From: Chrysomallon squamiferum
Lineage: Eukaryota > Animalia > Mollusca
Assembly (NCBI GenBank): GCA_012295275.1
Contig: CM022672.1
Location: forward strand, 15,314,001 to 15,378,000
DNA length: 64,000 bases
Direction of reading: 5' to 3'
Translations under genes and position numbers: made by a program
Part shown: positions 1 to 64,000 of the stretch, one piece after another
How the letters are laid out: every line of letters starts with the position of its first letter
Position numbering within the stretch: position 1 is the stretch's first letter
The notes under the pieces: generated by a model
Database searches by the model: none
What the model saw: the letters and a program-made list of their open reading frames with translations, nothing else
What the model was told of the DNA's origin: nothing

Positions 1-248
1 CACTATTAAAAAATTCCACACGGTTCACATGGACTATATAATATAACAGTGCTACAACAGCGACGCTGGCAGATTTATTGTGATTTGTTCTATACACTGA
101 CAGAAAATAGACGTTCTCTTTGTGGCATTTTGATAGAATAATCAAATCGCGCCTATCTTTCCATGACGTCACGTTTTCAGTTAGGTTTGAGTGATAACAG
201 GCTCAGGCTCACATATGCCATCTCATTGCAAGAATAGGGATATAGTAA
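1..248. mobile_element. Unrelated sequence (probable end of an inserted element) interrupting the large exon of CARD-gene copy A
   Basis: Homology to copies B/C (gtgaattcttctcatgttcat) begins abruptly at ~249, in the middle of their exon 4. Bases 1-248 have no counterpart in B/C, lack a polypyrimidine acceptor, are CpG-richer (TGACGTCA at 165-172) and end in AATAGGGATATAGTAAA. The family cannot be identified from this fragment. Confidence 0.45.
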
Positions 249-2484
249 AGTGAATTCTTCTCATGTTCATTGTAATCTATAATCTGCCTGGATGTTCTCA
301 AAACAAGCAGGATAATCAGACAGCTCAAATTAAATCCGATTCTACTAAGTCTTTGCAGGTATCAAGTCCAGATAGAAAAAGACCTATGAATGAAAGTGGC
401 GGTGTTGTGGTCAGACCTGTTCTACAGGCAGGCAATTTTACGAATGAAGTTCCAACCGTTCCAATTCCAGACTACCAGTATATGCATGGTCACTCACCAG
501 TTACAGACACATCTGAGATCTGTTACCCACCAAGTGTTCCAGGGGGAAACACAGTAGATGGAGACAGAATATCAGAATTAAGGGACTACAACAGAAACAT
601 TATTAACCAGTTCACGGCTTCAAATACAGAATCAGATGAAAATAATTTAATTGTGCCAGTGATATCCAAAGACAGAACATTGCTAGCATGTGAGGAAAAG
701 AAGATTAATATGTCTGAGAGTGTAAATGGAAATAGTGACAGAAGTACAAAGATAGAAGATAATGATGAATTGCAGCATTCCTGTCATTTACCACATTTCA
801 ACGTTCTGTTATCTTCTATGAGAGGACAAGGTAAAAAATATAGATCATCTTCTTTAGAGAGTTCTCATGACAATGGACTGAATGATAATAGTCTGGTTCA
901 GTCCACAGAAAAAATTTTCAGATTGAAAGTATAAATGAAATGAATGAATATTTGAATAATTCTACTGAATATTTTAATAAAGATATTATGGAGCCATATC
1001 TTCAAATTACTACTAATAGTTCTGTTGCTGATGATGAAAAATATGTCCCTTTGTCATTAACTGATTTTATAGATCCTCTAAATATTCAGAAACCTGCTGT
1101 AGAAAGAGCTACAAGTAAATTAAAAGTTGCTGAAAAGTTACTAGAAAATAAAACTGAAACACAAGCAAGAAGCTCTTCAGATGAATTCATGACCAAGACG
1201 TCATTTCTGTTGAACAAAAATGAAGAGAACACAGATAAAATGACAGTAAAGACTGAAGATACAAATGATTTCTCTGAATTCCACAAAAAAGATCAGCAAC
1301 TGGCAATAAATAATAGTGCTGTGAAGATAAATGCTACAGAGATAACAAGAACCCACTATGGTTACAAAGGAAGGAGTAAAACAAGATAAACTACCACTGC
1401 AGTCAAATTCAACTGAATCTTTAACATCTGGAGATGAAGGAAAATATACTCTGCCTGATAACATAAATGAAGGCCAGTGAATTGATTGAAGATGAAAGAA
1501 AAGATACTGTGCCTCATAAAATAAATGAAGCCAGTGCACTGATTGAAGATGAAAGAAAGATTCTGTGCCTGACATCATACGTGAAGTCAGTACATTGATT
1601 GAAGATGAAAGAAAAGATACTGTTCATGATAACATTAATGAAGCCAATTCACTGACTGAAGATGAAAGAAAAGATGCAGTACCTGATAACATGCATGAAA
1701 CCAATGCATTGACTGAAGATAAAGGAAAAGATGCTGTGCCTGATAACAATGAAGCCAGTGCATTGATTGAAGATGAAAGAAAAGATACTGTGCCTGTTCA
1801 TGATGAAGCCAGTGAACATTAAAGGAAATGAAGTACCCAAGAAGCCAACATTGACTGAAGATGAAAGAAAAGATGCAGTACCTGATAACATGCATGAAAC
1901 CTGAAGATGAATTGAATTGAAAAGATGATAACATGCATGAAGCCAGTGAATTGACTGAAGATGAAAGAAAAGATACTGTGCCTGATAACATGCATGAAGC
2001 CAGTGAATTGACTGAAGATAAAGGAAAAGATGCTGTATCTGATAACATGCATGAAGCCAGTGAATTGATTGAAGATGAAAGAAAAGATACTGTGCCTGAT
2101 AACATGCTATGACTGAAGATAAAGGAAAAGACCTGATAACATGCATGAAGCCAGTGAATTGACTGAAGATGAAAGCCAATGAATTGATTGAAGATGAAGG
2201 AAAAGATACTGTACCTGATAACATGCATGAAAAAGCCAATGCATTGATTGAAGATGATGAAAAAAGATACTGTGCCTGATAACATGCATGAAGCCAGTGA
2301 ATTGACTGAATAAAGGAAAAGAAGCATGCATGAAGCCAATGCAATTGAAGATGAAAGAAAAGATGCTGTGCCTGCGTCCATCTGATTGAAGATGAAAGAA
2401 AAGATACAAATCATTGATTATCAGATTCACTGATTACAGTTCAATTATAAAATAGTAAATGAAATATTTTTAAGTCTGAAATGA
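249..2484 (+). pseudogene. MAVS-like CARD gene copy A, 3' part of large exon 4, frameshifted
   Basis: ORFs 263-934, 940-1389 and 1565-1822 are consecutive, frame-shifted pieces of the protein seen at 11947-15196 and 23766-25760. There is a 1-nt loss at ~912 and many indels in the repeat. The 5' exons are not in the window. Confidence 0.75.
1430..2410 (+). repeat. Coding minisatellite, 57-bp unit (EDERKDTVPDNMHEASELI), ~17 units, many garbled
   Basis: Repeated gaagatgaaagaaaagatactgtgcctgataacatgcatgaagccagtgaattgatt. Confidence 0.92.
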
Positions 2485-2962
2485 ACTTATTTATTGTAGA
2501 AGGATCTGTAAAGATTTTACAGTCAGGCTGTAAAAAAAAAAAAAAAAAAATGTAAGAAAGAAAGAATTATTAACATTAAATATTTACTGATTTAAGAAAA
2601 TTATTCTGTTTTTATAATAGCTTTTAAAAGAGATATATATTTTGAAGATTTTATCTATTATGTCTGTATTTCTAAACTATGATGTTAGTATTTACAGTGA
2701 TTGCATAATTACAGTTGTTTACTACTTTACAATACTGAAGATTGTACCTACTAATGTTTGTATCTAAAATGTTACATTAATATTCACAGTGATAACATAA
2801 TTACAAATGTTTTTTTTTTTTTTAAATCTGTTTTTAAGGAATTGGAAGAGGAATGTTAATAATATTTATAAAAAGGAATGATTTACATGTGTTAACTAAA
2901 AAAATCATGGTATCTAATGTAAAGAATTTATAATGAATGGCTTTCCTAATTACTTCTTACAG

Positions 2963-3024
2963 TTGTACCTTGTGCTTTATTAAGTATACAGCAGAGTACA
3001 GCTTCAAGTACAGACTTCAAGTGA
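2963..3024 (+). CDS. Putative small terminal exon of CARD gene copy A (VPCALLSIQQSTASSTDFK*)
   Basis: Branch point plus acceptor cctaattacttcttacag, conserved in all three copies. The only A vs B/C difference (CAG/CAA) is synonymous in this frame. AATAAA lies ~55 nt downstream. The upstream donor is uncertain. Confidence 0.4.
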
Positions 3025-6000
3025 GCTGAAAAGTCTTCATTTTATCTCACCATTTTTCATTTTCTTCCATCAGCTGTCAATAAATAATAATAATAATAAT
3101 AATAATAAGATAGATAGATAGATAAATAAAAATAATCTGAAAGGAAATCTTTATTTTTAATAAATATGATGGCGGAAAGATAAATGCTGGACAAAAACAA
3201 AAAAAGTTATTATTTACCTCTTTGAGGAGAGAAAAAGATTTTAAAAATTGGAAAAGAAAAGAATTATAATAGTAATAATTTCATTTATCATCATTAGCTT
3301 TTGACACTTGTAAATCTCAGATCATTAGATAACTGACCTTACCATTGATGGAAAAAGAAACAGTTTTAGTAATTGTATCTAAATATTCAGAGTTTTAACG
3401 TGGAAATTTTGATGTAAAAATAACCAGAAATTCATGAAACTGTACTTAATATGGGAAATTAAAAAACTAGTATTTTCAGCATCAGTGGATTATTACTTAA
3501 TAATGTGCTGAGTGACGTTTCACTGACTTTTTTGTGCACTATCACAAATGATTAATATTTTGTGATTAAAAGAGTATCTGATTACCTAAATATGTTGTAT
3601 GATGATTAAAATAAATTTTCGTTTCTGAAATACTCAAAAATTGCCCTTACAAAATTTATCATACATTTTTTTTTTTTTAAATTTAGCAACTTATTCATTC
3701 GAAATGGATTAAATATTTTCTCAACACAATGTTACCTTCTGAATTTATTTTTTCACAGAGGTGTAATATATATATTTATTTAATCATACGCCAGATATTG
3801 CATTGGCATTAAATTTATATTTATTCCTTGAAATCTTTATTTTTATTATTATTATTTTTCAAAACCATCATTTAATTTTCTTTAAATATAAACTTGTTTC
3901 TGAAGTAACTATCATTGTAATTATGGTTATTTTTTAATTTTATTATTATTATTATTATCATTGTTTGAATATAGTTTTTATGTTATTTATAGATTATCTG
4001 TCTAAAATGTTATATTTTCAAAAATTAATTCTAGGTAGCTCAAATTATTTTTGTTTTGTTGTTGTTGTTATCGTTTTCATTTCTTTACAAAGTGCTTTGT
4101 TGAAGAAATTTCCCTTTCTTGCTTTGATTTTACTGTTACATATTAATAATAACTAATTGCTGTTTATTTTATTTTCAATTAGATTTTCAAATAATTTTCA
4201 GTGATAGAACCCAGTGATTGAAAAACACCTGCAAAACACAATTTGTTAATCTAATCTGCTTTCTTATTAACATAATAAAACGTTTTCAACACTGTTTTTT
4301 TTCTGTTTTGTTTTGTGTGTTTTTTCATCTTTTTCTACTTTATTCTTCTTTTTATCTTCTATTTCTTTGTCATTTACTACATCTTTTCATCTTTTTCCAT
4401 TTTTTTTTCATGTTTCATCCTCTTCCTTTTTCATAATTTCTGTTTTCTTCTAGGTTTTCTTCTTTTTAATTTCTACTTTTTCCTTCTTTTTAGTTTCTAC
4501 TGATTCACTTTTACCTTAAATTTCTTTATTATTATTATCATTCTTTTGATGGTAATATTACTAAACAAAAATATTTCACATCCATATAACAAATTTATAA
4601 TAAGACAACTGCTTTCATAAAACAATTATTTTGTTTTAGTCAAATAATATAAAATACTCTTTTCCATCTGATAATGATTCTAATCTTCAAACTCGAATGA
4701 GAAATGACTGTGTTATTTTAATGTGTAATATATTGTGAATTTTCAAAAATAATTTTTTCATCATGATCTGTACAAGGGCAAAAATCTTGCCTACTATGTT
4801 GTAAAACAATAATGCATAACATTTAAATCTGTATGCTGGTATATATATATATATATATATTTTACTTTTTTTTATTTAAACAAATATTGATTTCAGTACA
4901 TAACTCTTTGTTTTAAGTATGTGTGTGTATGAGTGTTTAAAGTTACATGTTTATTCAAGAAAATAATTTACTTTATTACTGTAATTTTTAAATATTTATT
5001 CATTTACTGTGAATTCATTACACTAAAGCTACAGTATACAGACCTTAACCTTTCCCTTTGGATTCTCTTTATCTGTGGGTTTTATGCACATACAAAATTA
5101 TTATAAAACCGACCTTCGCTCCCTACCAGACTGTGATTACATAATGATAAATTAAATACTCATTTACAAACAAATAACTGTTTTCAAAGTTTCGCTTTTG
5201 CCGTCGTGGAAAGACAAATCGTATATTGGAACATTACCCATAAAATTGTAAAGGTTGTTTACAAAGAACCATTGACTGGATATTTGGTTTATTCATTGTG
5301 TGTGTTATTATTTTCAAATGGAATAGAGAAAATATAAAGACTGACTATAAGAAACATACACTGACAGACAAATTTATAATAACGCTTATCCAAACACAAA
5401 TACACATAAAAGAACACATTTGTTAGAAAATTTCATAAAAAAAGAAATTAATCATATTTAACGAAATCATTGCAAGTGATATAAAGATCAGTTTTTCAAA
5501 TGCAATCTTCACTTTCCAGTTTTGTTCTAAGCAAGCTTGACAGTCAAAAACTTCAATGATCTGTATGTGCCAAATAATTCCCAAATTTTCTTTCCAGTTT
5601 TCCATACCAGGTAAACAAAGATCGGAAAGTGGATTCTCAGCAACAGGTTGTCATTTCCTCTTATAATGTGTGTAAAGATCTGCATTTTCAGATGGGCTAA
5701 CAGCTTCAACATTTTGTTAAATATATAAATGTATGAGTGTTTGTGCTGTGTCTGTGTCTATACTATTCAGTGCTGTTACAAAATGTGGCAGAATAATCCA
5801 TTTAGATGGTAAGGTTCACTTACAAGGAAAATATCATTTTGAACTGTAAAAGAATAATAGCTGTACGATTGTGGTCACAACTGTTAATTCTCCACTAGTT
5901 TTAGAAAAAAATATATATATATAAAAATAATAATAATAATAATAAATAATGAAATAATGAAACCTTTCTACCCAAAGGCTTCATAAAAAGGAAACGAATT

Positions 6001-6880
6001 TATTATCATATTCTGGGCTGTGCTGGGCACTTCAACTAGGAACAAATAAAATAATAAATAGAATAAATAAAATAAAATAATAAAATAAAATAATAAATAG
6101 AATAAATAAAAGAATAAAATAATAAATCGAATAAATAAAAGAATAAAATAATAAATAGAATAAATAAAAGAATAGAATAAAGAAGACAACAAATTTTGTT
6201 AACATTTATGAGATTTATTAAATATCAGATTATTTTACTATCAACATTCAAAGCATGACTGTAGCAATGGTTTTAAAAAAAAATATTTATAAAAATAATA
6301 CAGGCTTCAAAATAAGATTAAAACATTTTAAACCAAGTTTTTAACAAATGAACCTTAACGACCACTTTTTAGCCTCACCACAGTACTGCAACAATTTTAA
6401 GTTACTTTTGTACACACATTTCAAAATAGTAAAGTAATTTACATACAACAGGTTCTGGATAATGTACGTATAAATGTGTGTGTTAGTGTAATGTTTGCAG
6501 GCATGCAGTGATATGTAATAACTGTTTTTTTCTGAACACATGAAACCTGTTTTGAAGCCTGTTTTATAATAACGTGCTAAATCACAGGGTTTTTTTTAAT
6601 TAGTAATTTTGTATAATTAAACATAAGGCATTTTCTGAAACACTATAATACTGTTTCTTACAAAAGTTTGCTGATAATTTTAGTTTTAACTTTTTAACTA
6701 TTTTGAGATAAGACCTCTACATTTCTAAAAAATAAAATAGAATAAAATAAATAAATAAATAATATAAGAAGACAAATAATAACAATAATAATCATTCATC
6801 TCTGTGTCATAAGTTGGCTAATGATTTAAGTTTTAATTAACCTTTTAACTATTTTGAGATACGATCTCTACATTTCTAAA

Positions 6881-6923
<43 letters not shown>

Positions 6924-7815
6924 TTAAAAAGTATATAATAAATAATAAAAATAATAATAATCTTTCATCTCTGTCATAAGCATTATGAACCCTATTAAAA
7001 AAATAATAATAAATAAAATAAAATAAAAAATGAAATGTCAGTAACATTAAACTTTCCTTTCACAGTGTATTAATTTTTAGCATTAAATATAGTTTATTTC
7101 TTCTTTCTTTTTTTTTTTTTTTTTCTTTCATGGTTTATTTTATATTTTAAGTATATATTTAACTTTTCGTCTCAATCGTGCAGGATAAAGGGTTCGGTAC
7201 CTGTACAATCAGAAACACTCACTAGCAAACAGATTAATTTTGGATGGAAAATGTCAGTACTCTCACGCAGTAGCGTATTACTGATGTAATGAATTTGTAA
7301 CAAAATATTTAAATCATATGTGAAGTAACCTAATTGGAAAGAATAAAATATGAATCCGAAAATATTTGATTTTAATGTGATACAAGTTGTTTAATGCGTC
7401 TGCTTTCTTCCTTCATGTCTACACAGGTTTGTTTAGGTTTGTATATTATTTTTGGAGACTGTGTTTAACCTTACAAACCATCTTTTTATTCTGTAATTAA
7501 AGGGCAGTTCATTAATTGGATTTAGTACTACAGTATTATTATTAATTTTATTATTATTATTATTATTATTTTTTTCATTTTTTATATATGTTTTTTAATG
7601 TTTTTTTCTTTTACCGTTTTTTTTTTTCGTTTTTTTTTTCTGTTGTATCTGATGTTTGTTTGTTTATTTTGTTCGATAAAAAATAGAAATATTACACATT
7701 CTGTGTTTATAATGTTCTTTTATTCATCCTTTGCAGCGCTTCACATTAATGATTAAATTAGCCATTAATTATATTACAACCACGAAAAAAAAAAAAAAAA
7801 AAAATAAGTTTAACT

Positions 7816-7903
7816 GGTTTTCGTTTGTGGCGGAATATCATTAAGAAACGTTGTCATTAAAGTACTATAAATAGTTATTTGGACTTTTATCGTTATTTCA
7901 CTT
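7816..7903 (+). promoter_or_regulatory. Putative core promoter of copy B: IRF-core-like motif, TATA box, initiator-like sequence
   Basis: GGTTTTCGTTT (reverse complement contains AAACGAAA) at 7816-7826, TATAAATA at 7866-7873, TTCACTT ~30 nt downstream, and a strong donor AG|GTAAGT at 7999. All are conserved in copy C. Confidence 0.55.
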
Positions 7904-7998
7904 ATTTGGGTCTTTAATATTTTAAAATATTGGTGTAATTTTTAAACGTTTCTCTATACATTTCTTTCGACCAACGAACATAAATATCAGATGAAAAG
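7895..7998 (+). other. Putative 5' leader exon 1 of copy B, ending in ATGAAAAG (uORF start)
   Basis: Lies between the TATA box and the consensus donor AAG|GTAAGT. The 5' end is approximate. Confidence 0.55.
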
Positions 7999-8355
7999 GT
8001 AAGTTTGTATTTATACACGAGTTTCAGTGTCAAAGTGACAGTAGTATCGACTATCGTAGTCACCGTCACAGTAATGTAATTCATCGTTTAACAAACTCGA
8101 CCCTGTCATTGATACTTTTAAAATCAAAATCTAACTTTCTTATAATGACTGAATAAATAAGTAAAAGAAAAGTAAAAAGGTGAATTAGTTTAGGAACATC
8201 CAAGAAGAGTAGAAAATTTCAACTGAAACCGAATAACCAATAATACAAATAAATCATAGTATTTCATTTATCTACAACTAACTTTCCCTTATTTATTGAT
8301 AATCAGTCATGCGATGTAAGATTAGGTAAAATAAATCAAACAATACTTCTTGAAT

Positions 8356-10664
8356 TTAAACCCGACCGTCTCAGATTTTTTTATGAAACTTGGTATACTT
8401 GTTGACTGGGATCCCACAGACCCAAATCATATTTTAAGCCAATCGGACCAGTGGTGTTTGAGATATTGTCAAAAATGGGCATGACCACCAACCTTTGAAC
8501 CTCATATCTCAGGAACTATTGGGCCAATCTTTATAAAATTGGTATTGTTCAAAAGGCAATATGACAAGGGATTCCCAAATCTGGGTCACTTACCTTTTGA
8601 CCTTTGTTATGACCTTGAAATTCACGGTGAAATTGACCGGGTGTAATATTTGTTGTTTAGCCACAATCAGGATTTTAAAAAATGCACGTCCATAAAAATA
8701 ACACCTTTTCTGCCATTAACATCTGATTAACTAAAACCTGAATGATCAGTTCTGGATGATAGGAATCACCATCTCTCTTGATTACCGAGTAAGACATTGT
8801 AGGCCTACATGTATGCATAAAGTTTAAATAAATTTGAAAGAACTAGGTGTTTCTGATGCTTAGCCTTATCACCATCTTTGTTTCCAATGCTCACTGTATC
8901 CTTTATTCCCAGACACATTCTACTGTTCTCGTCACTTTCATAAAATTGGACTATTTCCTCCTTTAATTCATTTGACAAAACGTTCCCTTGTTTCTTATCA
9001 CAGGGGGATAGAACCCCTTTCTCTTTCTTCACCACACAGCTTTTTTTCACAAGGTAATTCGTTGTTTCAAATTCATTCATTGTCCTTTCAATGGTAAAGA
9101 GTGACAAAGTCAAGATTTGCACATGTTCTGCATAGGATTCGGACTTGTTGAATTTCTCTTTTAACTCCTGAAATATGTTCCTGAAAAAATGAAGGTCTGG
9201 TTTTTCTGATGAGTCAAGGTCACTTTCAGGAGAATGAAGCAGAATATCATAGACTGTTTCAAGATGTCATTTTAATGTTACTGTAGCTGATGCTAGTTTT
9301 TTCTGTCCTCTCATTCGTTTACTGGAACGTGCTTGAAAGTTCTTGTTCATGATACTCTTGATGTCCCGTGTTTTGATCACACTTCGAAGTGTGAGGAGTT
9401 CAACTTCCTCAGTTTTCCATACACTTTGCAACAACTCCTTTTTGGTATGATGGTGTTGATAACACACATTTTCAGGAGAGTAAAAGCTGCAGTTAGCCCT
9501 GGAAGAAATAAGGATTTTCAGTATTGCCTGCACCTTCAATTCAATAGAACAAAGTCGGTACTTTCCTAAATATCAAATCAAACCCAGAAACCCTTTCAGT
9601 TAAGTTAAGTAGGTCATAAAATGGCAGCAGAGTACATGCGTCATTGCCAAAGGCCCACAAGCCTTGGGCATTTAGGTCAAACTTTTCAAGTATAAATCAC
9701 AATTTATCAAGGAGAAGGTAGACCTTGTTCATACTCTGTGCCAAAGACTGGATGTACAAATACATTATGCAGTACATCACTCGATGAAGTCTGATTTCAG
9801 ACTGATTTGTACTGTTGTTGACTGAAACCTTGTTCAAAACCATTGGTCAGGCCACATGACATGATAAAATGACTTAATAGGTTTTATGAAGAAAACATAA
9901 TGCTTACATATCAACATCTGTCATTATGTCCAACTTGATAGCTTCAGATTGTCAAAGAAATGCAGATGAAGAAACGTCTTTGTCTTAAACTTCTAGTTGT
10001 CATGTGCTCAATGGGGATTTCACCAGGGGATTTCAAGGAGTTCCTGACATGCCTGTTAACCCTTTGAGCCTTATTTTCGTAGAACATGTCATGCCATTTG
10101 GCATCTTTTCATATCCTTCAGGCATTCCTTCAAAAATGTCAGGTGGGTTTTAACTCCAAAGATGAGTTTTTGATCTCAGAGAAGTGAATACATGTAGAAA
10201 ATGTACATTGTAATGCATTGTATCAATCCTCCATCCAGGAATGCATGTTTTAAATCTATATTATGGCTAAACAACAAATATTACACCTAAGAAACATTTA
10301 TATGTTTTAATTAACATGTGGGAGATTCAATTTCAATAAAGGTCATCTCAAGGTCATGCGATCCACAGGTCAGTTTCAAGGTCATAACAGGTCAAAAGGT
10401 CAGTGAACCCAAAATTTTCCTTGTCATATTGCCTTTTCAACAATACCAATTTTATGAAGATTGGCCCAGTAGTTCCTGAGATATAACAGTTAAAAGGTTG
10501 GTGGTCGCAAAATTTGGGGGCCATATAAATCCAAACCACTGGTCTGATTGGCCTAAAATTTCAGATTTGGTGCTGTGGGATTCCAATCAACAAGTATACC
10601 AAGTTTCATAAAAATCTGAGTCAGTCGTGTTTAACCCAATGGGTGATTTGACACGGAATGACCC
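8356..10664 (-). mobile_element. Defective Sola2-like DNA transposon with long terminal inverted repeats
   Basis: Absent from copy C. 8356-~8690 is an inverted repeat of ~10240-10635. The intact terminus reads GGGTCATTCCGTGTCAAATC on the - strand. The transposase remnant 8805-9122 (EIVQFYESDENSRMCLGIKDTVS...QKHLVLSNLFKLY) resembles the Sola2 transposase N-terminal region. Confidence 0.75.
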
Positions 10665-10695
10665 TTTTAATAACTTTTGCATTTTCTCGCTGTAG

Positions 10696-10833
10696 ATGAA
10701 TCCTCTAGATGACTATTTTGTTGTCAATGAAGCCAAGAAGAAGCTTGTTCGTATAAATTTTCGAAAACTTTTGGATCCAGAATGTCCAAACATAATAGAC
10801 AGTCTGGCAGATTTTCTTAGTCCAAGAGAAATG
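10696..10833 (+). CDS. MAVS-like CARD gene copy B, exon 2 (CARD first half)
   Basis: tag|ATG...GAAATG|gt, 138 nt, open: MNPLDDYFVVNEAKKKLVRINFRKLLDPECPNIIDSLADFLSPREM. Same length and splice sites as copy C. Confidence 0.85.
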
Positions 10834-11138
10834 GTTTACTTTTTAAATTTTTTACTATAATTAACTATTTATTTTATTTCATTTTCATTTATTAACTTTC
10901 TTTTTTATTTATTTATTTTAATTTTAAATCTTTTTTATTGATATTATATTTGAATATAAACAAATCTGTTTCAATTTTTATATTTATTTTTTAGTTATTT
11001 TTTTTTTTTTTTTTTTTTTTTTAGATAACCCAGTAATTTCTTTATAGAACCTTTAACCTTTCTTCGACTGGTAGATATATAGCCCTTTTGTAATAATGAC
11101 CTGAAACAGTAATAAATTAATATTTCTGATTATCTTAG

Positions 11139-11290
11139 GATGAACTAAAAAAAAGACATCAAAACCATGCCAATCAAGATGTCATGGGAAAATTGTGGGA
11201 CTATGCCATGAAACGAGATTGATTGGTGGATAAAAATGGAAAAAGTACTGAGAGAAGAAGGTTATCTAAAAGAAGCTGATATACTGGCAG
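11139..11290 (+). CDS. MAVS-like CARD gene copy B, exon 3 (CARD second half); 1-nt insertion gives TGA at 11220-11222
   Basis: ttag|GAT...GCAG|gtat, 152 nt versus 151 nt in copy C. Reads DELKKRHQNHANQDVMGKLWDYAMKRD, then the frameshift, then WWIKMEKVLREEGYLKEADILA. Confidence 0.8.
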
Positions 11291-11914
11291 GTATACATCA
11301 TCATATACTTCTATTATAAATGATTTGAAATAAGTTGAAAATGAAGAGAAATAGAACATATATATTGATGAATCTGTATTTCTTAAATTGGTTTAGAAGA
11401 GAATGAGTTAACAGTCAGTTTTATCAATTTAATTGAAGATTAAGTTCACCATGTTAAAGAATAAAAATGTATATATACATATATAAATGATTATTTAGAG
11501 ATTTCTCTTAACAACAATGAATATGTATATGCTTGTATACATGCTATCATACATATACACACAAACATACATATGTACAGACTGCAGAGATGATTTCCTG
11601 GAAGAAAAATACTGATCAATGTTCTTACGTATCAAAAGTGTTACACAAAAAATAGTTTTAATGCATATTGCAGACAATTATATTGTTAAAATTTAGTTTC
11701 ATTAATGTTGTTTTGAGAAACACATTTTTGGAAATTGGAAAATTTCAAAAAAAGTTTTGTATCCTTAAAATAGGGCTTTATTTAAAAGTCTGATTCAGTT
11801 AGTGGATAGTGTCCCATATATATGTCTCTCTGTGTGTGTATGTTTCTGTGTTTATGTATATGTATATGGATATGTAAGTTATGTTATGTTTATTTATGAA
11901 GTTTTGAATTCCAG

Positions 11915-14900
11915 AGCATACTGTTTCCACAGAACATCAAGCACAGTTGCAAGCACTTCCTCATCCAGCACAACTTAATGAATCACATGTGCAGAATGCA
12001 CAACAAAACCTTTCAGCTGTTTATCAACACCAGTATCCTACAGATAATAAACCTCCTCCTTATCATGAGGCTGTTTTACAAACACAGCCTTATTCCTTAC
12101 GAGATCAACAAACATCTGAACCAAATGTCCAAGGATGTGTGAACCCAGAGGTTTATAACATGCACAGGCAGCCAGTGATAGTAGAACAACCGCTGCAAGA
12201 ATATCTACAACAGCAGCCATGTCCTGGTCAAACTCAGAACAGTGAACAACATTTTATTACTGATCAAGCTAAACAGTTAGAAAAAATCCAACATCACAAG
12301 TCTGTTAGTTCAAAAGACTCTCAGAGTCAGGAAAATATTTTCAAAGAGAAGGAAGAAAGTGTCACAAAGAACAATGGTAAAGTATCTAATTACAGTGTTC
12401 TTAATGAGAGACAGAAGAACAAAACAGTTGATGCTGAAAGCAGATCATCAGTTGCTAGCAAATCTTTATCTGGTGGAGGCCAGTTATCTCATATTGCATC
12501 AAAACAGCAGAATGTTTCTAGAAGTGGTGAAAATGGTGTGTTATCTCAAGATATTACACTTTTTAATGAAAACAATACTAATACTTCTACTAGTGGTAGT
12601 AAAGGAAAAGTATCTTCAGTGAATTCTTCTCATGTTCATCCTAATCTAAATCTGCCTGAATGTTCTCAAAACAAGCAGGATAATCAGACAGTTCAAATTA
12701 AACCCGATTCTGCTAAGTCCGTGCAGGTATCAAGTCCAGATAGAAAAACACCTATGAATGAAAGTGGCAGTGTTGTGGTCAGACCTGTTCTACAGGCAGG
12801 CAATTTTAGGAATGAAGTTCCAACCGTTCCAATTCTAGACTACCAGAATATGCATGGTCACTCACCAGTTACAGACACATCTGAGATCTGTTACCCACCA
12901 AGTCTTCCAGGGGGAAACACAATGGATGGTGAGAGAATATCAGAATTAAGGGAATACAACAGAAACACTAGAAGCCAGTTCACAGCTTCAAATACAGAAT
13001 CAGATGAAAATAATTTAACTGTGCCAGTGATATCCAAAGACAGAACATTGCCAGCATGTGAGGAAAAGAAGATTAATATGTCTGAGAGTGTTAATGGAAA
13101 TAGTGACAGAAGTACAAAGATAGAAGATAATGATGAATTGCAGCATCCCAATCATTTACCACATCTCAGCATTCTGTTATCTTCTGTGACAGAACAAGAT
13201 AAAAAATGTAGATCATCTTCTTTTGAGAGTTCTCATGGCAAAGAACTGAGTGATAACATTCTAGTTCAGTCCACAGAAGAAAGTTTTCAGATTGAAGGTA
13301 TAAGTGAAGTGAATGAGTATTTGAATAATTCTACTGATAATTTTAATAAAGATATTATGGAGCCATATCTTCAAATTACTACTAATAGTTCTGTTGCTGA
13401 TGATGAAAAAAGTGTCCCTTCATCATCAATTGATTTTACAGATCCTCTAAATATTCAGAAACCTGCTGTAGAAAGAGCTACAAGTAAATTAAAAGTTGCT
13501 GAAAGGTTAGAAGAAAATAAAACTGAAACACAAGCAAGAAGCTCTTCAGATGAATTCATGACCAAGACGTCCATCTCCATTACAGAACAAAAATGGTGAG
13601 AAAATGACAGTAAAGACTGAAGATACAAATGATTTCTCTGAATTCCACAAAAAAGATCAGCAACTGGCAATAAATAATAGTGCTGTGAAGATAAATGCTA
13701 CAGAGATAACAAGAACCCACTATGGTATTACAAAGGAAGCAATAAAACAAGATAAACTATCACTGCAGTCAAATTCAGCTGAATCTTTAACATCTGAAGA
13801 TGAAAGAAAAGATACTGTACCGGATGCCATAAATGAAGGCAGTGAATTGATTGAAGATGAAGGAAAAGATACTGTACCTGATAATATAAGTGAAGTCAGT
13901 ACATTGATTGAAGATGAAAGAAAAGATACTGTGCCTGATAACATACATGAAGCCACTGGACTCATTGAAGATGAAAGAAAAGATGCTGTACCTGATAACA
14001 TGCATGAAGCCAATGAATTGATTGAAGATGAAAGAAAAGATACTATGCCTGATAACATAAATGAAGGCAGTGAACTGATTGAAGATGAAGGAAAAGGTAC
14101 TGTGCCTGATAACATAAATGAAGCCACTGGATTCAGTGAAGATGAAAGGAAAGATACTGTGCCTGATACCATAAATGAAGCCTGTGCATTGATTGAAGAT
14201 GAAAGAAAAGATGCTGTGCCTGATAACATAAATGAAGCCAGTGAATTGATTGAAGATGAAGAAAAGATACTGTACCTGATAACATAAATTGATTGAAGAT
14301 GAAGAAAGAAAAGATGTACCTGATAACATGCATGAAGCCAGTGCATTGCCTGCCTGATAACATAAATGAAGCCAGTGCATTGATTGAAGATGAAAGAAAA
14401 AGATAACTGATGTCAGTACATTGATTGAAGATGAAGGAAAAGATATAACATAAGTGATGTCAGTACATTGATTGAAGATGAAGGAAAAGATACTGTGCCT
14501 GATAACATGCCTGATAACAGTACATTGATTGAATGAAAAAACATAAATGAAGCCAGTGCATTGATTGAAGATGAAAGAAAGGATACTGTGCCTGATAACA
14601 TAAATGAAGCCACTGGACTCATTGAAGATGAAAGAAAAGATACTGTGCCTGACATCATAAGTGAAGTCAGTACATTGATTGAAGATGAAAGAAAAGATAC
14701 TGTTCATGATAACGTAAATGAAGCCAATACACTGATTGAAGATGAAAGAAAAGATACTGTGCCTGATAACATACATGAAGCCAATGAATTGATTGAAGAT
14801 GAAAGAAAAGATACTATACCTGATAACATGCATGAAACCAGTGAATTGACTGAAGATAAAGGAAAAGATGCTGTACCTGAAATGACTGAAGATAAAAGAA

Positions 14901-15196
14901 AAGATACTGTGCCTGATAACATGCATGAAGCCAGTGAATTGATTGAAGATGAAAGAAAAGATACTGTGCCTGATAACATGCATGAAGCCAATGAATTGAT
15001 TGAAGATGAAAGAAAAGATACTGTACCTGATAACATGCATGAAGCCAGTGAATTGATTGAAGATAAAGGAAAAGATATTGATACACTTGGTAGATCAGCC
15101 ACCACAGTTACTGAGCAGCCATCTAGATACAGATCATTGATTAGCAGTTCAATTACCAAAAAAATAGTAAATGAAATATTTTTAAGTCTGAGATGA
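11915..15196 (+). pseudogene. MAVS-like CARD gene copy B, large exon 4 (disordered region plus acidic repeats), frameshifted as assembled
   Basis: Acceptor ttccag| at 11914 is in phase 1 and in frame with ORF 11947-13599. There is an extra C at ~13571 versus copy C and further indels at 14260-14545. ORFs 13604-14287 and 14561-15196 continue the protein. Confidence 0.75.
13796..15078 (+). repeat. Coding minisatellite, 57-bp/19-aa acidic unit, ~22 units
   Basis: Period of 57 (e.g. gattgaagat at 14941 and 14998). Translates as IEDERKDTVPDN(M/I)(H/N)EA(S/N)EL. Confidence 0.95.
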
Positions 15197-15656
15197 ACTT
15201 ATTTATTGTAGAAGGATCTGTAAAGATTTCTCAGTCAGGCTGTAAACAAATAATGAAAGAAAGAAAGAATTATTAACATTAAATATTTACTGATTTAAGA
15301 ATATTATTCTGTTTTTGTAATAGCTTTTAAAAAAGATATATATATTTTGAAGATTTTATCTATTATGTCAGTATTTCTAAACTATGATGTTAGTATTTAC
15401 AGTGATTGCATAATTACAGATGTTTATTGCTTTATAATACTGAAGATTGTACCTAATGTTTGAACATAAAATGTTACATTAATATTCACAGTGATAACAT
15501 AATTACAAATTTTTTTTAAATCTGTTTTTAAGGAATTGGAAGAGGAATGTTAATAATATTTATAAAAAGGAATGATTTACATGTGTTAACTAAAAACATC
15601 ATGGTATCTAATGTAAAGAATTTATAATGAATGGCTTTCCTAATTACTTCTTACAG

Positions 15657-15718
15657 TTGTACCTTGTGCTTTATTAAGTATACAACAGAGTACAGCTTCA
15701 AGTACAGACTTCAAGTGA
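15657..15718 (+). CDS. Putative small terminal exon of copy B
   Basis: Same acceptor and sequence as 2963-3024 and 26085-26146. Confidence 0.4.
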
Positions 15719-15776
15719 GCTGAAAAGTCTTCATTTTATCTCACCATTTTTCATTTTCTTCCATCAGCTGTGAATA

Positions 15777-15777
<1 letters not shown>

Positions 15778-15844
<67 letters not shown>

Positions 15845-15870
15845 GATAGATAGATAGATAGATAGATAAA
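15778..15870. repeat. (AAT)n(GATA)n compound microsatellite
   Basis: Directly visible. Shorter versions lie at ~3080-3125 and ~26200-26255. Confidence 0.9.
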
Positions 15871-17945
15871 TAAAAATAATCTGAAAGGAAATCATTATTT
15901 TTAATAAATATGATGGTGGAAAGATAAATGCTGGACAAAAACAAAAAAAGTTATTATTTAATTCTTTGAGGAGAGAAAAAGATTTTAAAAATTGGAAAAG
16001 AAAAGAATTATAATAGTAATAATTTCATTTATCATCATTAGCTTTTGACACTTGTCATTAGATAACTGATCTTACCATTGATGGAAAAAGAAACAGTTTT
16101 AGTAATTGTATCTAAATATTCAGAGTTTGAACTTGGAAATTTTGATGTCAAAATAACCAGAAATTCATGAAACTGTACTTAATATGGGAAATTAAAAAAC
16201 TAGTATTTTCAGCATCAGTGGATTATTACTTCATAATGTGCTGAGTGACGTTTCACTGACTTTTTTGTGCACTATCAGAAATGATTAATATTTTGTTCCA
16301 CTGTTGATTAAAAGAGTATCTGATTACCTAAATATGTTGTAAGATGATTAAAATAAATTTTCGTTTCAGAAATACTCAAAAACTGCCCTTACATAATTTA
16401 TCTTACAGTTTTCTGTATTGTTTTTTGTTTTGTTTTTTAGTTTAGTAACTTATTCATTCCAATTGAATTAACTTAAATATTTTTAATTAAATTTAAATAT
16501 TTTCTCAACACAATGTTGCCTTCTGAATTTATAATATCTTATTACAGAAATTTATTTTTTCACAGAGATGTAATATATATATTTATTTAATCATATGCCA
16601 GATATTGCATTGGCATTAAATTTATATTTATTCCTTGAAATCTTTATTTTTTTTATTATTATTTTTCAAAACCATCATTTAATTTTCATTAAACATCAAC
16701 TTGCTTTTGAAGTAACTATCATTGTAATTATGGTTATTTTTTAATTTTATGATTATTATTATTATCATTGTTTGAATATAGTTTTTATGTTATTTATAGA
16801 TTATGTCTCTAAAATGTTATATTTTCAAAACTTAATTCTAAGTATCTCAAATTATTTTTGTTTTGTTGATGTTGTTATCGTTTTCATTTCTTTACAAAGT
16901 GCTTTGTTGAAGAAATTTCCCTTTCTTGCTTTGATTTTACTGTTATATATTAATCATAACTAATTGCTGTTTATTTTATTTTCAATTAGATATTAAAATA
17001 ATTTCCAGTGATAGAACCCAGTGATTGAAAAGTTCCAGCAAAACACAATTTGTTAATCTAATCTGGTTTCTTATTAATATAATAAAACGTTTTCAATACT
17101 GGGGTTTTTTTTCTTTTTTTTTATTTTTTTTTTTTTTCATCTTTTTCTACTTTTTTTTTTTTTTTTTTTTTTATCTTCTATTTCTTTGTCATTTACGACT
17201 TCTTTTCATCTTTTTCCATTTTTTTTCTCATAATTTCTGTTTTCTTCCAGGTTTTCTACTTTTTTCTTACTTTTTAGTTTCTACTACTTTACTTTTACTT
17301 TAAGTTTCTTTATTATTATTATTATTCTTTTGATGGTAATATCACTAAACAAAAATATATCACATCTATATAACAAATTTATAACAGATCAAGTGCTTTG
17401 TTAATTAAAACAGTTATTTTGTTTTAGTCAAAGAATATAAAATACTCTTTTCCATCTGATAATGATTCTAATCTTCAAACTCGAATTCAGAGCAAATGAG
17501 AAATGATTGTGTTATTTTAAAGTGTAATATATATTCTGAATTTTCAAAAATAAATAGATGGAAAATATATCTCTTGCATTATAGTAAATCAGAAGTCTTA
17601 ATTTTTGTGTCTAACCTTTTTAAATCAAACGGATATATAATCGTACAACTTAAAAACAATTTTCATTTTCAAAACAAACTTTGCAGTAGTTAATGTAATA
17701 ATTATCATGATGCATTTACTATTGTATTTATACATTTGTATAAATCTGTATTTAGTAATCGAGAAAAACAAATAGATTATGAGAAAAGCACCAACCTCCC
17801 TGAAAAATAACTTCCTACAGAATTTTAAGTAATTTTCTCAAGATTATGTTATTCATCGTGAATTGTACCAGGACAAAAATCTTGCCTACTATGGTTGTAA
17901 AATAATAATGCATAACATTGTAATCTATATACTGGTATATATATA

Positions 17946-17977
<32 letters not shown>

Positions 17978-18285
17978 TAAACAAAACTTAATCTCAATAT
18001 ATAACACTTTGTTAAAAGTCTGCGTGTGTATCTGGGTTTAAAGTTACATGTTTATTCAAGAAAATAATTTACTTTATTACTGTAATTTTTAAATATTTAT
18101 TCATTTACTATGAATTGATTACACTAAAGCTACAGTATACAGACCTTAACCTTTCCCTCTGGATTCTCTTTATCTGTGGGTTTTATGCACATATAAAATT
18201 ATTATAAAACCGACCTTCGCTCCCTACCAGACTGTGATCACGTAATGATAAATTAAATACTCATTTACAAGCAAATAACTGTTTT

Positions 18286-18315
18286 GAAAGTGAAAGCAAA
18301 ACATAGTTTCACTTT
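18286..18315. promoter_or_regulatory. Inverted pair of ISRE/IRF-type motifs
   Basis: GAAAGTGAAAG (18286-18296) and AGTTTCACTTT (18305-18315). A homologous pair lies at 27861-27890. Only the second motif survives at 5188-5198. Confidence 0.45.
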
Positions 18316-19885
18316 TGCCTTCTTGGAAAGACAAATCGTATATTGGAACATTACCCATATAATTGTAAAGGTTGTTTACAAAGAACCATTGACTGGATAT
18401 TTGGTTTATTCATTGTGTGTGTTATTATTTTCACAGAGAAAATATAAAAGTGACTATAAGAAACATACATTGACAGACAAATTTATAATAACACTCATCC
18501 AAACACAAATACACATACAAGAACACATTTGTTAGAAAATTTCATAAAAAAGAAATTAATCGCATTTAAGGAAATCATTGCAAGTGATATAAAGATCAGT
18601 TTTCCAAATGCAATCTTCACTTTCCAGTTTTGTTCCAAGCAAACTTGACAGTAAAAAAATTCAATGATCTGTATGTGCCAAATAATGCCCAAATTTCCTT
18701 TCCAATTTTCCATATCACGTAAACAAAGATCGGAAAGTGGATTCTCAGGAACAGGTTCTCATTTCCTCTTATAATGTGTGGTAAAGATCTGCATTATCAG
18801 ATGGGCTAACAGCTTCAACATTTTGTTTAATATATAAATGTGTGAGTGTTTGTGCTGTGTCTGTGTCTGTACTATTCAATGCCGTTACAAAATGTGGCAG
18901 AATAATCCATCTAGATGGTAAGGTTCACTTACAAGGAAAATATCATTTTGAACTGTGAAAGAATAATAGCTGTACGATTATGGTCACAACTGTTAATTCT
19001 CCACTAGTTTTAGAAAAATATATATATATAAAAATAATAATAATAATAATAAATAATGAAATAATGAAACCTTTCTACCCAAAGGCTTGATAAAAAGGAA
19101 ATGAATTTATTATCATATTCTGGGCTGTGCTGGGCACTTCAACTAGTAACAAATAAAATAATAAATAGAATAAATAAAATAATAAAATAATAAATTAAAT
19201 AAATTTAAAAATAGAATAAAAAAGACAACAAATTTTGTTAACATTTACGAGATATATTAAATATCAGATTATTTTACTATCAACATTTAAAGCATGACTG
19301 TAGCAATGGTTTTAAAAAATATATTTATAAAAATAATACAGGCTTCAAAATAAGATTAAAACATTTTAAACCAAGTTTTTAACAAATGAACCTTAACGAC
19401 CACTTTTTAGCCTCACCACAGTACTGCAACAATTTTAAGTTACTTTTGTACACACATTTCAGAATAGTAAAGTAAGTTACATACAACATATTCTGGATAA
19501 TGTACGTATAAATGTGTGTGTTAGTGTAATGTTTGCAGGCATGCAGTGATATGTAATAACTGTTTTGAAGCCTGTTTTATAATAACGTAAATCACTGGGG
19601 GGCTTTAATTAATAATTTTGTATAATTAAACATAAGGTATTTTCTGAAACACTACAATACTGTTTCTTACAAAAGTTGGCTGATGATTTTAGTTTTAACT
19701 TTTTAACTAATTTGAGATAAGACCTCTACATTTCTAAAAAATAAAATAGAATAAAATAAATAAATAAATAATATAAGAAGATAAATAATAACAATAATAA
19801 TCATTCATCTCTGTGTCATAAGTTGGCTAATAATTTAAGTTTTAATTAACCTTTTAACTATTTTGAGATACGATCTCTATATTTC

Positions 19886-19918
<33 letters not shown>

Positions 19919-20554
19919 TAAATAAATTTAAAAAGTATATAATAAATAATAAAAACAATAATAATCTTTCATTTCTGTCATAAACATTATTAACCCTATT
20001 AAAAATAATAATAAATTAAAAAAAAAAAAAAAAAAAATGAAATGTCAGTAACATTAAACTTTCCTTTCAGAGTGTATTAATTTTTAGCATTAAATATAGT
20101 TTATTTCTTCTTCCTACTTTTTTTTTTTATTTTTATTTCATGGTTTATTTTATATTTTAAGTATATATTTAACTTTTCGTCTCAATCGTGCAGGATAAAG
20201 GGTTCGGTACCTGTACAATCAGAGACACTCACTAGCAAACAGATTAATTTTGGATGGAAAATATCAGTACTCTCACGCAGTAGCGTATTACTGATGTAAT
20301 GAATTTGTAACAAAATATTTAAATCATATGTGAAGTAACCTAATTGGAAAGAATAAAATATGAATCCGAAAATATTTGATTTTAATGTGATACAAGTTGT
20401 TTAATGCGTCTGCTTTCTTCCTTCATGTCTACACAGGTTTGTTTAGGTTTGCGTATGATTATTTTTGGAGACTGTGTTTAACCTAGACAGCCTACAAACC
20501 ATCTCTTTTTATTCTGTAATTAAAGGGTAGTTCATTAACTGGATTTAGTACTAC

Positions 20555-20593
<39 letters not shown>

Positions 20594-20881
20594 TAACTTT
20601 TGATTTTTATATATGTTACAGTTATAATGTTGGTGCTGGGACAACCGATTGTTAGAACGCGCAGCGCAATCTTAATATACAGGGTTTTTCGTTTTTTTTT
20701 TTCTGTTGTAAGTGATGTTTGTTTGTTTATTTTGTTCCATAAAAAATATAAATATTACACATTCTGTGTTTATAATGTTCTTTTATTCATCCTTTGCAGC
20801 GCTTCACATTAATGATTAAATTAGCCATTATTTATATTACAACCACAAAAAAAAAAAAAAAAAAAAAAAATAAGTTTAACT

Positions 20882-20970
20882 GGTTTTCGTTTGTGGCGGA
20901 ATATCATTAAGAAACGTTGTCATTAATGTACTATAAATAGTTATTTGGATTTTTATCGTTATTTCACTTA
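20882..20970 (+). promoter_or_regulatory. Putative core promoter of copy C
   Basis: GGTTTTCGTTT at 20882-20892, TATAAATA at 20932-20939, TTCACTT downstream. The leader exon ends ATGAAAAG|GTAAGT at 21063. Confidence 0.55.
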
Positions 20971-21521
20971 TTTTGGCTTTAATATTTTAAAATATTGGTG
21001 TAATTTTTAAACGATTCTATATACATCTCCTTCGACCAACGAAAATAAATATCAGATGAAAAGGTAAGTTTGTATTTATACACGAGTTTCAGTGTCAAAG
21101 TGACAGTAGTATCGACTATCGTAGTCACCGTCACAGCAGTGTAATTCATTCATTGTTTAACAAACTCGACGCTGTCACTGATTCTAAAATCAAAATCTAA
21201 CTTTCTTATAATGACAGAATAAATAAATAAAAGAAAAGTAAAAAGGTGAATTAGTTTAGGAACATCAAAGAAGAGTAGAAAATCTCAACAGAAACCGAAT
21301 TTCCAACAATACAATTAAATCACAGTATTTCATTTATCTACAACTAAATTTCCCTTATTTATTGGTAATTAGTCATATGATGTAAGATACGGCAAAAATA
21401 AATCAAACAGTACTTCTTGAATCATCTTTCAGTTTCTTTGTGTTAATTCTTTTGGTCCCAGATTTTAGCATTTGTTCGGCCTGTAATCTAATTTTATTAC
21501 TTTTTTTCTCTCTCCCTTTAG

Positions 21522-21659
21522 ATGAATCTTCTACACGAATATTTTGATGTCAGTGATGCCAAGAAGAAGCTTGTTCTTAAACATTTTCTAAAACTGTTGC
21601 AACCAGAATGTTCAAACATAATAGACAGACTGGCAGATTTTCTTAGTCCAAGAGAAATG
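21522..21659 (+). CDS. MAVS-like CARD gene copy C, exon 2
   Basis: Long polypyrimidine tract, ttag|ATG, 138 nt, phase 0: MNLLHEYFDVSDAKKKLVLKHFLKLLQPECSNIIDRLADFLSPREM. Confidence 0.88.
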
Positions 21660-22022
21660 GTTTTCTTTTTATTTATTTTTATATAATTAACTATTTTATT
21701 TTATTTAAATTTTATTTTATTAACTTTATTTTTTTTTTTTTATTTATTTATTTATTTATTTTTTTTTATTTTAAATCTTTTTTTTATTGATATTATATTT
21801 GAATGTAAAAAAATATGTTTCAATTTTTATATTTATTTTTTAGTTATTTATTATTATTTCTTTTTTATTATTATTAACTTTTTTTTTTTTTTTGAATTTG
21901 TATTTTTTTTTAATATTTTGAATCGAACTTATTATTAATGTTTAAAAAAAAATTGCCATTAATATTTAATTGACTAATTCTTTAATTTAAAAGAGAGATT
22001 GACATTAATTTGTTGTGAAATA

Positions 22023-22743
22023 CTGAGGTATCACGACTTCCAAGTTTTTCGAGTTATGAGCAGCTGCCTGGTCAATTGTTTTCTTTGAGTTGTGAGCCAA
22101 AATCCAAGTTACAAGCAAGCTTCAGATACGCCGCTGCTAGTTGGCAGAATGAACAACATTACATCCAGCCAGCATCCCACGTGTCACTCGTTTATTTCAC
22201 GTGGTTACCTCGCCACGGAAGCATCTGTGTTGTGTTGTACTCGCGTTTTGTGCAGTGCTTTGTCAAATTTCTTTTTTCTGGTCATGGATCCTAAGAAAGT
22301 GAGAGCAAAGGACAGTGCTGAGAAGAAGAAGCGGATGATGTCCTTTGAATTAAAGATTGAATTCATAGAAAAATATGAGTGAGGTGTGCATTTAGTTGAC
22401 TTGGCTAGGCAGTACAAGCATAGTACTTCTACAGTATGCACCATACTGAAGCAGAAGGAGTCAATAAAGGCTATAACTCCAGCCAGAGGAGTTAAAATAA
22501 TTTGTCTGATCTCCAAGATAAAAATACTTTAAAAAACCAATTTATTTCTTTATATTCTTTTATTTTATTTTTATTTGTCATGTATAAATACATGTTCCTT
22601 ATTATAAAAAATAAAAAAATCGGGGTGGTTTTTAGGGGGCTGAATCAGATTAATCAGTTAGGAAAATTGATTTGATATACAAGCAGATTGAGATACGAGC
22701 TCAGTCACGAAATGAATTAAACTCGTAAGTCAAGGTACCAATG
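22023..22743 (+). mobile_element. Defective Tigger/pogo-family (Tc1-mariner) DNA transposon
   Basis: TA on both sides (22021-22022, 22744-22745). Degenerate TIRs CTGAGGTATCACGACTTCCAAG and CTCGTAAGTCAAGGTACCAATG. A CENP-B-type HTH remnant runs from 22284: MDPKK...KKRMMSFELKIEFIEKYE*GVHLVDLARQY...STVCTILKQKE. Confidence 0.85.
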
Positions 22744-22988
22744 TATTCTGCAATTCAAAATAGTTAAATAAAAGGAAAGACATAACTTTGCAAAAGATAC
22801 TGAATATCAGAAATAAAAGTTCAGCAATAATAATTATTCTCATAAAAAACAAAATTACTTACTTAAATATCGTTCAAAGATAACCCAGTAATTTCTTTAT
22901 AGAACCTTTAACCTTTCTTAGGGTGGTAGATATATAGCCCTTTTGTAATAATGAAACAGTAATAAATTGATATTTCTGATTATCTTAG

Positions 22989-23139
22989 GATGAACTAAAA
23001 ACCAGAAGTGATAACCATGCCAATCAAGATGTCATGAGGTCACTGTGGCACTATGCCATGAAACGAGATTATTGGTGGATAAAAATGGAAAAAGTACTGA
23101 GAGAAGAAGGTTATCTAAAAGAAGCTGATATACTGGCAG
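22989..23139 (+). CDS. MAVS-like CARD gene copy C, exon 3
   Basis: ttag|GAT...GCAG|gtat, 151 nt, phase 0 to 1, open: DELKTRSDNHANQDVMRSLWHYAMKRDYWWIKMEKVLREEGYLKEADILA. Confidence 0.88.
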
Positions 23140-23691
23140 GTATACATCATCACATACTTCTATTATAAATGATTTGAAATAAGTTGAAAGTGAAGAGAAA
23201 TAGAACGTATATATTGATGAATCTGTATTTCTTAAATTGGTTTAGAAGAGAATGAGTTAACAATCAGTTTTGTCAATTTAATTGAAGATTAAGTTCACCT
23301 TGTTAAAGAATAAAAATGTATATATACATATATAAATGATTATTTAGAGATTTCTCTTATCAACAATGAATATGTATATGCTTGTATACATGCTATCATA
23401 CATACACACACAAACGTACATATGTACAGACTGCAGAGATGATTTCCTGGAAGAAAAAAACTGATCAATGTTCTTACGTATCAAAAGTGTTACACAAAAG
23501 ATAGTTTTAATGCATATTGCAGACAATTTTACTGAACAAATTTAGTTTCATTAATGTTGTTTTCAGAAACACATTTTTGGAAATTGGAAAATTTGAAGAA
23601 AAGTTTTCTATCCTTAAAATAGAGCTTTGTTTAAAAAATCTGATTCAATAAGTGGATATACCATGTTTATATATGAACATTTAATTTCCAG

Positions 23692-25760
23692 AGCATAATG
23701 TATCCACAGAACATCAAGGACAGTCCCAAAGACTTCGTGAACCACCACAACTGCTCGAATCACATGTGCAGAATGCACATGCATTTACACAACAAAACCT
23801 TTCAGCTGGTTATCCAGCAGATATTAAACCTCCTCCTTATGAAATGGCTGTTTCACAGTGTTATTCTTTTCGAGCACAACAAACATTTCAACCAACTGTC
23901 CAAGGATGTATGAACCCAGGGGTTTATAACTCCAGAAGTATTGACATCCACAGACAGCCAGTGATAGTAGAACAACCACTGCAAGAATATCTGCAACATC
24001 AGCAATGTCAAGAGCAGCTTCCTGGTCAAACTCAGAACAGTGCACAACATTTTATTATTGATGACAGTGTAGTCGTCTCTGATCAAGCTAAACAGTTCGA
24101 AAAAATCCAAAGTCACAAGTCTGTTAGTTCAAAAGACTCTCAGAGTCTGGGTCTAAATATAGAAACATGTCAGGAAAATATTTTCAAAGAGAAGGAAGAA
24201 AGTGTTAGAAAGAACAACGGTAAAGTATCTAATTACAGTGTTCTTAATGAGAGACAGAAGAACAAAACAGTTGATGCTGAAAGCAGATCATCAGTTGCTA
24301 GCAAATCTTTATCTGGTGGAGGCCAGTTATCTCATATTGCATCAAAACAGCAGAATGTTTCTAGAAGTGGTGAAAATGGTGTGTTATGTCAAGATATTAC
24401 ACTTTCTCATGAAAACGATACTAATACTTCTACTAGTGGTAATAAAGGAAAAGTATCTTCAGTGAATTCTTCTCATGTTCATCCTAATCTAAATCTGCCT
24501 GAATGTTCTCAAAACAAGCAGGATAATCAGACAGCTCAAATTAAACCCGATTCTGCTAAGTCTTTACAGGTATCAAGTCCAGATAGAAAAACACCTATGA
24601 ATGAAAGTGGCAGTGTTGTGGTCAGACCTGTTCTACAGGCAGGCAATTTTAGGAATGAAGTTCCAACCGTTCCAATTCCAGACTACCAGAATATGCATGG
24701 TCACTCACCAGTTACAGACACATCTGAGATTTGTTACCCACCAAGTGTTCCAAGGGGAAACACAATGGATGGAGAGAGAATATTAGAATTAAGGGAATAC
24801 AACAGAAACACTAGAAGCCAGTTCACGGCTTCAAACACAGAATCAGATGAAAATAATTTAATTGTGCCAGTGATATCCAAAGACAGAACATTGCTAGCAT
24901 GTGAGGAAAAGAAGATTAATATGTCTGAGAGTGTTAATGGAAATAGTGACAGAAGTACAAAGATAGAAGATAATGATGAAATGCAGCATCCCAATCATTT
25001 ACCACATCTCAGCATTCTGTTATCTTCTGTGACAGAACAAGATAAAAAATATAGATCATCTTCTTTAGAGAGTTCTCATGGCAAAGGTCTGAGTGATAAC
25101 ACTCTGGTTCAGTCCACAGAAGAAAGTTTTCAGATTGAAGGTATAAATGAAATGAATGAATATTTGAATAATTCGACTGATGATTTTAATAAAGATATTA
25201 TGGAGCCATATCTTCAAATTACTACTAGTAGTTCTGTTGCTGATGATGAAAAATATGTCCCTTTGTCATTAACTGATTTTATAGATCCTCTAAATATTCA
25301 GAAACCTGCTGTAGAAAGAGTTACAAGTAAATTAAATGTTGCTGAAAAGTTAGAAGAAAATAAAACTGAAACACAAGCAAAAAGCTCTTCAGATGAATTC
25401 ATGACCAAGACGTCATCTCCATTACAGAACAAAAATGGTGAGAAAATGACAGTAAAGACTGAAGATACAAATGATTTCTCTGAATTCCACAAAAAAGATC
25501 AGCAACTGGCAATAAATAATAGTGCTGTGAAGATAAATGCTACAGAGATGTCAAGAGCCCACTATGGTATTACAAAGGAAGCAATAAAACAAGATAAACT
25601 ACCACTGCAGTCAAATTCAACTGAATCTTTAACATCTGAAGATGAAAGAAAAGATAATGTACCGGATGCTATAAATGAAGCCACTGCAGTGATTGAAGAT
25701 AAAGGGATGGACAAAGAAAATTTGCTTAGTCATGCTGAAGCTTTACAAATTAGCAAATGA
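23692..25760 (+). CDS. MAVS-like CARD gene copy C, large exon 4; exons 2-4 give a 785-aa open frame
   Basis: Acceptor ttccag| is phase 1 and in frame with ORF 23766-25760 (138+151+2069 = 2358 nt). Loss of one A near 25755 would extend the frame into the tail shared with copy B, to 25905. Confidence 0.85.
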
Positions 25761-26084
25761 CAGATATTCAGAGATAAACGAATCTATTGATACGCTTGGT
25801 AGATCAGCCACCACAGTTACTGAGCGTCCATCTAGATGCAGATCATTGATTAGCAGTTCAATTACCAAAAAAGTAGTAAATGAAATATTTTTAAGTCTGA
25901 GATGAACTTATTTATTGTAGAAGGATCTGTAAAGATTGTTAAAAAAAAAAAAAAAAATGAAAGAAAGAATTATTAACATTAAACATTTACTGATTTAAGA
26001 GTATTTACATGTGTTAACTAAAAACATCATGGTATCTAATGTAAAGAATTTATAATGAATGGCTTTCCTAATTACTTCTTACAG

Positions 26085-26146
26085 TTGTACCTTGTGCTTT
26101 ATTAAGTATACAACAGAGTACAGCTTCAAGTACAGACTTCAAGTGA
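26085..26146 (+). CDS. Putative small terminal exon of copy C
   Basis: The acceptor and exon are retained even though much of the preceding intron is deleted in this copy. Confidence 0.4.
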
Positions 26147-29100
26147 GCTGAAAAATCGTCATTTTATCTCACCATTTTTCATTTTCTTCCATCAGCTGTC
26201 AATAAATAATAATAATAATAATAATAAGATAGATAGATAGATAGATAGATAGATAAAAATAATCTGAAAGGAAATCATTATTTTTAATAAATATGATGGC
26301 GGAAAGATAAATGCTGGACAAAAACAAAAAAAGTTATTATTTAACTCTTTGAGGAGAGAAAAAATTTTAAAAATTGGAAAAGAAAAGAATTATAATAGTA
26401 ATAATTTCATTTATCATCATTAGCTCTTGACACTTGTAAATCTCAGGTCATTAGATAACTGACCTTAGCATTGATGGAAAAAGAAACAGTTTTAGTAATT
26501 GTATCTAAATATTCAGACTTTTAACTTACAAATTTTAATGTCAAAATAACCAGAAATTGAAGAAACTGTATTTTTTAGCATCAGTGAAATTACTTAATAA
26601 GGTAAAGTCCAAAACACGTATTTTTAGCATGAGTGAATTATTACACAAATGATTAACATAGTTAATATGTTGTTCCACTGTTGACTAAAACGTTTTTAAA
26701 TACTGGGGGGGGGGTCCATCTTTTTCTACTTTATACTTCTATTTCTTTGTCATTTACTACTTTTCATCTTTGTCTATTTTTCTTTCATGTTTCATCCTTT
26801 TCCTTTTTTATAATTTCTGTTTTCTTCTAGGTTTTCTTCTTTTTAGTTTCTACTTTTTTCTTTCTTTTTAGTTTCTACTACTTTTCTTTTACTTTAAGTT
26901 TCTTTATTATTATTATTATTCTTTTAATGGTAATATCACTAAACAAAAATATATCACATCCGTATAACAAATTTATAACAGATCAAGTGCTTTGTTAATT
27001 AAAAGTTATTTTGTTTTAGTCAAAGAATATAAAATACTCTTTTCCATCTGATAATGATTCTAATCTTCAAACTCAAATTCAGAGCAAATGAGAAATGATT
27101 GTATTATTTTAAAGTGTAATATATATTGTGAATTTTCAAAAATAAATAGATGGAAAATATTTCTCTTGCGTTACAGTAAACCAGAAGTCTTAATCCATAT
27201 GTCTAACCTTTTTAAGTCAAACAGATATATAATCATATAACTTAAAAACATTTTCAAAACAAATTTTGCAGTAGTTAATGTAATAATTATCTTGATGCAT
27301 TTCACATTTTATTTATACATTTGTATAAATCTGTATTTAGTAATCGAAAAAAGAAAAAAAAAAGATTGTGACAAAAGCACAAACCTCCCTGAAAATTAAC
27401 TTTTTCTGCAGAATTTTAAGTAATTTGCTCAAGATTATGTTTTTCAACGTGAATTGTACCAGGGCAAAAATCTTGCCTACTATGGTTGTAAAATAATAAT
27501 GCATAACATTGTAATCTAGAAACTGGTATATATATATTTTGTTATTATTATTTAAACAAATCTTGATTTCAGTATAAAACACTTTGTTTTAAGTCAGTGT
27601 GTGTATCTGGGTTTAAAGTTACGTGTTTATTCAAGAAAATAATTTACATTATTACTCTAATTTTTAAATATTTATTCATTTACTATGAATTGATTACACT
27701 AAAGCTACAGTATACAGACCTTAATTTTTCCCTCTGGATTCTCTTTATCTGTGGGTTTTATGCACATATAAAATTATTATAAAACTGACCTTCACTCCCT
27801 ACCAGACTTTGATCACATAATGATAAATTAAATACTCATTTACAAGCAAATAACTGTTATGAAAGTGAAAGAAAAACATAGTTTCGCTTTTGCCTTCTTG
27901 GAAAGACAAATTGTATATTGGAACATTACCCATAAAATTGTAAAGGTTGACTGGATATTTGGTTTATTCATTGTGTGTGTGATTATTTTCAAATGGATAG
28001 TGTGCATGATTTTCAAATGCCAGGTAAACAAAGATCGGAAAGTGGAATCTCAAGAAAAAGGATGTCTTTTCCTCTTATAATGTGTTAGTTGTACCAAAGA
28101 CAGTGTGGAAAAGATCTGCATTATCAGATGGGCTAACAGCTTCAACATTTTGTTAAATATATAAATGTATGAGTGTTTATGCTGTGTCTGTGTCTGTACT
28201 ATTCAATGCTGTTACAAAATTTGGCAGAATAATCCATCTAGATGGTAAGGTTAATTTACAAGGAAAATATCATTTTGAACTGTGAAAGAATAATAGCTGC
28301 GTGCGATTATGGTCACAACTGTTTTAGAAAAAAAAAATATATATAAAAATAATAATAATAAAAATAAATAATGAAATAATGAAACATTTCTACCCAAAGA
28401 CTTCATAAAAAGGAAACGAATTTATTATCACATTCTGGGCTGTGCTGGGCACTTCAACTAGTAACAAATAAAATAATAAATAGAATAAATAAAATAAAAT
28501 TATAAAATAAAATAATAAATAGAATGAATAAAAGAATAGAATAAAGAAGACAACAAATTTAGTTAACATTTATGAGATTTATTAAATATCTGAGTATTTT
28601 ACTATCAACATTCAAAGCATGACTGTAGCAATGTTTTTTAAAAAAAATATTTATAAAAAGAATACAGGCTTCAAAATATGAAGAAAATTTCTTAAACCAA
28701 GTTTTTAACAAATGAACCTTAACAACCACTTTTTAGCCTCACCACAGTACTGCAACAATTTTAAGTTATTTTTGTTACACATATTTCAAAGTATTAAAGT
28801 AATTTACATACAACATGTTCTGGATAATGTACATATAAATGTGTGTGTTAGTGTAATGTTTGCAGGCATGCAGTGATATGTAATAACTGTTTTTTTCTGA
28901 ACACATGAAACCTGTTTTGAGGCCTGTTTTATAATAACGTGCTAAATCACAGGGTTTTTTTTAATTAGTAATTTTGTATAATTAAACATAAGGCATCTTC
29001 TGAAACACTATAATACTGTTTCTTACAAAAGTTGGCTGATGATTTTAGTTTTAATTTAACTATTTTGAGTTAAGATCTCTACATTTCTAAAAAAAAAATT

Positions 29101-30381
29101 TTTAAATTAATAATAATATATATATATATATAAAATAATAAAAACAATAATAATCTTTCATCTCTGTGTCATAAAAATAAACCCAACATAATGAACCCTA
29201 TTAAAAAATAATAATAAATAAAATAGATTAATAAAAAAAATGAAATATCAGTAACATTAAAAGAAAGTAGTAAAATTAAAGTGATATTATTTTATTTTTA
29301 TTTTTTTCTGTAGCATATGTGCCTATGATTAAGCTTAAACATTTAAGTAAAGATCCAACACAGTAAAACTTATGTATCGTCTTCCAGAATGGTTGTAACT
29401 AAAAGAAGAAAAAGTGTACAAATGTGTAAATTGACTTTAACAAAAAGAAAATATATATATATATATTTTAATAATAATAAAAAAAATAAACAGAAATAGG
29501 TTGAAGAGGTACTTTAAAAACACTTCATTTAGTATTTTAATGATTTTGAATTTAAAAACAAAATATGTATTTACACAGAAAGAAATGAAAAGAAAATAAA
29601 TCTTAATGCATGTTCTTCATAACATTCAATGAACTGAAATTATAATTATTAAAAAATTACAAATAAAAACACAAACAAATATTTTGTGACTGACATTTAC
29701 ATACTGAGACTGATGACACAGAAATACCACCAATATAATATGTTCCGAAAACACTTGAAGAAAAAAGTGTTGGTTTAGTGATTATAAATTTGCTATTTTA
29801 TACATGTACACTAAATTGAATTCATCTGTTCTCGCCAAGAATTACTGGAAAATTGTTATTTTCAAACATCAGTAGAAGAAAACATTTTCTACATATTTTT
29901 ACTGGAATTATGGTGATATTCTGTATCCTGACTGAAACAAAACAAGTTGATACAATTTTGTATTCTTATTTATTTTATTTATATATATATATATATATAT
30001 TTTATTTTTTTAAATTTTTTATTTAGTGATCTTTTGTTCCTTTTTCTCCCCTTAATGTTGACATTCCATATTTTTGGGACATTATATTATTAGTAATATG
30101 GCTTTAACAATTGAGTAAGTGTGTTCAATCCACTGTTCAGCACAGAAAAAAAGAAATAACACAAGCAGTTCCTCCTCCTTGGAGATCAAATATCTGAGAA
30201 TAAAAACAAAAATCTGACTGTAGTCTTTAAATATTCCACATAAAAACATTAAGCTGCATCACAATGTTAGCCATTTGACAAAACCTTTTCTTTTTATTAC
30301 TATTTTTATTATTATTTATTTATTATTATTCTTTTTTTTAGTTATTTTTTTTTTTTTTTTTTAAGATAATACAAATCCACC

Positions 30382-30412
<31 letters not shown>

Positions 30413-30644
30413 CATCAATATTACTGTTAGAACAAAAATTGTACAAAACATTAGCAACTAATTTGTCTTATTCTTTTTTCCTTTTTAGTGAACTGTTGGG
30501 TTTTTGGGGTTTTTTTTTTCGTGAGATATTTCCAAGACATCCCAACTACAGGAATATAAGCTTCCAAACTGCATTCTTTCAACTGTTTTAAAAAGTCACA
30601 CTGAAGATAAATACTATTTGTTTGTTTAAAGATAAATTTTGTGT

Positions 30645-30775
30645 TTAACTTGTAGAATGGTGTCTTGTGGTCCCTTCTCTGATCTGATTTGCTTCACCCA
30701 TCAGTGTATGCAGCATCTCAGTAAGCTGGTCGTCTTTCAGATCTGTGATAACTGGATCACTGGTTGAATTACGAT
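30645..30775 (-). CDS. RTKN: Rhotekin terminal coding exon
   Basis: ttacag| acceptor. The phase-1 frame reads DRNSTSDPVITDLKDDQLTEMLHTLMGEANQIREGTTRHHSTS*. Confidence 0.7.
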
Positions 30776-31248
30776 CTGTAACACACAATCATAATAACAG
30801 CAACAACAATAACAGTAAAAACAATAATAATAACAATAACAAAAAGCAATGAACCTGATCATAATGATGAATATAATACTAAAAACTATGATGCTGATGA
30901 TGACAGCTATAATAAAACAACAGTAATAATGATGACAACAATAATAACAACTGTAGTAAATAATTTGTAACACAGATCAGTTATTCCCTATCCAGATTCT
31001 TCAAATAATTAAAATTAATCAGTTCGGTTCTAAGTGTAAAAAAAATATTCAGTTTTTAAAACTTTGCAGATTTCAAACAACTTACTTTTCACTTATTTAA
31101 AATGATGGTGTGTCAGAAGTAGACTTTTAAAAAAAAAAAAGAATGGGTTTAAAAATATACACAGCATTTTAGTGAAAACTTACCTGCTGTGCAGTGTATA
31201 TTAAAGATGAAAAGATTTTTGGAAAAACGATTGAAGCTACTGACCTAC

Positions 31249-31359
31249 CTATCAAAGGTGTGTCATCATATAATGAACTTTTGCGCTGGACGGCTGGATT
31301 TTTTCTCAAAGATGTCTCGGGTACATCCATTAAGAAATCACAGGCATGTTTCCAAAGTG
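31249..31359 (-). CDS. RTKN: Rhotekin exon (post-PH); alternative donor extends it to 31184
   Basis: ALWKHACDFLMDVPETSLRKNPAVQRKSSLYDDTPLI. Donors are G|GTAGGT (31249) and CAG|GTAAGT (31184). Confidence 0.8.
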
Positions 31360-31458
31360 CTGAAGAAAACAATACAAGCAATCTTTGTAATCAAAAATAG
31401 TAATTACAACTATCATTTACAACATGCTGACAACAATTTTAGAATAGTTGAATTATTT

Positions 31459-31497
<39 letters not shown>

Positions 31498-31903
31498 GCC
31501 TATTTAAAAAGATTTTAAATTTTAATTGATTTTTAATGGTAATTTTATTTTTCTAATAGTTTTTGTATTAAACTACTTTATAAAAAAAAAATTGCCACAT
31601 TTTCATTAAAATCATTTAAATTGATGAACAACGTAATAAAAATAAAAAATAAAATTTAAATTTAAAGATTGCATTCATTAAGAAATATTTTTTGAAAAGA
31701 AAAAGTAAGAAAGTAAGAAAATCTCTCTAAAAAAATTTTTTAACCCAACGGCAGAAGTCTTTATTAATCAATTAGTCAGTAATAATGAAAATAATCATTT
31801 AAAAACAAATAAAAAATTAACAATAATAATAATAATAATAATAATAATTAATAATAATAATAATAAATACATAAATACATAAATAAGGTAAACTCTCACT
31901 GAC

Positions 31904-32069
31904 CTTGGTCAAGAAGGTGTTGCTGAAAACCATCCCACCACCGGTTGAAGTCTTCCTGTGAGTCAGCTGACAGGGTGTGTTCCAGTACTCCGGTCAGTGA
32001 CACAGTTTTGATGTGGAATGTGTGAGGGCCTTTACACGCAGCAGGATCAGCATCACTAATTTGTGTGTT
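31904..32069 (-). CDS. RTKN: Rhotekin exon, PH domain C-terminal half
   Basis: NTQISDADPAACKGPHTFHIKT...EHTLSADSQEDFNRWWDGFQQHLLDQ. AG/GT sites, 166 nt, phase 0 to 1. Confidence 0.9.
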
Positions 32070-33055
32070 CTGAAAGACAAACAGTTAAAACTTCCACTCT
32101 GTAAACACTTCCTTCACCCACGAAAATACAACAGTACAGGGAGATTAAAACTTTTATGTTGTGTTGCTGGTAAATGAAAAGGACAGAGATTTATTCAAGG
32201 TGTGAGAGGTGAGGAAATTGTCATTTTCACAGCAAGAGAAAATCCAGTAAATGAAATCTGCATGTACACCAGTCTTATATCATGAGGTATTTGCATCTTT
32301 TTCATCTGGCTGATTTTATTTATTCACTGTGAAAAACATTTTTTTGTAAAATTAGACGCAATGATAAAAACAAACCATCTGTTCAAAACAATCCTATATA
32401 TAATTTTCTAAACAAGTTGAATTCTTGCAAAATATCAGTTATTATTATTATATATTTTTTTTTTTTCACTGCTCTAAGGATAACTGGCTTATCATATTTA
32501 CTCAGTGTGATAAACAGATTCAAAAAATTGTATATTCAGATTGGACCTCTGTAATCCGGCATTCACTAATCCTGCAGTTCAGTGGTTTAGGAAGATAATT
32601 TAAATCTGGTGGTAATTAGTTTGTATGGCTGCTGCTTAGCCAGCTGCAGTACCAACAGTGCCACATACTGTTTGGCCTTAGCTTATTTACAGTAGTTGGT
32701 GCTGGTGTAGAGACAGTATTCTTTTTCACTGGTAGCTTACTACTAAATATACCTCCTAAAGCAACCAGCAAGTAGTGCAAGTGGTGGTAACATTTCAAAA
32801 TGCAAACATGTGTCATTAACACTGATTATAAAAGATGAAAAAACACCAGAATAGCATTTCATCATAAATAGGTCCACTAAGCTTGAAAAAGGTTTATGTC
32901 TGTATACTATTATATTGGCATCATCAATACATTACAGCACATGCACAAATTCATCATTTTTTTGTTCTGCCCTCACGTTTCAGAGAGGATCAAACTATAA
33001 AATGTTGCAGCTGTTTTTCTGTCTCTCATACTGCATACAAAGAAATGATACTAAC

Positions 33056-33181
33056 TTTAGTGACTGAAATTGTCAACAATGGAGCTGCCACTTCAACATC
33101 ACTTGGTGAAGACCAACAGGCAAGATGTAGGTTTTTCAGAACACACCAGTATCGCTTCCATTTTGAAAGATCGTCATCTTC
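33056..33181 (-). CDS. RTKN: Rhotekin exon, PH domain N-terminal half
   Basis: EDDDLSKWKRYWCVLKNLHLACWSSPSDVEVAAPLLTISVTK. 126 nt, phase 0 to 0. Confidence 0.9.
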
Positions 33182-33193
33182 CTATTAACAGTG

Positions 33194-33668
33194 AAATAAT
33201 ATGTCAGCTACACACTTCATCATACATTCACTACTAACAATACAAATCTACAAAGGTGTCTAAATAGTATGTCAGCTACATACTTCATCATACATTCACT
33301 ACTAACAATACAAATCTACAAAGATGTCTAAATAATATGTCAGCTACATACTTCATCATACATTCACTACTAACAATACAAATCTACAAAGGTGTCTAAA
33401 TAGTATGTCAGCTACATACTTCATCATACATTCACTACTAACAATACAAATCTACAAAGATGTCTAAATAATGTCAGCTACATACTTCATCATACATTCA
33501 CTACTAACAATACAAATCTACAAAGATGTCTAAATAATATGTCAGCTACATACTTCATCATACATTCACTACTAACAATACAAATCTACAAAGGTGTCTA
33601 AATATTATGTCAGCTACACACTTCATCATACATTCACTACTAATGATGCAAGTCTACAAAGGTGTCTA
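33194..33668. repeat. Intronic minisatellite, 68-bp unit x7
   Basis: aaataatatgtcagctacatacttcatcatacattcactactaacaatacaaatctacaaagRtgtct repeats at 33194, 33262, 33330, 33398 and onward. There are no spacers. Confidence 0.95.
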
Positions 33669-34173
33669 ACCCACAAATACTACTGTTGCACAAACGCTGA
33701 AAACGATATTCTGTATCAGTTAAAGGCCGATTCACAATAATAAAAGTATCAGAAAAATTAATAAGTGGTAAATATCATATGTTTAGAGACTGTTATCAAC
33801 TTTATTTTAAAGATTTTCAAACATTCATGAAATTGATAAAAGTTAGTAACTGTAAATAAACTGTTTTCAACAACATAAATGATTTTAGTGTTAACAAAGC
33901 TTTGTTTTATCAGCTACAGTTCTCTAATATTAAATATATCCACAGGGTTTCTTTGTTAACTTATCAAATTTTGATATTTAAAAAAAAAAATGAATAAAAA
34001 ATAATAATAATAGTAATAATAATAATAATAATAATAACAATAACACAATAAAAAAATTAAAATAAATAAAAAAAAATTAAAAAAACGTAGGCCAGTGGCA
34101 AACAGAGCTCAGATGACAGAGTGAAAGGAAGGCTGGAAGTGATGGTGTTTATTTGAGGATGTTGCTATTTTAC

Positions 34174-34280
34174 CTGTATGTTGAGGTAACCTGTGACTGC
34201 AGTTTCTACAAGACACTGAGGAACAGCAGCCAGTCTGCAGCAGTAGTGTCCAAACAGAGGAAGTTCGTGGACTACGCCTT
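34174..34280 (-). CDS. RTKN: Rhotekin exon (end of anillin-homology domain)
   Basis: EGVVHELPLFGHYCCRLAAVPQCLVETAVTGYLNIQ contains the LPL(Y/F)G..CCRLAA motif. 107 nt. Confidence 0.92.
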
Positions 34281-34842
34281 CTAGATGGTTCAAAATGAAA
34301 CGAAATAAAAGTAAAGTAAAGTAAAGTAAAATAAAAATAATAATAATAATAATAATATTATTAAAATATAAAATAAAATAAAAATAATATAAAATAAGTA
34401 ATAATAATAATAATAAAACTAAAATATAAACTAAAAAGAGTACAAAATAAAAAACTAATATGTATCAGCAAACTGTTATCTGGGATTAAGTCATAAAACA
34501 ATAATAAATCACTTAGAAAACCATGATTTTAAAAAAGTAATGTAAGAGATTTTTACAAATGACATAAAGATTTCACTTAATCATTTCATTTACTTTTAAT
34601 ATTTATTTAATTTAAGCAATGGATATGTTTCAGAGACATGGGAGATATATATTAAGGTATATATATATTAAATTATTATTCTGTAATCCAGAAAGGTTTT
34701 GGAACTATGGATTCTGAACAACTGGTGTAGCAACAAGTAAAATAAGACAGATGTTACAAACTACTAAAAATATGTTTCCCTTTGAGTGAAACAGTTGAGA
34801 TGTTCTGTGTATTCCTATATGATTATTAAAACAAATTATCAC

Positions 34843-34940
34843 CTGCATTTTTTTCCAGTTCCACATCAAATGTTCTCACAGACTCATCTACATCTGACAA
34901 CTGAAGAGAACCTCGTGCGACTAGATCAAACTTGGGTCCT
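34843..34940 (-). CDS. RTKN: Rhotekin exon (anillin-homology domain)
   Basis: GPKFDLVARGSLQLSDVDESVRTFDVELEKNA. 98 nt, phase 2 to 1. Confidence 0.9.
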
Positions 34941-35210
34941 CTGTAGAATAATAAATTATTTTAAATCCTAAACATGAATTGTTGAGAAAAAAAATAACTG
35001 TTAATATCTTTAACAGAAAATAAAATCAATCAGAAGCAATGTCAAAAAATAAACAAACAAACGAAAAATTAAGAAAAAAAAAAAAAAATAAAAAAAATAA
35101 ATAAAGACATAAATTACCTATAAGATTCAAGTGATACATGTATTAATAATGATGTTCTCATCATGAAATTGTTTAAGTTAAACAAACCAATATTTTAATA
35201 AATTACTTAC

Positions 35211-35242
35211 AAAACCATATTTCCTATGATGTCTGCATCATT
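35211..35242 (-). CDS. RTKN: Rhotekin 32-nt micro-exon
   Basis: (T)nAG|AATGATGCAGACATCATAGGAAATATGGTTTT|GTAAGT. It is needed to convert phase 0 to phase 2 between the flanking exons. Confidence 0.85.
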
Positions 35243-35526
35243 CTAAAAAAAAAAAAAAAATAATAATAATAATAAAAATAACAAGAAGTCATAAATATTA
35301 TCATTTCAAATTATCTGAAGAAGAATACCATCAAATATGAAAGATAAATGGAGGATGTGAATTTTAGTAGGAACTGATTAATATATATATTATAGGTGAT
35401 TTGATAAATCAGTTTTATTGAGTCTGAAATCCAAATAAATGACCATTTGTTTTGGTAAGTTTGTATGACTATAAACTGTACTATTATTCTACAAGACTCA
35501 GACATAAATGTCACTGTGCCAGCCAC

Positions 35527-35567
<41 letters not shown>

Positions 35568-35745
35568 AAATAACAAGATTCAATACTGAAAAGTACTTTT
35601 TGGGGGGGTAATCACTTCGACATGAAATGAATACACAGACATATAAAACACACACACACTATATAACAGTTAAAATAAGACAACTGAAGAATACGTTTAA
35701 TGGAGATAACTCTTGACGACATAATGTGAAAACTAAAATACGTAC

Positions 35746-35905
35746 CAAGCCTGACAGCCTCTTTCCTACACTTCTTCCAACCGACCCAGACAAGTCATTA
35801 ATTTTTTTACGCAGTTTTTTGGGCGTGTTGGCAATGGAGAGATCTTCGTGCAACTTGTGGCAGTAAATTTCCACCTTGCAGTCAAAATCATGACCAATAT
35901 TGTTG
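35746..35905 (-). CDS. RTKN: Rhotekin exon (anillin-homology domain)
   Basis: NNIGHDFDCKVEIYCHKLHEDLSIANTPKKLRKKINDLSGSVGRSVGKRLSGL. 160 nt, phase 2 to 0. Confidence 0.92.
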
Positions 35906-36419
35906 CTGAAAGTAGACAGGTGAAAATGTATGTAAAGAGATTTAAAGCACGAATATTTCCTATGAATGAGGACCAGTTACATACAGTCTTATCACAGTTT
36001 AAAGTTCAAGCAGTTAATATTATGAACCTCGAGAACATAATATGAATTCTTCAGTAGATGTAATATCTTGATATTTAACAGAATGTGCAGTATATTGTAC
36101 CCATGTTTTCTTCAGTCTAATAGGATGATGACATGGTGCTGTTTATTTTTATCACACATTAAACGTTAGTCATTAAACTGTAATAGCCAGTCTGGTAGTG
36201 AAAAGTATGAATCAGCATCAGTTATTTATGGTGTCAGTGTTTTCAGCCCAAACAGCCTTTTAAACTGTTATTAATATTTCCTCTCTCATCGATTTATAAA
36301 CTCAGAACCTCTTGACATGTTAGTGTTATTCACATAAATGACTAAATTCTATTTCTGCATCTAAAGCCATGCTCACATAATTACGTAATTACAGTGTTTC
36401 TCAGTTCTAGATGAAATAT

Positions 36420-36670
36420 CTGAAATAACACTAATTATATATTTACACTGTTTCTAAATTCTTATGGTGTATCTCGTACAAGTTGTGCATCTCAAACAAA
36501 ATTATCTAGTGATATGTATTATACTGTTTGTGAATTCTCAATGAACATCTCAAAAATAACACTGACTAATTATATAATATACATTATACTGTTTGTGAAT
36601 TCTCAATATACATATCAAAAACAACAGTGACTAGATATTATAATATTATAATGTTTGTAAATTCTGTCTG
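36420..36670. repeat. Degenerate intronic tandem repeat (~60-bp period)
   Basis: Recurrent attatactgtttgtgaattctcaat and aaataacact blocks. Confidence 0.55.
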
Positions 36671-36869
36671 TATGAATATATGTATCTTTTTCATTCCAGC
36701 TGGATATCTCAAAATTGACTAAATATACAAATACATCTATACAATTTCTACTGTATATGTAACTACAAAGAAAATGAATGAATGAATATTTAACACCACA
36801 GTTTAAAAAAAAAAAACATGGGCTTTTGGGTGACTGACTGCAAAGAATTAGAAAGAGATGAGTACTTAC

Positions 36870-36990
36870 AACACAATCACATCATCAAAAGTAATATCTG
36901 TCATGCTTCTGTCAACATTACTAATCATTGAGGTATCATAGATTTCTGTCCCAATTTTCAAAAGACAGAATACAGCATATCTTCTGTAAT
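36870..36990 (-). CDS. RTKN: Rhotekin exon (anillin-homology domain)
   Basis: DYRRYAVFCLLKIGTEIYDTSMISNVDRSMTDITFDDVIVF. 121 nt, phase 1 to 2. Confidence 0.92.
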
Positions 36991-37628
36991 CTTTAAAAAA
37001 AAAAAAAAAAAAAAAAATCCATAAATATATGAAGAAGAAAAAAAATAACAATTATATAAAGTTTTAGTCATTGCAGGCATACTGATAATAATGTCTAAAA
37101 ACCTGTACAGAAACAAAAGATTTAAACATCTTTTTTAAATTCATAACATGAAATCAGTTAGCTTAAATGTTCACAAAGAAATTTATTCATTAATCTTTTA
37201 CATTTCATCAAATTTACCAACAATGCATTTAAAAAAAAATAAAAAAAAAAATAATAATAATAATAATAATAAAAAAATAAATAAATAATAAAATATAATA
37301 ATAAATAATAATAAAACATAATTAAAAAATTAACACCCTTAGTAAATTATTTAGTAATCTTTTATATTTCATCAAACGTAATAAAGCATTTAAAAAAACC
37401 CAATAATAACAAAAAATAAAAAGAGGAAAAAAAGATTATTATAATGAATGACTGAGCTGGTTATTTTATATGACACATCATCAATAATGTAAATGCATCC
37501 AACATGTTATCCCCTTAATTAGATTTTTGTTGAAAATATCGGGTCATTGTTCACAATAAAGTATCCGATTATGAAAGGTTGATTAAAAAAACACAAATAA
37601 AACAGATAACTCTGTCAAACTAACTTAC

Positions 37629-37682
37629 CTCCTTTATTTTTAAAATGGTCACTGTCCTTCCACATCAAAGGAATGCGGAGAT
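37629..37682 (-). CDS. RTKN: Rhotekin exon
   Basis: DLRIPLMWKDSDHFKNKG is nearly identical to vertebrate rhotekin DLRIPLMWKDTEYFKNKG. 54 nt. Confidence 0.95.
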
Positions 37683-38176
37683 CTGTAAAACAAAACTGGT
37701 TTAATTTCCTTTTAAAAGTGTAAAGAATATACACACACTGTTTGAATAAGGTTAAACCATTCCCTGTTATTGTTCCTTTTTGAGTTTTTTTTAAATTAAT
37801 TTATTTATTTTATTCATTGAATTTTAAGATTTTATTTCAGTATAAAAGATTCTATAATGAATGAATATTTTTTACTTGAAACTGTCCAGTGTGTGGATGT
37901 TTGTGTGCATGTGTGCATGTGTGCATGTCTGTGTGTGTGTGCACTTTGCAATGGCCAATTTCAGATATTCATTGCATAATTTTGCTATTGTATTTTTGTA
38001 TATATTAAAATGTTTAACACTGCTGAAATAGTAAATATCAACTTAATTAATAATTTCTCCTTTTCCACAGTACAGATAATAAAAGGTTGCAACTTTACAG
38101 TGTTGGGTCATACATACACTACATACACCAAAGCAAACAGCAGCAGCCAATACAGTATTTTTATTGTTGTACTCAC

Positions 38177-38226
38177 CTGAAACACTGACTCGGGCAGTAC
38201 AAGGCAACTGATTACCCTCTAAAGAC
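38177..38226 (-). CDS. RTKN: Rhotekin exon
   Basis: SLEGNQLPCTARVSVS. ttacag| acceptor and CAG|GTGAGT donor, 50 nt, phase 2 to 1. Confidence 0.9.
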
Positions 38227-38545
38227 CTGTAACACAGAAACATTTTGTAGAATAACAATCATTTTACTACAACTAGGGAAAAAGCTAAATAATAATGATA
38301 ATAATAATGATAATAATGATAATAATAATAATAATAATAATAATAAAGAAAAAAGTAAATATTAAATAAAATATGTAAGAAAAATAATATATAAAAAATA
38401 GAAAATATAAAAAGTAATAAAATCTGTTAAATAAAATAAATAAAGAAAATAAACATACATACACACATATAACAAAAATTTAGCTAATAATCTTGTCACA
38501 ACTATTGTAATATATTATCAGTTTATGTTTCCATTCTTTTAACAG

Positions 38546-38590
<45 letters not shown>

Positions 38591-39514
38591 GTTGCAGTAA
38601 ATAGTAGTAATAACAACAACAATAAAATAATAATTACAAAAAACAGGTTGAAAAAAGTTATTTGTTTAGGAAAAATTCTTTTTGAGTTTCCACCAGTCTT
38701 ATCAGACATAACATAACATAAAATAATAACAAATAAATAAATAAATAAATAAATAAATAAAAATCTTGTTATAAATTCACTTTTAGGGATTCTTAATGTT
38801 TAATAGTAACTATTGAAAATTAATTAGCTAGATGTATGTATGAATGTGTATATGTATGCATGTATATATATATATATATGGATGTATGTATCAGAAACAG
38901 AAGTTAAAACTTTTATGTCATATCTGTAAAATTAACTTCTGCACCTGTAACAAAATTTGAGCAAACCAGCTGAACCAGATAAAACTGATTGCAGGTAAAT
39001 AAAAATTAATGATTTAATCATGTATTATGAACATAACCTTTGAATAGTTAGCTACAAACTGCATAACAAGGTGTGACTAATTAAATACAGAACTCTGACC
39101 ACAGATAAATCATGTTACATAATCCTGTGCAGGTTAATGATTGGAAAGTTAGCTATAAAGTTCATAACAAGGCTTAGCTAATCAAGCAGAACACTGAGAT
39201 CAAAGAAAGGTTTAATAATAATTACATAAAAAGAAATAATTCATGAACATATATCACTGGATGACATCTGGAAAGTTAAGCTGCCATTTTGCAAGGCAAA
39301 ATAAACAGTAAAAGGTGATTACTGAAATGGCTACGTAAAAAGTGTTGAATAAAATTACGTATTTTTGCTGAAGTGTTACATAGCAGGATGTGTCCATGCG
39401 TGCATGTTTGTGTGTGTGTGTGTGTGCATCCGTGCATGCGTGTGTATGTGTGTTTGTGTGTTGTGTGTTGTGTGTGCATGTCTGTGCGTGCTGTGAGAAG
39501 TGAATTAAACATAC

Positions 39515-39708
39515 ACATTTTTCCCCATGACCTCGTCTGTTTTTCGTTTCTGCAGTTCCTGCATGTAAGCGTAGATGCGTGTGTTGGACGTGAGCAGGTT
39601 TTTGGCAGCCTCCAGGAGCTGGGCCGGGTGTTTTGAGGCAGCCAGCAGTTTGGCTGTGCCTTCCCTCATCTTCATCTCATGGTCTATCTTCTGTTTCAGA
39701 TCATGGTC
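39515..39708 (-). CDS. RTKN: Rhotekin exon, HR1 Rho-binding domain
   Basis: DHDLKQKIDHEMKMREGTAKLLAASKHPAQLLEAAKNLLTSNTRIYAYMQELQKRK matches rhotekin HR1 (DTELQRKLDHEIRMREGACKLLAAC...). Phase-0 acceptor, 194 nt. Confidence 0.95.
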
Positions 39709-40610
39709 CTGCAAACAAAAGTATCTTGTTAGTTCGATGCAACTGTAGCACTGTTTATTTATTTACAAACCAAATCAACATCTTTGTGGATACATAAATT
39801 ATCTTTGTTATTCTGCTACTGCTACTGTTACCGTTTCTGCTGTTAGTATTACTACAATGCTACTACTATTATTATCATTGCTATTATTTCATTTAGTTAT
39901 TCATTCATTTTATTATTATCTTCATTTTTTCCAAATTGAATTTTGAATGATCACTGTGAGATTAACATTATTGAAAGACAATAATAATAATAATCTAAAT
40001 AAAGATAATGAAGAAATTATTGTTTTTGTTTTAAATTTGAACTGTATGTGTAACAGAACAAAATAATAGAAAAAATTATTTTTTTTACTATTTATACACA
40101 CAACATTAGGATGAAAGAAATTAAATAATAATAATAATAACAAACATATATACACTTTATATAAAATAAATTAATAATATTAAAATAATAATAGTAATAA
40201 AAAATTTATTATTTACTTATGTTAATAACAATTTCTTAGATGTTCTAAATGCTTAAACAATTTGTATATAATTTGTACATCTATAATATTTAGTATCTAC
40301 AACATAATTATAAACAAAACCTTCAAAGTAAAAATAAAATAGGTAGGTATGTTTCAATGTCTGTATATACGTATGTATGTATATATATGTGAGCACCTAT
40401 TTAAAAAAGGAAACAATCTTGTTAAATTTAGAATACTGTTTTTCAGAAATGAATTCTAATTTCTGTATCCTGTAAGTCAGATTTTCTTAATGAAACAAGG
40501 CTTTACTGAAGTACAGCTGAATGAAACAGAATGATTAATAACCTTTTTAGTAAATATCTGAATTATAACAAACAGTATTTAAAAAATAAATGAAGAAGTC
40601 CAGAAAATAA

Positions 40611-40805
40611 TCATAATGTAAGTAATGATAATAACAATCATCATCATACAAGTAGTCGTAAATAATAATAATAATAATAATAATCATAATGTAAGTAATG
40701 ATAATAACAATAATCATCATACAAGTAGTCGTAATTATAATAATAATAATAATAATAATCATAATAATAATAATCATAATAATAATAATAATCATAATAA
40801 TAAAT
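40611..40805. repeat. Short direct duplication plus (AAT)n tract
   Basis: tcataatgtaagtaatgataataacaa...acaagtagtcgtaa occurs twice, followed by AAT repeats. Confidence 0.8.
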
Positions 40806-40816
40806 AAAAATCCTAC

Positions 40817-40912
40817 CGAAAGAAGAATTTCACGTGTTCTAGGTGATCCACGGAAATTTGACAATATTTCAAAAACTTCATCATCATAATCAACACTGCT
40901 TGTCGACATCAT
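40817..40912 (-). CDS. RTKN: Rhotekin candidate alternative first coding exon (proximal)
   Basis: ATG to TCG|GTAGGA, 32 codons, phase 0: MMSTSSVDYDDEVFEILSNFRGSPRTREILLS. Confidence 0.65.
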
Positions 40913-42581
40913 TATAGAGACTGCACTTGTATGAAAACAATACTAATTTTTACTTTAATTTAGTTGTTCTTTTTCTTTGTTTTTTGACAAAAGTTTGTGC
41001 TGCACAATGCAATGGGTGTTTAATCAAATAACAAAAGGAAGGCTTGTTGATACGACAGTGATAAATATCAACACTTCCTAAGTCATCAGAAGTAAAGGAA
41101 ACACAAAGTCCAGCTGTCCTGAATGTTCAAAAAATCTTGTATTCTCTACCATCAGTGACAATTTCACAACAAACAGCTGATGACCGCAAAATCCACAATG
41201 ACAAATAACAGCAAAAATCTATGAGAAAGGTAAAAGGAAAAACATCTGCTATGAACCAACATTGAAACAATACTGAAATGACTGCAGAGACCTCAGAATA
41301 AAACAAAAATGACTAGAGAAGCACTGGAAACAAACAGAAGATACTAGAGAGGAATCAAAACTAAACAGCAAGGAACTGAAAGAACAACAGCTGCCTGCAA
41401 AGTGTATCCACAGTGTCCTGTTTAGTCAGCAAAGATCTTGTGTTGATGAGCCAGAACCTATTGTGAAACTAATGACAAGTTATTAAACCACAGTTCCCAG
41501 TTGCTTGTCGGTGGTAGAAAGTAAACTTCCCTGTTGGTGATCACTTAAGGCAAATGCTGAAGGCTCCCTTCAGGCTGAAAGGTCAACACTTGGCATTTCA
41601 TCCACACCAAAACAACCCTGAGCTAAGTTTAAAAAGGCAAATAGGTTACTTTCTTTTCTTTGTCAGAAGAAGAAAAGAAGGTCTTAATTAACTTTAGCCA
41701 ATTCACCAAGGTTTGGAAAAACACCAATAGAAAATAAAGTAATAAAAAACACTTTGAAGAAGAGATCCTTTTTGTTGTTTGTTTTAAATACTGTCAATTG
41801 ACAAGAGTTTATGTCACATGCAGAATGTTGAATAATACAGTTGAAACTTACAACCGAAAAAAGATATTAACGTCAAAATTTATGACAAATGTCTGCATAT
41901 TACTGCAGTCAGTATTTATGAAAAAAAAAACAGCTCTTAATGGAGTTCAGAGAACAACAAAAACAAATATAAATCTATTCACAAATCCTGAAGATAATGC
42001 AATTTTTAGTATTAAAAAAAACTTTCTGACTTCTTTAAAATGATATTTATTATAATCCAGTAAGGTCACCTGGAAGTCAATTCAGATTTATTATAGTAAT
42101 TTGAGACAAAATGATTTAAATAATTTTAAAAAAAACAGGATGACAGTTGTTGTCTCAGCAGTGATCACAAGACGAGGCTCATTGATGTCTTTTTACCAGC
42201 ATTCATCAAACAAGTGAAAACCCAGCAGGACCCTGACCAAATCACTGGGTGAAAACACAGAAAAAGCTGACTCACCAAAAATCACATCTTTAATCGACTA
42301 AGTGTTAATCCACAATTAAAACAAAAAGGAAACGTTAGCCACAATTCAGATGACAGTTTTAACATCCAGTATGTATTGAGAATGAAATTTCACTCACAAA
42401 TAAACTTTCCTCTCTTTTTGGTATTGTCAGCTATAAAGGCAAATTATCAATTATCCTTAATCACATTTTTTTTCTACATTTAGAGCAAGCACAGACAATC
42501 TGCAGATTAATTTACAAAGTTAATTCTTTTTGGTTTTTTGTTTCCTAAAAAGCTATTTATCTGCACACAAAATTCTGTCAC

Positions 42582-42767
42582 CTGCACACCAATAGCTGTT
42601 AACTTAATTTCAAAATGATAAAAACAAAACCACAACTGTAATGAACTCTGACACACAAAACTAAGATTGCTGCTGTCAACTGCACACCAATAGTTGTTAA
42701 ATTAATTTCAAAATGAAAAGCAAAAATATCCACAACTGTAATGAACCCTGACACACAAAACTAAGAT
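42582..42767. repeat. Direct repeat, ~87 bp x2
   Basis: ctgcacaccaatag...gacacacaaaactaagat at 42582 and 42680. Confidence 0.85.
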
Positions 42768-44819
42768 CACAATGCTCTGGAGAATTTAAGTGGTGGTCTG
42801 ATACAGATTTTGGTGACTGTCAGTTGCCACAGAGAAGAATGTTGTTCTGGCTGCACCAGCTTCCGACAAGTCATCAGTCATTGAGATCTTTCCTGGTTGA
42901 GATCAACAAACCTGCCTCCATACTGTCACAGTTCATTAGACACAGGCTGATCTGCTGGTGTAAGTGTCTAGTTGAAGCTAACAAGGCCAGCCTGTCGGCA
43001 CAGAGAGATCTCCTCCCAGTCAGTGTAATCCAGTGTAATACTGTAAGCAAGTAAGTGATGTCTGTACGTGGCACTGACAGAAAAAACAAACTCTTCAGTT
43101 TATTTCACTTACAGAACACGTGTGTGTGTGTGTGTGTGTGTGTGAATCTATGAATGAAATGAATGTATGTGTGTGTAAATTTGTCTCTCTGTGTTATGTT
43201 TCAACATCTGCATACATTCATGTATATATGGGTTTGTGTAAAACCGAAAATACTTTTTATGAGTAGTCATAAACCATTTCTCCAAAACTCACACTGATTT
43301 AATTTACTAAACTGTTAATTGGTAAATAAAATTAGAACAGTTTGTCCCAACACATATTAAATAAAGAAACAATATTCTATCATTAATTAAGAAAATATTA
43401 AATAAATATCAGCTTCTTCCACTTATGTAATTAATGTTAGAATCACCATAAAACCAAATACCAAGTATTCAAGACAAATCTCATCTCTCCCATATAAATT
43501 AACATAGCTCATACACATGTAAAATGAAAAGACTGGGATGAGCTTAGTGATCTCCCTGAAGACAATGAAGAGCATTCAACAAGTTATAACACAGCTCGTA
43601 GCAATGAATATTTATGAACAAATTAACACATTTTATGATAAAGGGTTGTTAGTACACAGAATGCACATATTTATTTGTGTCAAGAGGAATCATCAAGGAT
43701 CTTACTTTTCTTTTTCTCACATATCATTTAAATTTCTGCCCTTATAGCAACATGCAGAAAATATTAATTTTACTGAACAGTCCTAAAGGTACACAAAGAA
43801 GATTGATTCTGTAAATTTTCAAACTCAGTCCTGCCCTCAAGCCACTGAGTGAAGTACTCATGAAATGAGGTTATAACAGAAAATAACCAATTTTATTTAG
43901 AAGAAAACAAAAACATCTCCAATTCTAAACTATAACTCAGTACGTTTATTATCTCATCCTACCCCTTGAAAAAGAACCAATTTATCCCCCAAAAAACCCA
44001 ACAGCAACTAAATGATTTTTAAAAATTACAATTCCTCTTCTTTTTTTATCTTTTTTTTTAAATTACCAGTTTCTAAAATCTAGACTATTTCAGGCAATGA
44101 AAGGTTTGTTTCCAAATTACTTCCTATCACCAAGAAAAACACAATTATTATTATTATTATTCTTTTTTAATTTTAAGAAAAGATAACATTATTAGATTCT
44201 AACACCTGCACTACTTTAGACCACTTTTGAGTAACCATCCCCATGGAAACAAAACTTTCCTGAAGCTTTAACATATTATATTTTTGTTACAACATCAAAA
44301 AAGGAAAGATCTTCATTATTTTGATAAAAATACTCAGTTCTGTACTTTTACAAAAATAATGAAGATCTCCATTTCTGCCAAGAGGTTATTCGTAAATATA
44401 ACTGACTTTTTAATTCTTTAAATCTTAAAAAGAGAAAGTTATCAGATCCTAAACTTTACACTACTTCTGGCAAGAAACAATTTCTGTTACATGCTTCCTT
44501 CCTCTAAGGCATTGCACAGAACATCCATGCTTACATGTAAACACATTTTAAAAGCAGATCACTGACCTGTAATTAAAAGAAGGTAACTAATCACAGGTAA
44601 ACATCATTAACTGATGGACTTCTCATCAAAAGACTATGGCACATTATTAATCATTTTACAGTGATACATTAAAATATTTTTTTTTTTTTTTTTTTTTTAA
44701 TTATTAAGTGAAGAAGTTAACAGAGCACAATTCTTAAACATTTTACATTATCTAGATTTAATTACAGGCTGTGACGACAGTTGAAGTAACTATTCTTTAC
44801 ATTATAAAAATCTGAATAC

Positions 44820-45420
44820 TATATTTATATTATCAACATTTCGTTTTTGTCTCAGCAGTGGTATCAGTTTTATAACTTTTCATGTTTACATTATCAACAT
44901 TTCTTTTTATTTTGAGACAACAGTAATACCAATTTTATAACACTGCTGATTATATTTACACTATTTTAGTTGTAACAGTAATAGTAAAACTTGAAATTCT
45001 TAAACTTTACTTGTTTACATTATCAAGATATTTTCTTTGGTGACAACAGTAGCAACAATTTTTAAACTTTAATTTTTTTTTTGATCTGTAGCAACAACAA
45101 TAATATCAATTCAAAAACTTAATTAGATTTAATTATAATTTGTAACAATAGTAGCAATTCCAGAATTTCATGTTTACATTATCTACATTGTAATTATACT
45201 TTATGATGAGAGTAATAACTGCTTTACATATTTATATTTAATTATATTTTGTGACCATAGTAATAACATTTGTAAAATAATAGGTGTTTACATTTTCTAC
45301 ATTTCATTATATTTTGTGACAACACTAATAATAATTACAGAATTTTACATTATCTAAATTTAATTAAACTTTGTGACTGCAATAGCAATGTAAAACTTTA
45401 CATATAAGATTTAATTAATA
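44820..45420. repeat. Old degenerate minisatellite (~55-60-bp period)
   Basis: Recurrent tttacattatc(a/t)ac...gtgacaacagtaat blocks. Confidence 0.55.
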
Positions 45421-48400
45421 TTTGCAACTGTGTTCAGATTTAAAAAATTAAAACATATTCTGTTTATTCAATACATAGTGGATTAAAATTAATGTTAGTC
45501 TTTAAAGTGAATACTACCACCTGTAAAAGTAAACCGTAATCAATCACAATATTTGTCTTATGTGTTACAATTCACCAGATAAAATATAATTCACTGCACA
45601 AAAACCACTTCAGAGGTTATTATTTGAAAAATCTTCTTAATTCTAGCTAATAATATCTAGTTGTTTAAATAAATAAACAAATAAACAAAAGTCATCACAT
45701 AACAATTTAGTTTAACTGAAAACAAACAAGCAATTTATTAACTTACATGATAAATTTTAGAGTGCATAATATTTAAGTAATTTGTTTTGTTAGTACTGTA
45801 TATGATTTAGTGTGTATTAAAACCAGTAATCTTCTGAGTATTTATGGTATATTTACTATAAATTTGAAGAAAAAAAAAAAATAAATAAATAAATAAATAA
45901 GAAAAAAAATAATTGTATATAAATGAAAACAAGACAAGATTAGGATTATGAAATACAGTGCTGTTGAACTGAAGAAATAAAAAACAAAAATAAAATAGTT
46001 TCCCTCAAGGCAGATTTTCAAATTGTGTCACCAAACATCTGTCACTCTGTGTGTATGTTTTTATTTTCTGAATGTACTGAATTTCATTGACATTTGCCTA
46101 AATTTATCAAAACAAAGATAAATCTTGTATTACTTCTTTCTTTCTTTTTTGCATAAATGTTATAAATATGTATTGTCATACTGCTATAAATATGAAGTGA
46201 AATACAAATTAATTAAAAATATTCAGAGAATATTTATCTACAGCAAAATTTTTTTTAAAAAACAATGGAAAAAAAAAGCAGTAATGAAAAAGAAAAAAGA
46301 AGAGTGAAACAGTTAAACTGAGATAGAAAAGTGACATGTATCTAAGTTTATCAATGTTAGTGAGTTATTAAATTACATTTTGTAACAATTATAAATAGAT
46401 AATGTTTAAGTTTGTCATTATCAGTTAGTAAATACTGAAGTTTCAAACAAACATATAAATAAATAAATATCTACATAACATTTATCAGTATCATTGGGTT
46501 ATTAAATATGTAAATAAATAAATATATAAATTTTAAGAAAAAAAAGAAAAGAATGAGAGATAACAAAACACAATTTTTACTCTGTAAATGCATGGTTTAA
46601 TATACCAAAAATTTCATTATCAGACAATAGTGTCTCTTTTCACAACATTAATGAGTAACAGATTGTAGACAGTTACCAAAACATCTGACTAATTAGTCAC
46701 TGGGCTGCTGATAAGTGAGAGGATACTGTGGTCAGATGACTGACCAGAAGTAAATAAGTATTAGCCATGTAATGTGTACACATGTGTGTCAGTACAGCTG
46801 CTTATCTAAGTTATTTCCTCTATGACTCAAACACTTGTTCACTTTGTTAACATAACCTGGTTTTTTTCTTCAAAGTTTGGCCTCTCAACAATAAAAGTCA
46901 CTTTCTCCAGAAAATTTTACTGCATTTTGTTTTACCTTTGCTCATGTAATAAATGACATATTTAATATGTGTGTTATCACTTGATTATTATTATTATACG
47001 TTACAAAGAATACTTCTGAAACTTTTTTTGTATATATAACAAATGTCATCTAAATTGGTTTATGTATGACTGAATGAACATTAGAAACTATTAATAGAAT
47101 ATTGTATCAGAGTATCAGCTGTTACTATGTGTTGAGCTGTTCACTGAAAATGTGTGTGTCAGAGACAGAGAGGTTTTATACATACATTAAGAGTTAAACA
47201 AAATCTGGGCATACTTCTTATTTTCAGATTTACTCTTTTGAAATAATAACAACAACAATAAATTTTGACTGTATTCGTAAAGAAAGAACAAACTAATCCC
47301 AAACAGAAGTTATGAACATTGGAGGCAACAATAAAGCAGTCTTGATGTATTCACAGCAACTTGATTTCTTTGCTATCGGCATATTTTATTACTTCCCTAC
47401 AACCAACACATAATAATAATAATAAGAGTTTTTAAAATGTTGTTCACAAGATTCTAACTGATTTCTTTTCTTTCTTAGTTGAATCTAATAAACAATATTC
47501 ACAGGAAGTCACCATTTTTGACAGTCCCCTGACCTTCCTCCACTCCCTCCAACCCCCTCACACCTTTCCAATCCTTTATGTAAATTACCCAGGTTGTCCG
47601 TAGCCTTGCACAAATGTATTTTTCAACGACACATCCCACAGAAAAAACCAGAAAAACCAGCCACTGAAACACTGAATGCCATGCAGTCCGATAAATCAGC
47701 TGATTATGTGCCAGAAAGTTCTTTTTAGCTAATTTTAAAATAACCATGGCAACAAAAGTCCCGACTAACTAAAACTTGCAAAAGTGGGGCAAACTAGTTT
47801 GTAAGAATTATGAGAAATGCATGTTATCCTCAAGGTGTTTGATATTTTTGATATTTTACTGTTGGATATTAATGGCTATCGTCTGACCTTTGTTCATTCT
47901 GTTCAGTAGCACCAGGCATGTTATTATCGGCCCACTTAATCTGTGTTTACAGTTAATCGCTGGTGTATCACTACTGAAATACCATTATCAGTGGCTCAGC
48001 AGTCAGATCTACAGGCTGCTCTAAGTAACTGCTAACATAACATGTATATTTAGAATGATGCTGGAGTGCTTCACCTTCAAAAAATATATATATATATGTA
48101 TTTTGTTTTTGTTTTTGTTTATTATATTTATTATATTGACAACAGATATGATGTTAAATAAATACACAACTCAAATTATATGTCTTACTATATTCATAAA
48201 ACCAAACAAATGTACCCACATACTTGTGTTCAATATTGCACACCTTGTAACTACAGTAATATCAAAATGTAAATAACAAAAATAGATAGATTATGTGACA
48301 TTCATAATAATTATGTTTCAGTATATATCATTTCCATTAGTTTTTCTGCCACGAGCAAAAAATATAATAATAAAAATTTAAAATAAAATAAAATAAAACA

Positions 48401-48891
48401 CTTAACAATGCATGGGGAACAACTTTTTAAATATCCCTTTCAAAAATGGAAAATATTAAACTGGCTGATTGGGATATAAAACTATGTATTTTACTGATGT
48501 TACACATGGAAAAAATGTCATGAAAACATTAACTGTGAACAAGGACTTACATCATTGTGTAACCTGTAACACTTTCAGAAACATTACCACAGCATGGGAA
48601 ACTATGCCCAAGTGGAGGTATTAAAGAAAGAAAAAAAAAAAAAAAAAAAAATCAATGCACCGTGACCTTAATACAAGTTAGCAAACTTTGGCTGAATCTG
48701 TTAAATGAATAACTTCGGGCTAATAATACTTATAAACATTAACAAAGTTTAAATATAATATTAAAACAAAAGTTATCACAAGTAGCATGGGTTGTCAGAT
48801 ACAGTATTAACACACCATATCAAAACAGTATTATCTAGGTAAGCTTTTTCACGCTGTAGATAAATATGAAAGAAAAAGGTGTATGCTGTAC

Positions 48892-48984
48892 CTGTAAACT
48901 GGATGCCAGCTGCCGATAGTAAAACAAACTCATATCCTCTACAATAATAGGAGGTGAGTTGCCATCGAGATCAGTAACAGCCAT
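48892..48984 (-). CDS. RTKN: Rhotekin alternative first coding exon (conserved short-isoform N-terminus)
   Basis: MAVTDLDGNSPPIIVEDMSLFYYRQLASSLQ|GTACAG, phase 0, with an in-frame stop upstream. Resembles the mammalian rhotekin start MQDRL(H/R)ILEDLNMLYIRQMALSLE. Confidence 0.85.
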
Positions 48985-49314
48985 CTTGACAATCTCAGCT
49001 GATGATTACGGAATGACCAGCTAAACTCAAGTCAGTCTTCTACTACTCCTCAAGGTAAACATTGTGGCTCCATAATCTGTGTGTATGTATTATTACAATA
49101 TACTACCATGCAAGTAGGCAAGTAGGCAGGCAGGCAGTCAGTCACACAGAGGCTCTCTGGGAAACAAACCAATCCCAGAATATCCCAGCACATGCAAGAC
49201 ACGCGGGCAGGTATTTCCCAGACAAGCGGTGTGCAAACAGACTACGTCAGTGAGTCGAATGCTGACTGCACCTTGACAAAACAACAGTGGAAGAGGCAGG
49301 ACACTTGTCACCAA

Positions 49315-49465
49315 GTTCACAACGGATAATATCTAAGCTGGTTTCTTGACAGTTAGTTCACAATGGATATTTTCCGAGCCGGTCAGTTGACAGTTAGTTC
49401 ACAGTGGATGTTATCCGAGTTGGTCAGTTGACATGTAAATTCACAATGGATATTATCTGAGCCTG
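49315..49465. repeat. Tandem repeat, 41-bp unit x ~3.5
   Basis: gttcacaatggatattttccgagccggtcagttgacagtta at 49315, 49356, 49397 and 49439. Confidence 0.85.
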
Positions 49466-49939
49466 TCTGGAGTGCTGTAGGCCTCTTGGTCAACTCAGCA
49501 CCTTCAGCTTTTTTTTTCTTAATAATCATCTACACTTGCCTGACCTGCGACAGCTTTTTAAACAAAACACAATAAAAAAACTTGTTCTGTTTGTTTGATA
49601 ACAATGGAAACCACAACCAGTTGCTCTAGAAGGAGTGGAAAAGAGATTAGTTCTCTCAAACTTTACTTGGTGACATGTGGCTTCAGCTTCACACCATATT
49701 TATTTACTTTCAATCACAGATGTTTCTGGTTTCAGTAAAATATGTCACTGAACTACAACTGTGTGGAAAATTAGCACTGCATTATGAGCTACAATTATCA
49801 TAAAGTGCTAGTGTATAAACTGCTGGTTATGGGAATCAGTGGTGCAGGTCACAGAAGGTCCCAACCATTAACTTGCAAACAAATCAATACATTCTGACCT
49901 TAACAAGTACTAACAAACCTAAATCTGTCTGTAATTGTG

Positions 49940-49984
<45 letters not shown>

Positions 49985-50139
49985 TTGACTGAGCATGACA
50001 TAGCATTTAATTTCAAGTAATATTTTAAGATATTATTATTTATAACCATATAATTTTTTTTTTTTAAATACAGAGACTTCAGAAAGATACAATACCTCAT
50101 AAAATAATTTTTAAAACAATAATAATAATAATATAATAA

Positions 50140-50175
<36 letters not shown>

Positions 50176-53100
50176 AAATAAAAGTAAAAAAAAAAAAAGA
50201 ATAATAATAGTAGTAGTAATAGTAGTAGAAGTGTTGCATGATGGTTTCTTAGTTTCCTGGGAAATCAAAACTATCTGATGAACTTGTTTTTGTTTATATC
50301 ATCTACATTTATATTATGTACACTAAACAGCCTTAAGGTATTGACTGATATGTTAGCTGTCAGATTGTAAATCCCCTCCTGGCCCAGTTTGTAACAAAGG
50401 AAGTTTTTATACACAACCAAGTGTTGTGATTTCCACACACCTAATTGTGCTGCTAGCTGCTTGGCCAGCCACAAAACAAAACCAGACATCAGCTGTTGTG
50501 TCATGTGGAAAGTGGAGGCCATCAAACAATACACTTTCATTGATTTAGAAAGGTGCATTTAACATACAAATGTTCATTCAGCTTTTGATATGGTTCAGTA
50601 GGCACACAGTAGTATGTACATACATATACCTGTGCGTACATGTATAATTACATATTCATTCAGAATACTAACACCTCATAAAATTAAAAATAATTTTCAA
50701 ACTACTCTTGGTAAATTTTTATTTAAAAGCATATAAACATTTGTTGAAACTACAACATTGTATTTAACAAAACTTTTGAGCATTTAAACATCAATGGACT
50801 AACTAATTACATTAATCAAGGGATACCTGTACATACACATACATTATAAAAGAAATAAAACTAGAATAGAAGGAAGCAGAGAAAAATTAAAAAAGTAAAG
50901 AAAATGTTTTTGTACTCAACAATATCTACTTTAAAAAAAAATAATAATAATAAAAAAATGTGTGTGTGTGTATAAATATCACCAGGTTTGTTGAAGTAAC
51001 ATTTTAACATGTAAATCACTTTCAGACATTGAAAAAAGCAAATCTACTTAAGCATAGGAGTTGCAGTCTTTGTCAGCCCATGAAATTAAAATGCAAATGT
51101 GGGTGTAGGAAAAGGACACACTTTATACAAACAGTGGGCAGATGCATTCAGAAATGACTAACAAAATGGTGATAAGGAAAAACATAAAAGTTATTCTTGA
51201 TGATTAATTGATGAGTGAATAAATGGTTATCTCAGTACAGCATGTGACTGTAAACATATGTTTTTATATTGATTCTTACAACACGTGAAATTTATAATTC
51301 TTACAGAATATGATTGATGAAAATTGACTATATTGTAAAAACTACATGTATGGTAATATTCTTGATTAACTATTAATAAATGAATCAATATGCATTGCAT
51401 AGTTATGTTAATGAGATTTTATCTACGTTATTTATGCTGTAAAACATGCACAATTTTTATGAGTTAAGAAAACATTTTATGAGTTAAAAATTCCAGATTA
51501 ATATTAAAAATGTATTTAGAAACTATGTCTACAGATGAAGAAGAATGAAATTACAGTTTATTTTCCACTAATGATTTATAAAGCCTAGGTTGATAATAAA
51601 ATGCACAAAATGGATTACTCGCTTTTTGTGATTCTCTATGACAATGTATATAAATATATTCAAATGTATAAATGCTTTATCATAATTGCATAATTCATTC
51701 TATTTCTATGACCAGTATAAAATTCAATTTTGCTGGTGCCAACCTTCAAAATTATTTAAAAGAGGTCAGAAAAAAAAAAAAAATAATAATAATAATGAAA
51801 TAAATTAAAAATCAGTAGCCTGAGTGCCCTCTTTCACTTTCACTTTACAAGTTGGGTTCCATAATTTATTAATTAAATTATTATTTAGAGCAATAAACCC
51901 CAAAGACTATGTACATATGATATGGTGATAATTTATTTTAAAAATGATAGAAATCCAAGCAGGAATTTTATTTTGTAAAGGGAGTGTTGTTCAGTGTCCA
52001 TTTCAAAATAAAGATTGGCAGTCCCATTTAAAATTTGATCTATGGTCAAATTAGCTAGGCTTGTACTGTACTGTACTGTACTGAAGTGAAGAAAATGTAC
52101 TCTGATATACTGGAGATCTCTGTGTACTGTGTGACCCACTGTTAATGCTTAGAATTTAATTTGAATCATATATATATATATTACATGAACTTATATACAG
52201 ACTATAACAGTTACAGCACTATACTGTAACCACTAAACACTGTACTGAAATCACTCCTAAATTGATTTTATTATTTTATGGAACTTTAAACATTGGTCTT
52301 GCAGTGTTTATGATCCAGTATGTTTTTAGCTTGCTTGTTGTTTTTTTTTTTTTATTTCACTGTTAAAAAAAAAATGAAACAGGTTGTAGTATTGGTCTTA
52401 TTACATGATTTTAAGTTAGGATTGTTGTGTCAGAGATGCAATAAGCTAAGAATAACACTCTCTTTCTTTCTCTCTAACAGACATCCATCCCACACACACA
52501 GACATTCACCATGAAAATAAAATTAAAAAATCAATTAAAAGACTATTGATCTTATTAATTTATTTATTTATTTATTTAAATACTGTCTTTTTATACACAA
52601 AATATACATAAATTTGTTTTATAGGACAACTATAAATTAAACTTGCATTACTTTGAGAAGGAAAAGTTATATAAAATCATTTAACCAGTTATGTCAAAAT
52701 TAAATTCACAAACAATATTTAACACATGGGACACACAAAAGCACTTACGTTTTTATTTTTCAATAGATAAATCAATAGCATTTTCATTTTTAATATTATT
52801 ATTATTTTTTTTTTTTTATAATAATAATATTTAAAAAGAATAATTCAATGACTACATTTCACAAACTGTTGCACAGACAATCGAAAGGAAACATTAAAGA
52901 ATGTTATTTTCAAAAGAAAGTGTGTTACTTTCAACTTGAAAAACAGTTTACAAAAAGAAGAAAAGTCTGAAGAAAGAATAAACTGAACAAAGAAAGAAAT
53001 ATCCATGACAGACTGCCAACATTACACAAATGTTTTTTTAACTTTGTTTTTGTCTGTTTTTAAATTCAGAATACGTGTTATAAAGCTCTTTTAGGCTTCT

Positions 53101-53259
53101 AGGTCACTTTATTTCTTTTTGTGGTTTTGCCTCTGATCAGTTTGATTAATTATTTTCCGCTGGGACTGTGTTTAATGTTCGTCTTTTGCATTTAACAAAT
53201 TCTTATATTCTATTTTAAAACCTTCCAAAATAATAATGACTATAATGTAATTAAAATAA

Positions 53260-53322
<63 letters not shown>

Positions 53323-53465
53323 AATAAATAAATATGTACTTAATTTATTATCATTACCTATTTTTGGGTAAAAGAATCTCTGCTTTTTATATTAACTGCT
53401 CACAGCAATGCATTGGTGTATATATCATTATGTGTATCAAACACCTTGGGGTTGCTGTTGCTATA

Positions 53466-53505
<40 letters not shown>

Positions 53506-55749
53506 AGCTGTATGCTTAATTAGCTTTTGACAGATCACTGTCTTGAAAGAGATTATTTTTACAAATATGCTTTGGGGAAAAATTCCTGTAAGCTAATAGC
53601 CAATTAAAAAATTAATAAATGTGAAATAAATACTTCGGAAGTAAATTCAGTATTTAAGTAATTAGAAAAAGTTTCAGTTTGTTTTTATCAAAAGCTTAAT
53701 AGATAGTTACTTATAATTACACTGCTAATTATGTTTACTAATTATTCTTGGAATATGTAATACATGCAAATAATTGGTTTAATCTTTTAAAACTTTTATA
53801 TATACATTTTATATATAAAAAAAAAATCAGTTTCAAAATTTGTTTATTTTCACTTCTCAAATGGACATATGAAGAGTTGTTCATTTGAAAATCCTACAAA
53901 ATGTATCAAATTCAGATTTGAGTTAGTTCATGTATTTATTTATTTTTTATTTTTATTTTTATTTTTGTTTTAATTCTTAAAGCAATCCATCACAGACTGC
54001 TTTTTAATCTACTGGGTTGATGACAAAAATACGTAATAAAATTGTTTAATTGTCAAACACCACAATCAGTCTCCAATGAATACACGAATGACAGCTTACT
54101 CATAATCAGTTTAAACAAGTCACTTCAATCATTTCACTTGTATATTCTATGCCCATCTGTTGTGGTTTTTCTCACATGGAGACAGAAACAAAGAGGAAAT
54201 TTCAATAGCTCATTCCATATGTAATTTAAATTAAAAAATATAGTAATTATTATTAATATATTAAGTATGTGTACACTCAAAACAGGCAGCCTGAACAAGT
54301 AGTCTCCTTCTTAATTCAGAGCAGTCTCTTGTATTATTCTGAAATCAAAATAAAGTATCTCCAGCTGCACCAAACTTTCAATTAAGAGATATTGACTGTT
54401 ACAAATGATACATACAGACTAAATCACAACATGCTGGTGTGTGACTCATAGCTGACACATACAATGTTTGAATTCAAATTTCAATGTCAAACATCCTGTT
54501 TTTCAGTGGAAGTAATTATGAAATAAACTGTTTATGTTTAAATGGTAATGCCCCAATTCTAACATACTTCATAATACATTTTTGAAGAAAAAAAAGGTGA
54601 TATTGTCAAATATTGTTTTCGTCTTATGCTTGCTACTTAATTTCTACTAATACAATGGTCAAGACATAATGATGACAAATACCAGCTGAAGATATTGAGA
54701 CTTTCTTTTTGTCCATATATGTCTCATTACTATTTTTATTTTGAATAATAATAATAATAATAAACTAATAATAATTCATAATAAAATATACACATACACA
54801 CACAAAGAATATGAGGTGGATAATGTCAGCAAACATATGAAACAGTTTCATTATGTACTGTATCTCAGCCTTCAGCAGAGAGTGCCAAAACAAAAAGCTG
54901 CTGTCCTAATAATTATCATGATTGTTCTTTATGCATCAATGAACATTAAGACCTTAGAGATTTTACTTGTTGAGTTCCTGAACTGACTATGTAACAAATG
55001 GCAGACATCCATATGAAACAATAATAATAAAGAGAATGTGACACAGACACAATCACATGAGAAATTGAGAGATGGAGGGGGACAGGAAGGAGAAGAGGGC
55101 AATAACAGTGTAACTTGACCGTGTTTTCTATGTAAGATATATAGGCCTATATATTATTACATTATTATTGCCATCAGAATTCTATCTCCAGAGATAGCTG
55201 GCTAAAAAAGCTCACTAACTGGAACAAAACTTTCAGATTCTGATATCAGACAGTGCTTGCTTTAAGCTGGCTTTTTGCCAAGATGTTCAGTTTAAAACTA
55301 ATATGAGCAGGTCTAAAAAGGTTTTCACCAGAAGTTAAATCATTGCCATAGCAACAGCAATTAACGTACAAGATAGCAAGCTATCTTTTTCAAAACCAAA
55401 AACCTTTTAAAGAACTTGTAGTGTAGATAGCAAATGCTAATAATATACTGTCTCTAAATACTGTCTGGATGCTTTCAGTGATTTCTGAGTTTTCATTTAT
55501 ACAAACAGTGGTTAAATATACAAAAGTTGCTGTAACAGACAGCTTACAGCAAGTAAAGAACCAGATAGTGTTTTCTGCAATCAGAAAAAATACAAACACA
55601 TTTTCATAAATATTTTAGTAATACATTCATTATTGAACTAACCCTCTGTCGCTCCCTCAACTGTTGTTCTTGTTTTTACTTTTATTTACTTATTTATTTC
55701 TTTAAATATGAAACATAAATCTTTAAAAAAAATTTCAGACTAAACTTAC

Positions 55750-55812
55750 CAGTTTGACAGATGATTTTCGTCTGAGAACCACACTGACTTCATCACCTGC
55801 TTCAGCTTCCAT
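55750..55812 (-). CDS. RTKN: Rhotekin candidate alternative first coding exon
   Basis: ataATGG context, MEAEAGDEVSVVLRRKSSVKL, CTG|GTAAGT donor, phase 0. A possible acceptor lies 4 nt upstream of the ATG. Confidence 0.6.
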
Positions 55813-57461
55813 TATTCTAGAAATTTTTAATATTTCAAATATCTTATCATGTGTTGTTTAAACAGAAATCCAGTACACGTGTAAAACTCAGATACTTCGT
55901 ACACAGAACTACATCACATACACTGACTGTCAAATTTAAAACACTATTCCACATTTTACTATTACATCATCTCAGACACAAATGCCAGCTGTTACGTTAT
56001 GTATTTTGCTTTACTCTTGTCTCAAACCACAGCTGTATGCACCATTACATCTTTGGTTTAAAGATTTCTTTTATATATTCCTTGAACACAGCATTCCTTA
56101 CAAAAAGTAAACCAGTGTATTTTGTAATACTTTCCTTCTTACAAGCCAAGTAACAAAGAAGACTGAAATGGAATGAACTGACCTGAGGTCAGTCGTAGAA
56201 CACGATCAATACGTGAAAACCAATATTTCTTTCTTATCAAAGTCAGAGCTTATGATAAGCACCAAGCTGATTCAGGTTGGCTGGAAGAGCCACTTGTACA
56301 ATTTTAATAAAATATTCAGTTAATATAAACAATGGTTCCATATCTGAGTCAACAGAAGAAGAAGCTACATCTGAAATCCAAATACAGAAAGACACTCTTG
56401 GAACATAATCAATCAGAAACGGTCAGCAGCTAATCATGTTTCAATAGTGGTCATCAGAAATTGACCAGTCATTACTAGAGGATTTGGAAGCACCAGCTGA
56501 CCTTTGATGCAAGCCTAGTACACAATAGAAAAGGAAAGAGATCCTGAAGAAAAGAATATGTTCTCTCTCTATCTTCACAACCTGTTTTACACTGCAGGTT
56601 TCAAGTATCAGAGAGAAAAATGCACACAAACTGCTGATCAGTTATTTTAATCTGTGGAATAAATGTACAGCAAAGGTTTCAGTTTTCAAAGAACTGTGTC
56701 CAAAGTCCCAGCAGAAGAAAAAATCATCAACAGCTGGCTGTGAGCTTGTTGCTGGTTTCTATTAACTCCAAACAAAGCAGTTATACCCAGTGAATTTCTG
56801 CAACGCTTAAAGCCAAGATCAGGACAACCCTGCATGATCACAGAAAATAAAACCACAGAGATTCACAGAGCACTGATTCCATCAGGGTTCAGTTACATGT
56901 TGCAATATCTTAGACACAACACAACACATTCAGCAATCTGGTCTCTCTAAGCACAGGCCACGTTTTCAAAACTAAGTTCATTGGGTATAAAATAATCATT
57001 CAGAAAATTCAGTTCTGAAAAACAAATAGAAGAAAAACACAAGTACAGCTGAAATGTTTTGAATCTGATGAATAAATTACAATAATTATATGTAGCCTGT
57101 CTCCAGTGATTCAGATTTCCTCCAGCAGTTCTGTCAGGAATTCTGTGAAATTCTCACTTCATTGCTGCCCAGTTTTGTTATCATTACAACAATTGGAGCA
57201 GTTGGACTCTGTTTATATGTGGAAATAAAAACTTCCTGGAATCCTGAATCCTGTAGCAGTCTGAGACTAGAACAATTAGTCATATAGACAGAATTAACCG
57301 GAAACCAATGAGCTCTCTTATTTATTTATCTGTATTGATCCAAACTCATAGACTGTCATAGTTCTATGAATGTCTGATAGGTCTATTTTGCAAATCAAGC
57401 AAAAATGGAGTTGTTGGTTTTTTTTTTATTATATCTGGTCCTTTTAGCAAGAGCTAGTAAA

Positions 57462-57613
57462 AACATTAAATGTTCAATGTTCAGGTAAACAACTTGCAAT
57501 GTAAAAGAAAACATATAATTTGATATATTCCAATTAACATTAAATGTTCAATATTCAGGTAAACAACCTGCAATATAAAAGAAAACATATAATTTGATAT
57601 ATTCCAATTAACA
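57462..57613. repeat. Direct tandem repeat, ~75 bp x2
   Basis: aacattaaatgttcaat...gatatattccaatt is duplicated. Confidence 0.85.
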
Positions 57614-59330
57614 TGGCTAATACCTCTGACAATATTCTGTGTGTATTTGTGAACTAGGAAAAAGTGAATTATCCCCATATAAAAATTTGAAGAGCAATTT
57701 CCCTCCACAATGTGGTGATTCATAAATTAGGCAACAAGCAGGATTACTTCCTTGGTAATAACACCATCTACTTAATATACTTCCTATATTAAAGCTTATC
57801 TGCAAGGAAAATCGCAGTTTATTTTTGAACATATGGATGTTTAGCTTACACTCATAATAAAAATGAAATAGTAAAAAAACACAAAGAAAAAAAAAAGATT
57901 TTCAGAGTTGTATTCATATTTATGTATGTACTATATGTGATCTAACATGTTTTTACACCATTCATTTCAGGCCACCAATAATTTATAAAAAGAATATTTC
58001 TAATGCTATAGTTATTTTTATTTTACAGACTGAACAGTTATATCCAATTTTCTTTCTTAGCATTATGTAAAAATGAAATAATTAAAATTTGGAACAATTT
58101 TATATATATATATATATTCCAAATTTAAACTGCTTATTTTTTTATCCAAATCATTTATATTATTATCTGAATTATTTAAGGTACCTGTATAATATAATTA
58201 AAAAAATCAAAATTTAAAAAGAGAAAAAAATCACCATGAACTAATTTTTATACTGATCTAAATACAATAATCTATTTTCACTGACAGTTATTGTTGAGAA
58301 CAGGTCACAAAACTAACATGAAAATCTTTTATCTCTTAGTATTATTAGAGACTAATTTCTAATCAAAACATAGGCCGTTTGCTTAAAAAGTATTTAAAAA
58401 CTAAAAAGAAAGTAGAAGGAAAAGAATTATTTTAACAATTAAAATCTTTAATTATCTTAATATCATACAGAAGCACACATTTTGTTTTTATATTTTACTG
58501 AAAATCTATTGTTGAAAAAAATAATAATCAAAAATATTAACCACTACACACATATAACATAATAAAAAATCACCAACACATTTAAAAAAAAACAAAAAAA
58601 AACAACAACAACAACATATAAACAAGTGATTAGTATTTTGTAAATCTCTTTGGGTCAGAATTCAGTAACTCGCATGAGTTAATTTGTGATTAAAAATCTT
58701 AAACAGGTGATTCTAATGAGATCTGTCTCTCTCAGTATTACTCATCTAGGAACAAACAGATCAGTTACTTTGTTCATTCTCTTTGTCTCTAAGCATTACT
58801 GAAGGCCAGTTTGGATCCAGCTAGGCCAACAAACCCTGGAGACAAAGGCCAGATTAAAGATGAACATACAGTACAGTGAGTGAGCCAAGCAGTCAATGTT
58901 CTTCAGAACTGTTAGCACTCAGTCTGTTATCAGTGACTGTTAACAGTGGCGCACTTTACCAACAACACCAGCAGCAGCAACAGCAGCATGCACAGGCTGT
59001 GATGTGTTTCTTGTATAGTGCTGACTATACATCTATTTTGTCTAAATTTCTTCATCTCAGAAAGTTCCTCTCTTCTTAATATCTGTCTTGATAACGCTAT
59101 CATTACTCGTTAAATCTGTCACTTCTGAGCTCAGATTTAACTTGTCCTAATCAAATTTTATCTCCAAAATTTTATCTTTCTTGTTCATTTTTCTTAAGCT
59201 TCCTTTCAAATCTGTTTGTTCCAAAATATTTCTGAAACTGTTGCCTGTTTTATCTTTCTTAATATTTTTCAAAACACATTTTTTTCGTTAACTTCATTTT
59301 TTTTGTTTTTTATTTAATGAACTGTAGGTC

Positions 59331-59331
<1 letters not shown>

Positions 59332-59421
<90 letters not shown>

Positions 59422-59424
59422 ACA
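59332..59424. repeat. (CT)n(CA)n microsatellite
   Basis: Directly visible. Confidence 0.95.
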
Positions 59425-60847
59425 TTTTGCACTCTTTTCCCTACATAAATGCTGATAATAATAAAAAAAAAAAAAATTAAAATAAATAAATAAATAAAGC
59501 ACACACAGCTCACAAATGCTTGGCTGGACAGAATTATAATAGGTATATCAACTGATATATAATAAATGTCAGCCAATTATTTACATGCTGGGCTTGTGTG
59601 GTTAGCTAGTTATGGGAAATGGTTGAAAATAGTTTACTATCAAAATCAGAGACATGCCTGCCATTGCACTGACAGTACAACACAGTATTCATTCAGAATA
59701 GTCCCTCCTCCTGTCACAAAAATAAAATACAAAAAAAGTTTGGTATTCATTACTATTTACCCATAACCTGCACTCATTCTAATATTAATTTAAAAAAAAA
59801 AAAGCAAATCATAATTTTTTTTTTTTAAATCTTAATAATAATAATAATAATATCAGCAGCAGAAAACTGAACAAAGAAAATTAAAAAAAAAAAAAAAAAA
59901 AATAGAAAAGAAAAATCTAAAGCAAAAAATAACTATCTGTAATAACACACACACACACACACACACTAATCCTCTCATATGTAAATGATTTCTCACTTTT
60001 AATTTCAAAACCAATTTATATCCAAGTGTCTCTCAACTGTTTAAAATTGCTATTTAATTACACAAGTTTTTATCTGCTTCTGTCTCTGGGATGTGTTCCA
60101 TTACCAAATGTCATGATAAAAACTGATAATTTCTGATAAAGGACAGGCTTTGTGTACCGTTTGGTTTGTGCCTGTTGATAGCAGCTATTCTGACATCAAT
60201 GAAATTTTACGCAGTATAACATATTGTTACAAAATATATTAGTACGTAGAATCTGGACAGATCTGACATTTATTTTGTTACATGGTGTAACAGATTGTTA
60301 CAGTTCCTTAATAGGCAGAACTTTAATTCAATAAATAGTAGAACAGATATACAAGTAACCAGATTCAGCATCATATACGAGTTTAAAAAATTTTAAAAAT
60401 ATTAAATAAAAAGATGAAAAAGAAAACAAAAGAAAAAAGCACTTCACTCATTTTCCTTTTTGTTCTTAAGTCAAATTAAACAAGTAAAAAAAACTCACAT
60501 ATACTGATACATTAAGTGATAAAACCCAGTACCACAAACCTTTCCGAAAATCAAAATCAGTAACAGCAACAAATATAATTATATCCGTAATGAATCACAA
60601 TAATAAGCCAATACTTAAAGAGAAAAACAGTTTGAAATTTAAATCACAGAAATCCACGATGCTCAATGCAACGCACAGATTTTAATTATTAGCAGCAGCA
60701 GTATTTAAACTTAAAAAAAAATATATATATATAACCCAATAAGCATACAACCTATAAATTTAAAAAATAAATAAATAAAAATAGTAAGAATAATAATAAT
60801 AATAAAACAAATAATTTCAAATCGGTATTAAAATGGCCAGAACTTAC

Positions 60848-60877
60848 CACTTGGAACCAGCACTTTGTCACAGACAT
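60848..60877 (-). CDS. Weak candidate alternative first exon of rhotekin (MSVTKCWFQV)
   Basis: GTG|GTAAGT donor in phase 0, 10 codons after an ATG. It could instead be a non-coding leader exon. Confidence 0.3.
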
Positions 60878-62561
60878 AACAAAGACTTCATGTATTTCCT
60901 ATGTGGGAATCCTTGCTATAAAAGTGTGATTATGCAGTAGTGACAACACACATCATATAAAACCTATCAGCACAGTCTTAGCTTCCCCTCTCCGCTCCCT
61001 CCTCCATCAGTTCAAACTGCCGTTGTCACTTTCTGAATCTGGGACAACAAGCAGAGATCCAATTTCCTCGATTAACAACATTTAAAGAGGCCTGACCAAG
61101 GTGGAATTCTGGCTTTCTCTTGGAACAAAGCAATGGGCCCTTTTAGGGTGACGTACCTGCTGGTTCTGGGCAGAACAATGATTGAACCAAGCCAGTGTAA
61201 AGGTGATGTATGGGTTTTCACAAGACAAAAGGTGCTGTCCAGATGTCGATCTTATTGTACTTAAATAGATTTTCAATGTTCAGAACAAAATGTGGTAACT
61301 TCTGGTTTCATTGATATATATGCATATGGCACAACAGTATTTCTATTAGCTTTTTGTTATTGTTATTAGATTTTCAACTCAACAGTGGCCCTATTTAACT
61401 TGCACAGACATCAAAAAGTCACAAGAAAATCAAATTTAAGTTATTATATTTGTGACATACCAAATTGTTTTTGAATTTTTCTTTGATATTTAGGAATCTT
61501 TATGTAGGTAAATGTTAAGTGAGATGTTTATCAAAAATATACCACATTATAGAAATTTTAAAAATTTACAAAAATTGTAACAAAGCTAGAGAATTTATTG
61601 CCAGTGTTTCTGAAATTGTTACAATTAATTTTGAATTTAGTGTTTCTTGATAAATAAAATGGTAAATGTAAATACTAACAAATGTAATGCCACTAATATT
61701 TTTCATTTTATTATTAACAATAAACTATTTAAAAGACGTTTACTTCTATCAATAATTAAAACATTAATAATGATTACAGAAAAAATATAATTAGCTTCAT
61801 TTATTGATAACCTATTTATCAATATGTCTAACAGCTGAACTGTATCTACACCACAACTAAACAGTCCCCCCCCACTAGGCAATTCTTGAGGTTATAACTG
61901 CCTCTCCCTGTAACATCAGGGGTCAGCCCATGACAAGGGAGACAGAGAAGTGGGTGCCAACTTTTCCAGATTCTGTTGCTGGTGCAGTCAACCATATCTG
62001 ACAAAAGTACTGCAGCCTGAGGCAGGTGGTAAACAATGCAACCTGTGTGGTACTCATAAAAGTTAATGGCTATTCAAGTGATACTATAACAATCTGTTGT
62101 AAAAATAGAAATGAACTGTCACTCTGTACAATGAATTAAATACACCAAATTTACTTCCACTGCACAGTAATTATTGTTTATGTTGTACAATTGCAATGGA
62201 AAATGTCTAACTTAGGTTAGGTACAAGGAAAATCAAAATTACAGCCTCTATGACAGTTAAACAGTGAACAGAAATACCCCAAATATATATATCAGTTTTG
62301 GCTAGCTTTTTATTCTTGTTTTTCTGTCACTCCTCAAATAATGAAGAGTTTCAAAAAGGATGTTAAAATTTTGTCTTTTTATACATTTAATAGGAAAAAA
62401 AAAGTAGTTGCAAAGAATTCGTTAAAAATAATGAAAAGAATTTTAAAAAAACTATCTCAGAAAACAGATTCAATTAAGATATTTAAAATTAACAAATAAA
62501 ATTCATGTTTAATTAATTAAATTAATTTCAAAAATAAATTAAATACATAATTATATAAATA

Positions 62562-62564
<3 letters not shown>

Positions 62565-62629
<65 letters not shown>
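62565..62629. repeat. (GT)n microsatellite
   Basis: Directly visible. Confidence 0.95.
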
Positions 62630-62631
<2 letters not shown>

Positions 62632-63196
62632 TTTATTGCTTCATGTCATAAAATAAATCAAACATTTAAAAAAAATTATTAATAATTACTTATGAAGTAT
62701 ATGTGAGGTAAATGCAACAACAAAAATAATAATAATAATAATAATAATAGTAATTTAACTTTTAATCCATTCAAATGATTCAGTATCTTTACTGCTGTAA
62801 AGAAGATGATTTTGAATTGCCTTGTTTACAGTGTCACAAAACGCAGCATTATAAAAGGATATCAAACGGATCGTATCACATTTTCCTCAGCCAAGGCACT
62901 ACTTCTAGAGAACTTCAAACAGAAATCTCTCAGAAGTGAAAAAGGTGTATGTGGCTGTGTTGTGTGTGCTGTGAGCATATGTCTAACAAATGTACAGCTT
63001 CTCAGTCTTCAGCTTTTAAGGAACTAAAATACTAAATACAAATATGACAACAACATTCTCTTTTGTAATAAAAGGAAGATGCTTTACAGCCTATAACATT
63101 TAAAACTGATCTCCCAAAAATATAAATTGTAAAAAGAAATAAATAATAAAAAAACAAAAACAAAAATACATTAATAATAATGAAATAAACACTTAC

Positions 63197-63421
63197 ACTG
63201 TATCTGCATCTTGGCAATATCTTGGGCTTGTTTTCCTTGTTCTCCCCAGCATCGTGAGGATTTATGACAGATTTACGAATGTCAGTAGATTTGACGACAG
63301 TCATCTGACTGCCAGCACACAGAGAGTAGTCTTGTGATGTCTTCAGCTTGTGTCGTGTTATGGACACTGACATTCTTTTTTTCAATGTCCTCTTCAGAGT
63401 GCCGTGACCAAATGATGACAT
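63197..63421 (-). CDS. RTKN: Rhotekin candidate distal first coding exon (75 aa, basic, contains KEN)
   Basis: aagATG start, MSSFGHGTLKRTLKKRMSVSITRHKLK...AGENKENKPKILPRCRYS, AGT|GTAAGT donor in phase 0 compatible with the HR1 exon. Composition is coding-like. Confidence 0.7.
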
Positions 63422-64000
63422 CTTCAACAGATCAGTCTTGTGAGCACCTCGCTCACTTTCCTTCTTGTTCTTAAGTAAAATACACACAAATTTAAAAAAA
63501 AGAATTGAAAGAACAGAAAAGAAAAAATATATATATATATATATATATAAAAGTAAAATTTAGATTTAAAAGACTAATGATCTTTAAGGATGTATTTTTT
63601 AATGCTTTCCTTTCTTGTTTTTCATCTTTTATTTGTTTTAATTTTTCATATGTATGTATATATCAAAGCAAAGTGGTTTGCCACAACTATGTTAATCCAT
63701 TTCACTAAAGAGAAAAAAAAGAAAAGCTGCATTTAAAAATTATCTTCAGATAAAATATGCTGTTAATATATTACTGTTAATTATTAATATTGGAGCAAAA
63801 AGTGTCAAAGATAGATCATATTAGCATTATTACTTGAAATTATGTGAATTAATTAAATATATTTTTAAAGAATGTGAAAAGAGTTCTGCCCAGATATATT
63901 TATTTAATATTAATTAATGTTAATGAAAAACACTGACTTATGTCAGCAATCAGTTTGAAATACACAACAGTATAAAATCTACTGTACATTTTAACAAATC

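What the first reader, a model, noticed from the sequence alone, without database searches (positions are those of the whole stretch)
7816..26146. Hidden tandem array of MAVS-type CARD genes with no visible membrane anchor
Seen: two short exons per copy (10696-10833 + 11139-11290; 21522-21659 + 22989-23139) are absent from the ORF track and splice in phase onto the long low-complexity ORFs. The joined N-terminus NF..LL.PEC.NIID.LADFLSPREM|DELK....HANQDVM..LW.YAMKRD.WWIKMEKVLREEGYLKEADIL aligns by eye with the human MAVS CARD ([74 protein letters not shown]). Shared positions include L(S/T)xR(E/D)xDxL(K/R), N(Q/R)D, (K/R)RxxW, LR and AD. As I recall it, vertebrate MAVS also has a phase-0 intron at RDQ|DRL, the same position as REM|DEL here; this needs checking. 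Known: MAVS is normally single-copy, with a CARD, a disordered motif-bearing region and a C-terminal mitochondrial TM helix. Inference: this is a lineage-specific family of at least three paralogous, possibly soluble MAVS-like adaptors or decoys in the RIG-I-like receptor pathway of an invertebrate.
Basis: partly seen in the sequence, partly recalled or inferred. Interest (0 to 1): 0.9.

Follow-up and report, generated by a model that had tools for sequence, protein, structure and literature searches.

The report
Anchorless CARD-like tandem genes in snail
A snail genome carries three tandem copies of a gene, two of them seen in RNA, whose protein has a likely CARD-type immune-signalling domain and a long, predicted disordered tail but no membrane anchor in the reading frames found, so it would likely act as a soluble damper of CARD signalling rather than as an ordinary MAVS.

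Summary
The gene is real. A ~12-kb unit occurs three times. RNA contigs join exon 2 to 3 and exon 3 to 4 (GT..AG) in 3 of 3 RNA runs laid, all from one study. Corrections: only two copies show the short exons. Copy A's exon 3 has a 1-nt insertion and a stop as assembled. The third copy is only the 3' part of the long exon. The host is a gastropod nearest Gigantopelta. No transmembrane helix lies in any frame found, and RNA contigs run past the stops. The CARD call is likely but unproven. Exon 3 alone gave death-fold leads in the ESM Atlas (CARD, CARD_2, DED, Death; 0.77-0.86). Exon 2 gave Gag-capsid leads (0.86-0.90). Pfam, PDB and homologue searches found nothing significant, and the spliced domain was never tested whole. 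MAVS membership is not shown: no anchor, no second death domain, no TRAF motifs. Best reading: a lineage-specific soluble CARD regulator or decoy. It matters because MAVS is reported missing in abalone and Aplysia.

The parts
249..2484 (+). Copy C: 3' part of the long exon only, with several frame changes, degenerate 57-bp repeats and the shared tail ending in a stop at 2482-2484; no short exons in the window
7866..7998 (+). Copy A TATA box (7866) and inferred non-coding exon 1 ending at a GTAAGT donor (7999); it holds a 3-codon upstream frame
   Evidence: sequence; transcription start inferred, not mapped
10696..10833 (+). Copy A exon 2: starts with the ATG, 46 codons, phase 0; first half of the putative CARD
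11139..11290 (+). Copy A exon 3: second half of the putative CARD; 152 nt, one extra base at 11221 gives a stop at codon 74 as assembled
   Evidence: no gap at the matching place is listed in 4 of 4 runs, but an A-type exon 3 contig was not identified
11915..15196 (+). Copy A exon 4: low-complexity tail with PPPY motif, acidic 19-aa repeats and shared C-terminal tail. The assembled frameshift at 13571 is absent from A-type contigs
   Evidence: (table 8 records 8, 16, 22, 30 have 0 gaps)
13795..15077 (+). 57-bp (19-aa) acidic tandem repeat in copy A; 51 D/E against 14 K/R in 152 aa; 4 of 22 unit spacings are not multiples of 3
20932..21063 (+). Copy B TATA box (20932) and inferred non-coding exon 1 ending at a GTAAGT donor (21064)
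   Evidence: the 217-letter loose end in X1 leaves 80 letters beyond exon 2, whose letters were not shown
21522..21659 (+). Copy B exon 2 (46 codons); predicted helices 12-25 and 33-41
22989..23139 (+). Copy B exon 3 (151 nt); death-fold leads in the ESM Atlas
23692..25905 (+). Copy B exon 4: S/E/N/Q-rich tail. Assembled stop at 25758-25760. Contigs of X3 and X5 carry two more bases at 25748, which by frame arithmetic leads to the shared tail and stop at 25903-25905 (834 aa)
17251..17404 (+). T-rich, stop-free hydrophobic stretch behind an AG acceptor (counterparts 4454-4620 and 26831-26998): a weak candidate anchor exon, judged non-coding, not tested with reads

Best explanation
This is a tandem family of spliced, transcribed snail genes encoding a likely CARD-type death-fold domain and a predicted disordered tail without a membrane anchor, which would likely act as soluble regulators (decoys) of CARD-filament signalling, most likely of the RIG-I/MAVS type. 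Shown: the exon structure, splicing of exons 2-3-4, transcription of A- and B-type copies, and the absence of a hydrophobic helix in the frames found. Inferred: the domain is a CARD and would join or cap filaments of a partner CARD. Lacking an anchor and TRAF motifs, it would not relay the signal. Its PPPY motif could recruit WW-domain ubiquitin ligases (motif function recalled). Paralogues with diverged CARD halves would differ in partner choice.
For: Splicing and transcription; 37 of 39 listed exon-4 variants in the contigs equal copy A's letter. Exon 3 Atlas leads: CARD 0.86 (28% of members), CARD/CARD_2 0.80 (90%/50%), DED 0.79 and 0.77, Death 0.77; 10 of the 10 best family hits share a family or clan; recognition 2369. 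Domain size (96 aa) and amphipathic stretches fit a six-helix bundle (inference). By eye, a tryptophan and a leucine-x3-glycine-tyrosine pattern late in exon 3 resemble RIG-I/MAVS-type CARDs (recalled, untested). No TM. Contigs run collinearly over both stop positions: X3 record 23 bridges 25760; record 24 covers 25903-25905 and 30 letters more, at depth 27, while X3 has zero depth in intron 3 bins. No TRAF2 or TRAF6 motif in the tail (0 seen; shuffles give one or more in 37% and 40% of 500). Oyster MAVS without its TM failed to bind RIG-I CARDs (PMC5557890, passages). CARD-only INCA caps caspase-1 filaments (PMC11874512, passages). TM-less MAVS1a blocks IFN-beta (PMC8306335, passages).
Against: No test was run on the whole spliced domain. 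All Atlas scores for exon 3 are under 0.9; its top two hits are unnamed bacterial clusters; a third of shuffled proteins also get clan agreement. Exon 2's best Atlas hits are Gag capsid clusters at 0.90-0.86, higher than any CARD hit. No Pfam CARD hit for either exon at E<=10; no PDB CARD hit; 0 relatives among 1.84 billion representatives at E<=0.001. pN/pS between A and B in the two exons is 0.104/0.078 (Fisher p=0.62), so no purifying selection is detectable. Truncated MAVS1b activates rather than inhibits (PMC8306335), so lacking an anchor does not force a decoy role. The PPPY motif arises in 4% of shuffles. No partner, induction or function was tested.
Confidence: 0.4

Rival explanations
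1. The domain is a death fold of another class (caspase-, NLR- or BCL10/ARC-like CARD, or a DED/DD), and the proteins are adaptors or inhibitors in apoptosis or bacterial sensing, unrelated to RLR signalling.
For: The Atlas leads for exon 3 span CARD, DED and Death within 0.09 score units, and the best CARD cluster carries PF00619, not CARD_2. CARD plus a low-complexity tail, and acidic repeats as in copy A, recall BCL10 and ARC/NOL3 (recalled).
Against: The by-eye resemblance and the recalled intron phases favour the RIG-I/MAVS type; one lead cluster has CARD_2 in 50% of members.
Confidence: 0.25
2. It is a divergent MAVS descendant that lost its anchor and works as an activating soluble adaptor in gastropods.
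For: The layout (one N-terminal domain plus long disordered tail) resembles vertebrate MAVS (PMC11103948, passages). No MAVS was found in five abalone proteomes or in Aplysia (PMC9334734, passages), and both papers allow for a highly divergent homologue. All three copies end in an amphipathic 11-mer (moment 0.59-0.60 for A and B against a tail 95th percentile of 0.47), which might bind membranes.
Against: No TRAF2/6 motifs; the one pLxIS-like match lies at B's assembled end, which contigs contradict. Oyster MAVS needs its TM. The host's own genome was not available to look for a separate MAVS or CARD-bearing RLRs.
Confidence: 0.15
3. The N-terminal domain is not a death fold; it may derive from a Gag capsid C-terminal (SCAN-like) domain or be a lineage-specific helical domain.
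For: Exon 2's first Atlas hit is 0.90 with 182 shared features (Gag_p30 12%, Gag_p24_C 11% of members); the next are Gag_p24_C 81% and Gag_p30 40% at 0.86. No significant CARD hit anywhere.
Against: Shuffled proteins reach 0.9 in 4-10 of 100 cases, and the first hit's families are on about a tenth of members. The exon begins at the initiator with no upstream capsid segment. The domain is split by an intron, unusual for domesticated Gag genes (recalled). Exon 3 points to the death-domain clan. No viral relative of exon 2 was found (0 of 45 pattern matches confirmed).
Confidence: 0.13
4. These are ordinary duplicated MAVS genes whose TM exon was missed.
For: Each copy is followed, 1-2 kb on, by an AG acceptor and a hydrophobic stop-free stretch with basic residues after it.
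Against: The entry phase from that acceptor differs among the three copies and copy C has a stop before the hydrophobic part. Such stretches are common in this T-rich DNA (11 on + and 23 on - in 24 kb of background; 8, 8 and 3 in the spacers). RNA contigs read over the stops. No second death domain as in mollusc MAVS.
Confidence: 0.07

Closest known systems
Mollusc MAVS (Crassostrea gigas CgMAVS; PMC5557890, passages)
   Same: N-terminal CARD-sized helical domain in a mollusc (here only likely a CARD).
   Different: CgMAVS has a Death domain after the CARD and a C-terminal TM needed for RIG-I binding; reported as a single homologue in oyster and scallop (PMC11103948). Here: neither feature, a 690-aa or longer low-complexity tail, three tandem copies.
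Vertebrate MAVS and its truncated splice forms MAVS1a/1b (PMC8306335, passages)
   Same: One CARD followed by a disordered region; truncated forms can inhibit (1a) or activate (1b). Intron phases in the CARD are recalled to be alike, unchecked.
   Different: Here the anchorless form is encoded by separate paralogous genes, the tail is long, and TRAF2/TRAF6 motifs are absent.
CARD-only decoys such as INCA (PMC11874512, passages)
   Same: Arise as duplicates (recalled) and act by binding CARD filaments without signalling.
   Different: They are short caspase-1 relatives without a long tail or acidic repeats (recalled).
Helicase-less RIG-I/MAVS-type CARD genes of Aplysia (LOC101858480, LOC101846979; PMC9334734, passages)
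   Same: Gastropod genes with IPR031964-type CARDs and no helicase.
   Different: No sequence relationship was tested; one has two CARDs; tails and copy number were not examined.
BCL10 and ARC/NOL3 (recalled)
   Same: CARD plus low-complexity tail; ARC has an acidic repeat tail and inhibits.
   Different: No sequence match found; other pathways.

Membership tests
CARD / death-fold superfamily | Profile match to a CARD or death-fold family | tested here: inconclusive
   Each exon alone: no Pfam hit at E<=10, no PDB hit; Atlas leads 0.77-0.86 for exon 3. Whole domain not tested.
CARD / death-fold superfamily | Six-helix Greek-key fold | tested here: inconclusive
MAVS | CARD of the RIG-I/MAVS (CARD_2) type grouping with MAVS | not testable with these tools
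   No reference CARD sequence could be fetched for a tree; one Atlas cluster with CARD_2 in 50% of members at 0.80.
MAVS | C-terminal transmembrane tail anchor | tested here: not met
   Max KD19 0.53 (B) and 0.89 (shared tail); contigs run over the stops. A rare isoform is not excluded.
MAVS (mollusc type) | Death domain after the CARD | tested here: not met
   0 Pfam families for the 691-aa exon-4 frame at E<=10; FoldIndex negative in 12 of 13 windows starting at residue 101 or later.
MAVS | TRAF-binding and pLxIS motifs in the tail | tested here: not met
   0 TRAF2 and 0 TRAF6 pattern matches in the tails; one pLxIS-like match only at B's assembled end. Patterns are recalled; mollusc motifs may differ.
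MAVS | Intron position and phase shared with MAVS genes | not testable with these tools
   Here phase 0 after codon 46 and phase 1 at the domain end; the MAVS positions are recalled; two searches found no paper to check.
MAVS | Binds RLR CARDs, forms filaments, activates NF-kB/IRF | not testable with these tools
   Needs bench work.
Gag capsid C-terminal / SCAN-derived genes | Profile or structural match to Gag_p24_C, Gag_p30 or SCAN | tested here: inconclusive
   Atlas 0.86-0.90 for exon 2; no Pfam hit; no PDB hit.

The most novel reading that the evidence does not exclude
These genes are the missing gastropod MAVS: a MAVS lineage that lost its mitochondrial anchor and Death domain, expanded in tandem and diversifies its CARD surface, so that RIG-I-type signalling in these snails runs through soluble, paralogue-specific adaptors.
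Probability: 0.17. Interest if true: 0.8.

Novelty: new variant of a known kind. Interest (0 to 1): 0.5.

Why it matters
Two genome surveys report no MAVS in gastropods (abalone, PMC11103948; Aplysia, PMC9334734) and both say a divergent homologue may have been missed. A gene whose CARD-like domain is split over two short exons, each half invisible to Pfam, shows one way such a gene could be missed. It gives a concrete candidate to test. If it is only a decoy or another death-fold adaptor, it is a modest addition to the many expanded mollusc immune families. No description was found in the searches (listings only; open-licence library).

Tried and rejected
No whole genome is held, so other copies, a separate MAVS and RLRs could not be sought. 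Homologue searches were blank: exon 3 against longer proteins (5 candidates, 0 scored), against 1.84 billion representatives (0), in metagenome contigs (0 of 222); exon 4 frame (0 of 7085); exon 2 profile in viral contigs (0 of 45). Pfam hits of the acidic repeats (TcdB_N, T4SS and others, all below cut-offs) were rejected as composition effects. PDB hits at E 0.7-5 (SNX14, PTPN21) were rejected as chance. AlphaFold of each exon alone was uninformative; fold searches gave nothing above noise and list no death-fold entry among 50 rows. Folding the two exon peptides as a complex gave 'no answer' (score 0.04); this is not evidence either way. Positive selection on the CARD exons: A and B differ at 28 of 289 sites against 54 of 983 in alignable intron parts (p=0.014), but pN/pS is not significantly above 1, the first 130 codons of exon 4 are as diverged, and the intron parts were picked by me; patchy gene conversion explains it as well. 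ISRE-like matches upstream had no chance control and were not used. Three look-ups of earlier findings returned nothing.
Full report
Setting. The window is AT-rich animal DNA (GC 22-36% per 2 kb). No whole genome is held. The neighbouring minus-strand gene (30648-63475) is rhotekin. One exon matches Gigantopelta aegis at 97% and Haliotis at 95%. Over the exons from 39.7 kb to 31.2 kb the match is 78-100% to Gigantopelta and 61-91% to Haliotis. The host is therefore likely a gastropod close to Gigantopelta. I did not identify the species.

The array. Self-comparison shows a unit of about 11-12 kb repeated three times. Copies A and B each have a TATA box, a short exon ending in GTAAGT, two short coding exons and one long exon. 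Copy C is only the 3' part of the long exon (249-2484); bases 1-248 match nothing else in the window, and tblastn finds the short exons only in A and B. After copy B the spacer repeats to about 29260, but no further promoter or first exon follows.

Reading frames. Copy B splices in phase into 785 codons. Copy A as assembled stops at codon 74 because exon 3 has one extra base at 11221. It has a second extra base at 13571 and broken repeat units.

RNA evidence. Five runs hold the stretch, four on record as RNA, from two studies. I laid X1, X2, X3 and X5 on 22870-25935; all are contigs. In 3 of 3 RNA runs the loose end before exon 3 equals the end of exon 2, and a GT..AG joint links exon 3 to exon 4; X5 lacks the joint. 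All three RNA runs are from one study, the short side of the joint has 21-24 letters, and the likeness threshold was 88. Of the 40 variant rows shown (74 more not shown) I used 39, dropping one outside the aligned range: 37 of 39 equal copy A's letter, 11 also equal copy C's, 2 match neither. A 24-nt gap also matches A. So A-type exon 4 is transcribed. Four records spanning the place of A's 13571 insertion have no gap, so that frameshift is likely an assembly error or a private allele. The exon 3 insertion is unresolved. No gap is listed there in any run, but the single exon 3 contig in X1 is identical to B and that in X2 differs at 7 letters (A differs at 12); bin depths equal those single records. 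Exon 3 thus varies among runs, or contigs mix paralogues. One loose end in X3 resembles copy C's entry into the repeat, a hint only.

The C-terminus. No frame found has a hydrophobic helix. Contigs in X3 and X5 carry two more bases at 25748, which would move B into the tail shared by all three copies (834 aa). X3 contigs run over both stop positions, one ending 30 letters past the shared stop. A hydrophobic stretch behind an AG acceptor follows each copy. Its phase differs among copies, copy C has a stop, and similar stretches are frequent in background, so I judge it non-coding.

What the N-terminal domain is. Only single exons were searched, which halves the domain and lowers sensitivity. 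Pfam, PDB, profile and homologue searches gave nothing significant. The ESM Atlas placed exon 3 near CARD, CARD_2, DED and Death clusters at 0.77-0.86, behind two unnamed bacterial clusters at 0.87 and 0.86. It placed exon 2 near Gag capsid clusters at 0.86-0.90. The tool calls scores under 0.9 leads only. Half-domain models were uninformative. By eye, and from memory only, the helix spacing fits a CARD and resembles RIG-I CARDs about as well as MAVS. I put a death fold at about 85% and the RIG-I/MAVS type at about 60%; these are judgements, not results.

The tail. It is S/E/N/Q-rich, predicted disordered in 12 of 13 windows from residue 101 on, with no Pfam family, no TRAF2 or TRAF6 pattern and one PPPY motif kept in A and B. 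Copies A and C carry an acidic 19-aa repeat; B has about two units. No relative was found among 7085 candidates.

Mechanism. I commit to a soluble CARD regulator. The domain would bind or cap filaments of a partner CARD, and without anchor or TRAF sites would damp the signal. This rests on analogy. Oyster MAVS needs its TM to bind RIG-I (PMC5557890, abstract and passages). INCA caps caspase-1 filaments (PMC11874512, passages). MAVS1a inhibits, although MAVS1b activates (PMC8306335, passages). Nothing about function was tested here.

Comparison and novelty. It fails three MAVS features that could be tested (anchor, mollusc Death domain, TRAF motifs), so it should not be filed as MAVS. Whether it descends from MAVS is open. 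Lophotrochozoan RLRs swap N-terminal domains by exon gain and loss (PMC8998645, passages), so a free-standing RLR-derived CARD is equally possible. Abalone and Aplysia surveys found no MAVS (PMC11103948; PMC9334734; passages), which gives the bolder reading its value. Supplements of these papers were not read and may list related genes. Verdict: a real, expressed, lineage-specific family; likely CARD; new variant of a known kind; interest 0.5.

Noticed in passing
window 30648-63475 (-): Rhotekin gene (HR1, anillin and PH type), 12 or more exon matches to Gigantopelta and Haliotis proteins; useful as a synteny anchor.
   Followed up: partly
window 8356-10634: Insertion in copy A intron 1 bounded by ~270-nt inverted repeats (82% alike), absent from copy B; likely a DNA transposon remnant. 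Two internal minus-strand frames had no significant Pfam hit.
   Followed up: partly
window ~21900-22878: About 1-kb insertion in copy B intron 2, absent from copy A; looks like a transposon remnant by eye.
   Followed up: no
window 33194-33669: 68-bp tandem array (about 7 units, 94-96% alike) in a rhotekin intron.
   Followed up: no
window 7991-7998 and 21056-21063: Exon 1 ends in an ATG that would open a 3-codon upstream frame stopping just inside exon 2 and overlapping the main ATG; possible translational control.
   Followed up: no
window 11224-11289 and 23073-23138: The last 22 codons of exon 3 are identical in A and B while the first 27 differ at 12 bases; suggests a gene-conversion tract.
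   Followed up: partly
window 15164-15196, 25873-25905, 2452-2484: All three copies end in the same amphipathic 10-11 residue motif, a possible short binding helix.
   Followed up: partly
window 1-248: Unrelated sequence abuts copy C in the middle of the long exon; an insertion or a break, continuing beyond the window's start.
   Followed up: no

What the first reader, a model, noticed from the sequence alone, without database searches (positions are those of the whole stretch)
10696..23139. CARD exons of copies B and C diverge almost only by amino-acid replacements
Hand count: exon 2 has 16 nt differences giving 13 amino-acid changes in 46 codons, with one purely synonymous codon. Exon 3 has 12 nt differences giving 6 amino-acid changes, with one purely synonymous codon, all within its first 21 codons. 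Many changes alter charge (RIN/LKH, R/L, D/Q, S/R, KRHQ/TRSD, GK/RS, D/H), while likely core residues are fixed. The first 170 nt of the next intron differ at only 6 sites. Inference: there is diversifying selection on CARD interaction surfaces, either for paralog-specific partners or to escape viral antagonists. Caveat: intron 1 is also fairly diverged, so gene conversion from mid-exon 3 onward may explain part of the contrast, though not the replacement bias.
Basis: partly seen in the sequence, partly recalled or inferred. Interest (0 to 1): 0.8.

Follow-up and report, generated by a model that had tools for sequence, protein, structure and literature searches.

The report
Snail CARD-like duplicates, selection unproven
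Two neighbouring copies of a likely immune-adaptor (CARD-like) gene in a snail differ mostly at predicted surface residues while hydrophobic residues are spared, but their share of amino-acid-changing mutations is no higher than chance gives, so the proposed arms race is possible but not shown.

Summary
The hand counts are right: exon 2 has 16 nt and 13 aa differences, exon 3 has 12 nt and 6 aa. The 'replacement bias' is not unusual. 84% of changes are non-synonymous against 80% expected at random; ML dN/dS is 0.87-1.33 (P 0.6-0.9), and the low-complexity exon 4 also gives about 1. Hydrophobic positions are spared (2-3 changed, about 7 expected), 15-16 of 19 changes fall on predicted polar helix faces, and 7 of 8 exon-4 indels keep the frame. 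Polar-site dN/dS is about 2 (95% range about 0.7-8). Divergence is a gene-conversion-like mosaic, with copy-specific insertions flanking exon 2. The host is a gastropod near Gigantopelta and abalone, judged from the neighbouring rhotekin gene. The CARD label is plausible but unconfirmed: no Pfam or PDB hit for either half, and no homologue found. The layout recalls MAVS, reported missing in abalone and Aplysia, but no transmembrane anchor was found. Verdict: young tandem paralogues with a constrained core and a fast surface; relaxed constraint (0.45) and diversifying selection (0.38) cannot be separated with two sequences.

The parts
7991..7998 (+). Copy B: 3' end of the upstream (probably untranslated) exon; strong donor at 7999; its ATG makes a 3-codon upstream ORF whose stop overlaps the main ATG after splicing
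   Evidence: sequence; splicing inferred
8356..10634 (.). 2.3-kb insertion with long terminal inverted repeats (DNA-transposon-like) in intron 1 of copy B only, ending 61 nt before exon 2
10696..10833 (+). Copy B coding exon 2, 46 codons, first half of the CARD-like domain, phase-0 end
11139..11290 (+). Copy B coding exon 3, second half of the domain; one extra base at about 11221 creates TGA at 11220-11222
11915..15196 (+). Copy B exon 4: long polar low-complexity tail; extra base at about 13571; about 22 copies of a 57-bp coding repeat (13795-15080) with a scrambled centre; tail stop at 15194-15196
21056..21063 (+). Copy C: 3' end of the upstream exon, donor at 21064
21522..21659 (+). Copy C coding exon 2, 46 codons (P0001)
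21870..22876 (.). About 1-kb insertion in intron 2 of copy C only
22989..23139 (+). Copy C coding exon 3, 50 codons plus 1 nt (P0002), open
23692..25760 (+). Copy C exon 4, open for 689 codons (predicted 785-aa protein); the tail shared with A and B follows out of frame and stops at 25903-25905
249..2484 (+). Copy A: 3' part of exon 4 only, with 4 frame-shifting indels in the unique part and a degenerate 57-bp repeat array; its CARD-like exons are not in the window
30648..63475 (-). Neighbouring rhotekin gene (HR1 and PH domains), tail to tail with the array; used to place the host and as a control for assembly errors

Best explanation
These are young tandem copies of a likely CARD-plus-disordered-tail signalling gene in a gastropod, whose hydrophobic positions are conserved while the predicted surface likely drifted at about the neutral rate after duplication, inside a patchwork likely made by gene conversion. 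Shown: three tandem units (A partial, B 13.0 kb, C 9.2 kb), the exon sequences, dN/dS near 1 in the domain and in the tail, sparing of hydrophobic positions, in-frame exon-4 indels, patchy divergence, and 1-nt shifts in B. Inferred: both copies made folded protein for most of their divergence; redundancy relaxed constraint on the surface; conversion reset some tracts (end of exon 3, start of intron 3, middle of exon 4) while the insertions on each side of exon 2 shielded it; B's shifts are recent or are assembly errors. Inferred from recalled family knowledge: the protein would act as a scaffold that oligomerises through CARD-CARD contacts and recruits partners on its tail.
For: ML dN/dS 0.87-1.33, LRT P 0.61-0.90, range about 0.45-5. 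Exon 4 B-C dN/dS 0.96-1.15 over 636 codons; its first 100 codons have pN 0.14-0.15 and pS 0.11-0.14, the same level as the polar CARD sites (0.143-0.149). Hydrophobic class dN/dS 0.27-0.64 against polar 1.8-2.0, difference P 0.0005-0.03; polar=1 not rejected, P 0.21-0.31. No such sparing in exon 4. 7 of 8 exon-4 indels in frame against 14 of 57 non-coding, P=0.001. Variance/mean 2.9 over 83 windows of 100 columns. Three-way site patterns come in runs, 117 against 148 expected, 0 of 10,000 shuffles. Insertions flank exon 2; PMC3924837 (passages) says TE insertions and large indels disrupt conversion.
Against: Polar non-synonymous density (20.5 of 143 sites) exceeds every same-length non-coding window (0 of 4,293-4,889 overlapping windows, maximum 18-19), and the whole domain is in the top 1-2.4%. 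7 codons carry two changes against 2.6-3.5 expected (P 0.003-0.022). Transversions dominate (20 of 28; P=0.035 against exon 4, 0.06 against adjacent introns, 0.39 against all non-coding). Full relaxation of a binding surface with an intact core is not the usual state of a working CARD (own knowledge). The CARD label has no profile hit.
Confidence: 0.45

Rival explanations
1. Diversifying selection on the CARD surface: selection fixed partner- or antagonist-changing residues and resisted gene conversion, leaving a divergence peak over the two exons.
For: Polar-class estimate 1.8-2.0; polar replacement density above all non-coding windows; 15-16 of 19 changes on polar helix faces, P 0.010-0.016; excess of two-change codons; no relative found among 1.84 billion representatives although the neighbouring rhotekin is 85% identical to Gigantopelta's, which fits fast evolution. 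A divergence peak is the described signature (PMC3924837 passages); primate MAVS is under positive selection, one site lying in the CARD (PMC3302847 passages).
Against: No test of dN/dS>1 is significant. Exon 4's first 100 codons are as diverged, synonymous sites included. Close-spaced changes are also enriched in exon 4 (ratio 1.5 vs 1.6), and multinucleotide mutations mimic selection (bioRxiv 10.1101/165969, abstract). Insertions give a neutral cause for the peak. Net charge barely changes. B reads as broken.
Confidence: 0.38
2. Neutral decay: B is an old pseudogene and most differences arose on it without constraint.
For: B has a stop in exon 3, a shift in exon 4 and a scrambled repeat centre; overall dN/dS is about 1.
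Against: Hydrophobic positions are spared whichever copy is the reference (2 of 36 in B, 3 of 37 in C; P 0.004-0.045); 7 of 8 exon-4 indels are in frame; no in-frame stop from substitution in B's exon 4 read in C's frame; splice sites intact; private exon-4 changes are similar on B and C (6 syn/18 non-syn and 3/15).
Confidence: 0.07
3. The domain is not a CARD but another helical domain (for example retroelement Gag-derived), so talk of filament interfaces does not apply.
For: Exon-2 peptide's best ESM Atlas hits are Gag p30/p24-C clusters (0.90, 182 shared features, family on 12% of members). No CARD hit in Pfam or PDB for either half.
Against: Exon-3 peptide's family-bearing Atlas hits are all death-fold clan (CARD, CARD_2, DED, Death; 0.77-0.86). 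No Gag hit in Pfam either. The domain is about 96 residues, N-terminal, amphipathic and split by a spliceosomal intron. Its residue pattern resembles RIG-I/MAVS-type CARDs (recalled, not tested).
Confidence: 0.1
4. B and C are uncollapsed haplotypes or an assembly artefact rather than true paralogues.
For: 1-nt shifts occur in all three copies and the repeat centre is scrambled, as in imperfectly polished long-read assemblies.
Against: Three units in tandem with different lengths and private insertions; 5-6% mean divergence with closest pair switching along the unit; rhotekin has no shift in about 1,480 coding nt, though this is weak (P=0.17).
Confidence: 0.05

Closest known systems
Vertebrate MAVS (IPS-1/VISA/Cardif)
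   Same: One N-terminal domain of about 96 residues followed by a long polar tail. Two coding exons end at residue 96; human MAVS has 97 residues ahead of its third coding exon (PMC5536018 passage). First 150 tail residues are modestly Pro-enriched (7.3% vs 4.3%).
   Different: No transmembrane helix (best 19-residue hydropathy 0.48 in C, 0.89 in B's tail), no PxQxT-type or TRAF6-type motif, no proper pLxIS; several tandem copies; a 19-residue acidic repeat; no detectable sequence match.
Oyster and scallop MAVS (CgMAVS)
   Same: Molluscan, single N-terminal CARD (PMC5557890 passages).
   Different: CgMAVS has a Death domain and an essential C-terminal TM; neither is seen here. Reported as a single homologue (PMC11103948 passages).
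Aplysia stand-alone RIG-I/MAVS-type CARD genes (LOC101858480, LOC101846979)
   Same: Gastropod genes with this CARD type and no helicase or RLR C-terminal domain (PMC9334734 passage).
   Different: Not compared directly; they were not returned by any search.
Duplicates diverging under gene conversion (human red/green opsins)
   Same: Mosaic identity with a divergence peak over coding exons (PMC3924837 passages).
   Different: Here the peak is not confined to the domain, flanking insertions can explain it, and no functional site is known.

Membership tests
CARD domain (death-fold clan) | Match to a CARD profile (PF00619, PF16739) | tested here: inconclusive
   No Pfam family at E<=5 for either exon peptide of C and no CARD for B's pieces; only half-domains were scanned, the spliced domain was not scanned as one piece
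CARD domain (death-fold clan) | Six-helix death fold | tested here: inconclusive
   Single-sequence models of each half are just long helices; Foldseek 0 matches; Atlas features point to death-fold for exon 3 but to Gag for exon 2
CARD domain (death-fold clan) | About 90-residue amphipathic helical domain with a conserved hydrophobic core | tested here: met
   96 codons; hydrophobic positions spared and changes on polar faces; not specific to CARD
MAVS | C-terminal transmembrane anchor | tested here: not met
   None in exon 4 of B or C; hydrophobic frames in the 3' flanks are AT-rich and were not shown to be spliced exons; a further exon cannot be excluded without RNA
MAVS | TRAF-binding and pLxIS motifs (patterns recalled) | tested here: not met
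   No PxQx[TSED], no TRAF6-type and no pLxIS match; only the loose 4-residue TRAF2 pattern and one LxIS in C (0.26 expected by chance)
MAVS | Proline-rich or Death-domain middle region | tested here: inconclusive
   Polar low-complexity tail, 7% Pro in the first 150 residues; no Death domain
MAVS | Binds RLR CARDs, sits on mitochondria, activates IRF/NF-kB | not testable with these tools
   needs bench work
RIG-I-like receptor | DExD/H helicase and C-terminal regulatory domain | tested here: not met
   exon 4 has no Pfam family and ends in a stop
Gene under positive selection | dN/dS significantly above 1 | tested here: not met
   power 16% at dN/dS=2 and 34% at 3
Gene under positive selection | Site-model or polymorphism evidence from many sequences | not testable with these tools
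   no further copies, alleles or orthologues found

The most novel reading that the evidence does not exclude
A highly diverged, membrane-anchor-less MAVS-like adaptor exists in a gastropod lineage close to abalone, where MAVS has been reported missing, and it is expanding in tandem with its CARD surface under diversifying selection against gene conversion.
Probability: 0.15. Interest if true: 0.68.

Novelty: new member of a known kind. Interest (0 to 1): 0.3.

Why it matters
As found, it is an ordinary birth-and-death gene array, and a useful caution: about 80% of random coding changes are replacements, so 19 replacements from 28 changes is not a signal. It would matter more if the spliced domain proves to be a RIG-I/MAVS-type CARD. 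Two papers report no MAVS in abalone and Aplysia and both allow for a very divergent one (PMC11103948, PMC9334734; passages). This gene would be a concrete candidate for the missing adaptor and two natural surface variants would be ready for binding tests.

Tried and rejected
No genome is held for the window and no read data were obtained, so expression and the reality of the 1-nt shifts stay open. Homologue searches were empty: exon 4 (0 of 7,085 candidates), exon 3 peptide (0 of 5 candidates; 0 at E<=0.001 among 1.84 billion representatives; 0 of 222 pattern matches in metagenome contigs; 0 exact DNA matches; no phage match). Only 2 copies of the exon-3 motif lie in the window. PDB sequence searches gave only E>0.2 unrelated hits. 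Half-domain folds were uninformative. No Rfam family in 1-31000. No earlier findings. NG86 with kappa 2-3 gives dN/dS 1.6-1.8, still not significant, and was set aside because fitted kappa is 0.7-0.9. Restricting to codons 1-67 is post hoc and changes nothing. A TM-like frame near 5290, 18390 and 27950 was rejected as an exon: AT-rich, a frame-breaking deletion just upstream in C, and no conserved acceptor seen by eye. One codon at B's insertion was left out of all codon counts (95 of 96 used). Paper searches for gastropod MAVS/CARD listed nothing on this gene; supplements were not consulted and may list such genes.
Full report
Anatomy. Self-comparison shows three tandem units on the + strand: A (partial, from before the window to about 7050), B (to about 20060) and C (to about 29260). 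B and C each have an upstream exon ending at a strong donor, a 138-nt exon starting at ATG, a 151/152-nt exon and a large last exon. C reads as a 785-residue protein: 96 residues of helical domain, then a Ser/Glu/Asn/Gln-rich tail. The spliced structure is inferred from splice signals, not from RNA. Downstream on the minus strand lies rhotekin (HR1 and PH domains), 85% identical to Gigantopelta aegis, 77% to Haliotis, 75% to Patella and 69% to a chiton. The host is thus a gastropod of that kinship.

The observation. They are what chance gives: 80% of sites are non-synonymous and 84% of changes are; random placement gives 19.2-21.0 replacements against 19 seen. Five codon models give dN/dS 0.87-1.33 with P 0.61-0.90, range about 0.45-5. 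Exon 4 gives 0.96-1.15 for B-C and 1.24-1.62 for pairs with A, none significant. Charge changes are slightly high, below P=0.05 in 1 of 8 settings.

Not simple decay. Only 3 of 37 hydrophobic positions of C and 2 of 36 of B differ, against about 7 expected (P 0.004-0.033; with empirical base rates 0.007-0.045); exon 4 shows no such sparing. A helical-wheel test that ignores each site's own residue puts 15-16 of 19 changes on the polar face against 27-34 of 76 unchanged sites (P 0.010-0.016). A two-class model gives dN/dS 0.27-0.64 for hydrophobic and 1.8-2.0 for polar codons. In exon 4, 7 of 8 indels keep the frame against 14 of 57 in non-coding DNA (P=0.001; a second aligner split one 12-nt gap into 5+7). 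Both copies were therefore coding for most of their history (inference). One-base shifts occur in B (2), A (4) and probably C, whose shared C-terminal tail is out of frame. Rhotekin has none in about 1,480 nt, which does not separate real decay from assembly error (P=0.17).

Selection or relaxation. For selection: polar replacement density (20.5 of 143) is above all same-length non-coding windows (maximum 18-19; windows overlap, so only some 35-40 are independent), and the domain is in the top 1-2.4%; 7 two-change codons (P 0.003-0.022) and a transversion excess in one of three comparisons. Against: polar dN/dS=1 is not rejected (P 0.21-0.31; range about 0.7-8); the first 100 codons of exon 4 reach the same divergence at synonymous and non-synonymous sites alike; clustering of changes is as strong in exon 4, and such clusters can arise in single mutations and mimic selection (10.1101/165969, abstract and outline seen). 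Divergence is patchy (variance/mean 2.9; 17 of 83 windows at 10% or more) and the closest pair among A, B and C switches along the unit, as gene conversion produces. A TIR element in B and a 1-kb insertion in C flank exon 2. PMC3924837 (passages) names both such insertions and selection as causes of locally high divergence. With power of 16% at dN/dS=2, the data cannot decide. I put relaxation at 0.45 and diversifying selection at 0.38.

What the protein is. No search confirmed a CARD. Each half alone has no Pfam or PDB match and no homologue. The ESM Atlas links the exon-3 half to death-fold families (0.77-0.86, leads only) but the exon-2 half to Gag capsid clusters (0.90). The residue pattern resembles RIG-I/MAVS-type CARDs by my recollection, which is a lead and not a test. 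The exon layout parallels human MAVS, whose first 97 residues precede its third coding exon (PMC5536018, passages). But there is no transmembrane helix, no clear TRAF or pLxIS motif and no Death domain as in oyster MAVS (PMC5557890, passages). It should not be filed as MAVS; it may work like a CARD scaffold. Abalone and Aplysia are reported to lack MAVS, and Aplysia has helicase-less genes with this CARD type (PMC11103948 and PMC9334734, passages). Expansion and positive selection of CARD-bearing sensors in lophotrochozoans are in print (PMC8998645, passages), as is selection on primate MAVS (PMC3302847, passages).

Verdict. A real, correctly counted difference between two tandem paralogues, with a constrained core and a fast surface. 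The headline inference is unproven and its stated basis is a property of the genetic code. New member of a known kind; interest 0.3, with a 0.15 chance of being the divergent gastropod MAVS-like adaptor.

Noticed in passing
window 13795-15080, 1429-2407, 25637-25705: 57-bp (19-residue) acidic coding repeat: about 22-23 units in B, 16-17 in A, 2 in C; 18 of 22 unit spacings in B but 7 of 15 in A are multiples of 3, and B's centre (14283-14540) is scrambled
   Followed up: partly
window 25698-25905: C stops at 25760, but the C-terminal tail shared with A and B follows in another frame after a 79-nt segment, so C may also carry a 1-nt shift
   Followed up: partly
window 7991-7998/10696 and 21056-21063/21522: A 3-codon upstream ORF across the first splice junction ends on a stop that overlaps the main start codon, identical in B and C
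   Followed up: no
window 7135-7434 and its match near 20140-20440: Only 2 differences in 300 columns, about 600-850 nt upstream of the first donor; promoter or 5' exon, or a recent conversion tract
   Followed up: no
window 8356-10634: DNA-transposon-like element with about 300-nt terminal inverted repeats and decayed ORFs without a significant Pfam hit
   Followed up: partly
window 21870-22876: Insertion in C's intron 2 that looks like a Tigger/pogo remnant (recalled label; no Pfam hit)
   Followed up: partly
window 1-249: Copy A's exon 4 homology begins abruptly at 249 after unrelated sequence, so A is interrupted or truncated
   Followed up: no
window 33194-33669: 68-bp unit repeated 7 times at 95% identity in a rhotekin intron
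   Followed up: no
window 30648-63475 minus strand: Intact rhotekin gene with a 23.5-kb intron between the first two matched exons
   Followed up: yes
exon 4 of B and C, residue 145: A PPxY motif is kept in both copies within the most diverged part of the tail (0.04 expected by chance)
   Followed up: no
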